DNA of 62,765 bases, filler included, from Choristocarpus tenellus KU-1152 (taxonomy: Eukaryota; Protista; Phaeophyceae), in the NCBI GenBank assembly GCA_964200185.2. It is 11 parts of 11 records of this genome, joined end to end, with 100 filler letters (N's around TTAATTAATTAA, not from the genome) between each part and the next. Parts side by side here need not be neighbours in the genome. Positions count along the whole stretch, not along the records: positions 20,276 to 26,278 come from CAXNAD020009196.1; positions 26,379 to 29,734 come from CAXNAD020020574.1; positions 29,835 to 35,901 come from CAXNAD020009027.1; positions 36,002 to 43,258 come from CAXNAD020006450.1; 7 more parts are not named here. The stretch is one strand, 5' to 3'. A program made the position numbers and the translations under genes. Numbering within the stretch: position 1 is the first letter of the stretch; every line of letters starts with the position of its first letter. Under the pieces are notes generated by a model. It searched no databases. It had not been told where the DNA came from and was given only the letters and a program-made list of their open reading frames with translations. Shown here piece after piece: positions 1 to 62,765 of the stretch.

Positions 1-16
1 GGAACGACCGAAAAGT

Positions 17-168
17 CTCTACACCATGACGTCCATTTGGACCAAAATCAGGAAAAGTATATTTACATTATCCATCCGATGTGTGCAACCAAAACACCCA
101 AAAAATTGTGACGTTAATAAATTGACCACAAATGGACAGCCGCCACCCCCCCTCAGATACTTTGAGCC
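17..168. mobile_element. MITE family A copy (partial, in intron)
   Basis: Reverse-complement match to the full copies at 18215-18395 and 55674-55852; ends in CCCCCCCTCAGATACTTTGAGCC. Confidence 0.8.
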
Positions 169-253
169 ATTTAGCTTAGTCGTTTGACCCAATATCCCTC
201 TACCTCTCTCTCTTCACTCTTCCTAGTCCTTCATCCCTTTTCCCAAATCTCAC

Positions 254-3200
254 CTTGTTAAACACACCCATTTGGTCTAGTCCCTTCAAGAAATCCTTGA
301 GGGTAATCCTTCCGTCACCATCTTCATCCAAGCGAGCAAATGCCCTTTCCATTGTCAACCCCCTCGACTCAGCTGTGAAAAGTGCCACACGCAACATCTT
401 CACTGCCTCCTCTTCATGAAGCCTCGAACCTTTATCCTCACCTCTATCCCTTTGACTCTCTTTCGCCCTTGTCCCTCTGTACTTATGGACTTGCATCTTT
501 TCCTCACCACCAACTCTTTCTTCACCCAAACCCCTACAATACCACTCTATCAGCTCTTTTATTCCGACTCCAGATCGACCCCTTCTTCGTCCAAACGATT
601 TCTCGAGAATCTGAAGTCCCTTGCGGCCCCCAAACTCCGATGGCACACTCCCTAAGCTAAGTAGCACATACCCCAGCTCAAGCGGTCCTAACCATCCGTC
701 ATCTTCTACATCAAATGACTCCAGCACGCTTCGAGCTCCAGCCCCAGGTTCAGCTCCAGCCCAGAGGCCAGCAGCTTCATCTGCCTGACTCAATGCTACT
801 TGAAGGAGCGAGAGTATTTTATCCTCTGAAACATCACTAGAAACTCTGCTTGAACCTTTCTTTGGCTCTTGCATTGCCTTATCAGTGCTGTGGTCTATAC
901 CATCTCTGTCTTCCCAGAAGGATATATGGGTTGATTTCTCTTGAGAGTTCACTCCAGGCTTGAGCATTGAATTGATGGGCATTTTTAAGAGTGAGGAGGA
1001 CAAGGTATCTGGACTCTGCCTCCTTGACAGGAATACACTTCCCTCCTTCACAAAGCTTCTGAAATCGGGCAAAGATATACCTCCTTGATGTTCGTGCTCC
1101 GTGTCAGAGGTAAAGAGGCGGACAAAGTCCTGGGTCTCCTTCAGCTGCGAATGTGTTATGATGAGGGTTGTAGCGACTATTACCAGTCAAGATAGGTTGA
1201 TGTTATCGAAACATACAGAGAAATGACTATGCTTAGAAGGAATAGAAGGAGTGGATATGTAATTGCGATGAGGTTTAGACTTTAAAGGGGCTGTTCAGTT
1301 CAAGCAATACAGGGTACTATGAAAAGTAATCTGGTACAGCCGCCCCCATCGACCTGGGGAACTTCTCTCATTGCCTCACCTTTGGCCATTGCAGAGTTTT
1401 AACTTTGTCTTGATATGATGGTTACCAAGCTATGTTCAAGTTAAACTGTTTGGTGATGATGTACTTCAGTGCAAGCAGTACTGTGAGCACTATCAAGGTA
1501 GTCTACAGTGCCTGAAGTGTGGCAGGTTACCCTGCTGCCACTACTCTTTCATTCCAATCGAAACTTCTTGAATGTACTAGTAGTTCTTGCCTCCCAACCA
1601 CCTCTTTCCCCTATCCCAACAGATACTCCGTCTTGTTCCCATTCAAAACTGATCAGATACCGTACCTCGTATTGACTGTAATCTTTGCTGAACTAGCCCC
1701 ACACTTACCGACAACCATTTGAATTGGCCCAGCTCTTGCAGCGCAATGTGGAGCTGAACAGCGGAAAGCATACCATTTTCATCAGGGCCGAGTCCCTCAA
1801 AAGATGCTTCGATACTTGTCCCAAGCTCCTCAGCCTATGAAATTAGTCAAAGAGCAAGTCGGCACCAACGGACTCATATTGGGTTGGGGTTAATACATAC
1901 TTTAGAAAAAGGAAACATTTGGTCGTCCTTCGCTGCATGGAGCCCCGTCTTCACATCATGTGAGGAAGAAGGTACAGCCTTTTCCAACAGGTATTCATTC
2001 GCATATAGGATGGAATTACCTCAAATCCAGTGTTTACTCTGCCCGTGTCTGTTAATAATGCATGTTAGAGAAAAAGAAATTGCTTGCTAGGATATATTCA
2101 ACCTATTGCTGACAGTAGGTGAGGATACAATACTCTGGTCGATAAGAGTGAACAGAAATCTCAAGACGGACATGAAGAAGATATGAAGTGGCAGGTATAG
2201 GGGTGATAGACATTTTTTTTCCTACCCAATAGAACTAGTCCATATTGCATATCAAGCCAACAAGATTCTTTTGCCCCACACTTTCACCAACCCCCTCAAT
2301 TATATTTTTCCTCATAGCATCAATCTGAGACAAAGATAGAGAGTACATGGAACAACAATAACTCAATATCTACCTAAGAATGTTTTTGGAGGGTGTGGGA
2401 AATCGGGGAGCACACACTACACATGATTTTGGCACCTCAAAATAGTGCCTCTTTTGTGGTGTAATTTTCTGACCTTGAGGAGTATCTGTCGCAGCAGTGG
2501 CCCAATCCCTTTTCCTGCCTTGTATTGTCGCCCAAAAAACGTTAGGAACTCAGGGAGGCTTACATTCCCATCCTCATCTCCGTCGAATCGTGCTACCACC
2601 TTTGAAAGAGAAGGAGTGACGTAGATCACTATATATTTTTGAAGTGTTTACACTTGAAAGTGAAAATAAAATCAAGTGGATTGTGATGTGAAGGCGACAT
2701 GAGAGGAGGAAGAGCTGGAGAAAATCGTTGTAGTGGTATATGTGATTGAAGATGTGGTATCAAAACGTACCAGTACTTGAAGATGGTACCAAAAAGGGTC
2801 AAATAATAGTATCGTTGGGATGTGATTTATTGGCCACGGACGAGCATCAACCCTAGGGTATGATCACCACTAGTGCTCCTCCTGCTCTGACTTATATTCA
2901 TTGTACTAACTGCTAGTGAAGACCCTGAACCATATAACTCAACCGTCCAACCTATCTAACATAGCAATCATGGACATTTTGAGGTTCGCTGAGGATGTGC
3001 TGGTTTCAACTGTCAACTTCCTGTTACGCATCCTCTTGGGTTAGTGGCTGCTTTTTACAATCGAATAGTACATTGTATCATGTAGTACAGTCATCTTGTA
3101 GACAAAATGAAGGCCTCTAGTGGGGTACGATGGTTGCAGGAAAGCATGTATGTATGATGTATGTAATACATGTGTAGGAGCACCGAGTGCGATCTCTGAT

Positions 3201-6200
3201 AGAAACTCTTGTTGAGCATCAACATGACAGATGCTTGGCTCAAAATTTCACTATGCTGGAGCATGCAACGTGCACTATGGGTGACATGCACAGTTTTGAA
3301 CCTAATGCAAGGTGTGTGACTGAAGCAAAGGTGCGTGTTTACGCTCCTATTTTCAGTCTGAGCACTCCTTTCATCCAACAGCATGACTGCTCCAAGCATG
3401 GCTAAGGGTAAGTTGTAGTATCCAAAGAGAATGCGAACTACAGCAACACAAAAACCCCTCACTGTGTAATGCTTACTACACTACAAAAAAGACGATCTAA
3501 TGCTTCTAACAGCCACTCATGATCTGACCTGTTGAATCTCCTCCTCAGTGAAGTCGTCGAAGACACCCATTTCCCTGAGTCCCATAGAAAACCCCCCTGG
3601 AGTTATTGTTCCACTCCCGTCCTTATCAAAGTGTGAGAATACCTCCTCCATTGGAATGCCCATCTGAGGAGCACCGATTTGGGGAGGGAGACGTGCATGT
3701 ACAGGTAGGGAGAGAGTCAGAGGGGTGGAGGCACTGTTTGATTCTGGTCATTCCAGAGGATGCTACCATTTGTGACAGTTTTTGACATATGTTCGATTCT
3801 CTTAGTGCGGCATAAAGATTGAATAGCTGAATGACTCCTGAGAGTAGCACATGCATAGGAGCTACTACATACATGTAGCTAGGAATGAACTTATTCATTA
3901 GCACTCGAGAGGAAATCCGTCTAACACGATAAATTGTAACGTTGGGGTGAAAGTAGTAGTTTCTTTCTAACCTTATTGTTGGTCAGCATCCACATTCAAC
4001 TCAGCATCGCCAATACCAATAACAAGATTTATTGTGTGAAAGTGCATGGAAGATATGGTTTAGAGTGAGGTAACAGGTGAGGTGTATTATCTCACCGCCT
4101 CCGCCTTACGAATCACTCTCCTCAGCTTAGCCTCCAATGGACTGTCGTTGACGGGATACACCTTCCCCACAAAGGCCAGAAAGTGTCTCAGACTGACAGT
4201 CCCGTACCCATCACGATCAAAACGCTGTGTTGTGAGGGCAACCTGTTGGGCTGTCATGCCTTCAAACACACCTAGGCCACGCAAACCCTCTTCTAGGTCA
4301 GACAAGGGAACTCTGCCCGTTTTGCTCTAGAGGATGGTATGAGGGGGTTGAGAGTGAACGTACAGATTAGGTGAGATTGGGGGTAGAGAGTTAGCTCTGA
4401 AGTGAAAATGAGATGGGTGTTGAACATGGCTATAATATATGGTGGAAAAGGCTGACCAGGCTGGTGAGGATATACGTTACTGGATACTTCAAGAAGGTTG
4501 GAAGCAGCATTGGAGTTGGGCTGGATTTAGGTCCTTGGTTAATTACATTGTTGTGAGGTTGGGGAGGAGGTTGGGGCAGAGCCTGACCTTGGGGATTGCG
4601 GGTTGGGAGGGGGAATTAACTGGTAGAAGAGTGGGTTATTCGTGCAATTTAGGGTTAGGGTTAGGGTTAACTGGTATAAGATGTTTTCTCTCGCATCTTT
4701 TCTGCGTTGCCTTTGACCCTCCACATATTTTATGCCCCTGAACACACCATAAATAAGTCATCATAACCTCTTCCCACCCCTCAAAGTAGATGTCAAAACT
4801 CAAAACTTAAGTTGGTCACGACCAACTACATGGCAGTGTGATTCACACACTGACACATTGACAATAATTCACTTTTCACCTCCCCCTTCCATCTCGGTAT
4901 CCCCTCCCTCCATCTGCTAGACCAACACCAACAATCATCCCCATTTATCTGAAGAAGAACTTGCCTTGTCCAAGACCTTGACAGCATCCTCAAGACTGGT
5001 GCCACTCTCTTCCGCCTGAAGGAGCAACTTACGGAGCTTTGAATCTTCCACCTCAACTGGGTTATATTCTTTCCCCAGGAAGTGCATGAATTCTTCAATA
5101 CTGACCCTTGCAGTGTTGGCTGTTAGGTTTTGGTTTGGTTCAGTTCCACCGCCAGGATCCATTTTTAACCTTTGCAGGAGGGCAGTGACCTGAGAACAGG
5201 GTTGATGAGTGCGGTAGATAATCACATGAACGGATGATTTGGTTCAAGCAGTTGCCATTTTATACAACTGTTACAATTTGATGTATGCTTACTGTAACAG
5301 TACTATATACTGGAACAGTGACTACCTGCTCGAGGCTCATAGTATCCTAGAGGGTGGGGGGGTTTATTAGCCCAGGTCATCCATTTTGGGTTTGATGGGG
5401 CATTGCAAAACATCCCAGTTTGATGCCCGTTTTGCGGGTGATTTTCGTTCAGATTTGGTCCAGGCAGAGGGATGGAAAAGGAAGATGCATCCAGATAACA
5501 GAAATATCCTTTCATCTGACATGTTCACTCAAATTACATAAAGAAAAACACTACATGGTCACAAAGGCCCAGAATGTACATTTGAGCTCCTCACTAACAA
5601 ACTATGGACCCAACTGCTGAATAAGATCGGTGGTTGCTTTTGGGTTAGAATATATAAAAGGACAGAATATTCTTCTCAGGCATTTTTTGTTCAAGCTTGA
5701 AGCCTTTTCCCTCCCCTTAGTACTCAGTCCAACCGTGCGCTAAGCCTTGTGTGTGAGCCTTTGCAACAACTCTGATATGTAGTGGTGCTGTTCCCTCAAT
5801 ATGGACAAAGAAGTTTCGCAAGTTTGGAGTTCGGAATACCTTGAGTAAATTTGCACTCCAAGCACTTGAAGTGACTTCAAAGGGTAATGAATTTAAATGA
5901 ACGTAAGGCCCTGCCTTTCGCTGCATAAAGAGCAGGAAATATATTTTCAAGGTTACTTACAGCTGAAACAAACATGATACCACGTGGCATATTTTTCCCA
6001 TTGGACAGGCTTGGAAAACAGTATAGATGTAAGTTACTGCAGGGTAGTAATATTAACTTCACAACTGAAGAAAAAGAACAAGATTGAGGACTAGCCTAAA
6101 GGTTCGTGGGAGGGGCTTGGAGTATTTGCATGTTTATTGAGAGAGATTTGGAAGATTTAAGATCGATCCTGAGCCTACATATGGTGTAAGGGAAAATAAG

Positions 6201-9200
6201 TTTTTGGGAGCCTTACTTTGTATCACACAAGAAACAAAACCATTGATATTAGGGAGAGGAAAAGGCGCAAGGGTAAAGTTTTTATATTTATGGTGGTGTT
6301 CGAAGTATGCAAACTATGGAACTTGAAATTGGCATGTCTAGATACTTTCACTCTCAGCAATTGAATGCCCCTCTTATTTTCAGAAATTGTCATTCCAGAA
6401 AAGGTTGACTGCCATATCAGCATCATAACATATCTACCTCATCATATTTTCTCTTCAAAAGGTGATTTGATTTTCTTGTCAATTCTGAAACAGGTGTCTG
6501 TTATGGGATACGCTCGATGGAAACATGGGGATATACATGGTGATGAGATGCGGCAGCCCTCTCCCATGTCATGAATAGATGTCTGTCACATAGACTTAGG
6601 AGAGGGTCCTTTCCATTACAAAATAAAAATATGTTCCATCAGAATATATATTCATATATATATTTTTTCATATTAAACTTCAATATATGGTATCAATCAA
6701 TGCCCTCACAATATAGTAGTGTTGAACACTGTCTGAGGTGCTGATCTGTATGGGTATGTGTGGAGTGAATTGTATTTTGGAATCGCAGTCCTAGCTATAC
6801 TACAATTAAAATAAAGGCATTGCACACTTCACACTTCACACACACAGTTACGTCTTCATTTCATCATATAAACCTGATCCCTGGGCAGTGAGTTGAAAAC
6901 GCCAAGATCCTTTAGCCCTTTCTCTAGGTCATCCATGCTGATGTATCCTGAGCCATCACTATCAAATGCACCAAACGCCTCCTCTAATGGCATGCCCATG
7001 CTCTCAGCTTTGAGGAGGATACGCCTGAACTTAGCCTGCCAACAAGAATGCAGGTTTGAGGAAGATCATGAACAAGAGTGAAGCGCAGAATGCGGCATTC
7101 TGATGTGAGAGTAGAGGGTGAAGATATATGTGCAGTAGTTTGGTGGCAATGGGCTTTGAGAGGCGCTGACATGCCAGATGTGTGAGCGAATGCCTTAAGA
7201 AAAATAATAATATTGGAAATAAGTAGATTGAATCACCGGCTAAGATTAGTGTGTCTGAGCCAACCATTGAACATGCGATAGGAGTTTCTTGTTATCTTCT
7301 TCATGAAGTCAGAAAGCTACCATTTATCATCCTCCCTATACGTTTCCTCCCTGGCCTCAACCTTAACTATATTATCGACCTGGGTGCAACTCGGAGTCAT
7401 AAACACTTGGTATCGTGCTTAATAGAATTAGCTCCATGGAGACTGCCATCAGAAATACATAATCAAAACTCTAAGTACTGCTTTAAAACAAACACAAGAA
7501 TTCAAGAAACTTCTGATCTAAGCTCATTGATCATAGTGACTCCGAGCAGTTTTAGCGCAAAGAGGCAAGGTGTATCGATCCACCTTCAATCACTGAGGTT
7601 GTGGTTTGTAACATTCCAAAATGTACGTTTTCTGTGAGGTGGTGGTGAATCAGATTCGGGGTTCCTAGTCGACAATAAAATACATCACAGCTAACCTCCT
7701 TCCCGAGGTGGACAAATTGCACCAAAAAAAATGTTTTCCCCCTGTAACATATTTATTCTAGTACCCACTCCCTCTTAATACTCGTATATACCATGTCAAC
7801 AGTATTGAATCTATCAGGCTTGACCTATATCATCAATGTTATACTCCACACCATCAAATACACTTCCCCAAAACAATAACCTCAATGACTGGCTCCCTCC
7901 AGTTGTCCTTTCCCACAGCAGCCATGAGATCTTCAAGAGAGACTTGACCGTTGTTGTTCTTGTCCATTTTGCTGAGGAGTCCTTCTGCAGCAGAGATCAG
8001 GCCAACCCTCCCTCCGGGGAATGAATCCACCTCACAGTGTACCTCCAGGAATGACCGGACCTCAGATACTGTGGCATAACCAGAGTTATCCTATAGTAGT
8101 GTTTACTGTTGGTGTAGTTGGTGTTGAACTGTGTTCTTCCTCGAGTGGTCCTACTTCATGACATAGTTCACCATAGGGCTTAGTGGTGATACATGTTGAA
8201 AATGATGTTTTATACTGAAATGTGTAAGAGATGAGGGATTGTAGGCAACAAGAAGGGGTGTGCTATGGTTGTGACAAGAACAGTTAAAGAGGCTGCATAA
8301 TACATATAACTAGCAAATGTCAAAGCTGTGTATGTTCAAGCTCACTATTCCAATATTTCACCGCTAAGTACAGAACACAACTAAAAAGTGATTTGGAATC
8401 CCAACAAACAGCACTCAAAGTCCTGCTAAACAGTCCTCTCCGTTCCCTCAGGTGTCTCCCTCAACTCCTGTCTCCTACCGACCCCTCTGTAATGCCAGTC
8501 CTACTTTTTCATTCCTCTCCCCTTCCCTCTCCTCCCCTGACTGACCTTATCAAGTGCCCAAAAAGCGATCTTCACTTTCTTGTCGTCTGCCTTAGACAAT
8601 GCGCCTTTAATTGCAGAGACTCCATCAGGTGTTGTACTGGCAGAGTTGTTAGACAACTCAGACTCACGGCCAAAGAAGCGCATTAAACCAAACAGGTCGA
8701 GAACCTCTCCCTCTCTCTCACTCCTATCATATTTCTGACTGTTGGTGCTAGAAAGGCAGGTGGAGGCAAAGCGCTTCCGTAAGGCATTAAGCCCTGGCAC
8801 ACTCAGGTCTTGTAGTGCTCCAACACTCTACTTTCAGGGATTTAGGAGGATGGAAAGAATAGGAGAGGAGGATGTGGTAAAGAAAGAGGACTGGCATTTG
8901 CATAATCTGTCTCAACATCTAACCCTTGATTCTATAGGAAAAGGGGAAGAAGTAGACCCTATTGATGCTAGCGAGTTGTATTGAAGGAGGAAATGTTATG
9001 TATTATAATCTATACTTTGCTGAAGAGGTCCTATCCATGATTGCATGGTTAGGAGTCAGTCTTCAAATCTGATGTTATTGTTGCAGTACTTTCCCTCATT
9101 TTTGTCTGCTCACCTCCCTGCCTCAATAATCTCTAAAAGTACACAAAGCATGGCAGACGCAATAAAACAGTATCGCTTTGCTCACCTTTAGTGCCTCATC

Positions 9201-9329
9201 CATCTCAGATACTGTTATAGTCTTCTGCACAGCCCCGTCGTCCAGGTATTTCAGGAATGCTTCATCAATAGATGACCCTCTCCCCCCCTTCAACCCCTTT
9301 GCCTCTGCCCTAAGAATTGCCTTGCGTGC
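254..9329 (-). CDS. Large multi-EF-hand calcium-binding protein, internal part (10 exons, about 844 aa; both ends lie outside this contig)
   Basis: Minus-strand exons with AG/GT borders that join in frame: 9186-9329, 8546-8827, 7881-8090, 6874-7035, 4965-5189 (GC donor), 4096-4326, 3529-3663, 2474-2599, 1709-1834, 254-1144. Repeated EF-hand loops: DSDGSGYISMDDL, DRDGYGTVSLRHF, DKDGSGTITPGGF, DGDEDGNVSLPEF, DKNNNGQVSLEDL, DEDGDGRITLKDF. Confidence 0.88.
5300..5560 (-). mobile_element. Degenerate piggyBac-like transposase relic in an intron
   Basis: Translates to PKWMTWANKPPHPLGY, resembling the P-x-KPHP-x-G motif of piggyBac-like transposases. Related DNA recurs at about 21000-21065 (+) and 21440-21510. 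Confidence 0.4.
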
Positions 9330-9362
9330 CTGGGAGAGCAAGGATAAAGTTGAGCTTAGACA

Positions 9363-9436
9363 GACCCAAAGTATCTGGGAGGGGGGGGGGGGTCTACATC
9401 AGGGGGTCCATATGGAACAAAATCAGGAAAAATGGA
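9363..9436. mobile_element. MITE family A terminus at contig end
   Basis: GACCCAAAGTATCTGGGAGGGGG followed by family A subterminal sequence, cut by the spacer. Confidence 0.75.
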
Positions 9437-9536
9437 NNNNNNNNNNNNNNNNNNNNNNNNNNNNNNNNNNNNNNNNNNNNTTAATTAATTAANNNNNNNN
9501 NNNNNNNNNNNNNNNNNNNNNNNNNNNNNNNNNNNN
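9437..9536. other. Artificial contig spacer N44-TTAATTAATTAA-N44 (also 12349-12448, 20176-20275, 26279-26378, 29735-29834, 35902-36001, 43259-43358, 48607-48706, 53334-53433, 59602-59701)
   Basis: Ten identical 100-bp blocks. The 12-mer gives stops in all six frames, and genes do not continue across the spacers. Confidence 0.97.
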
Positions 9537-9745
9537 CCCCCCCCCCAGATACTTTGACCCCATGCTCTCCTTTCAACTCGTCACCACCTCAGTGTGGGAT
9601 CAGCGGCAGATCACAGCAGGAGGGTTCTTGTCTTTCAGTCGTGCATTTGATGCCTGTCCTCCAATTCAATCGGTATCGTGCTACTTTTATGAGATGATAC
9701 AGTATCAATAGGCACATACTAGGAGATGGGGTAAGTAAGACAGTT

Positions 9746-10181
9746 GAGCCAAAGCATCTTAGAGGGTAGAGCTGCGTCCATTTTGGGGCCTAAAATCCAA
9801 TGTTGCGATTTTGATATAATTTTGGTTATCATGTTTGTTAGGAAATGTCAATGCCCTTGTTCCGGACACTCCTTTTCATAACGTATACATTTTACCTACT
9901 CCGAAATATTTTTACCCTGCTGTCAAAAATTTGCACAACATTCTAACTTTGGACACACACACCTGTAGTCTGTATTGCCGTGTGATTCCAAATCAGCTCT
10001 CACACTGACAAATCGTCATGATTAAAAAGATGATAGGTAAATAGTAGTATGTATATAGTACAGAATTGAGACAATTTTTTTTTTTTGGAGTAGGTAAAAT
10101 ATGCCATTAAAAACATGTGGGCAGTTAAGCCCCAAATGGACAAACAGGGAAAAAACTCGTACCCTCTAAGATACTTCACTC
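9746..10181. mobile_element. MITE family B copy interrupted by a ~170-bp insertion (about 9914-10084)
   Basis: Termini GAGCCAAAGCATCTTAGAGGGTA and TACCCTCTAAGATACTTCACTC; flanks AGTT/GGTT. Both halves match the intact copy at 27997-28258. Confidence 0.85.
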
Positions 10182-10639
10182 GGTTGTATGGGTATTCGTG
10201 GTGCTGTTGGGAGTGTGGTACAGGACCAGAGAAATACGACACTTACTGCTGGTATAGCAGTGAAGAAGTATTTTGAGGTATGTGGCGTACAAGATCTGAA
10301 ACGCAAGGAGAACACAGACACTAAACAATATGCACCCGGAAGTTACTGTGTAGAACTGGCCTTATAGTTCTCGTTCATTGATGTTTGGTCACTGAAGCAT
10401 TGAAGCATTGAAGTGTTTTTAAATCTGTACACAAACTGCCACATCTCCATCCACCTATTCGTCCACATCCTCCTCCTACTCTTCATCATTCTCTCAATTC
10501 CTAGCACTTGGGGAATGTCATCCTCTGTCCAAGGAGGAGCAATAGGTTTCTCCCTCAATTCGCCCTCTTTGTCCTCCTCGGTCATCTTCAGCTTCAACTT
10601 CTTCATCCGAGCACATTTGTCTGCTTCACTCAAGGGCAC

Positions 10640-11520
10640 CAGCTCGGCCTTTTGTCTTCTTCCCCTCTTGTACGTTCAAAACCTTCCTGCATTCTTTCCG
10701 AGGTTGTGCTTCCCCATGATCCAGCCTGTTGCAAAGTCCTCAGAACCCGAATTGTCATACCCCTGTGCGAGATCGCTTGTACCTCGCTAACGGCTTTGAA
10801 CTGTGTGAATCTGACACTGTCAGGCACCCTGCATAGTCCCCATGGGAAGAATCTATTGCGTCATTGGATGTCATCAGGTTCAGATTATTCGCACCCCGAT
10901 AGATCATCTCCACACCAATCTCTCAACTTCTAGAGCGAAAGTATCTTTGAGGGTACGACTTTTCCCCTGTTTGTCCATTGGGGCTTGGCTTCCCACGGGT
11001 TTTTAATGACATTTTACCTACTCCAAAACATTTTGGAGTAGTAGGTAAAATGCATACTTTGTGAAATAATGTTTTCGGAACAAGGATATTGGCATCTCCT
11101 AACAAACGTGGTACGCAAAATTACATCAAAATTGTAACATTGGATTTTGGTCCCCAAATGGACGTGGCTCTACCTTCTAAGATACTTTGACTCCTAGGTG
11201 CTACAGTGCAACCGCTAGGACTCCCCTGAAGACAAAAATATACCCTTGGAACGCTATGGTTGTGATTTTTCCGATGCACCACTCAGCATCGATATATTGT
11301 GAGGGTGGCTTCGTGTTGCCATTACCTGCCCTGTCACAACGTCCCTAGAATTCCGACTGTTATACTCCTGTCTGAGATCACATATATCTCGTGAATGAAA
11401 CCAAACTTTGCGAATCTGATATCGCGGTAGGCCCCGCAAATTTCCCAGCTACGACACCAAGGAACCTGTTGTTTTACTGGATGTCATTAGGTCGATATTA
11501 TTCCATCCCAGACTTGACAA
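10640..11520 (-). mobile_element. Two diverged, mutually similar fragments (about 10730-10900 and 11330-11510), possibly copia-like pol relics
   Basis: Shared GAATAAT...CCT(G/A)ATGACATCCA...TCAGATTC(A/G)CA...GATCTC core on the minus strand. Many stops and frameshifts; the family assignment is tentative. Confidence 0.3.
10933..11193. mobile_element. MITE family B, full copy (261 bp)
   Basis: TIRs GAGCGAAAGTATCTTTGAGGGTA and TACCTTCTAAGATACTTTGACTC; flanked by CTA/CTA; central palindrome. Confidence 0.88.
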
Positions 11521-11711
11521 CCCTGAAACAGACGGCTCAACTTTGTTATAAAGCTTCGCCTAAAAAGGCTCGTCGCCAAGAATTGCTGGTGGGTATCATT
11601 GCAGACATGCACTGAGGATAAATTAAGTTGTGTGGCGTTGGTTGCGTCGTTCATCACTTGGTGCATCCACTCAACTGACTCGCCATACTCCTATGTACGA
11701 TACTAATATGT

Positions 11712-11900
11712 TTTCCCTGACACATCTACAAAATGTTAGAGGGCATAATAACATATGGGGCGCTCTCAGATTCTTGGGATGTTTCCCTAGCTCCTCGCCC
11801 AATTGTGTAGTGAAAAGCTAGGTTGAAGAAATAGCAGCAGTGTACACACATGTGATTATGAGCTTTTATTAGAGTCCAGTATAGGTGGCACTTAAACACG
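11712..11900. repeat. Dispersed repeats C (CTGACACATCT-CAAAATGT-AGAGGGCATAAT) and D
   Basis: C recurs at about 17200-17240 (inverted) and 29985-30030. D (11775-11900) recurs at about 17330-17460. Confidence 0.6.
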
Positions 11901-13166
11901 GGTTGGTCCTATCTGTGAGAAGCGTGCATATTTCTTCAAAATATTATTTATCTTGGGTATAATATTTTGCTTTTAAACTGGTTGTCCAAGCACCTTGGAG
12001 GCAAGTTATTGGAGAAGAGGTAATAGTAAGGGATGATGAGTCTTCCAATCACCCTTGATACTATCCCCACAACACTCCCCAATAGATTACTTGATGTACC
12101 AAAGCTGTGGTGATACTGGGCTTCATCCACTCGGATCCCCAGGAGGCACGTAGGAGACAGGCTGGTCCACACCATTTTTCTCACTGCACTTTCCACCCGT
12201 TAACACAGATTTTACTTGGACTTGAGTGCGACCCAGGGCTGATCGCCGCTAGTGCTCCACCTTTTCATTTTGACCCAAAGTACCTGAGGGGGGGGGGGGG
12301 AAAGGAAATATACAACAGTAACACAAAGTAGGCCCAAATCCTTCCCATNNNNNNNNNNNNNNNNNNNNNNNNNNNNNNNNNNNNNNNNNNNNTTAATTAA
12401 TTAANNNNNNNNNNNNNNNNNNNNNNNNNNNNNNNNNNNNNNNNNNNNCCCCAGCAGTCACCTCAATCTACACCTCCCCTGCAGCCCCTTCCTAGACCCC
12501 CCTCCAACTCTATTTTTACCCCCTCGCTGTAGGGATTCGGTAAAGCAATGAAGCAGGGAATTGATCCTACAAACTCAGAGTCGCACGATCATCTGTCGCT
12601 GCGAACAGTGATATCGCACTATCTGACAAATCAGAGGTTGTGGGATAAAATCCCTACCACACCGCTTTACCAATTGCCTACATCCGGAAGATGAAAAAAG
12701 AGTGAGGTTCTGGAACAGGCAACAAGGGAAAACACAGAGATATAGATGACTTGGGGAGAGCACTCAATTACCTAGGTGATGGCCCACCGATTATGCTGGA
12801 TAGGATCCCAGTCTTTGAATTTTTAACGATTGAGAAAATGATTGCTTGTGCATGTTTGTTGGGACAAGAAAGCAGCCACATCACAGTATTCATTGATTAA
12901 TATGTTGAACAATGCTAGCTCCACAAATGTGCATGGCACAAGTTCCCTCTGAATTTTCTAAAGTACTCATGTACAATTTAAAACACAAATTTGCACTTGC
13001 CCCTGAAAATCCAAGCAGACAGAAAAAGTGCAGTATGTCAACTTACGCACCCCCCCTAAAGAGAGGACTAGAGGGTTAATTTCTACTTTTTCAGCTCTGG
13101 GGCAAGTAAATGGAAAAACAGCTACCATGCTCACACTTAACACACACAACCTTTCGCTTTGCTCAC

Positions 13167-15776
13167 CTCTTGAAGAAAAGAATGATACTGGGTGTGTCGC
13201 AATGACAACCTTCGCTCCTGCCATGAAGTGGTCCACGCTTTCCACTGTCAAGATTGTTTCAGCAAACACATTCTGGTAGCCTCATATTACAACACAGTAT
13301 TGCCTGTAGTCGACATTGCTTAGCCTGTATGGGTTTTTTGATTCTGAACCTTTAGATGTGACACTATCATCCTCCTCAGGAAAACCATGTCTCTCACTAC
13401 TCTCCATATCAACAACCAGATCCTCGGCAACCTCTTCCTTGCAAAACTGCGGCAATGGAGGCTCATGGGTGTAGCACATTATGACCCTCCCACCTTGGAG
13501 GCGTGCGATGGTGTCTACTTCACGGGCTTTCTCCTCATCGTTGAAGCATGATCGACATGAGTTATACCCCCTAAAATGACAGTTGTACCCTCCAAAACGC
13601 TGATCGCTGCAGGTGGCATCGCATACCTTCAACACAATCATAGCACATGTTGCAGAAGCTGATCAGAGCGTTTGGAAGAGGGAACATGTGCTGATGGAGT
13701 GTGTAAAAACATATGTAAGGCTGCTGCTTGTTACAGTACCTTTGATGTACAGAAAGGTGAAGCATATCACTATGAGACTATGGGCCTCTTCAACTGCTGT
13801 GCAATGGACACGGTGGTATTACATAGTTTCAAATATATTGAATTCAGGGCGGCAGGCAGAGAAAATGGAAACTTACGCGCATCCTACTGATTCAGACATC
13901 TTGCACTATACAACTTATGCATCTGCGAAACATGCATGGATCAGCCAACCTTGTCACTTACCGCATTCCCCTGAATATTGCAATCCTTAGGGCAATTCTT
14001 TGCTGGTGGTGGTGAGAGAGTGTCGCACATAATGACATGTGGTCGCTCATAGCAAGAATCATTGGATGCTCTGCCCACATCTTGCATTGAGTTATCCCAC
14101 AGTGCCATATCCGCTCTCTGTGCCTCCTCCATGTCAGTGTAGCAAAGGCGGCAGCCCTTCCCATACTTCAAATCATCACCGGCCCCACACATATAGCCTC
14201 CAAAACAGGGTAGCAGGTTGCCTCCCCCTCGTGAGCACGAAGGGTCACAAACAGTACTTGTGCCCTTGGGCAAGATTCCATTACTACTGCCACTGCAAAA
14301 TCATGTACAATCGTCCCCCCCAGCAGAGCTACGAACGTGGGAGTCCAACTCTGCTTTCGTATCGCGGTATGTCCTGCTGCCAGATCCACCAGTACTCCCA
14401 TGAACGAAAAGGGTGTCCCCATCTACGGCGTATTGCAGTATTTCATTACTCACATCAAGGAAGCCGACGTTTGAAATCTGAACAGAAAAGAGACGTGAGA
14501 ATTGTAGGAGCTCGAATTAGTCTGTTCCCTTTTAACAAAATGTGCTATTAGAGATAAACATCGAACATATGCATATATGACTTTGTGTATCACAGATGAC
14601 CGAAATTTAGTAATTCTCTGCGAGACAACCACCACTCATGGATATTTTATAAATCGTCTCACCAAGTTTGAAGCCACGAATTTACGGAAGTAGCGCTGCC
14701 ACAAGAGCCAGCTGTACGGAAAGTCCGATAGGGTAGCCCACATTGCTACATCGAAGGGGTAGGTGTAGCCCCATTGCTCTCTTGTGTAGTTTAAGAATAT
14801 TTTGAACGCCGGATCTGTATTATTGTATATTGCGTTGCCATTGAGGTGTCCGATCACATGCCAGGAGTCTGGCATAATTGCCGTGTCGTGAAAGTTGTCC
14901 CCATCAAGCGTGCTGCCCTTTACCCAAAAAGCCTCGTTATTATAAAATGACGTCGAGTAGAGTCTTTCAAACGACGTCTCATGCGCAACAATGACATCCC
15001 ACTCAATCAATGCCAGCATGTCATAAGAGGAGAGTTGCCCCTTAACCTCCTCATCCAAGAACATTTTGTAGAACTGGGCGGAAGGACCTGTCGGGTACAC
15101 CTTCTCCTATCATGGGCAAGTACAGAAAGAGGGCAGGCATGGGTAAGGACGTTATTTGATACACGGATAATGCATTGTGGTGAAACTCATGGGCAGCTTT
15201 CCTTTGAAGTACTGTATGTGCTCCAGGGCAAGAATAAGACCATTTGGGGAGAGAGGTGGATATTTATGAATGTTTGTCCTCAAGAACATGCGAATGTCAC
15301 ACCTCTTCTGTAAGGCGAGCATATATAAGCTTTGTTGCCTTGAAGCAAGAAACATCCGACTGGTTAAGCTCATCCAAGGCCCTCGCTGAAGCGATGTCTT
15401 CTCTCCCAGCATAGTATACTATAAGGTCCATGTACCTCAGGTTTAAGTTATGGCACCTTGAAGGCCATTGAAGAATGGATCGCAAAGCAAGATCGAGGTC
15501 ACCCTCATGCGTTGGGACCACCACAGCCATCCGTCCCCCTTCGCCAAAACGAGAAGGTAGGATCACGTCTTTGACAGGTACAAACAAAACATGCCGAAAG
15601 CACAGTATTATTGCTGACAAGCCGATCAGGAGGAAGATGGAGGTCTGAAGGGGAGTCCGACATGTTTGCCGTACTTGCCTACGAAACTGATACCAATTCC
15701 CAAAGGTTTTTTGTTTAACCAGCTGACGACACGGTAGCACTGGTGCAAGGAGCGAGATGTGCCTTTGTCGCTGCAT
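13167..15776 (-). pseudogene. Type II membrane glycosyltransferase-like protein with Cys-rich repeats; truncated gene or pseudogene (in-frame TGA at 14301-14303 and 13282-13284)
   Basis: Exons 15303-15776 (ATG, TM segment IFLLIGLSAIILCF, MAVVVPTH), 14663-15106 (LIEWDV, FWVKGS, HLNGNAIY), 13962-14477 and 13167-13626 join in phase 0. Coding-like sequence continues past both TGAs. Confidence 0.7.
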
Positions 15777-16359
15777 GTCACAACTCTCGCCATTCACTTT
15801 TACACTCGAAGGTAGTGTGTAGACAATATGTGAAGTGTAGGTGTGTTCTGAAGAACAAGTGTATTGATTCTAAGTATGTAACAGACTATATAATACAACA
15901 TATACCTTCAACATTTACAGTAACTCCTTCTAGTACCGGATTTTCGACACATCTGGAAGATGTCATCGCATAAAATAATATGTTATATAAACATGTGGAA
16001 ACTAGTCTCTCTGATTAATAATTATATTTATACTACATGTAAAACTACTCAACTCAATTTATTGGCATATTTTCGATTCTCGCTCTGTTAATGTTAATAA
16101 CGTACTAGATCCGTTAGAAAAATAATCCATAATAGGAACACAATTTATATCATTATAGGAACAACTGTAATACAGAATCAATTCTATATGACATGTTCTA
16201 ACGCTTAGTACCAATTCTACAGTTATTTGTAGTCTGTATTTCAACAGTTTCATTCACACATATTTTCTATGGATGAACTTCTAACTTGGAGTAGAGTGTA
16301 TATTTCTCTGTTGTTTTGAAACTATTCCAACACAATTAAGAACCTATCCTATATGCGTT

Positions 16360-16900
16360 TCAAAAAAGTGCTGAACTTTGGACTTCAACGCCCTTAAAAT
16401 GTAACTCCATGTCCTCGCGTTTACTTTCACTCAGAGACAAACCAACTGAGAGGTTGAAAGATTTGAACCCTTCTGCATTCCAAGCCATCTCTCTTACACT
16501 GTGCAAAACACTCTTTTCCATTGGTTTACATGCTCAATAGTGCCCTCAAAATTGATATTCCCCGTTTCCACACACAAAGTGACACCGTCATTCAGCATAG
16601 ACTCTTTCAGCAATTGTACAAAATGGTATCTTTTGTCCTTTCTCAAGATTCTTAAAATGCAATCCTGTCTACCTTAGACTTGGTTTGACTCAATAGTAAA
16701 TACACATCTATCTCTAAAAGTGCCGAACTTTGGACATATTTGTCAGCATCCTTATAGTGCATCTCCATCCACCTCTCGTTTACTTGATTAAGAGCCAAAC
16801 CAACTGAGAGGTAGAACGGGCATCTTTTGACCTTTCTCGAGATTCTTAAAATGCAAATCTGCTTCGTACCTTTGATAGGTTTGACTCAATAGTAAATAAA
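16360..16900. repeat. Diverged local tandem duplication
   Basis: 16360-16455 resembles 16716-16815 (AAAAGTGC-GAACTTTGGAC...AAACCAACTGAGAGGT), and 16626-16702 resembles 16820-16898 (AGATTCTTAAAATGCAA...GGTTTGACTCAATAGTAAATA). Confidence 0.7.
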
Positions 16901-18214
16901 TTTTGAAGAGGTATTTTTGACTACATCGACAATCATGAATCGTATGATTATGGTGGGTACATGGTAACCAACAAGGTTACATATCGACAAACCGGGATTT
17001 GAACGTCGTTTCCTCAATACTGGGTTGTACTCACTACATGATTTCTAGTACAATATTTGTGGGTAAAAATGATTTATACATTTCATCACTCCTTCAAACT
17101 TCACATACAAAATATTTGTTTTTTTTTCTACTGATTTGTGAAAACACAAACGTTTTCAAAATGTGAAAGATTGGAAATGTTAATATATATTTTTGTTAGT
17201 ATTATGCCCTCTGACATTTTGGAGATGTGTCAGAGAAAAAGCCAAACTAATATCACACGGACCCCTGTAAAAGTACAGTCGTCGTAAATGTGAAAAAATT
17301 CTCTCCAAAATATACTTCTGTCATATTCTTGAAGTGCTTCCCTACTCCTCCCTCAGTTGTGTAGAGGGCTAAGCTAGGTGGAGGGGATAGCAACAGTGTA
17401 CATACAACATTGTAATGACGAGCTTTCAAGGGAGTGTTTTAGTATAAACTGCACTCAAATAGTAATATATTTTGAATAGATATTTCTCACGTTTACGACA
17501 ACTACTACTTTTATCGTTATACTTCATCTACACTGAATTCATACTGCGGGGAAATTTAAGTTAGTATGTACCAAATCTGCCCTGGCAAGTTAACCCAGAT
17601 CAAGGATTGATATTTGCGTTGAAGTTAAGAATACTATTGATCCCTCGTCTAGTCCAGAACTTTTTTTCCCCGATGTAAAACTGAAGAGAAAAATAGAAGA
17701 GCTGGATACATAAATTAATTCACTTCGTTTGTGAACTACGTATCCCCCTCATGAAACAAGAATAATTTACAACATCATACAATACCATAAATGAAAACCC
17801 TGGTTTTATATTGGTCATTGGTCAGGATATGTTTGGCTTAAATGTGCGACTGGAACAATAGAGGCTATATCCCGAGTCAATATTGTATACAAGCGGCCTC
17901 TACACTTAATTCTTATATCATGACAGTTATCTGCTCCACAAATAACTTCAATGAATCGAATACAAATACTTGATGTTTCCATCCACTTGAAGCAGTTACT
18001 AGTAGACAGACTACTATAATTACTAAGAGCTTAAATGGTCGTGAGAGAGGGTCGTGACATGCTGTCTGGCAACTCGTGGCTCGTGTTTTTCTTCAGCCTT
18101 CGTATCCTGACCTGTAATGCTGGTATCCTATGGTGAGGTGCGATCAATTACTTCTTAGGAGTACCTTATAATTAAGTATAAGTATTACCCATATCAATTA
18201 CCGCAACGCTCTCA

Positions 18215-18395
18215 AGTTCAAAATATCTGGTGGGGGTGGTAGCTGTGCATTAGGGGCCCATTTTTCCATGTAGCAATTTTTAGGTGATTTGGTTGCATGT
18301 GTCGGATGGATGATGTAAGTGCAATTCTCCTGGTCAGGTCCCAAATGGACACCCTGGTGTAGACCCCCCTCTCCCCCCCAAGATAACTTTGAGCC
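18215..18395. mobile_element. MITE family A, full copy
   Basis: Degenerate TIRs TCAAAATATCTGG and CCAAGATAACTTTGAGCC; internal TCGGATGGAT-ATGTAAGTGC and CAAATGGACACCCTGGTGTAGAC are shared with the other copies. Confidence 0.85.
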
Positions 18396-19607
18396 GCAAT
18401 CATGTGCAAAGCAAACCTTGTGTTTCTTTTAGCAACCTTTCGCCCCTGTGGAAAGCTGCCAGAACCAGTCGGCGCCTGAGTATGGACTGATCGAACTGCT
18501 GCTTGCTTTTGCACTTGAAAAGGGGTGACTGCAATGCAGGGAAAGGCAAATTAGCAGCGAGAGCACTAACCGATTACGAGAGTGAGTGTGCCATAAAGTG
18601 GAACTCATTCTACAATACGTTGGGACACACCATACGTATAACATAACTTACTTTTCAAACTTGGGGGCACCATACACACAACAACATAGCAGCCAGCACT
18701 CCCATGCATAGCCTCGAGGCCATCCTCTCGTCAGGGAGAGAGAGAGCCTGGAGCCATGATCTGGAGTGGCGTCTCAGAAACCATTGATGCGTGTAAGGTT
18801 CACACAGTACGGCAGCCAGCGCTCAAAATCATAGTCTCAACGTCATTCCCTATTCGAAAAAAACTCGTAAGCCTGGAGCACTGGGATCTCAGAGCCCATT
18901 GATACAACACAGTGTGCACACAGTAAGTAGGCCAGCACTCATTTGCATAGCCTCGAGGTAATTCCCTCCGTAGAGAGAGACCCTGAAGCCATGGTCTGGA
19001 TTGCTGGCATTTTTGGGGTAATTGGTTAGACCATGCACAAAAGCCTTTTTGCATGGTTAATTTGTCATTCCCTGCTGAGGATGTGGTGTTCGAAGCCACA
19101 GGTGCCTTACAGCAGTCCCTTTCCCCCCACTGGGAAGAGGCAAAGGGCAGATTCCAAGTACAAATGTAGACCCAATCCATAAATTGCCAAGGAACCAATA
19201 AAGATTCCTGAGGTTATTCCCCTCTCTCAATGGAAAATACCCTAGACGTGCTTGGAGGGCCTCCATATGATTGCAAACGCTGTGTTCACAACATACTAAG
19301 TATAGATGGGGTAGAAGCCTCAGCTCTCAAGCCCGTAGGTAGTTGATGAGCCTTGATAACGATGCTAAGTGAATCATCATCAAATAGACTGGACCTCTCT
19401 TTGTTCATATTAACATACTGAACCATGATCAATTGAGTACAGTGTCAAAATGACCAAACAACAGGTGTAAAGCCAACAATCCCGGTATGTAAGATCTAGA
19501 CTTCAAGGTCATGAAGGCGTTTGTAGAGTCACCACCAAGACCCATAGACTGTAACATCACCACCATCACCATGATATTATACTGAATAAATTGGTACAAT
19601 ATCAGCA

Positions 19608-19608
19608 C

Positions 19609-19652
<44 letters not shown>
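19608..19652. repeat. (AGT)n microsatellite
   Basis: About 14 perfect AGT units. Confidence 0.95.
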
Positions 19653-20125
19653 AATATTAATATAATAGATGGTCGGACTTGATATTTGATATCATATGAG
19701 TGTTCAGTGTCAGGGAATTAATATCAATCTACGGAACTGCTACTATTGTGTAGTTCTAGGGGACATTGGGTAGCTGAGGAGGATATTTTTATGAGAAGGC
19801 CACCAGGTAGCCGCCTCGAAAATTATACAAGAGGCTCTGCATACCCTTCCCCACAGATCACAACACACAGTATGATGACATACAGTCTGTATGATAGCTG
19901 GGTGTGGCATCCCTGTACAATAATATTGTTGTTGGGAGAACAACGAGAAGGAATAACGAATAATAATACAAACAACTGTTTGTTCCATCTCCGTCGTGTC
20001 ACCTATTTTTTTTGCGTCCAACGACTACTGATACTAGTGCTGTTGTGCTGTTGTTAAACCCGTGCATGTGGCTCTTTTGTTATCGTTGCTTGGACTGACT
20101 GCATCATCATTAGTGCTCACTGCAT

Positions 20126-20175
20126 GAGTGAAACTATCTTTGAGGGTACGAATTTTTCCCTGTTTGTCCATTTGT
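20126..20175. mobile_element. MITE family B terminus at contig end
   Basis: GAGTGAAACTATCTTTGAGGGTACGAA...TGTTTGTCCATTTG. Confidence 0.8.
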
Positions 20176-20349
20176 NNNNNNNNNNNNNNNNNNNNNNNNN
20201 NNNNNNNNNNNNNNNNNNNTTAATTAATTAANNNNNNNNNNNNNNNNNNNNNNNNNNNNNNNNNNNNNNNNNNNNCCTGCAACCAGTCACCGGGTAGCTG
20301 TTCAATAGGGCCTCCTCTCTCCCTAGGGATCTGCTGGCAGTTAGTTCAA

Positions 20350-20567
20350 GAGTGAATTTGGGTCTTGGCTTCCTGTGGGTTAATAATGACATTTTACCTA
20401 CTCCAAAACATTTCGTTAGTTAAGATGTATTCATTATGAAAAGGTGTGTCTCGACAAGGATATTGTCACTTCCTAACAAAAACGATGGCCAATATTTAAT
20501 CAAAATTGCAACATTGGATTGTGGTCCCCAAATGGACTCAGGTCTACCCTCTAAGATACTTTGCCTC
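20350..20567. mobile_element. MITE family B copy with internal deletion
   Basis: GAGTGAA is joined directly to TTTGGGTCTTGGC; the other end is TACCCTCTAAGATACTTTGCCTC. Confidence 0.8.
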
Positions 20568-21216
20568 TAAACTTGACGGGGGGGATCTGGCATGCTGACT
20601 CCAGGGGTTGTGTTTAGGTCCATATATTGCCTCGTCCACATTGGCTCCGGTGGCGTGCCAACACCAACAAGGAAACTTCCTTCCCTTCTCTACTTCATCA
20701 GGTAAGGTGGTCAATTGGGTCCGGAGGAGTCAAAGCGGATCCTGTTTAGCAGGTAGGTGATCTCATGTTGTGCCCTCCTTGTAATCCTGGCATCGTGAGC
20801 TGCCAGAGTGTGGGCCTCTAAGGGAGTCAGGTGTCCATTCGAGCCATTGTGATACTGTACTGGTTTTGATGTCATTTGAGTGAATGTGTCGGATGTAAGC
20901 ACAATTTCCTTCAGCTGGGTCACCTTCCTTTTGCATTCTGTCGCCTGGACCAAATCCGAATTAAAATCACACACAAGATGTGCATCTAATTGTCATGTTC
21001 TACAGCACCCTATCAAACTATGAATGGACGAACTCGGCTAAACCCCTGCACCCTCTAGGATACTCTGGCCAACATTTACCATAGATTTAAAGGGAGGGCA
21101 CACTCAATTTTGTGCATTCATAGACATCAGCATAATTCTAATGATTTTGTTCATCTCCTACCTTACAAGCAAGGTTTCCTTGATAGAAAACTCTTACTCA
21201 CCTCATCCATTTCTTC

Positions 21217-24200
21217 TTAGGGTTAGGGTTAACGCCGCCATAAAAATGGACGCACCTGTGACATTGACCTCTACTACACGAAGTTACCACAATCTGACTT
21301 TTTATTCCTCTTAACCTTCATCCCACCACTTTAACAAAGTGCGATCATAGTGCATGTTGTGCTAGTGTCCTTTACGTGATGCTCCTTCAAACCACAAACA
21401 CATGTGCATTGATTGTACAAAGACAGAAGGAAGGGCTGTGAGAAAGGAAGGTTTGTCCAGATGAATGAAATTGCCCTTATTTCTCAGATGTTCACTCAAA
21501 TGACATGAAAATCACCACATAGGCCCCCTCGCCATGGACACCAGAACCTCCTCCTCTAGGATCCTACAAGTCAATGTCAGATGGACGTCGATTTTGACCA
21601 TCTTGCACCTTTTGGTCATGCCAGAAATGAAACCTCCCGGAAGAATATGTGCCAGTAGAAGAAGATTACCTGTGAACATAATTGTTGACTGAAAGAGTCC
21701 TGCACAGTGCTCAAAACACATGTACCACAGAATAGACTTAAGGACCCTAAAACTCAACGGCGTCACTTTAGGTGTTACAAGTTGTAATTATATACCGCTA
21801 CAAGCACTGCACACCATGAGATCAAGATAGCTCTCTTCAGCATAAACAACATTGCAGTTTGCAAATATAGTTAATATAAACTCCTTCAGCACTCAAAAGT
21901 AGGCATACTTGTATATAGATCAATGATTTATATCTACTCTTCGTCAAGACCGCTCAAATAAGGGGAGAGAAATTTCTCTCTATTGACCTCAGCACCTTGC
22001 CCATACACGACATTACTACCATCAATACCATCCATGCCATCACTTTGAAGTTCTAACGAAAACTAGAATCCATCATCCCACCTACTACTGCATTTGAAAC
22101 TCTCTCTGTTTGACCCCCTGATATTTCACAACACTCCAACAAGGAGCACTTCAGATCTCTGTGGCTTTGTCGCTCTGCTGATCATATACAGCTGGACTGT
22201 CATTCCTAGTTAAGGCCTAAACATACTCAGGACAAGAGGAACACACACCCCCATCCCCAAACATATTGAGGGTTCCGATTGTCTTCACACATTTTTGTAC
22301 CATTATTACCTACATACCATTATCCTACATACCACTAGCCAATGTCCTTAACCAGAAGCGACCTAGGAACCCAAAACAGGTACTAAGCCAAACCCCAGGT
22401 ACTATGATGAAGCTACTGGGAATTCGTGACAGAGTGAACAAACCCTAACCCTAAACCAGAAAAGAGAAAAAAAGAAAACCAACCCTGGACCACTATTAGC
22501 ATTTACATTTCTGCCACATAGTTGAATTTCGTCGTCTCCTGAGCAACTTCGCTTTAACCTCCACAACAGAATCATACAGTATTCAAGGAAGCCAAACCGA
22601 GTCATCTAATGTAATCTTTGGGCGTAACTTAAAGGCAGTCAACATTCCCTCCTTAAGCACATGGACTAAAATTAAGAGGCACCACTTTCTACATCATCAG
22701 CATCAATAGGCATATTTTGTTTCTCATTATATTCCCCTCCGATCATCAGATTCATTTTTTGATAAAAGGAAACCATGGTATCATCAGTATGGGAGACTCC
22801 TTCCCATTAATGAATCTGAAGAGATAGTAAGGTCTCGCATGTCCCCCTGCCCCTCCAGTTTCAGGCCCTTCTCATTGGCCAAGTGGAGTAGGCAGATGAA
22901 ATAGAATGGAACAGTTACACCTGATTGGTTCTCCTGTTTAGAGTCAGCACAAAAGAAAAGAAAAGTAGTCAATGCACAAAATGAATCCTACGAGTATTTC
23001 TTCTTTCCAGTTCGAAATTTGAGAAAACTGCCAACGCAAGTACCCTACACCCCTAACCCTAACTTTAGACGAACACAGTGTGCACACAAAATTCAAACAG
23101 AGAGGAACAGAAAAGAAAAAAAAAACACACAAACACAGATAGATACAACAACTCTTAACTAAGAAATAGCGATCAGGAATTGGGTACTACCAAAACCTGA
23201 GTAGTGTTCATACTCCGTAGCATAAAACATGGAGCCAGGATGCCAAAATAAAAAAATGCCGAGATAGAATATTTTTGCTCAACACTGTCACAGTCCCCTG
23301 CCTCTCTCCTGCTCGAAAATATTCCCTAACCCTTACCTTGGAGGAAACACTCTTGACAACATTTGAGAAACACATGTGTTCCTTCTCCGTACTATCCTCT
23401 TGCTCCTTGACCATTTCGTTACAAGCAGTCCTGCCTTGGTTCTTCTGCTGCTCTCTGTGGGTGGAAGTTTCAGAATGTTCATCCCTACTGACCTTCAATT
23501 GTAGGCATCCAATTTTCAGTTGGGGTTGTATTGCCGCAGTGTAAGAGGTGGTTGGGGTTAGGGCTAGGGTTAGGTTCAATAAAAAAGAAATAGTAGCAGT
23601 AGCTTCATTGGTAGACACCAAGTGGTGGAAGCCTCAACCATCATCATATCATACCAAACACATTCATTCCCTTCTGCCTGTCTGTCATTATACCAGCCTC
23701 CTTTCCTTCCATATTTCTAATTCTAGAAAGGATATGAAAAAACACAACATATTTTCAACTACATTCCAACAACAATTAAAATATGAGGAAGTGAAAAGAC
23801 CAACCATCTTGCTGTTCTATCATTCAGTTTTCAACCTACTGGATATTGTTAGGGTTAGGATTGAGGGCACCTACGGTTGTGGTATTAAAAAATCACACAA
23901 AAACTGCGCTTTTATTATTTCTCTTGATGCAAAAAATTCAATTCCTACCAGCATTTGATGCATATATTTTTATTTTTCTCAAAGTGCAAAAAATGTCAAC
24001 CGTATTATTTTATTTTATCATATTTTAAAGGGCGTAAAATACATCATTGGACCCTGGCAACATGTAGCAATAGCAATATTACTATCACCATCACATAAAT
24101 TATCCTATTTCCACAATACAATGCTGAAAGCACTTGATTGTATGTGGATGTTAGTTAAAGCTACCAATGAAGCTAACCCTATCCCTAAACCCAAGAAAAG

Positions 24201-25916
24201 TTACATAAAAAACCATAAGAGTACTACAATGCTAAATGTATTAAGAACGTAATGACCAAGAGGGCAGTAAGAGTAACAATAACAAGAAATCGAGAAATAA
24301 TACTGATAAGTGTCCACAGAATGAAGCAAGTGTATCATCAAACTAAGCAACCCAAACCCTAACCCCACAACTTACAGTGGATGCTAGAAAAAACACAAAA
24401 CCTCTGGATAGCTCAAAATGTTGAAATTGTTCCATAAGACACAGCAAACAAGAAAGAACAACACTAGCCTCAACCCTAATCCTTAAACACCACGAAGCCA
24501 GAAAAATGATTGGAAAATATCGATATAAAATAAAATGTAGTCAGCCCAGATAACCCTAACCCTATTGATATCGAAAGAGAATTAAAAATGGGTTAGGGTT
24601 AGGGTTAGGAAAAAGATGGTCACACACATTATTAAACGTACTTTGGTGCACGATGCATGATGCACCAAAGACAGTCAATCACCAACTGCACCAGACGTGG
24701 TCATCTCAATTCTTGTATCAAGTCATCTCGTCATAAACTCGCATGCATGAAACCCCTATAACCCTAACCCTGAAATGAACACAGAAAAAGCAACAGAATT
24801 GTTGAACTGCCTCTCCTATTATGCTGCACACCAAAAGTGTGACAAACTCTGCTGTACCAGAAAGAAAAAACCCCCAATAGAAATGCCTGCTACTATTTGG
24901 GTTAGGGTTAGGATTAGGGTTTCTATTCAGTCTAGACCAGAAATAATCATACTTTAACTCCTCCTTCAGTTGGAGATCATGACAACCCTAACCCTAACCT
25001 GTGCAACGGAGGTATTTTCTTGCAGAGCCTCATCCTTCTCAAGGCCCTTCCCGCTCTTAGCTGCATTATCTCCTGTGGAGGAGTTGATATGCTGCCACAA
25101 ATTGACCTTGAGTTGGCGGACATCGACCTTTTTTGCCTTTTTAGCGTAACTGCCATTTTTTATATAAAAAAAACATGCACATACAAGAAAGAAGATTGCT
25201 ATTGCCAATTGGTGTCAGAGGGCAACTATGCAACTGCCATTATAGATTTTAAATATATATATATCCCAAAATGTTCACCTTAACCCTAATGTAACAAAGA
25301 AATGCCAGGGGACAATACATCATCAAATGAAAAAAAAAGAGCATTGATGAAACACACAGTAATGTCTAGCCCTAACCCTAACCCTGAGATATAGAGCTCA
25401 AAGTAAAAGGTAGAATGAACCTTAACGATTGCAGCTAACCCTAACCCTAAACCTAACCCTAACCATAGTACTGTCATCAAAAAATGCCAAAATCATAACA
25501 TGTCAAATATTTCAGAACACCAGGCTCTATCTCCACCAAAGACATTACAGGGGGTCCATGCCTGACTTCAGAAGTGAATTAACCATTTCAAAAAGTTAAA
25601 ACATTCAAAATACTCCATAAAAAGCAAGCTTTTTTGAGAGACAATGTTATTATCCCTAACCCTAACTCTAACATGTAACCAATATAACAAGAGTATATAC
25701 TCAGAGTACATATGTTTCAAGTTTCTGCATGTAGCCAGCGTAAGACTTACGTGCGTGTATTTAAACTTCATCAACATTCTATACACTCTACAATCTATTA
25801 CTTTCACTATTATTATTATTATTATTAGTGTTAGGGTTGGCAGGGACACAAAGAGGATCACACAACAATCAAACTACCTTCTTGCACCACGACTAGCTTG
25901 ACCCTAACCCTAACCT
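21217..25916. repeat. Cluster of about 20 short interstitial telomeric (TTAGGG/CCCTAA)2-5 tracts
   Basis: Examples: 21217, 22441, 23051, 23324, 23556, 24350, 24551, 24589, 24759, 24898, 24985, 25367, 25436, 25652, 25901. Both orientations occur. Confidence 0.9.
22784..25149 (-). CDS. NCAPH: Condensin complex subunit 2 (CAP-H/barren/Cnd2), last three exons
   Basis: Exons 24999-25149 (YAKKAKKVDVRQLKVNLW), 23337-23492 and 22784-22933 (VTVPFYFICLLHLANEKGLKL, stop). These are the two hallmark C-terminal motifs of CAP-H, and the phases are consistent. Confidence 0.88.
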
Positions 25917-26090
25917 TAAACCATTGAATGATCCTAGTCTCCAAACCTTCTATAGTTACAATTGTTACCGCCTTCAGGATTCATTTGCCCTATTTCAACA
26001 TTGTGCAACATCAACAACACACAACTTGATAGAATTTCAGCTATCAACCTAATATAGTTATCCTGCACACTTGTTTAAAACTTCGCAAAA

Positions 26091-26278
26091 CATTATGGGT
26101 ATAACACCTTTTCACATAACATTATGGGTATAACACCTTTTCACATAACATTATTGGTATAACACCTTTTCACATAACATTATAGGTATAACACCTTTTC
26201 ACATAACATTATCAGTGTAACACCTTTTCACATAACATTAAAGGTGTAACACCTTTTCACATAACATTAAAGGTGTAA
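26091..26278. repeat. 29-bp minisatellite, about 6.5 copies, running into the gap
   Basis: Unit CATTATGGGTATAACACCTTTTCACATAA with gradual variants. Confidence 0.95.
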
Positions 26279-26424
26279 NNNNNNNNNNNNNNNNNNNNNN
26301 NNNNNNNNNNNNNNNNNNNNNNTTAATTAATTAANNNNNNNNNNNNNNNNNNNNNNNNNNNNNNNNNNNNNNNNNNNNTTTTTTTTATTTATTTTCGTTT
26401 TTTCTTCTTCTTTTCTTCCCTTTT

Positions 26425-26492
<68 letters not shown>

Positions 26493-27793
26493 ATTGTATC
26501 ACCACAAACCAGTGCAGCCCCTCCGTCACTGACTCACAGCTACCAGCCTATCCTGCGATCAACCAACTTGAACCGCCTTTGTCACTGATTTCCACTCACC
26601 AACCACATCCAATGACCAACCAGTGCGACCCCTTCGCCACTTATTTCCACTCACCGCTACCTTCCACTCCACCATACACCACTCAACACCACTCCACAAT
26701 CACTCAAGAACACCCCTTTATCATCCCCTTCATACCGTTGCCTTTGAACTAGAAGACATCTACCCTGCCCAAACTTGACCTCCCCCCCTCCTGGTTGATG
26801 CCTATTCTAGTTCACAATTGCACCTCCTGCCCTGGTTATACCCAATCCTTCCTACTCTCTACCAGACCCTTCGAAACTCGAACTGGGTCTCTCTGGTTGA
26901 CCCTAACGTATACCATGAACACCCCCAACTTCCATTTCCCCTCCGTCTTTCTATCTCTATTTCATATGCCCCCGTTGGTGCCAACCTTGTGGCTCCCCCT
27001 ATCCTGCCAGAGTGGAGGGCGTACTCCTCCAGACTCAACTTGAGCTCCCCTTGCTATCCTTCTCAGGACACATTTTGCTTGGCCTCTCTTGATCACCTTC
27101 CACTTCTCACCATCCCTCTATCTCATTGGGAGGACATCAGGAGGGAGTTCCGGGAAGCATTCCATGATTGCTACCACCACCTCAACGCCCTCCATGCTGT
27201 CTTCACCCCTTTGCCCTTCCATCTTATACCTTGTCAGCACAGCTCCCTTCCTACCCTACCTTCCTCTCGGCCCTGTGGATGTCACCTCAACCTCGTCCGC
27301 TTGATTTTCTATCCTCCCATCCTAGTCTGACTACTCCTTTTCTCCATACCACACCTCTCCTCCTCACCACAAATTCCCCATGTACCCCCCCCCCCCCTCC
27401 CCTTCCTCCTTTCACTCCCCTTCTCTTACAAGAAAAGAAAAAGAAAAAGAAAACCTCAGCCCTAGCCTTGTTAATTCACCCTCCCTTCCTAGCCTTTCCA
27501 AGCACTCTTTTTCGTTTCTACGATCATCCTCCGTGTCAGGGGTCTCCTCTTCTTTAGACTGGCTGCCCTACTCCTCTTCTTTTTTGTGTGACTCCTACTC
27601 ATACCCTTCAACAAGAACATCATGAAATGTTGTGTTGGAAGTTTAGACACTGTTTGTGGTAGTACTGGACTGCTGAAATCTCACCCTTGATTGAGCCTAC
27701 TTGGTTCCCCTTACTCCCACAGCAGAAATACATACAACTCCGTTAGGGCCTTCACTACATCTAACTCTTGACTCCTAGGGTTCAACCCCCTAC

Positions 27794-29734
27794 TCAATCC
27801 CCTATATGTACGTAACTCAGACCACTGTTCCCAAGCTGTCTCCTAACTCTTCTGAGTGGAACGCGCAGCCTATCCTTTGGCATACACAGCTGCAAGGCAC
27901 TCAAACACACCATCTCCCCTTCCCAACCCAGGGACCGCCCCTGCCAATTGACACACGGACAAAAACATTGGAGGTTAGATTGAATATTATGCCTATGAGC
28001 CAAAGTATCTTAGAGGGTAGAGCCGCATCCATTTAGGGACCAAAATCCAACGTTGCGATTTCGATGTAAATTTGGCTATCGTGTTTGTTAGGAAGTGTCA
28101 ATATCCTTGTTCCGAAGACACATTTTCATAACGTACATAAACATTTTACCTAATCTGAGATATTTTGGAGTAGAAAAATGTCATAAAAACCCCGAAAGAA
28201 ACCAAGCCCCAAATGGACAAACAGGGCAAAACTCGTACCCTCTAAGATACTTTCACTCTATCCCATCTTGATATTCCGTCTGCCAGATCATTCTCCTTTC
28301 CAGGGAAATGTTCTGCTGCAAAAGACCATTCCCCTGCTACTTCTAGCACTCCCATTGTCCTCATCAATCCTCCAGCCCCCCTAACCCTAACCTTAACCAT
28401 AACCCTAACCCTAAACCCCATGCTTACGTAACCAATGCACTGCTGACTTGTTATCCCCTCTCAACAACACCACGGTGTCCTTTCTTCTTTGCCCTACCTC
28501 CTCCCTTCACTACCATCCCCATCATTTCCAATACATTGACTGATATATTCCTTCCCTCCCCTTATATTACACTCTGGGCAATCATACCTCCATCACTCAA
28601 ACGTCTAGATGTTGCAACCTCCTACTGCTGTTAAAACACTCATCTGAGAACCAAGTCGCCACTGGTGGTCTCGCCACAAATCCCAGAAGAGGTGACCTCA
28701 AGCTTTCCCCTTTTTCTGCCATCCCCCACTCTGCTACCGACCTCCACCAATACAAGACTTCTTTGAATTCTCTACCTATCCTGACCTCTGTTTTCTCTGA
28801 CCACTACCGTAGGCTATCCTACTCAGTCAACCCCCCTTTGGTATATAACCCCAACAGATACACCATCTGCCAAAGGAAGAATCGTCTTGTTTGTGTAACA
28901 TAAGACATGTGAAAATGTTTCCCTATCAGTAAACACATCCCACACATCCCACACATCCCACACCCTTGCCACTGCCGTCAACTCGGTCCACTCCTCTAGC
29001 AATCCCTTCAATCTCCCTGATTTTCCTTCTGGAACACAGATTATTGTGGCCTCAGTATCTATCTTCCACCCTACTACTACTACTACTACTTGTGGTATGC
29101 CACCCTCTCGGCTTTTTAGCTGACAAGATGGGGCATTCCTCTACCTGCCTATAACCTGGCAGTCATATATGGTCAGACCCTAAGGAATTTGTTCCCAGCC
29201 TCAATCTCCGCCCATACCTAAACCATTCGCTCTCCTCATCCGCATACATACTAGCAAAAAGAAAAGTCATCTACCCCCCCCCCCCCACACACACACACAC
29301 ACAACTTCTGGAACCTCAGATGTCTCATTTAACTCACATATATTCCTCCTATCTGTGAGGAATGTGTCACACTTGCAGTAGTTCATTTGGCTTCAGGTAC
29401 CTTGGCTGCAGAGAGTGGATTTGTTTTGCAATAGGAGAATTCTAGAGCGCTTGTCATTAGGTCCCACCATTCCAGGCTACTCCTCAAACCAAATTGAAGC
29501 CTTGAGTCTATCACCATGACATGTTCAACACAGTACCCCAACCTAGCTGCCCCCTTTGGTTCAACTGGTACCTGGCAAAAGGCATCCTTAACATCCATAT
29601 CACTATACTAACCCTAACCCTCGGGGAAGTTCTTCTCTAAGTATACTATCCCCTTGATCGCACCTCCCAACACAGGGCCACAATGGGCAGGGGAGGGCAT
29701 CTTTGCAAAAGAGAGCTACTCAAATAGAGTATTT
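27794..29734 (-). mobile_element. Degenerate DIRS/Ngaro-like (tyrosine-recombinase) retrotransposon, RT-RNase H relic
   Basis: RT-like MDVKDAFCQVPV...DSRLQFGLRSSLEWW (29383-29598). RNase H-like ISVNVLEMMGMVV, LRGDNKSAVHW, AEHFPGKENDLADGISRW, continuing as RHNIQSNL after the MITE. Many stops and frameshifts. Confidence 0.75.
27997..28258. mobile_element. MITE family B, full copy inserted in the DIRS relic
   Basis: TIRs GAGCCAAAGTATCTTAGAGGGTA and TACCCTCTAAGATACTTTCACTC; TAT/TAT duplication. Removing the element plus one TAT restores the host frame (R-W-D-R-H-N). Confidence 0.92.
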
Positions 29735-30196
29735 NNNNNNNNNNNNNNNNNNNNNNNNNNNNNNNNNNNNNNNNNNNNTTAATTAATTAANNNNNNNNNN
29801 NNNNNNNNNNNNNNNNNNNNNNNNNNNNNNNNNNAAACATTGTAAGTGTGGAAACCACTAATCAGTTACTTCACCACTATCAAATATTGTACTACTGTAT
29901 TCCATTACTACAGTCTCATTGGAGAAGGAAAATCTTCGATTACAATACAGACCTCATACACACATATGTATATAGTTTTCATTGTTTCCTCCTGACACAT
30001 CTGCAAAATGTCAGAGGGCATAATAATAAAAATACAGACCTCAAAAAGGAACTTCAAACGGTTATACGGTACAAAAGACACAGCGCTACACGGTATGATA
30101 ACTACAAACCCTCATTTTCACAAACCAAAAATACAACTTCCGAGTACAACGGAAAACTACCCCTTAAAGTGGTTCGTGGGCTAGATTTTGTGTGCA

Positions 30197-31885
30197 ATGA
30201 AGGGCATGACTGAGGTCACACCCTTCAGCACAACCAAAGAGACTGTCCTCCCCCATGACTCCAATCTTTACCCCGGGGATCGGTATCGGAAGGAGAGGCG
30301 TGCTCTTCGTTTGATGACATCCTCGCGTGCATTGAAGTTGGACATGATTCTTCAAAAACACCTTGATGACATTGATTCAAGATGGAAAAGTCACGACGCT
30401 GAGTGGGACAGTCTGAATAGGAACATGAAAGCGTTTGGGGTGGAGAGGATTCCTCGTGATGGACCCAACCTCATTGGGCTCAATGTAGGGGGGGTGCAGT
30501 TCTGTGTCCCTCGACTCCTAGCCCAGACTCATATGTCGGGTCTCACTTCTCTGTTGGAGCTTGACTGGGGCGACAATATTTCCCGCGATGCCTCTGGTAA
30601 TGTCTTCCTTGACCTCTCAGCGTATTGCTTTGAGAAACTCATCGACACATTGACGCTCATGAAGTCGCAGGAGGCACGGATTAAGGAGAGTAGTTTCCCT
30701 GCCCTAATGGTGGAAAGCGATCAGGCCAAAACTTTTGGCTATCTATTTGACCTTTTCAGCCTCACGTACTTGACTGTTGGAAGAGATGTGGGGGGTCCTA
30801 GGAGCTCATTGTTAGAGTCCCATAATGGGAACTGGAAGAAATTAGTTCTAGACCAGTGCCCAGGTATGCCTGTGGGGCTGCGGCTCATCCAAAAGGGTTC
30901 AGCTTATGATAAGTTTGAATATACTCATCAGCAATTTGGTTCATGGCCTCTGACTTTGACGTTGTTTCGATGTGGGAAGACAGTATATGGATGGGTTGGA
31001 TGTTGGAGCGGCGAAACTGCTCCTACTGATGATACCGGCTCTAAAAGTTCCAAGGTTCCATTCTTCATGAAATCAGCCGCGGGTAGACTTATTTCAGTTG
31101 GGCCTGCGATGGTCGAGTACGTCGGCGATCGTTTCTGTTGCATCAAAGTGTGTAAGGAAAACTCCAACCTTCTCATTAACGAAAAGGGCTTATGGGAAGG
31201 CGTACGTAATCGGGCAAGAAAGGACGAACGCCTTCACACTACCATGGACGAAATCTTAAAGGTCGAAATCCTTCCCACTACCATCGACGAGTTTGAAATC
31301 TTCGAGCCTGTGACGGCAGCTGTATTGCCATCTTCTTCCTCAGATCTGGCTAAGCAATCTAGCCTTGACGAAGATACAGAGATGCACAAACTTCTCGCTG
31401 ATTCCCTGCGTCATGAACAGTCTGCTCTGCAAAATGCTTGCGCCGACCTGGACCATGTCGTCAATACACTACAGGAAGCTAAGCGACTTCAGACCGTCAT
31501 GTTTGGATCTGGAGTAGAAGAAACGATTGTGGAGTTGAATGTCCAGGGCAGGATCATGTCAACTCTACGATCTACTCTACAGCTCTGTCCAGAGTCAGCC
31601 CTATCAGCCAGGTTCAACGAGGAGAGGTGGCCACCAACACAAAAAGATCTTGATAGGCATGGTCGTCATATCCTCAACTGCAACCACGTGTGCTTTGAGA
31701 AAATACTGGATGTGTTAAGGATGCGCAAGGGAAAAAGTCAAATACAAATGAGATGGGAGAGGTGGGCACCATCCTTCATGTGTGTTGGGGTGAAACTGCA
31801 AGATAAGGGGGCCTTTCAGGAGCTTGTGGATATGTACTTCCCAGGGTGCCAATCCTTCATCATGGAGTTTGTGGAGTTTAAATAG
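30197..31885 (+). CDS. Intronless protein with two KCTD-type BTB/POZ (K+ channel tetramerisation-like) domains flanking a degenerate TLDc-like region
   Basis: Uninterrupted ORF of about 562 aa. BTB1: IGLNVGG...RDASGNVFLDLSAYCFEKLIDTL. BTB2: IVELNVQGRIMSTLRSTLQLCPESALSARF...CFEKILDVLR. The middle has LRLIQKGS...LTLTLFRCGKTVYGW...IDEFEIF. Confidence 0.85.
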   Translation: MKGMTEVTPFSTTKETVLPHDSNLYPGDRYRKERRALRLMTSSRALKLDMILQKHLDDIDSRWKSHDAEWDSLNRNMKAFGVERIPRDGPNLIGLNVGGVQFCVPRLLAQTHMSGLTSLLELDWGDNISRDASGNVFLDLSAYCFEKLIDTLTLMKSQEARIKESSFPALMVESDQAKTFGYLFDLFSLTYLTVGRDVGGPRSSLLESHNGNWKKLVLDQCPGMPVGLRLIQKGSAYDKFEYTHQQFGSWPLTLTLFRCGKTVYGWVGCWSGETAPTDDTGSKSSKVPFFMKSAAGRLISVGPAMVEYVGDRFCCIKVCKENSNLLINEKGLWEGVRNRARKDERLHTTMDEILKVEILPTTIDEFEIFEPVTAAVLPSSSSDLAKQSSLDEDTEMHKLLADSLRHEQSALQNACADLDHVVNTLQEAKRLQTVMFGSGVEETIVELNVQGRIMSTLRSTLQLCPESALSARFNEERWPPTQKDLDRHGRHILNCNHVCFEKILDVLRMRKGKSQIQMRWERWAPSFMCVGVKLQDKGAFQELVDMYFPGCQSFIMEFVEFK

Positions 31886-32502
31886 GCCTGCGAAGGAAGT
31901 GATGCGTCGCCTCGGTCAGGTGGGTTTCTGCTTGTCCCAAGGAAGATTGTGCTTGTAGAATGCTCTGGATAAAACAGTAGCCTAGCCTTGTGAATATATT
32001 TCATGTGGAGTCACACTGAGCCAATGTAAATGAGAGATACCCCCACAGGCAGGTTTTGGCTGTTCTTGCGTTTTGGAAGTTTTCGCGATTCGCAGATATT
32101 TATATGGATGAAGTTTTTAAAGCTGTGGACTATGAGATTGTTTTTTTTCTCCATAATTCGAAAGCTTTTTTGAAACGGTTCAGAGAAATTATCGTGTTAC
32201 ACATTTGTAAAAAAAAGAAGTCAGATTTTACATGTATTTGTCAGTGGTGTTCTTGAAATGCAACTCTCTGGGTACCCCCTTTTGTTTGCTTTGACTCACT
32301 CTCAAATACACCACGGAAAAACAGGCACTGAGGGATAATATTCAAGTACACTGGTATGTATATACCTGGACGGTTAAGTGTGAGTGATGGGGCTCTCACC
32401 CCGGAAAGGTGGAACGTGACAGCTTTCTCCTTGAGACAGAGTTCATTTTTTTTGTGGGATGCCTAGTAGATCTACCTCTTCATGCATTCCTTTTTGTGTA
32501 GA

Positions 32503-32630
32503 GGCTCAAAGTATCTGGGGGGGGTGGCAGCTGTCCATTCGGGCCCCATTTTTTCATGTCGTGAATTTTGGGTGATTTGGTTACATGCATCGGATGGATA
32601 ATATAAGGGCACTTCTCCTAGTCATGGCAC
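32503..32630. mobile_element. MITE family A, truncated copy
   Basis: GGCTCAAAGTATCTGGGGGGGGTGGCAGCTGTCCATT plus the internal family A body. Confidence 0.8.
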
Positions 32631-33892
32631 GAATATGGAACCTGTCCAATCGAATCGCAGTGGAAATAGAGCTGGTCCTTACAAGTAGTCTGTACTCCAA
32701 ATATGTCCAAGGCAGGTCCTAGGAAAAAAGATATGTTGTGTTGGTGCTTGTCACGTTGTGGACAGTTGTTGGCTGAGAGCAACAGCTAGAGCTGTGGTCT
32801 AGTTAGTACAGTGTTGGGATTTGTCGCACGCATTACGCTCTGTCCATGCTGTCATTTGTGAGCTAAAAAGGTCATCCATGGATCCTATCGACATCAGATA
32901 TATCCTTTTAGCTTCTCCCGTAGAAATTTCTTTTGTGTTCTGTGTATCACAATCCCTTGAGGTGTGCGTGAGATACTGTCTGCAAACCTAATTAGTTCCA
33001 CAAATGGTCAACATGTGTGAACGCCGAGTTCATAACCTTACATATATATCAACTTGTCTATTCAAACGATTTGTCCCCCTCTGTGCTGTACTTCCACCTA
33101 CTGCAGTATATCGTGATGGGGACACAAAGATTAGCCCATAATGATGGGAGCCACTTCTTGGCACAGACCGATGATGAACATGATCGGCTTGGTGTGAGCA
33201 ATTGGAGTATATCATGAGTGTACCAAAGCGGTTACATGTGGAGATACAACTACTGGGGTGTGATTGCCGGGATTCTTGCTCCCTTGAGGTACACGTTCAA
33301 ATGTAGATTGATGAAAGATTTTGAATATTGTACTTACATGTTTGAAGTGAACAGGAGGGCATCTGTAGTGCTGGAGGAGCAGTTCACGGATTTCATAAAG
33401 CTGCGAAACCTGTGAGATTGTGACCCAAGTGATCCCTTGACGAATGCTACTTTGTCCTTGTTTTCACTGTGTGGTGATACAGTTGTGTACGTGGTTAGCG
33501 TTAGGAGGAGTAATGCTGATGTGTTTGAGCAGGCTTGTAAGAAACGGGATGGACTCTATTAGAAGTAATTGAGTCTTTCTGAGGGGAAAATACTCTACAT
33601 ATGTGTAGGGCGACCCTGTATCTGTGTATTGTATTGGTTGCAAGAGCATAACAAGAGTACTAGGGTGAGGAAAGCAGAAGAAAAAAAGGGGAGAAAGAAC
33701 CTTCTCGTGTCTCCTGTCCTCCTCTTCTGCATAGTGCGTATATTTGTTGAAACAAATCTGTGTGTCTACACTTGTGAATCTTCTGACGTCTGTGAGTGGC
33801 CATGTGCGTGTATTGCATTTACAAACGAGTTGTTTGTAGTAGTGCAAGTAGTGTGTCGAATGAATGGTATAGTCCAATCAAAACCTGTAGCA

Positions 33893-34151
33893 GAGTGAAA
33901 GTATCTTAGAGGATACGAGGTTTTCCCTGTTTGTCCATTTGTGGCTTGGCTTCCCATGGGTTCTTTTATGGCATTTTCCTACTCCAAAATGTTTCGGAGT
34001 AGATAAAATGTATACGTTGTGAAAAGGTGTGTCCAGAACAAGGATATTGACACTTCCTAACAAATACGATGGCCAAAATTACATCAAAATCGCAACATTG
34101 GATTTTGGCCGCCAAATGGACTTGGCTTTATTCTCTAAGGTACTTTGGCTC
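33893..34151. mobile_element. MITE family B, full copy
   Basis: GAG...CTC TIRs with the AAAGTA core; AGCA/AGCA 4-bp duplication. Confidence 0.88.
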
Positions 34152-35178
34152 AGCAAGGTATCTTATATTTCATGAGGGGGAACTCTAACTTAGCATCTTC
34201 TACACGAGGCCTTACCATGACTTGGTATCCGTCTGAACAAAGCACGCCGTAGTTCAAACGTTCAGACAGTAGAGAGTATTTGACTCGAGTATTTGACATC
34301 TGAATGTTCTGCTATGCTGTAATGGGGTGCCCTGTTCATGTCTTGACAATGAGTTTTGTGTACCATTTGCACCTCGGGCTAGCAAGCATTTCGTTGTGCA
34401 TTCTTGGAGAGTACTTGGTTTCCAGGGTGGAGGTTCATGTGTCTTGAATTATAATCGTAGCTAGGACGTCACGAACAACCACACAGGTTTGTTGTATATT
34501 TGGATGTGTAGAGATCAAACCAATTGCCGTTTGACAAGTTTGGCTGCTTTGGTGTTGTAAAAGAGTCTCTTCACCTAGTACAATGCCACACCAGACTGAC
34601 TCAAGAAGTGCACATTAAGTGCCATCGACCACGAAGAGAGGTGGGAGTGAAATGATAAGGGCAAGGGAGAGAAGACCGAGAGGAACATATTGTACATTGT
34701 ATTCTGATATCGGTTTGAATCTCGTGCTGGAGATAGATTTATCGTAGAGTGATACATCAAATATCTGATTGTCCTATCATGTGTAGTATGGACTTTTTAG
34801 TGGAGGTTAGTGATGTCCAGAGCAAGTGTAGAGGGTGCATGTAAGCTAAGTACTACTGAAATACTACTTTGTTTGGTTTGTGGAGTAGGAACAGGTTACT
34901 GCAGCACTGTATGTGCTCTCTGTGTTTAACCAACACCCCTCATAGAACCTGACTGAAATTCAGATATTCCGATCATCTTCAGAGACAACGGATGCCACTA
35001 TTCATTATTTTTCTCAACAATCCTTGCCAAGCAGATGGCGAACTACTGGTGCTGACTGCACCATTGAGCTGATGTCCTGTCCCTCAAATAGTTTTTCGAG
35101 TGGTGAGTGTAGCAACATTATGTTCTACTACCGTTATGCTTGTTTTCCTAATCCTCTTGCTGGTTACTAGTAGGTTGG

Positions 35179-35391
35179 ACACCGCTCAACCTGTGCCTGG
35201 ACTTCAAGCACAGCCAAGTCAATCACCGAAACCAAACGTTTGTATCCACCAACACATCTCACGCCACCACCTTATCAGTTACCTGTAGTTTGAACACCGC
35301 TCAACCTGTGCCTGGACTTCAAGTATGACCAAGTGAATCACCAAAACTAAACGTTTGTATCTGCCAACACGTCTCACACCACCACCTCATC
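35179..35391. repeat. 115-bp tandem duplication (2 copies)
   Basis: ACACCGCTCAACCTGTGCCTGGACTTCAAG starts at both 35179 and 35294. Confidence 0.9.
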
Positions 35392-36431
35392 TCCCTCCTC
35401 GTCCCTCCTTGCCACCTTCGACCCAGTAGTTGAAGAAAGGTGGATGCTGCAAACACTGCAAGTTGACCTTTAATTACTGGCAAATGCCCTGTGAAGTAGT
35501 TGTGGTGGATGACAACACGCTATGGCTGATGAAAAGACTCAGGTGAAGCATATTCAGAGTATTACAATGGATCTCTAGTAGATATGATGAGCACCTGATA
35601 CGCTTCTGACATGTTGTGTATTGTTTTGTAGTATGATAAGGATCCAGTTTCTCCTTTTTTCTCAATGTGTAGTTACGGCAACGTAGTGAGCACCTAATAT
35701 GTTGAGGAAAGAGTTTGTTATGAACATAAGTTGTAAATGCTGTTGAGAAGCTTGACGCACATGAGGCTCATCGCCGGAAGCTAGCTGTTGAATTACATGG
35801 TAAAGCACACACTGAATTATTAATTGCCTGTCAACCATCCATCATCACTGATTTGTGGATTAATGTTGACTTATTGTATTTTATATACGTACGTACTCTG
35901 TNNNNNNNNNNNNNNNNNNNNNNNNNNNNNNNNNNNNNNNNNNNNTTAATTAATTAANNNNNNNNNNNNNNNNNNNNNNNNNNNNNNNNNNNNNNNNNNN
36001 NGTTGGATTTGAAATATAACAAAAAAGAAGAATTGTTTAACTGAAACGGACACCCCCACAAAACCCCCCCCCCCCCAGATACATTGACCCTCTGAAATAT
36101 AATGATAGAACAATAAAATAATTCATTTCAATATTAAAATCCCAAGAAAGAACATTAAGCAAAGATGTGTTTCCCAAATAAAAACTTGCCTAGGTCTTTG
36201 ATTCACTGTGAATTGCCTCTGTGTTTGAGACTTTGTAGACGAAGAGGATAATCAAGTTGGGGTTACCTCCGTAGATAACTAACCTCATTGTGAGCATTCA
36301 AGTAACTGAGACTACAATGGTCTCTTACCAATGGTGACGGCTCCTGCCTCAAGTGGACAAAGTTTACAGCTTGGATCCATTCTGGTGTGCTTGATTGAGA
36401 CTATGAACCACAACATCAAGTAGGAGAAGAG

Positions 36432-36593
36432 CTTTTTATTTCCCATCAAACTATTAACATTAGGGTTAGGGTTAGGGTCAAATTATTAACATTCTTTTTT
36501 ATTTCCCACCAAACTATTAACTTTCTTTTTATTTCCCACTAAACTATTAACACTATTAACATTCTTTTTATTTCCCACAAAACTCTTAACATT
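36432..36593. repeat. ~30-bp minisatellite (5 units) with one unit partly replaced by TTAGGG repeats
   Basis: Unit CTTTTTATTTCCCAYYAAACTATTAACATT; unit 2 reads AGGGTTAGGGTTAGGG-TCAAATTATTAACATT. Confidence 0.85.
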
Positions 36594-37213
36594 TCGGCAC
36601 CTTTCCCTAACCCTAACCCTCCCAAAAGACCCATAGCAAAAAAATATACAGTATGGTATAAATACTAGAGAAGTGTACACACAAAATAGGTCCAATCAAA
36701 TATTTAGCAACACATTTTCCTAATATTATAATGCTATGTTGCTAATATAAAATATTACAAAATACTATTTTGTATTAACTATTCAAATAACTTACCACTG
36801 GTACCAATTCAATAATCACCTCCAATTAATAAATGCTACACTTGTCAATCAGCTTTTAAAAGCATATTATGTATCATATCAGATCATATCAGATTATACC
36901 TAACCCTACCACACAGTACCATATTATACCAATCATACAGAATAAATTTGGTCTGTCAAGACTAGTCATCACACCACCTGTGGACATGTAAATTACATAG
37001 ATTTGCTATACTGTGTCTTGAATTAAAAAAATAAAAATCCACAAGTGCAAGTTTTGAAGAAACTTAGGGTTAGGGTTAGAACTTATCAACACAGAAATAT
37101 TTCCCCAAAACGTGTACTGTGTTGAACATGAACATACCCTATATAACAAGGGCTAGGGGCTGTTAAAGAAAAATTAGGGACGATACAAAACTATGTCGGT
37201 AAGTCTGATTCAC

Positions 37214-40119
37214 CTCTGCCAAACCGGATGCAAGATCAGCAGCAAAGAACTCTCTCTTGTAGGTCCTGACTGTCTCTAGAAAGGGAAGTTTGTTCCACAT
37301 GGAGCGAAGGAGACCTCTTCCCCTGACTTCCTCCTCCTCCCTGCACTGCCTAAGTCTCTGCGAAGTTTTAACCTTTAGTGCCACCAGGTGACGCTTGAGG
37401 TCTGCAGTGATAGAGCGGAATAGGCTTGGCCGCCTGTTACCAAAATAGTTAATAATAATAGTTGATGATAATAGTTAATAATAATAATTGATGATAATAG
37501 TTAATAATAGTTGATGATAATAGTTGATAATAGTTAATAATAATAGTTGATAATAGTTAATAATAATAATTGATGATAATAGTTAATAATAATAGTTGAT
37601 GATAATAGTTAATAATAATACTTAGAAATGTTAGTATATATAATACGCAGCAATAAAGAGTATGATGGTTAGGATTACAGCTAGTTTTTGCTTTTGTTTT
37701 CTGCATAATAGCACTAATTTTACACTAGGGTTAGGGTTAGCGCTAGTAGAAGCAACTCTAATTGAGACTAAAACAAGCATTGAAAACAAAAATTTGTTTT
37801 AATCTGTTCACACTTTAAGGGTTAGGGTTAGGGCTACTACCAATAACTAAAAACATTGACTGCAGGGTCATTCTGACAAAATCAGAAAAGATGAAAGCAA
37901 TAGAGAATTTTAAAACAAGAAAAAAGAACTCCCTACCTCATACACTCATCCTAACTTAGGGTTAGGGACTGGGACTATCAATAGTGCTCAAATGGAACAT
38001 CACCTAACCCTAACCCTAACCCAGATGACATCGATTGCACAATTGGCATACTAAGAAAATTATTGGTATGGTGTTAGTAATATGGTGTAACACCCGCAAG
38101 ATCTGGGTTAGGGTTAGGGTTAGGGTTAGAGTTGGTATCGCTTATTCCACCACAACTAGAATATTTGTGATGATAGAACAAAGAAAGAAAGACACCAATA
38201 ACAGAGTAGCTTTCTGCTATGCATGCATGTACTATTGAAAGCAGGAAAAAGGCAAAATAACCCTAACCCTAACCTGTTAATTTCCTATACAATATTAAAA
38301 CAAAATAAAGTCAACTGACATTTAAATCAACCAGCAACACATAATCACTTAGCTGTCCCACCAGGGAACATTCCATTTTGAAAAGCATGACTCCCTCCAA
38401 CCCTAACCCTACCTCCTCCCATTTTCCTTTCACTAAAGAGAGCTTTATAGTGATTTGAACAAAATCCACCACTACAGAACACAATGAGGTTAAGACACTC
38501 TGGAGTGGCCACTTCACCTTTTTCAAACCAAGTAACATTCACAACAATCAGAACAATGAAACCATCTCTATCATTAACTATATCAACTATCAATACTACT
38601 CTCCTCCTTCACTGCAGTCCCAGCAATCACCACAATTGCTTCAATGTAATTACATCACCCATGCACCACATTATACACCACAATTACTATTGGGTGCAAC
38701 TGTACAGCAAACAATCTAACCCTATCAGAATTCCTACTCCCCCCCTCCCCCCAAAGGCTAACCCTAACCCTAACCCTAACCCTAACCGTAATTATCACTA
38801 ATTAATAGGGTTAGAGTTAGGGTTATATATGTGTTGCAAAATTCCAGTCCATAGGATCCATTGCGGTTCTGAGGCATTAGGGTTAGGGTTAGCCATCCCA
38901 CTATAATAACTCAATCAATAACTGTATCAACATAGACAGGCATGTACTGTGCTGGGTGAACATGAAACACACCATTGCAAACTGTGGTTAGGGCTAGGGC
39001 TAGGGCTAGAGTTGAGTGTATAGCTAGGTATAGGTCTAGTCAATTCTAGTCTATGTGCAAAATGATTATCCACAATAAAACAACAAAAAGCAAGGAACAG
39101 GATAGACTTAGGGTTAGGGTTAGGAGGCCAGAGGTTATCATCATAACCCTAACCCTAACCCTCATTGTAACAAAAAAAAGCCTCTGCCAAATGCCACCCA
39201 CCAGGGTGGAATTACTTCATCTTACTCATCTTTCCTTGTTACTGACACTCTCTCAATTAAAATATTTTCAAACAATTTGAAGTTGTATTTTTTAGTTTCT
39301 CTTCTGAAAAAGAAATCATCCAAAGTAGATTCAAACTTTATACAGCTTCAAAGACAAAAACAAATTCCGAACAATTGCTACAAATATCAGAACAATTGCT
39401 ATTTTTTTGTATTCACTCTCCTGGGGCTGTGTCCACATCCATCAACATACTATTGCAAAAGAGAGTTGACCATTGTGACTGGAGCAAAAAGAACACAAAA
39501 GCACATTCAGGTGTCCTCATTTATAGAGGGTTAGGGTTAGGGTTAGGGTTAGGGTTACAGGTCCAGCACAACTTCAATTGCCAACACACACACACTCACA
39601 AACAGCCAATGACAATGATCCATATATGAATCTATCAAGGAAATATCCTTTTCCAATGATTATATGTATTGCTAGTAATACTATGATCAAGCCAGGGTCA
39701 GGGTTGGGAATGCTAAAGAAATCCCCAAAATCACAGAAGCGATGTGCCCCTACAGTAACTTCCACTTCATTGGGGTTATAAGATTAGGGTTAGGGTTAGG
39801 GTGATGACGAATGGTACAGTCCTGTCCCCTCCCCTCCCAAAAAAATACACCAAAAAATACAAACTCACAGATCCATGGAGGAGTCAGCAGTGCAATGTCC
39901 CTTCTCGATGAAGGCGTTGTGTAGCTGATCGTAGGTCTTGAAGTCATCAGATCTGTGTCCATCCACATCATCCAGCGACTCCAACGTGTCCGACCGCAGT
40001 CGGTTAAATTGGTTAGGGTTAGGGTTAACTATGCTTTGATGACGTCGCCTTGAGACCAACCCATTGCCCCCCCCCCCTGGAGGTGTCTCCATTAAATTTA
40101 AATTTGAACAGGGGTCCAT
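37214..40119 (-). CDS. SLC26/SulP-family sulfate/anion transporter, first two exons
   Basis: Exon 1, 39869-40119 (ATG...CT|GTGAGT, phase 2), joins exon 2, 37214-37433 (CAG|G...LPFLETVRTYKREFFAADLASGLAE|GT), matching the SLC26 N-terminal LP..W...Y....DL.AG motif. The rest of the gene is beyond the contig. Confidence 0.72.
37446..37620. repeat. Compound AAT/GAT low-complexity tandem repeat next to the acceptor site
   Basis: Reiterated TTAATAATAATAGTTGATGATAATAG-type units. Confidence 0.9.
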
Positions 40120-43100
40120 CTTAACCTTCAGTACGTAGGAGTAAAAGGATAAGAGTTAGGATTAGGTTTAGGTTTAGGGGACATGTTGCAATGAACAACG
40201 ATAATGGCAACATGGACGGGGCAGGAGAGGCTACAAACTAGATGAACGCAGATGATTGGCTAGATATCGCATAGGCATTTTCTTATTGGAGGAAATGTGA
40301 AACTAAGTGCAGTGCCTGCTGAGTCTGGTTTTGGCATTGAACTTGTCACAATCTTGTCACAATCTTATTTGAAATAAGGTTGTTTTCAACCTCCAATGGC
40401 GTAGACACTACTGCGACAACGATGGTCCTGCTGGTCATTCCTGGGGAAACACTGCCGCATTCATATTCCAGTCAAAACTTGTAGTATCAGGGTTAGGGTA
40501 CAAATAGTTCAAATTTTAACATTTATGTCGCCCTTTGGTAAAATGTAACTCATCAGGTGTGTGGAGGTTGCCCTATCCATAACCCTGACCTCTCAGTAGC
40601 AAAGAAAAGGGAGTGTGTAGTACTTTGTATTGCATGCTTTGGAGGCCTGACATATCTTGCCACCCACTAAAAATGCACGGTGGTGCTGGTGTACAATATC
40701 AACATACATAGCATGTATCATAGCATATATCGTAGCATTGGTGCATGCAAGTAAACACAAGAAAAAAAAAATGGTGCATTCCACCAGATCATTCCACCAG
40801 ATCTTTTTTATAGATCTAGCCTGCACCCACCACTTGATAAATGCAACCAAGATATTGATCTCAAGAGATAGGGTGGAAGTAAGTACAGGCAGTCCAAGGC
40901 AGCTTCAATCCACAGGAAACCAAGACACACTACCTCATCAGTGAAAAATAGGAAATCAGATAACATCTTGCATCACTGGTGTAGCCTTTTTGCCTATACA
41001 ACACTCATCTGGACAGCAAGAAGATGGGTTAAAATTCAGCTCGACGCAACTCTCAAATACGACACTATCTATAGGCAATGCACCGAACACCAATCACACA
41101 GAGCAGCACAGGATATTCATATAGTAGTAAGTTTTCGGCGAATGAAATCAAGACGGGTTAAGGGCGATAAAGCCACCACCCCCCCCGCAGAGCATTGGTG
41201 ACGTTGGATTTGGGTCTGGGGATGGGGCGGGATGAGTTTGAACCATGTGGTATAGCAATGTGGAATTGATATTTTGTACCTAGGTCGGATGGATGGTGCG
41301 GAGGGGTAGAGGTTCAACCACAACTGACAGTGTTATCATCTCCTAAGTGCAAGAATCCTTCAGTAGTTCGAGTGTTCAAATGATAGAGATTAGGTTGGTC
41401 ACAGCACCACACACAGTTTTGCCCTTTGTGAAAACATTGCTTCGACGTTCCAACCTCAAGGGTGAAGTCCAAAGGAAAGTAATCAAGACCCATTTAGTTC
41501 CTAAGCTCTCGTTCGCACTTGCCTTTTCAAGGCCGCTTCAAAAAACCGAAAATCTCGCGACTCATACCTCAGGTTTCTTATTCTTCACACCTTACCTCAC
41601 TGCCAAAGGAGTCGCTGTCATCACTATCCGACTTGAACGTGTTACCAGAGCCAGAGTCGTTTAGCTGTTGCTGGTTCTCCACATCAAGCCATTCAATCCC
41701 AACAGACTCGGCCGATCTGCAAGGAGGCAAGACCATTTGAAGCACGGGACGGAAGATAAGAGATATTGTCGACTCCAACCAGAAGCATAATTCTTATCGG
41801 GCAGATATAAGCGAACTCTCCGTCTCAGAGATCCTTTGCCCCATGAGATTATAGTAGATAGCGTCTGCTACCTGGCCAGTCCTATCACACTAGAAACAAA
41901 ATAGGAAACGAAATAGGTTACATGATAGATTTAGTACAGCGATGGTACTTTGTTGCAGGCTTCTTGTCCTGCGATTACACCCCTTGCATGTGTGACAGCC
42001 AAGACAAGACGTTTCAAGTTCATCTCTGATATCGTACCCGGATATTGGTGAATTGCCACCAGAAGGAGGAGCATCACCTGGACCCACTGCTGCCATCTCC
42101 ACCTGGGCAGGGCGCCTATTCTGGCCCACCTGCTCTCCTGACGACTTGCCAAGTAGGGGAGTTGGTACCTTCTGTGGTGCGACCAGTACGTTTTCAATGA
42201 CTTTGATTTCAGAATCTTCTTCAAATCTACTTAAACAAAAATTTGGGAGTAATCCTACGTTTACTAAAAAAAACTGTTTAATATCAGTATAAAAAGTGGT
42301 TGATGAATGAGATCATCCTCTGTATAAGAGGGACTGTTTTACTGGTTCGAACCCCATCAATTAGAACTTCGTACTAAACCAAATAATACCTCATCGTTGA
42401 TCCAACATCCATCCATCTGAAAAGGACTTCAGACCCATAGTATCTTACTAGAGAGGGGGGGGTGGGGTTTAGATCATGACTTCCGTTCATTCTGCAGGTC
42501 ACTCAATTCCTTACCGATCAGTCCATGCAGAGAGGTGGAAGAGGAATGTGCATCCTGATGTAGGAAAATCCCCTTAATCTGACACGCGTTCTCTCAGGTA
42601 ATAATCACATACAAACCACTACAGATGACCCGAATGGACACCTGACCCCCCATTAGGATATCATGGACCTCAGAGTGTACATATACACTATTGTAATGAT
42701 ATATCCTACATATTTACCACAAAAATGTTAATCATGGATGAAGGTTTAGCGATTTGGCAGGATTGTTCTGAGAGTGGATACACGGAAATTTGGACAATTT
42801 GGTTTGTGAGTGGATGCGTTGGTGACAGAAATATATTGGGTTGGTAAAAAATGAAGTTGGTGTGGCATTGGAATGAACGGTAAGGAGTGTGAGGTTAAGA
42901 GTGGGTAATTGTTTAATCCAGAATTTGGTGAGCAAAACAAAATATAGATTATTTTTGGAATCCACGACTAATGCAGTACGGTTCTGTTGTGTGCTTGTGT
43001 GCCCTTTTGTAACTTAGAACATAGACGCCAGTGTTCCCCTTGCGAACCACATGCTCCAACTTGCTCGGCATTGGACTTCTTTTTCAAAGGAATCTGAAGT

Positions 43101-43392
43101 CGAAGATCCAAGGTCCAGTTAGATGGATGGCAAAAGATGTGGGTGTGTACCTCCACTATTATTATCCGGTTCGTACCTTCTATTTCCCCCCCCCCCCCCC
43201 CCCCCCTCCTTTTTTTCTTTTCAAACACTCCAAATTAACAAGACAAAAAGACATGGCANNNNNNNNNNNNNNNNNNNNNNNNNNNNNNNNNNNNNNNNNN
43301 NNTTAATTAATTAANNNNNNNNNNNNNNNNNNNNNNNNNNNNNNNNNNNNNNNNNNNNTACTAGCATGCACCCCCCCCTCCCCCTCCCCCAC

Positions 43393-46300
43393 CTTGACGT
43401 TTGCTGCATAGGCATGCTCAACAGGTGCATCCTTCAGGAATGGGAACCGCTCTTGCTGCTCTGCAAGGGAAACCCCTGCATTTATTCGTCTCCCCACAAG
43501 CTTTTCCAGCTCTGATCGGTGGGCTGCAGCAGAGAAGTTTGGATCACTTTTCATCTTGGCCAGCCTATACAAGGGAAGAAATTGAGCAGACAGGCACAAA
43601 CACTACATATTCTCAAGCACATTTCAAAGCATCATCGAAATGAAAAACGTAAAATAGTGTGTGTGTGTGTGTGTGTGTGTTCACAAGGACAACCAAAACA
43701 CTCACAATGTAGACCTACACAGCTGTGTATCGCACGAAAAAACAAGGTCTGAGAATACAAACATGGGCACATAATACAGCAAAGACACAAACGGGATGAA
43801 GTCTGTGAAATCCACATTCCAAGCAGTTCGTCTTTGCATGCACTCTACGTACACCTACCACCTACCGACCATCATGGTACAACAGCATCAGCAATTTGGT
43901 AAGGTTTGACATCTTGATCTGTCATGTCAAAAAGTGTTGACAGCTAGGCATACCATAATATGAAAGGTAGAAGAACGCACCCTCAAACTTGTCCTGATCG
44001 AACACACAGACTCAAAAATATCACCACATAACTTCACAGGTTCCTATTTACACCAGAGCAACCCATCTGCTCATCCAATTCCCACTGGGCTCCCCTTCGT
44101 CCTGTTAGATCCCATCCTCTCAGCACACACGAGCACACACTTAGCATCTTCTGACTGCTAAAGTTGTCACACTACTGATCGTTCCCCTAAAACAACTTTC
44201 CAACACAAACACCATTTTGAAGTGTCTAAATGAGGCATCCACTCTATTGACACACAAACACAATAGATGTGCAAAAGTAGGCCAACCTCACTCACATCTT
44301 GAACCTCTTAACTTCCTGGTCCTCTGCTCCCAATTCCTCTTCCTCCCTCTGTCATGTTTTCAAGAAAGTAGAGGGAGAGTTTCAAGTCCTAGTAAGTCTG
44401 ACACATGTTATTAGAATACCCTGCTGGGTGCATTGATGCAAGCAACCGTGTGAGTAATCCTGAAAATTAAATGAATAATTGATCAGCCCCTTTGGTGCAG
44501 TCTTTGTTCAGGAAGCAGGAGTGAATGGTCTTACAAAAAGGAGAAAACAAGCATTACCTTGTGCCCATAACTTGGGGGGAAGCCTATGGTGCGGGTCATC
44601 TTAATCAGAACACACACACACACACACACACATCCACGAATATAGGCACACTCGCAGCCCCTGCCATAGTGCCATTAGGAGTGAACACTTTGCAAGAACC
44701 TCTCAATCAAAACTTGAATTGGGAGGTACCATGAAAGATCATAGAAGTGTAGATATCTCTACTTGCAGGGGTTGAATTCACTACTTCAAAAAATACAACG
44801 CAACAGCGTGAGGAGTGTGTTTAAGCTCTGTTCATGTTTGCGCCTGTGTCCTCGACGACAATATAAAATAGGACTACACTTTTCAGCAGGCGGAAATCCC
44901 AGACACAACACTGACAGTATCCCTTCCTAACGTCGAAGATATCTGCCGATACTTCACAGTAGTAGATATGAATGTATGAAGTGCGAGCAGAGTCCTGGCA
45001 TACGCAGGATTGGCATATTTGTACTGGCACATAGTGCTCTCCTTTATACAGCTTGGCAACACCTATGGTTCAGATCACCCCTCCCAAAAATTTCAACATC
45101 ACAAATACTCTCAAGTCCAGTCAATACATAAACCTCGCTGTTGGTTAGGGAGTATATTTAGGCAACAGTATTGTTCAAAATTACCCTCAGAGGGAAGTTT
45201 TGCCAACGTTTAAACCCTAACCCTAATGAAAAAGTCTGCGGTGTGGACTTTTCATTATTACTACATTACAAGAAGAAAGTTAAGATTTTGCATGGAGCCA
45301 TAGTTCATACATCGCTCTTCAATTTGGTGCTTAAGGCTATGAATGGACAATTTACCTGCTACACAGACCCCCTCAACAAGACACAGACAACAGGCATCTC
45401 AAACTTGCTATTCTGCTGGCACATTGCTTGTCCCTAACCCTGACTCCCACAAGTCACACCTCCATGCAGAATAACCCTTCCCCTCTGCCTTAAACATAGC
45501 CTCGAGGGAAATTTCACTAAATACAAAGCCCTGAATCCCCAAACCATGGTATATTGTATACACGTGCAATACAGAAAAAATACAGCCAAATGCAGCTAAT
45601 TCAAAGAGCGCGCACAAGGGTATCTCTCATCATTGAGAAGGGAGTTTGACTATAACATTTCTCTTTTAAGCAGATACAGTTCCACACAAACCTGTGCTTC
45701 ACTTCTCACAGCTCTGAAAATGTTCATTGCACCTGCAGTAAGCAAGTGTGTATTCAAAATACAACACTTGGAGTACAAGTCACAACTGTTGCATCTGCGT
45801 CGCGACAGTTGGAAGTGGTTCAACTAAGCCCAACGTCTTCGGTAAATCAAATCTGAGGCCCTGGAGCAGTGCTGATTTTATTTTCCGAAGAGCGATTGCT
45901 CTGAAAATTTGGTCAGCCAGAGAGGTGGTCAGGAGGGGCGGATCGGCGTGTAGTACAAGTACCGTTCAATCCGGTGTGTCACTTAACGAATATGACGTTC
46001 ACATATTCGAATACTACTTACAATAGAAGTAACCGTACAAACGGGGTAGCAAAAGAAGCGCATCTTCTTAGAAGGACCCAATTACTATCGCTTATCGCTG
46101 ACGGAACTAATGAGGGTGTCTCGCGAATGGAGGGTTTTCTCGTCTGTTTTACTGTCCACGAGGAACAACGGTCACAGGTCCATAAAGTGATACACCAACC
46201 ACGGGGGCTCACTCCCTAGCCAAACGAAATTCTCCATTTAGTAACACACACCTGCTGGTAGCCTGGTGGTGGGGCATACATAAAGTTGACGGATGCCGTG

Positions 46301-46782
46301 GCTCCATCCTGCTCCTCCTTAGCCCCTGCCATGTGATTGTAGCGAATGCGATCAGTCTCCCTTACCAACTCCTTGTTGGCTATCTCTTCGTCTTTTCGAC
46401 GTTTAGCATCCTTCTGTTCAGCCTCCCATATTTTCTTTTGGTTCCATGTTGTTGCAGGGTGCCTGCATCCAAAAGATGGGTGAATGTGGCAAAAAAGACC
46501 TGAACAAATAACCTCAACCCACGATGTGCAGTGTTACTTTATCCCATACAACTGCACACGCTATGTACTCCCAATGTCTCTCCACTTAGTCCTTCCCAAA
46601 AATTCTACTTCACAGAGTATTTTCCAAGGTTACAACGTGAATTAGGTTCGTCCCAACAAAAGGTCAAAGTAAAGTGTTGTCCATGTAGTGAGACTACAAA
46701 CGAGAACTCGTAGTCCCGTTGCGTTCCACAAAATAAAGATAACCACTCACCAGGACTTGCAGAAAAGGAATGATAACGACAT
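43393..46782 (-). CDS. CIR1-like (Cir_N domain) corepressor/splicing-associated protein, 5' exons
   Basis: Exons 46751-46782 (MSLSFLFCKSW), 46252-46462 (HPATTWNQKKIWEAEQK...NFMYAPPPG), 44296-44348 and 43393-43564 (RFPFLKDAP). Phases 2, 0, 2 are all consistent. Confidence 0.82.
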
Positions 46783-46962
46783 GATCTGCCCAGCAACGCA
46801 CAGCGTCACCAGACGTTTCTTGCTTTCCCCAATCTCTCTTAACACTTAACCATCTATTCCCCATCTTATTTGATGGGATACTGTTATTACCTGGATGGCG
46901 TGCTGAATGATGGTTTCAACATAATGTTGTATAATATCATCCAACATCAAATCTTACACAAC

Positions 46963-48507
46963 ATGCCACTTTCTTTGTCGAGCTTCCTGGCATTAAGCTT
47001 TCAGTTCTGGCCATTCTTTGCGGTGGCCATACATATTCCCGAAGGTTGGTCGATAAGACAAGATGGATGTGTGGAAAGTCTCTTCGATCCATCAGGCACT
47101 CGATATCCTCTCTTGGCTACGGCTGCACTGGAGGACGCACTTGGCGCGGAAGATGGCCCAATGCATTTTGGGAACGATCACGTCCTAACAGCACCTTTGC
47201 CCATCAAAAATTTGAGGAACGAAGAGGATAATGGTGAGCGTTTTAACTTTGCCGACTTAATTTTCTGAAGGTGCATTAGACAAGGCTGTATGTATCACGG
47301 AAAAACCTCTTGCTGAAAAAATTCTGTGCAATAACTTGCTTCCGTACTTCCTCTGGAAGAGTTTGTTATCACTTCATTCTTATCCCACTTCCAATGTTAG
47401 ATGAGAAAATCTTCGAGTTCGAGGTTGTTGCGGAAGATGGGGCCGTTATCGTCTTGCGCTCTGTTTCTTTATCAGACGTGCACACGAACGTGGCATATGC
47501 GTGCTTTGTCTTGGATCACCCATTGGATAACTGCCCATTGGCAACCACGGTGTGGATAGAGTGGAACAATCATGTTCGTGCCTCAGGATCCAATATGGAG
47601 GTGATAATCTTGCAATTGCCGGGTACTGGTTACAATCTGGAAGCCGCTACACAGCTCGAAGTCATGGCTGGCATGAACATTGCTGCACATGTGGATGAGC
47701 TCATTCGGGCATATCGCCCCCACCAAGGGGCGCTAGTCACAGCTCAAAGGGACTGGGAAACATTTACCCACACCACCATGCAGGAAGTATGTTTGAGTGC
47801 ACTGCGGGAGGGATTCCTGCACCTCATTCATCAGATCCCACCTGTTGTCCACTCTATGGGAATGTTTCAATTCAGCCTTGAACAGGTAAATGCTGTTGGT
47901 ACACTAGGTGCAATTATTGATGTAGTGCCAACTGGTTCTTCCAATAATTTAAGCATTCCTAGTGTGCTGCAGCAGCATAGCGTACAGCGCGAGTACCTTA
48001 AAATTCCATGTGATTCGGTTCGGATGGGAGCACAGTTTCACGAGAAAATTGCACTTCTGCGGATGACTGGTGAAGTGGGCTACATAAATATGCGGAATTT
48101 GCTGAGTGAGCTCTATCCTTTCGTAACCGCTAGTGGATACGTACTTATCGATCATTTGGCCGGAGAATATGCTAGGGAGGCAAGGATTGCCCTAATGGAA
48201 TTTTCTCTTGAGATGGATGTGTTAGATCGTCTGATTCCAACTGCAACAGGGGTGCTTTGGAGAAAAGGTGGATGGGTGGAAATGGAACCAAGGAAAAGTA
48301 CACGGTCTTCATCTAGGATACCGTACAAGACAGGGGTTGCCGTTACAACACATGGCCATAATTTTAGCATGCTAAGAAAAGCATTGGAGTCCGTCCTCAC
48401 CTATGCTCGTCGACCTCTGGAAGTGCTGGTGTTTTGCAATGATCAAGATGTTGAAAAGTGTCAGAGCGAAACTCTCTCCATTGAGAGCACCTACGGTCCT
48501 GATGTTG
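46963..48507 (+). CDS. Predicted secreted protein with a degenerate TylF/macrocin O-methyltransferase-like region followed by the start of a GT2-like domain (5' exons)
   Basis: Exon 46963-47233 (hydrophobic N-terminus) splices in phase 1 to 47401-48507. It contains IALLRMTGE...LYPFVTASGYVLIDH...GVLWRK, then GVAVTTHGHNFSMLRKALESVL...EVLVFCND. Confidence 0.65.
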
Positions 48508-48552
48508 GTGAGGATTACCTCAGGAACAGGTGTATAGGAAAGAAAGAATAAA

Positions 48553-48606
48553 GGGTCAAAGTATCTGGGAGGGGGGAGGGGGTAGTTTGTGAGGGGGCGT
48601 CCGTTT
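48553..48606. mobile_element. MITE family A-related terminus (variant subterminal; inverted partner type at 36044-36090)
   Basis: GGGTCAAAGTATCTGGGAGGGG...TTTGTGAGGGGGCGTCCGTTT is approximately the reverse complement of AAACGGACACCCCCACAAAA...CCAGATACATTGACCC. Confidence 0.7.
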
Positions 48607-49246
48607 NNNNNNNNNNNNNNNNNNNNNNNNNNNNNNNNNNNNNNNNNNNNTTAATTAATTAANNNNNNNNNNNNNNNNNNNNNNNNNNNNNNNNNNNNNN
48701 NNNNNNGGGGGGGGTGCGGGTGGGGGTGGTGGGTGGTGTGTTGGTGCGGGGGGGAGGAGGTAAAGACCTATGTACATTTTTTTTCTCAACGTGAGGGTAT
48801 GTGTGTTAGAGGGGTCTCCAGATTTTTCTTTTTGTGGTAGGTGTTTGTAGGGTATTTATTGTACCTTGATTTGTCGTGTAAATTACAGCAAAATGGATTG
48901 GAGGTTTTCGAATGGTGCGATGACTGCATTTTGGGGGAGTTGTTTTCTTTTTTGCATTGTGTGTTTTCTAGATGATTGCATTGCAATGCGCTTTATTGTA
49001 TTGTATTGTATTGAACCCAAGAATAGTCGATGTTGACTGACTGGCTCGTTAGCTGGGTTTATTTTTGCGTCATGAACGACACCATGGCTAGCAAGCTGTG
49101 CAATCTCTGGTTAAAACACATCTTCGGCTAGAAACATTTTATTCCGACTGCAGCAAAAGGCAAAAAAGGTTTTGTTTTTTTCTATCATCTCTTTTTAAGC
49201 AGCTAGAGTTATTGAAGGGAAGGGGGGGCAGTCTGATGATAGTTTC

Positions 49247-49288
<42 letters not shown>

Positions 49289-50233
49289 GATTTGTGTCTA
49301 GCCTTTGGTGCTATTACCACTATTCTCCTAATTTCAAGCCTTGGGATTTACATGGTATGTTGTTTGAGAGATCGACTGAATCAAAGACAGGGTAGTACCT
49401 GTATAGAGGACACTTACTGGGTGTGAAGCGGAAAGTTTTTTTTTGTTCAAACATACTTCATTTTGTCCTCATCTGGGGAAGAGGCGTTACATTTGTTACC
49501 ACACACTTGATAGATTATTAGTCTTACCTCCTTTCCACGAGTGGTGTGTGTGTGCATGTTAATAGTGGGATTGGATTGATATTATGTGCTGGCATTTCAT
49601 GAATAGGAAGTTTACAGTGTGAGGAGGTTAGTGTCAACGGGCTGGTTGTTGTCGATTTATTTAGCTTTTTTTTCTTTTTGAGTTTGTCACACGGGTCTGT
49701 TTGGGAGGCGGTCATCAGTCGGAATTTATTTCTTATCTGGCTTGTGCCTACTGTGTGTGCATGTCTGTTTGCCATCGATGACACTCAGGTCACCGGTGAT
49801 CCGCGTAAATAAATGTACACCATTTGATCTCGTAACTTGAGCAAAAGACTTACAACGCGAGCTGGGTATCTCACCAGAAACATGTCTCTCTCTCTCTCTT
49901 AAAGCACTTTTGATTAGATCCTCAGGGTCTTTTTGGTTGGACTCTCGGTGTTAGATATCGTTATGTTTTTTTTATGTTTTTCCTCCAGTCTCTTCGGTAG
50001 GTCGGACTACTGCCTCAGTTGTCTATCAGACTGCCTGCCTCGAGCGCTTACATGACCTGAATGTGGGTATGAATTTCTATAAAGGCGGGGTCGGGGCTTT
50101 TGCTCGTCATTGCCCCCACCTGTGACTACTCCCTTTTTTGGACTGTTCCAACTTTTTAGTAAGGACCATAAAAAACTGTGTTGAAAGGGCGGTCTAAACC
50201 GTTCATCTCTGTACCTTTTTTTTGTTCATTTAG

Positions 50234-51045
50234 GATGGAGTGGAGGCGTACCTTCCGTTGGCAGGCCTAGTGGACAAAGATAAGGAGAGGGCTCGTCTGA
50301 CCAAGCAGGCAGAGAAACTGGAGAAGGACATTGCAGGGTTGATAGCGAGACTCAATGCCCCAGGCTTTGCAGACAAGGTGTGGTGGAATGGATAGTACTT
50401 GCAGGGGTTCCGTTCCGCCTCAGGAAATTCCTGGCATTTTAACTGAGGCCGGTTGGGTGCAATGGGTCCGCCTGCGCTGCAGATGTCTCGCATTAATTGT
50501 TTGTTTGATGCATTGTTACGTCCTCATTGTGTCTAGGAGCTGGAATGGTTGTGATTTTGTGGGTTTCCGGTGCTGTTGCTTGTTTTTCAAACCGGTTAAT
50601 GGCTTGATTGAAGTATGAGGTCTTGAAGAAGTAAATGCAAACAAAAATATGGTTGAAGTATTGTTATCACGAGGTCGGGCCCTTATTCATTTATAGTCTA
50701 TCGGTTATATTTAGGATGCTCATCGTTTGTTTGCATCACAACAGGGTATGACAGGCTCCATGACACTTGCAATTTCTTGATACACCCATGGAAGAGGAAA
50801 GTCGTGAACTTGGGGGCAATGGCGCTGGAGCTCTTTAGTACTGTGCTAGGCTTGTGTTAAAAGCATTCTGCATACATGTTTGGGGTCTTTGCTTTACTCT
50901 TTTCCACTCATTAATTTTTTCTCTGTTTTGATCCTGTTCTGTCCAGGCTCCAGCGGCTGTAGTGGAAAAGGCACGAGTGAGCTTACAAGAGCAGAAGGAT
51001 CAGTTGAAGACCGTCAATGAGAGCCTCAGCAATCTGGACAGTTAG
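50234..51045 (+). CDS. valS: Valyl-tRNA synthetase (bacterial/organellar type), last two exons (C-terminal tRNA-binding coiled coil)
   Basis: Exons 50234-50377 and 50947-51045 give DGVEAYLPLAGLVDKDKERARLTKQAEKLEKDIAGLIARLNAPGFADK|APAAVVEKARVSLQEQKDQLKTVNESLSNLDS*. Confidence 0.88.
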
Positions 51046-52671
51046 TTGACTTCCTTTGAACAAAGAATTGATTTTTTTTTCTTTCCACAATAAATAATTG
51101 CAAACATTACAACTATTCACTGTATTTTGAAGTTCAAATGGACAAATCGGGAAAAGAAGCCTTGAATTTATATTTGCCATGAATGATAGTAATACACATA
51201 TTAAAGTAGTCACCCTGCCACACAAACACTAAGAGGAGTACAGAGGAGTGCTTTCGATCAACTCTGGTTGGAGTGGTGCACTCCTGATCGATGTGTCATT
51301 GGAATGTGCAGCAATTAATTTCCTGGGTATTGCTCTCATGAATGATTTTGAAACCTAAAACAGCTACTTAAAACGAACACGTTGTCACAATACAAAAGCT
51401 TTCTATTTCATTTCTATCCTTACTGGTATCAATGGCATCATGGACTGAAGCAGTGCGTCTCAGATACCTCAAAAACAGCTATTGTGGCCAATAGTGACAA
51501 CCTGATCAATTGCTTCACTTCATTCATACACTGTACCATTGTGTCATACCAAGAATTCATGTTGAAGAATCAATGAAACATTTTTTTTGTGAATTAACAT
51601 ATATATATATATATATTGTGATACGTAGTCAGATGTTTCCTACTTGAGTCTCATTATTTATTACCAAAGACAGCAACCACAGATACCCATTATGTCGCTT
51701 CCATAGATGGTGTTGTCGAGAGGGCACATTCTGTCTTTTCAAAATAAATAGATATTTTGAACCAAGGGGCGAGCGTTCTTTTTCTACTTTTTCACAGTTT
51801 AAGAATTAAAGGGTGTAAGGACTGAAACCACATTCTTAACATTGAAAAAAAAAAGTGCAGGCTAATTGAGTCTGAAAGTCTTTAGTACCCCTTCCGGTCA
51901 CCCCATCCCTGTGAATTAGGTTGGAGAGTTAGATGAACCTGCAGAACATTCACTCTGAATTATATTTACATCAGGAGCAACTATTGAAACCCCAGCTAGC
52001 AAAAATAATTACTGCACGGTATCATTTTGAGGGACACATTGTATTACACTTGAGGCAACAATTCTTCATCCCCCAAAAATAATTTTTTCCAACTCCTTGG
52101 GTACAGCATGGCTTACGTATTTTTGGTAGGAATAGTACCTACAATATTTGGACACAGGACTACTCCACAATTTTTGCCCAAGATATCAAGCGAGATGTTG
52201 AGAGTGTATGTGACATTCTGAGATACACCTTTGTGAGCAGTGATTTAACAAATAAGGCACGGACAGAAATTGCAGTTCTCTACATTGTAAAATACCTTGA
52301 GATGCAGTATTAGTTGCATCTATGCCTTCCATCAGTAGTTTACGATGATGCTGCTGTTGCTGTTTTTTTAGACAATGCCACTTCCATCATCCAATGAAGT
52401 TTCACTTAAGAAAAATTTGTACTACCTTGCATCTCCGACCTTCCAATTGTTTTCCCCCCAAAGGGTTTTACCATGCTGTGGTGCATGAAACAAAACTCTC
52501 ACTATGAAAAACATTCTGAGTGGCCCTTTTAGGCATTGTCATTGTTCTGCAGATCGATCCTCACCTTCCTTGGGCAATCCATAATGTTCTTATAACCCCA
52601 AAAGCCAAAATATCATCAAATCATCCACAACTCAATAATAGCTTCCACCCATCTGTTGCACTTGTCCCAAG

Positions 52672-53005
52672 CTAGTCTCGATTACCGAGGATCTCTTGGA
52701 TGGTATTTGACACAAGGCACATGCTATGGTTGGCCCCACAAGCAACTATGTCAAAAACTCTCTGAAACTCTTTCAATTCTTTTACCAAGGCTTCGTCGTG
52801 AGCACAGCAGTCCACACCAAGGTCTGCCCGACTCTCACTTGAGAAGTGATAGTTGAAGAACCCAATCTTGACGCATTCATCCCTTTCACCCATCCCATCT
52901 GCAGATTGAGCGTCTCCAGTGCCATCTCCCACAAGTACCACACAGCGACGGTAGTAATGTTTGGCAAAGTACACCTCCTCCCTTACAACGGTCTTGCTCT
53001 TGTTC
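52672..53005 (-). CDS. Pyrimidine 5'-nucleotidase (NT5C3/UMPH-1, HAD family), last exon
   Basis: After a CAG acceptor: NK...RRCVVLVGDGTGDAQSADG...KIGFFN...FDIV, the NT5C3-type C-terminal motifs. Convergent with ValRS. Confidence 0.75.
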
Positions 53006-53776
53006 CTGAACAATCAGGTAACCCCCCAGGAGAATGGAACACCAATATGAGAGGGAGAGAAAAACAAAGAGAAGGTATCTAGTGTCGGCAAAAGCATAAA
53101 AAAATTGGTTGCAGTTCAGTTGGTGCGGCGTTATGGTTATGTAAGAAAACATTGACGGTAAGAGTATGTCCAATTCCATACACCATCAGTGGAATGATTT
53201 GTATTGTTGTATTGCTCCCCTTGCCTCTGATTTCACTGCTTTTGTTGGATATCAGAAAGCCTGCCCCCCCATCCCCCCACCCCCCCAGCACCCACAACCC
53301 CACCCCACTCCCCCACCACACAACCACACAACANNNNNNNNNNNNNNNNNNNNNNNNNNNNNNNNNNNNNNNNNNNNTTAATTAATTAANNNNNNNNNNN
53401 NNNNNNNNNNNNNNNNNNNNNNNNNNNNNNNNNGCAATGAGAAAGGACTGGAGGGGGCGGGGGGGGGGGTCAATCACTTGTGGTGGCAAGCAGGAGGATT
53501 GACAATGAGGTATTTGTGTAAAGTTGAGTCTTTTTGGTACATGCATTTTATATACATGGGGAGGAGAGAATATATATTATAGAAACGATACTATTTCATC
53601 CAGAGAGGTGTGCTCTGATATGAGAGGATCAGAGACGACATCAACGAATCAGAGACACTTTTCCCCTCACAAAAATATATCCGAAACAAATCCTCTTGGA
53701 GATTGGACCAAACAGCAAACTGGGAAATACTCAATAATTAGGGTTGTGAATTCAAAGAATTAATGGGTTGTGTCGA

Positions 53777-54035
53777 GAGTGAAAGTATCTTACAGGGTAC
53801 GAGTTTTGCCCTGTTTGTCCATTTAGGACTTGGCTTTCCATGAGTTTTTTTAATGACATTTTCCAACTCCAAAATGTGTCGGAGTAGGTAAAATGTGTGC
53901 GTTATGAAAAGGTTTGCCTGGAACAAGGATATCGACACTTCTTGACAGACACGATAGCCAAAATTACAACAAAATCACAACATTGGATTTTGGCCCCAAA
54001 TGGACGCGGCGCTACCCTCTAAGATACTTTGGCTC
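53777..54035. mobile_element. MITE family B, full copy
   Basis: TIRs GAGTGAAAGTATCTTACAGGGTA and TACCCTCTAAGATACTTTGGCTC; TCGA/TCGA 4-bp duplication. Confidence 0.9.
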
Positions 54036-54632
54036 TCGATTGACTTGAAGTGATTCGATAAATTTGATTGAACAAAAGCATATGCAAAGTGCATGAGGTG
54101 AGGCCCTGCAACTTGTCTTGCTTCATGAAGTGGGTATGAGGAGACAGGCGCCAAGTATTACGAGCAATTTGAAGAGTGAATAACACAATGTGAATATGCA
54201 CAAAGAAAAATATTTAGTCTCGACTATTTTTCGGCTAGTCAAATCAGAACAATTGAATTGTTCAATTCACAATACTAAATGTATGTATATATATGTTGGT
54301 TTTTACCCTCCTTCTCTTCCTTGGAATGAGTTACTAAGCAAACATTGTCTTTTGAACTATTGGAGTTAAATTGCAGATATACTCTATTGTAATATCCAAA
54401 TACTGCCAAATGTTTGACATATCCTACGGGGGAATCCCCTACGGAGCACCAGCATTGCTGCCAATGCCAGATCCCAATACACTATACTATTGAAACTCAA
54501 CAAGCTATAGCGCTAAAGGTTTCCTTAACTTCCAAATCCAATTCCCTGGCCCCTCCCCCCATGAAACGATAAATACAAAGTCCCCACGACAAACATCAAG
54601 CAGAGCCTACTGTAGGTCAGAACAGTACACAC

Positions 54633-56907
54633 CTATGGGTGTTGGAATAATCTCAAGGTAATCTGTCACTGTATCAACATCCACTGGCTCCCGAAATGGC
54701 CACGCGTTTTCATTCTTCTCCACTTGTCGCCAAATGGCGGTCAATTCCTTATGGAGCTTTGCCCTGTCCCTCCCACAGCTGATCTGTGTTTGCTTGCTAA
54801 CCTCGTCCACTGTCCACCCAGCATCGAGAACACCTGAGTGGAGAAGGGGTGGAGGTTGTGGATGTGGTGTGGGAGAGCAGCCTTTTCCACTATTGTCTTA
54901 TTCTTGAGCCCCCTCAGTAGTGTGGCAGGCAGGAGGAGGGTAGTGAGAAGGAGGTTAAAGTTCAAAATACATAGAGAACAAATGCTGTGGGACACAAGGA
55001 AACATTGCTGTGACAAAATCTGCAAAAAGTTCTCATTGCTGGCTTGGGTTCTTGCATCTATAGCAGAGCAAGGAAAAAACGAGTCTTTCTGGTGTACAGG
55101 ATGGTGATAGAAAGGGGGGGCACAGCAGCTGTAACACTGCTGGGGACTTGAGACATCAACATTGAGCTAGTGCATTACAAAGTCAACATCTACACTGTGC
55201 ACAAGGAGAAGTGAAGCAGGGTAAAGCAACAAATGAGACCAATAATTACTGCCAAATAAATCTCCAATTGGATGCAATTTGTGCCATAGGGAATATTTTA
55301 TTTAACCAACCAGGAATCTGCAGTGGGTCAGCAGTCTTGCCCTTCTTAAAACATGCCAGGCCTGGGTACACTGTCGGGCACTTGATATGTTCCAGGATGC
55401 ATTCCACAATGAAGGCCCTCTGTTTCCTCAACATTTCCGCTTGCTCCAAGTAGGGAATAGTAGGATGGATATAGCACTCCATATGTGTACCTCCGTCATA
55501 GTCCTTGACATAGCCTACCCTACGAGTAAGGAAGACCAAGAATCCATTGGTTGAGTCATGGTAAGGGACACGTGCATATGGGAAGGACTGGTTCCCAAGA
55601 TCAGTGTTTTCACGCCTAGAAGCCGCAGTTACACACCTAAATCTAAGCTGACTCCCACGAATGAAAAATATCAGACCCAAAGTATCTGGGGGGAGAGGCA
55701 GCTGTCCATTCTGCGTCCATTTTTCCATGCCGTAATTTTTTAGTGAATTGCTTGCATGCGTCGGATGGATAATGTAAGTGCGCTTTTCCTGGTCAGGGCT
55801 CAAATGGATACCCTGGTGTAGACTCCCCCTCCCCCCCCAGATACTTTGAGCCTCATATCTTTAATATATAGCTATCCGTGCAGTAGATTAGACTAGTGCA
55901 GTTTTTGTGGAGCTTTGCGAATATTCTACAATTGCTAGATGCGATGACTCAGTCATTGATATATCAATTTATATATGGATATTTCTAGAGAGTGATCATT
56001 GTCGAATGAAATACCAATTTGCAAATCGGGGTTATGCACGAGAACTCACATGTCATACGCACGCTTTCATGGCTCGTAAGTGTTGGGATTTGAACGATTT
56101 ATGATATACATGTACCTACCCACACGGTGGTGGCCAATAGATTGACGTGTAGGTGTCTACGTTTTGGTTGCACGACTTCATGCATGGCATTTGACGCATA
56201 TCATCCTGCTTGCATCCTAGTTCTCACCAGCGATCTTTTGACATGCTGATAGTGCGACTGAACCCCTGCTTGGCGAAGTATCCAATGGCGAAATTGTCGG
56301 CGTAGGTCTGGAAATAGCTAATACCTTGGAGCTTCGTGTGCTCCTTTAGCTCATTCATGAGCCTGCTACCATATCCCTTGATCTGCTCGGTGGTGGTCAC
56401 TGCACAGAAGACAATCTCGACAAAATTTTGCTCGTAGAAGGGGCGGTACGAGATGCCGCCGATGGGCACGCCACCTCTGGATAGGACCAGGGATTGGTGC
56501 TTGCGGTCGAAGACGAGTCGCACGATGTACTCCTTTGGCATCTTGGGGAGTTGGCGGTGGAAAATCTCTTTGAGACCGATCAGCATCATCATATGATCAG
56601 GATCTCCGTCATTGGTGATGACTTCGACCTTAAGATCATCCTCTGGGCCACTTTCCACACTGCCCGTGTTTCTAACGTCTACGTTCTCGTGACTAGCTGC
56701 AGACTCGCAATCTTCGACAAGGTTGAGACCGGACTGAGTGATCCCCGACACACTTGCAGTCTCGACAGGAGCTCGTGTTAGTGCTCTCGTTAGTCGCAGT
56801 CTCTTCACTCCTGCATCTTCTTCTAAACCACCACCCAGCCTCTTGCCACCCAATCTCTGAGTCGTAGCATCGCCATGTCCAGGATCTTTAAGACGAGGGT
56901 CACTCAT
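54633..56907 (-). CDS. GCN5: Histone acetyltransferase GCN5 (GNAT domain plus start of bromodomain), first three exons
   Basis: Exons 56228-56907 (QLPKMPKEYIVRLVFD, EIVFCAV, QIKGYG, TYADNFAIGYFAKQGF), 55311-55519 (GYVKDYDGGTHMEC) and 54633-54833 (AWPFREPVD...DYLEIIPTPI). Phases are consistent. Confidence 0.95.
55674..55852. mobile_element. MITE family A, full copy in GCN5 intron 1
   Basis: TIRs GACCCAAAGTATCTGGGGGG and CCCCCCAGATACTTTGAGCC; TCA/TCA duplication. Confidence 0.9.
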
Positions 56908-57670
<763 letters not shown>

Positions 57671-57743
57671 AGCACCATCAACACGATTCTTCCTGACATA
57701 TGAACCTGGTTCAACTCTCGTGGTGGACCTAATCACAGTACCT

Positions 57744-57764
57744 GGTGTTTTCTAAACACCACCC
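57744..57764 (+). promoter_or_regulatory. Histone 3'-UTR stem-loop-like element
   Basis: GGTGTTT-TCT-AAACACC hairpin followed by ACCC, starting 74 nt after the H4 stop codon. Confidence 0.7.
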
Positions 57765-59438
57765 TTTCACAAAGAAATCTCTTGAACCAGTAGGTCTGCC
57801 CATCAACCACTGGCGCCAGTTTGGGGTGTGTCCAGAACCCCCCCCCAAGTTTTAAACACGCTATATCATCCTTGGTAACTCCTTTGCATGTGCTAGGATA
57901 CGACACTCTTATGTTTCTTCCTACGTCATCCCTGGCCCACTTTTTCTCACCCTACCTCACTCACAAGATCATGTCGTGTAAAGTACAGGCCGTGCAACAA
58001 CACATTCAATGACCTCTAGTCCTAAACCTCTTTCATACACTCAGTTCCTGTCTCCACCATGTAGAGTGGCCCATAATCCAAAACATCAAGAGAATATATT
58101 AGTTTAGTTAGAATGTGTAGAATTTTTTCTCGTGGTCTAACAAATGCAACGAAGAGGCTCTTACACTCTTCATGCTCTGCCTTCGTGCTGAAGGCTGCAA
58201 CTGTGTAACCCATTGTTGCAGAGCACAAGGGTCTTGACATACCCTGGGCTCTATCTCCATCTGCTTGTGTTGGTGTTGATGTGGGCTTTGACTGTTTTTA
58301 ACTGTCTTTGTTGCAAAGTTTTGGATCGGACTATGAGATAACTCACCATGGCACTAGGGGTACCTTGCTGGGCTGTCTACAAAACCAAGAGTTCGTAACT
58401 GTGATCAGGAACCCACCCCACTCCTTCCCAGTCCTGATTCAGGTAAAGCTGATGGAATGTTCTGAGAGTGTCTTTTGTTGAGTTAATGATGTTTTTTTAA
58501 TGAAGCTCTGTGTTTTTCAATGTCACATCGCTCGTGTGGAAATTGTCTTCTGTTATTTGCAGGGTTAGTTGCTGCAACTCTGACATCTAGTGTGCTCTGT
58601 TGGTATGTACTGTTGTTGATCTTGTGTATGTATTTCTACTGAGTGCACTGTACGCTGTGTCCTGAGGGCTACACTATGCGTACACATGTCCCTCAGTCGA
58701 ATATGCTCTAGTTTATCACATGCTGCCATAGAGTATGTCTCAGCAGTCACACCTTGTGAGCCTTTCCACCTTCAAATGTAATTATTGGCTTATACTTCTA
58801 TTGATTGAATGTGATCACCAAGATGAATAATAGATGAGATTGAGGGGATGCTACAGTGAAAATTTCAGAGTGAAGGAATCCTGTTTGACCCGGCAAGGAG
58901 GCTATTCTATCGATCGACATATTAATTTTGGCACCATGTACCTTCCACCTTGCTACTGCTATGTTGGTTTGGTTCTTGGTGTGGTTTGTGTTCATGCTCT
59001 CCCAAAAAGGTTGGTGTGAGTGTGTCTGGATTTATCTACACTGCTATGGGGGCATGATTGTCCCATGTCATACGTACCTGGAGTGATGATGATGAGTTCA
59101 GCAAGATACTCCAATAATATAGGTGGGGAGGGTTGTGGAGATTTGAATTATTGGGTAGATGTGGGCAAGGAGGGTGGGGGGTGGGGGGTACTAAGAGATC
59201 TGGACAGCACCTTTTGTAGAATTTCTGACATTATGACAGATTTCCAACATTATAAAAGAAAAAAGGACTCTCATGGTCAAGTTAGAGTGTAGGTCGGGGT
59301 TATGGTTGGTGGGACAGTATGGCAGTATAAGATACAAACTTAGGGTTCAAACCTCCCAGCAAATTTTGTTGAAGGCGAAAGGCTTTGCCTTATGCTATCG
59401 GCTGCCAATCACAGATCTTGTGCCTGTCGAGAAGCTCT

Positions 59439-59601
59439 GGCTCAACGTATCTGGGGGGGGGGGGTGGCAGCTGTCCATTCAGGGACTATTTCTCCATGTC
59501 GCAATTTTTGGGTGATGTGGTTTGCATGTGTTGGATGGATAATGTAAGTGCACTTCTCTTGGTCAGGGCCCTAATGGACACCCTGGTGTAGCCCCCCCCC
59601 C
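59439..59601. mobile_element. MITE family A copy cut by contig end
   Basis: GGCTCAACGTATCTGGGG...GCAGCTGTCCATT...ATGGACACCCTGGTGTAG. Confidence 0.85.
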
Positions 59602-60773
59602 NNNNNNNNNNNNNNNNNNNNNNNNNNNNNNNNNNNNNNNNNNNNTTAATTAATTAANNNNNNNNNNNNNNNNNNNNNNNNNNNNNNNNNNNNNNNNNNN
59701 NTACCCCATTCCATTGGTGGTATTCACCGCCGGTCTTTTTGTATGTACCCCCCACCCCCCACCCCCCAGTAATACCACTACTACTAATGCTGCTGGTACT
59801 ACAAACTACTCTCAGGAGAATGCAACAATACTATATGAATAGTTATAATATCGATCAACATCCAAGCTCAGGAGCAATTGGGAGGGAGTTCATCGTTGGC
59901 GCTCTCCTTTTACAAGCGAACCTTGTCCTTGACTACTGTAGAGGCAGGCGTAACTGCAATGTCTCATGCCCCATGTGTATGTACAAAGGTCTTGGTCAAG
60001 AAGAACATTACAGTTATTACAGTCACAGTAGTTACAGTTACCACCAGTGCATTGGTCCATTCCGTTTAAGAAAATAAAAACCAAGAAAAAAAATCTAACC
60101 AGTCCCTGCTTAGATTAGAAGAGACCTCTATGTTTTATCTTGTTAGGTGCATCCAAAAGTTCCATGAATTCCACTAAAACATACAAAATTAAAACTAAGA
60201 CGTTTTTTTCCTCTGGTGAGCATCAGTTCTTGTAATGATAAAGAGTCCTATTGAGACTATAGAAATAGTTGTGCAACATCCGAGAGGGCATTTGTAAGAC
60301 CTCCAGAACCCCCCCCCCCCGAACATCTGATATTAATGGCATCTTGTACATTAATAGTCAGTTCAACTATCTGTTTTAACTGAAGCGATACAGAGGGAGT
60401 AAGTACATGTTACAATTCTCTTCAATTCGAAGAGGCTTATTAAAAAAAAAAATCAACACCCTCCAGGAAATAAACACGCAAAGAGTGAGACCTCAATGCC
60501 AACGGCCCCACCATTTTCCAAAAATCACTCTATTTTTTTTTTACCTCAAGGTAAAATGAGAGACCACACAATCCCTCCCCAGGCTGTCAAAAACTTCACT
60601 CTCGATACACCAACATCAACCTCAACAACATTTAACAATCAATGACTCTTTCAAATATCCAATCACCTGCAACAACAAAAAATGTCCCAGTGAACCCTGA
60701 ACCGAAGTCCCAACCATCACACCCAAGTAAAGTAAGTACCAACAAAAAAAAGTGCTGAAGTACTTCCCAGTAC

Positions 60774-60874
60774 CTGGTATGGAAGTTTCTGTCGGCTCCC
60801 TCACAGGAATCTTGAACCCCTCCGAGATATCCCCAACGGTGGAGTTCTTCATCCAAGTGGCGTCCATTCGAGTC
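60774..60874 (-). other. Possible isolated exon of an unidentified gene
   Basis: GC-richer segment bounded by GCAG| and |GTACTG, open as DSNGRHLDEELHRWGYLGGVQDSCEGADRNFHT. No recognisable motif. Confidence 0.25.
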
Positions 60875-62306
60875 CTGCGTCCAACCCAACAGACCCAATC
60901 ATGGCAGGACACCAAAAAGTCTTTAGTGATGACTCTCTACCAAGGTTAGGGTTAGGGTGTCATTTTTCAGGCGAACACCACTGACTAGTTAGGAACATTC
61001 CTACCTTCTGCAAAACTACTGATATATTTCCAAGTCGGTGGAGCAGTATGACGTTATGACATTTTACCTCAGACGGTACAAGCAATTCCGCGCATACCGC
61101 CAATATGGATACATATTTTCTTATCTAAAGCACTGCTTGAATAGTCTTCACCCTAACCCTAACCCAGAGTAGAAGAACTGCACCACTTGGGTTATTATAT
61201 ATATATTTTTCATTTATAATTTGTTATTCAAACCTGTTTCGTTTATCATCCTATCAGATCATTTCTTAATTAATAGATTAAAAAAATAATTTACTTCAAC
61301 TCTCTAACACAGAGTTTGCTAAAGAACACAGTTATGTTTTTTTTTTTAGCAAGTTCAAAGTAAAGATGCTCAAAATCCTCTTCTAACCCTAACCCCCTAA
61401 CATGTCAACAACAACGAGGAGACCCAGCAGCGGTAGAGGAACCCTAACCCTAAAGATGCTACCTGTAACTCAAATTGACCAATCCGTGAGAATCCCAAAC
61501 ACCAACTGATACTGCACCAATGGACATCAAAGTTACTTAGAACACTCAATTGTTTGGGCACGATCAACTCGCTGTACTTGGAAGCATTAGCCTTTCATGA
61601 CAAACAGACACACACACACACAAAAGCAGGCATTGTGTTCTAGCAAAAGAATTGTCGCAATCAACCCCCCTTCACAAAAAAAACAAAACTTTCTGTTGCC
61701 TTGGAAGTGCTTCAAAGAAAGTCTGCAAGGCACGGCTACAGCATATTGTGTCCTCCTGCATCAAATTTTTCCTTCACAGCACACAACAGATTCAATTAGC
61801 CCTGACCCTATGCCCCTCACCCTAAACCACTAGAGCAATTCATTGATTGGTGGAGGGACACAGTGAACACATCACTGTGTCCAAGTACATCTCCAAGTAA
61901 AAACACATACGACCAGAATTATACTCGGAGGAGCTTCAAACAAGGGGCGAGGGCAGAATAGTCCTCTCTAAGATCAATAAGAGAGTGTCTTCAAGATAGG
62001 GAAGGCGGTGATGACAAAAGTCCAGCAGTTGAATAGAGGCAGTTTTTAGTTTTCCTGCATATTTGAGCATAATGGTTGGTTTAAAGGGGACAAGTGGACA
62101 CTGCTGACTGGCCAACTGTCGTGAACGAGGTGCATGTGATGTAAAAAACAAACAAACACAATCCTGTCTTCTCATTGGTATTGCAACATCAGTCAAACTT
62201 CACTTCCGTTTGTCACAACTAGAAACTAACCTTCAGGATACACCAGCGAATTCAGTCGAGATGTTCTCAACTGAGCTTAAGGTTATCGACAAGTCTACGT
62301 GCACAG

Positions 62307-62308
62307 GG

Positions 62309-62339
<31 letters not shown>

Positions 62340-62350
62340 ACAGGCAGGCA
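62307..62350. repeat. (GGCA)n tetranucleotide repeat
   Basis: About 11 units, one GACA variant. Confidence 0.9.
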
Positions 62351-62673
62351 AAGGCTACCGACATGAAGGGCCTCCAGATTTCATTCCATCAACAGTAGTA
62401 GAGACACCCAGCAACAACCTATTATTAATACACAGTCATGGCTCTAGTCAACACAAGAGTCGCCCACCAAACAAAACACAGCCCTCTAGTAAGCACAAGA
62501 AAAGAGGACCTATTCCCATTGCCGCACTGGCTCTTTCTTTACCCTGCCAAAAAAAGAAAAAAAAAAAAACACACACACACAACAGTAGTAGCCTATTACT
62601 TCGCACCCAACACGCTAAGAGTTCATTCTAAGAAGTAGAAACTAAACACAGACTCACTATATAACTCACTATA

Positions 62674-62706
<33 letters not shown>

Positions 62707-62765
62707 ACCAAAAAAAAAAAAAAAAAAAAAAAAAAAACAACAACAACCACCCCCCCCCAGCCCCC

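What the first reader, a model, noticed from the sequence alone, without database searches (positions are those of the whole stretch)
21217..40498. Pervasive short interstitial TTAGGG tracts: candidate telomerase-templated break-repair or overwriting system
Seen: roughly 50 tracts of only 2-5 TTAGGG/CCCTAA units occur across the window, in both orientations, in introns, intergenic DNA, TE relics and one exon. They have no common flanking sequence, no TIRs and no evident target-site duplication, so they are not a TE family. Established: TTAGGG is a widespread telomere repeat, and short interstitial telomeric sequences in vertebrates are attributed to telomerase acting at double-strand breaks, but there they are sparse. 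Here the density reaches about one per 200-250 bp in two contigs. Inference: in this lineage, telomerase (or telomeric-RNA-templated synthesis) is a routine part of break repair and a major mutational process.
Basis: partly seen in the sequence, partly recalled or inferred. Interest (0 to 1): 0.85.

Follow-up and report, generated by a model that had tools for sequence, protein, structure and literature searches.

The report
Telomere-repeat scars packed into algal introns
In a likely brown alga, dozens of 12-36-letter pieces of the TTAGGG repeat are crowded into the introns of a few genes (up to one every 160 letters) and even into a spliced, likely protein-coding exon, and were likely written there by telomerase during repair of DNA breaks, far more densely than in humans.

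Summary
Real. The window is 11 short contigs of a likely early-branching brown alga. It holds 40 exact TTAGGG/CCCTAA tracts of 12-31 nt (48 allowing mismatches); chance gives under 1. No other hexamer class exceeds 3. The tracts are patchy, not pervasive: 40 of 48 lie in two genes (condensin H and an SLC26-like gene), and 5 contigs have none. Single units sit at background while 12-17-nt tracts form a separate peak, in both orientations with no shared flanks, as expected of one-step insertion. One tract inside a minisatellite has tract-free sister units showing 2 nt in register and a ~16-nt duplication, the classic short-ITS footprint. One tract lies in a spliced exon (NPNPN) and two begin introns. 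Over 1,400 other contigs match only at tracts, so the class is genome-wide, and a second ochrophyte has it too. Telomerase involvement is inferred: no orthologous empty sites, long reads or repair genes were available. Selection for telomere-protein binding sites remains a live rival. Dense internal telomere-like repeats are known from Eimeria, C. elegans and a coccolithophore, so this is a new variant, not a new kind.

The parts
21217..25919 (.). Cluster of 18 tracts (14 exact runs >=12 nt; 4 TTAGGG and 10 CCCTAA on +) in and downstream of the introns of a minus-strand condensin subunit H (Cnd2) gene
24984..24999 (-). Tract whose letters form the predicted 5' splice site of a Cnd2 intron (intron starts at 24998)
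   Evidence: GT-AG rule and open phase-0 join of three exons; not tested with RNA
23324..23337 (-). Degenerate tract at the predicted 5' splice site of the next Cnd2 intron (intron starts at 23336)
   Evidence: not tested with RNA
22787..25148 (-). Three 3' exons of the Cnd2 host gene (24999-25148, 23337-23492, 22787-22933)
   Evidence: Pfam PF05786 E=1e-7 and 1e-10 for the first and last exon; frame join
28379..28414 (-). 36-nt tract with 2 mismatches, in multi-copy relic DNA about 120 nt beyond a MITE copy
29608..29621 (-). 14-nt tract that puts two in-frame stops just before an RT-like motif of a decayed retroelement (family recalled, no library match); paralog cover appears to end at 29606
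   Evidence: (table 3)
36460..40590 (.). Cluster of 22 tracts (17 exact; 11 TTAGGG and 6 CCCTAA on +) in the introns and one exon of an expressed minus-strand gene; 15 are in intron 37434-39868
36432..36602 (+). About 30-bp minisatellite whose first unit is interrupted by tract 36460-36478; tract-free sister units act as the empty site: TT in register, then a ~16-nt duplication with one mismatch
39869..40125 (-). Spliced exon holding tract 40011-40027, read as NPNPN in the only open frame
   Evidence: X3 contig covers 39868-40123 with 0 differences and joins to 41594 across CT..AC; frame
37214..41717 (-). Host gene exons 41596-41717, 39869-40125, 37214-37433; the last resembles an SLC26/SulP N-terminal motif (recalled, not confirmed by Pfam, NCBIfam or PDB)
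60944..61453 (.). Cluster of 4 exact tracts (13-16 nt) in contig 11
4649..4669 (+). Lone 21-nt tract between exons of an EF-hand gene
45213..45226 (-). Lone 14-nt tract downstream of a Cir_N (CWC25-like) exon

Best explanation
These are real, very short internal telomere-repeat tracts, likely inserted in one step when telomerase extends one end of a DNA break by two to three repeats before the ends are rejoined. Shown: motif specificity, a length peak at 12-17 nt, both orientations, no shared flanks, clustering in a few low-GC intron-rich genes, and one junction with 2 nt in register and a flanking duplication. Inferred: (1) a break exposes a 3' end with 1-6 nt matching the telomerase template; (2) telomerase adds about 2-3 units; (3) end-joining trims and seals, which would blur the end register; (4) slippage and point mutation later lengthen or erode the tract (a variant unit is repeated three times at 38986-39013); (5) existing tracts bound by telomere proteins would attract telomerase or breaks nearby, giving kilobase-scale clusters. 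Step 5 is the weakest. Tracts survive where harmless: in introns, as a 5' splice site, or in frame as Asn-Pro repeats.
For: Specificity: 40 of 74 hexamer runs, next class 3. In the four tract-rich contigs (19.7 kb), matches of 6, 7 and 8 nt number 34, 8 and 4 against 34.9, 8.9 and 2.6 expected; 9-11 nt number 12 against 0.85; 12-17 nt number 30 against 0.03. So there is no pool of excess single units. No consistent strand bias: 4+/10- in the Cnd2 contig, 11+/6- in the other, both genes on the minus strand. Sister units of the minisatellite lack any TTAGGG, so that tract did not grow from a pre-existing unit. In-register letters and duplications are the footprints reported for mammalian short ITS. 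Paralog cover of an RT relic appears to stop 2 nt short of tract 29608 in three runs (weak, the column may mean contig end). TTAGGG is the Ectocarpus telomere repeat and that of the non-xanthophyte ochrophytes studied; no TTTAGGG dimer occurs in the window.
Against: Only 1 of 48 tracts has a usable empty site, and a sister unit of the same array shows a 9-nt partial duplication without any tract, so the duplication could be ordinary array turnover. The 3' end register is uniform (p=0.85) and duplications are not enriched overall (2 of 40 against 0.63). No telomerase-RNA-like flank. No tract-free allele in three runs, which are probably one strain. The strong clustering (p=6e-14) needs an extra assumption. 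A selected binding site of about two units would give the same length peak. A homologous CCCTAA tract is kept at the same place before the GCN5 start in L001 and L002, which are 85% alike; this shows long persistence and fits selection as well. This organism's own chromosome ends were not seen.
Confidence: 0.55

Rival explanations
1. The tracts are selected binding sites for a telomere-repeat-binding Myb (telobox/TRF-like) protein that marks or regulates certain genes. They arise by any mutation and are kept at about two units.
For: Clustering in particular genes and in lower-GC, more skewed DNA (rho -0.38 and +0.31 over 62 non-independent 1-kb windows). The length peak is near two units. The tracts are mostly intact (26 internal mismatches in 887 nt). 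Brown algae have TBP-like Myb proteins. C. elegans intronic ITS associate with repressive chromatin. The tract before GCN5 is retained in L001 and L002.
Against: No tract upstream of the contig 7 gene (41720-43258) or in the GCN5/H4 contig, unlike promoter teloboxes (recalled). Fifteen sites in one intron at irregular spacing, plus tracts in a dead retroelement and a minisatellite, fit scars better. Selection alone does not give the junction at 36460.
Confidence: 0.2
2. Telomerase-independent templated insertion: the broken end copies telomeric DNA, telomeric RNA or a neighbouring tract (polymerase theta or ALT-like template switching).
For: Explains the uniform end register and local clustering. 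TTAGGG-like sequence is abundant in the runs (summed depth 108,664 over the bin holding the 36-nt tract, against about 17 for single-copy DNA).
Against: Copying from neighbours should carry flanking letters along, and none are shared. Such copying has no obvious reason to favour this one motif.
Confidence: 0.13
3. Ordinary microsatellites: a chance single unit is duplicated by slippage, with this motif favoured because bound telomere proteins stall replication.
For: Variant units are copied in tandem at 38986-39013 and 40155-40179. The L001 tract is long and homogenised. Tbf1-bound internal TTAGGG repeats expand by slippage in yeast (described there as preliminary data). Duplication of a 7-10-nt match would give 13-16 nt.
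Against: Duplication of background matches should peak at 12-13 nt, because 6-7-nt matches dominate (34 and 8, against 4 of 8 nt); observed are 2, 6, 6, 5 and 8 at 12-16 nt. Other hexamers are not expanded. The minisatellite sister units have no seed unit.
Confidence: 0.12

Closest known systems
Short interstitial telomeric sequences (s-ITS) of mammals (PMC2246262, passages; PMC7215372, results section; PMC6410037, passages)
   Same: Short TTAGGG runs at internal sites with unrelated flanks; in-register letters and duplications at junctions; 2-25 copies by the review's definition.
   Different: Human has 229 loci of >=4 units, none exonic, or 714-2,920 by looser counts. Most tracts are only 2-3 units, they are clustered, and one is exonic. 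Telomerase origin rests here on one junction, not on dozens of empty orthologs.
Eimeria telomere-like repeats in repeat-rich (R) segments (PMC4199364, passages)
   Same: A telomere-like repeat scattered through the genome, second commonest repeat class, with alternating rich and poor segments and no avoidance of genes.
   Different: In Eimeria they come with abundant CAG repeats. Here no other tandem repeat class of 4-8 nt is enriched, and the patches seen are kilobases long.
Caenorhabditis elegans ITS (PMC6800518, passages)
   Same: Over 1,000 sites, 63% in introns, a few in exons.
   Different: [quoted passage not shown]
Pervasive interstitial TTAGGG in the coccolithophore Calcidiscus leptoporus (PMC13518057, passages)
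   Same: Alga with frequent internal TTAGGG throughout an intron-rich genome, blamed for assembly fragmentation.
   Different: Haptophyte. The main text gives no tract lengths, junctions or mechanism; its Fig. S5 was not seen.

Membership tests
Short interstitial telomeric sequences | Repeat equals the host's own telomere repeat | tested here: inconclusive
   TTAGGG in Ectocarpus; GCN5 groups with Ectocarpus+Undaria at 90/95 and 88/98; this organism's chromosome ends not available
Short interstitial telomeric sequences | Short runs (2-25 units) at internal sites with unrelated flanks | tested here: met
   definition. Only 8 of 48 reach the >=4-unit search threshold used for human
Short interstitial telomeric sequences | One-step insertion shown by an empty orthologous or allelic site | tested here: inconclusive
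   One case from sister repeat units, one weak paralog boundary, no empty allele in 3 runs, no relatives found
Short interstitial telomeric sequences | Excess of 1-6 in-register letters at the 5' junction | tested here: inconclusive
   2 nt at 1 of 1 informative site
Short interstitial telomeric sequences | Dependence on telomerase | not testable with these tools
   No genome for TERT or telomerase RNA; no shared TERC-like flank, a feature reported mainly for rodents
Classical slippage microsatellite | Falling length spectrum continuous with single units, many motifs affected | tested here: not met
   Separate peak at 12-17 nt, singles at background; one motif class only
Transposon/MITE-borne repeat | Shared flanks or terminal inverted repeats around the tracts | tested here: not met
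   Flank sharing at control level; DNA between tracts of contig 7 is mostly single-copy, X1 depth 17-27; self-BLAST places only tract 36460 inside a repeat
Fusion-type / head-to-head ITS | G-rich arm facing a C-rich arm across a short spacer | tested here: not met
   Of 7 neighbour pairs within 60 nt, 2 are head-to-head, 2 tail-to-tail and 3 same-direction; most tracts stand alone
Telobox cis-regulatory sites | Concentration at promoters or 5' ends (recalled from plants) | tested here: not met
   0 tracts in 41720-43258 upstream of the contig 7 exons and 0 in the GCN5/H4 contig; two loci only
Telobox cis-regulatory sites | Bound by a telobox Myb protein in vivo | not testable with these tools
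   needs ChIP or CUT&Tag

The most novel reading that the evidence does not exclude
In brown algae and their relatives telomerase works as an everyday fill-in polymerase at breaks inside particular active genes. The process feeds itself because each tract recruits the enzyme to the next break, so it writes tens of thousands of two-to-three-unit tracts that become the main source of new intron sequence, new 5' splice sites and Asn-Pro protein repeats.
Probability: 0.2. Interest if true: 0.8.

Novelty: new variant of a known kind. Interest (0 to 1): 0.55.

Why it matters
If telomerase wrote these tracts, this genome holds orders of magnitude more telomerase-at-break scars than the mammalian sets (about 130-230 loci each) on which the short-ITS model rests. 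Junction rules, insertion length and local feedback could then be measured with real statistics, and tested by Cas9 breaks in a brown alga. It would also show a lineage that has relaxed the usual barrier against telomerase at internal breaks without fragmenting its chromosomes. If they are selected binding sites instead, they would point to a telomere-protein-based gene mark in a group whose chromatin control is unusual. I found no description for brown algae in searches, and the main text of a 60-genome brown algal survey has no 'TTAGGG' (its supplements were not seen). The general phenomenon is in print for other lineages, which caps the score.

Tried and rejected
No whole genome is held, so there is no genome-wide count and no look at TERT, Ku, LIG4, POLQ or Pif1. 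Protein-level empty sites: exon 37214-37432 found nothing, the tract-bearing exon gave 1 unrelated repeat-protein hit at E=5e-4, and the RT-like piece found nothing. The SLC26 label was not confirmed by Pfam, PDB or NCBIfam. Run search: 3 runs of one organism and one study, no RNA holder listed on record; X3 is treated as RNA only because it joins across a GT-AG intron. Laying on contig 5 was swamped by a very high-copy MITE and showed no letter-level empty site. A MITE motif found 0 viral contigs and 24 prokaryote contigs taken as chance matches, not examined further. Metagenome GCN5 search returned 80 loci (best 80 of 217) but no close brown algal relative. No literature found on a brown algal telomerase RNA. 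No earlier notes on this genome. Rejected: assembly artefact; TE family; subtelomeric satellite like Ectocarpus's 98-bp unit (flanks unique); RNA-level function such as a splicing enhancer (no sense-strand bias); head-to-head fusion scars.
Full report
What the window is. It is 11 contigs of 2.8-9.4 kb joined by artificial N44-12-mer-N44 linkers; no whole genome is held. The GCN5 exon at 56227-56637 groups with Ectocarpus and Undaria (support 90/95, 88/98, short of the tool's starred level) at about 65% identity, outside their pair. The organism is therefore likely an early-branching brown alga or a close sister. The Ectocarpus telomere repeat is TTAGGG (PMC11541908, passages). Xanthophytes use TTTAGGG and the other ochrophytes studied TTAGGG (PMC3622300, passages).

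There are 40 exact runs of 12-31 nt and 48 tracts allowing mismatches. Order-1 and order-3 Markov controls give 0.07 and 0.4; orders 4 and 5, which learn the tracts themselves, give 5.8 and 24.7. The class makes up 40 of all 74 hexamer-period runs and the next class has 3. Eight tracts reach 24 nt with under one mismatch per unit, about 130 per Mb, against 229 such loci in the human genome (PMC7215372, results section). Logan contigs of three runs carry the tracts of 37630-43150 without gaps, with holes only at the three longest tracts, where repeats were skipped. X1 may be the assembly's own source and all three runs are from one study. On that mostly single-copy 5.5-kb stretch, 1,816, 839 and 413 contigs were laid, of which 81%, 83% and 96% run on into unlike sequence, with loose ends at tract edges whose consensus agreement is only 0.37-0.41. 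So more than 1,400 other X1 contigs carry tracts of about 19 nt or more in unrelated flanks. This is a rough lower bound on the genome-wide number and does not show that the genome is as dense as this window.

It is patchy. Exact tracts per contig are 1,0,0,14,3,0,17,1,0,0,4 (p=6e-14). Contig 4 holds the 3' exons of condensin subunit H (Pfam Cnd2). Contig 7 holds an expressed gene whose third exon resembles an SLC26 N-terminus (recalled; no match). Fifteen tracts sit in one 2,435-nt intron, but the 9.4-kb EF-hand gene has one and the GCN5 contig none. Tract counts go with lower GC (rho -0.38) and stronger strand skew (rho 0.31) over 62 non-independent windows.

Anatomy. In the four rich contigs, matches of 6, 7 and 8 nt are at background (34, 8, 4 against 34.9, 8.9, 2.6), matches of 9-11 nt number 12 against 0.85, and there is a separate peak of 30 tracts at 12-17 nt, with 8 longer. 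Start and end registers are not significantly biased (p=0.065 and 0.85). Orientation is 4+/10- in one minus-strand gene and 11+/6- in the other. Flanks are no more alike than controls. Of 7 close pairs, 2 face head-to-head, unlike the bdelloid cases noted by earlier agents (unchecked).

Junction evidence. Tract 36460-36478 interrupts the first unit of a ~30-bp minisatellite. The three sister units have no TTAGGG; the tract begins on two T's that two sister units also have, and is followed by a ~16-nt repeat of the preceding letters with one mismatch. In-register letters and duplications are the footprints reported for mammalian ITS (PMC2246262, passages). Against: this is 1 site of 48, a sister unit shows a shorter duplication without a tract, and duplications are not enriched overall (2 of 40 against 0.63). 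At tract 29608-29621, in an RT-like relic, high-depth paralogs appear to stop at 29606 in all three runs, a weak hint because the column may report contig ends. No tract-free allele was seen.

Consequences for genes. An X3 contig of depth 306 covers 39868-40123 with no difference and joins to 41594 across a GT-AG intron. The only open frame through three exons reads tract 40011-40027 as NPNPN. Two consecutive Cnd2 introns are predicted to start inside tracts (24998 and 23336), with phase-0 joins that keep the frame open; this was not tested with RNA.

Other organisms. Among 80 GCN5 loci from metagenomes (best 80 of 217), only the two top hits, L001 and L002, carry exact tracts: 7 runs, 4 distinct tracts, in 11.3 kb. 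The other 78 loci (403 kb) have no exact run and 2 borderline degenerate ones. Their best named match is Chrysoparadoxa, and they do not group with the window. They are 85% alike and share a long CCCTAA tract just before the start codon, near-perfect in one and decayed in the other. The trait may thus be wider among ochrophytes, and tracts can persist and be reshaped by slippage.

Mechanism. I commit to telomerase-primed insertion at breaks followed by end-joining (0.55). Motif specificity, the separate length peak, strand symmetry and the one informative junction are shown. The enzyme, the break and the local feedback that would explain clustering are inferred. Rivals are selected telobox-protein sites (0.2), telomerase-independent copying of telomeric DNA or RNA (0.13) and protein-biased slippage (0.12).

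Relation to what is known. It works like a short ITS and meets the descriptive definition (2-25 units at internal sites; PMC6410037, passages); the mechanistic criteria are inconclusive here. Dense internal telomere-like repeats are described for Eimeria (PMC4199364, passages), C. elegans (PMC6800518, passages) and Calcidiscus (PMC13518057, passages). Searches (listings) and passages of a 60-genome brown algal preprint (10.1101/2024.02.19.579948) gave no account for brown algae; supplements were not seen and the library lacks most subscription papers. Verdict: a real feature and a new variant of a known kind (ultra-short, locally extremely dense, entering exons and splice sites), with the telomerase claim plausible but unproven. 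Interest 0.55.

Noticed in passing
27992-28260 (also 9745-9912, 10929-11198, 20356-20568, 33892-34152, 53773-54036): About 260-bp MITE-like element with inverted ends and very high copy number: X1 summed depth up to 1.5 million against about 17 for single-copy DNA. The best resource for an empty-site test.
   Followed up: partly
18-169, 18218-18398, 32503-32634, 55678-55855, 59438-59599: Second short non-autonomous element with C/G-run inverted ends; several contigs end at or inside it.
   Followed up: no
54610-57667: GCN5 (minus strand) and histone H4 (plus strand) lie head-to-head about 450 nt apart.
   Followed up: no
L001:3714-3948 and L002:2872-3028: Homologous long CCCTAA tract directly before the GCN5 start codon in two 85%-alike copies from another ochrophyte, possibly the 3' part of a 5'-UTR intron.
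   Followed up: partly
26520-29700: Contig 5 is largely multi-copy retroelement relic with paralogs abundant in X3; an RT-like motif at 29386-29607 recalls tyrosine-recombinase retroelements (recalled; no library match).
   Followed up: partly
30185-31885 and 47280-48551: Long uninterrupted ORFs in an intron-rich genome: a BTB/POZ protein (566 aa) and a TylF-like methyltransferase-domain protein (423 aa).
   Followed up: no
26082-26278 and 37444-37620: A 29-bp tandem array at the end of contig 4 and a 10/13-bp AT-rich minisatellite in the tract-rich intron.
   Followed up: no
9437-9536 and nine more linkers: Contigs are joined by an artificial N44, 12-mer, N44 spacer, so neighbouring contigs need not be neighbours in the genome.
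   Followed up: yes
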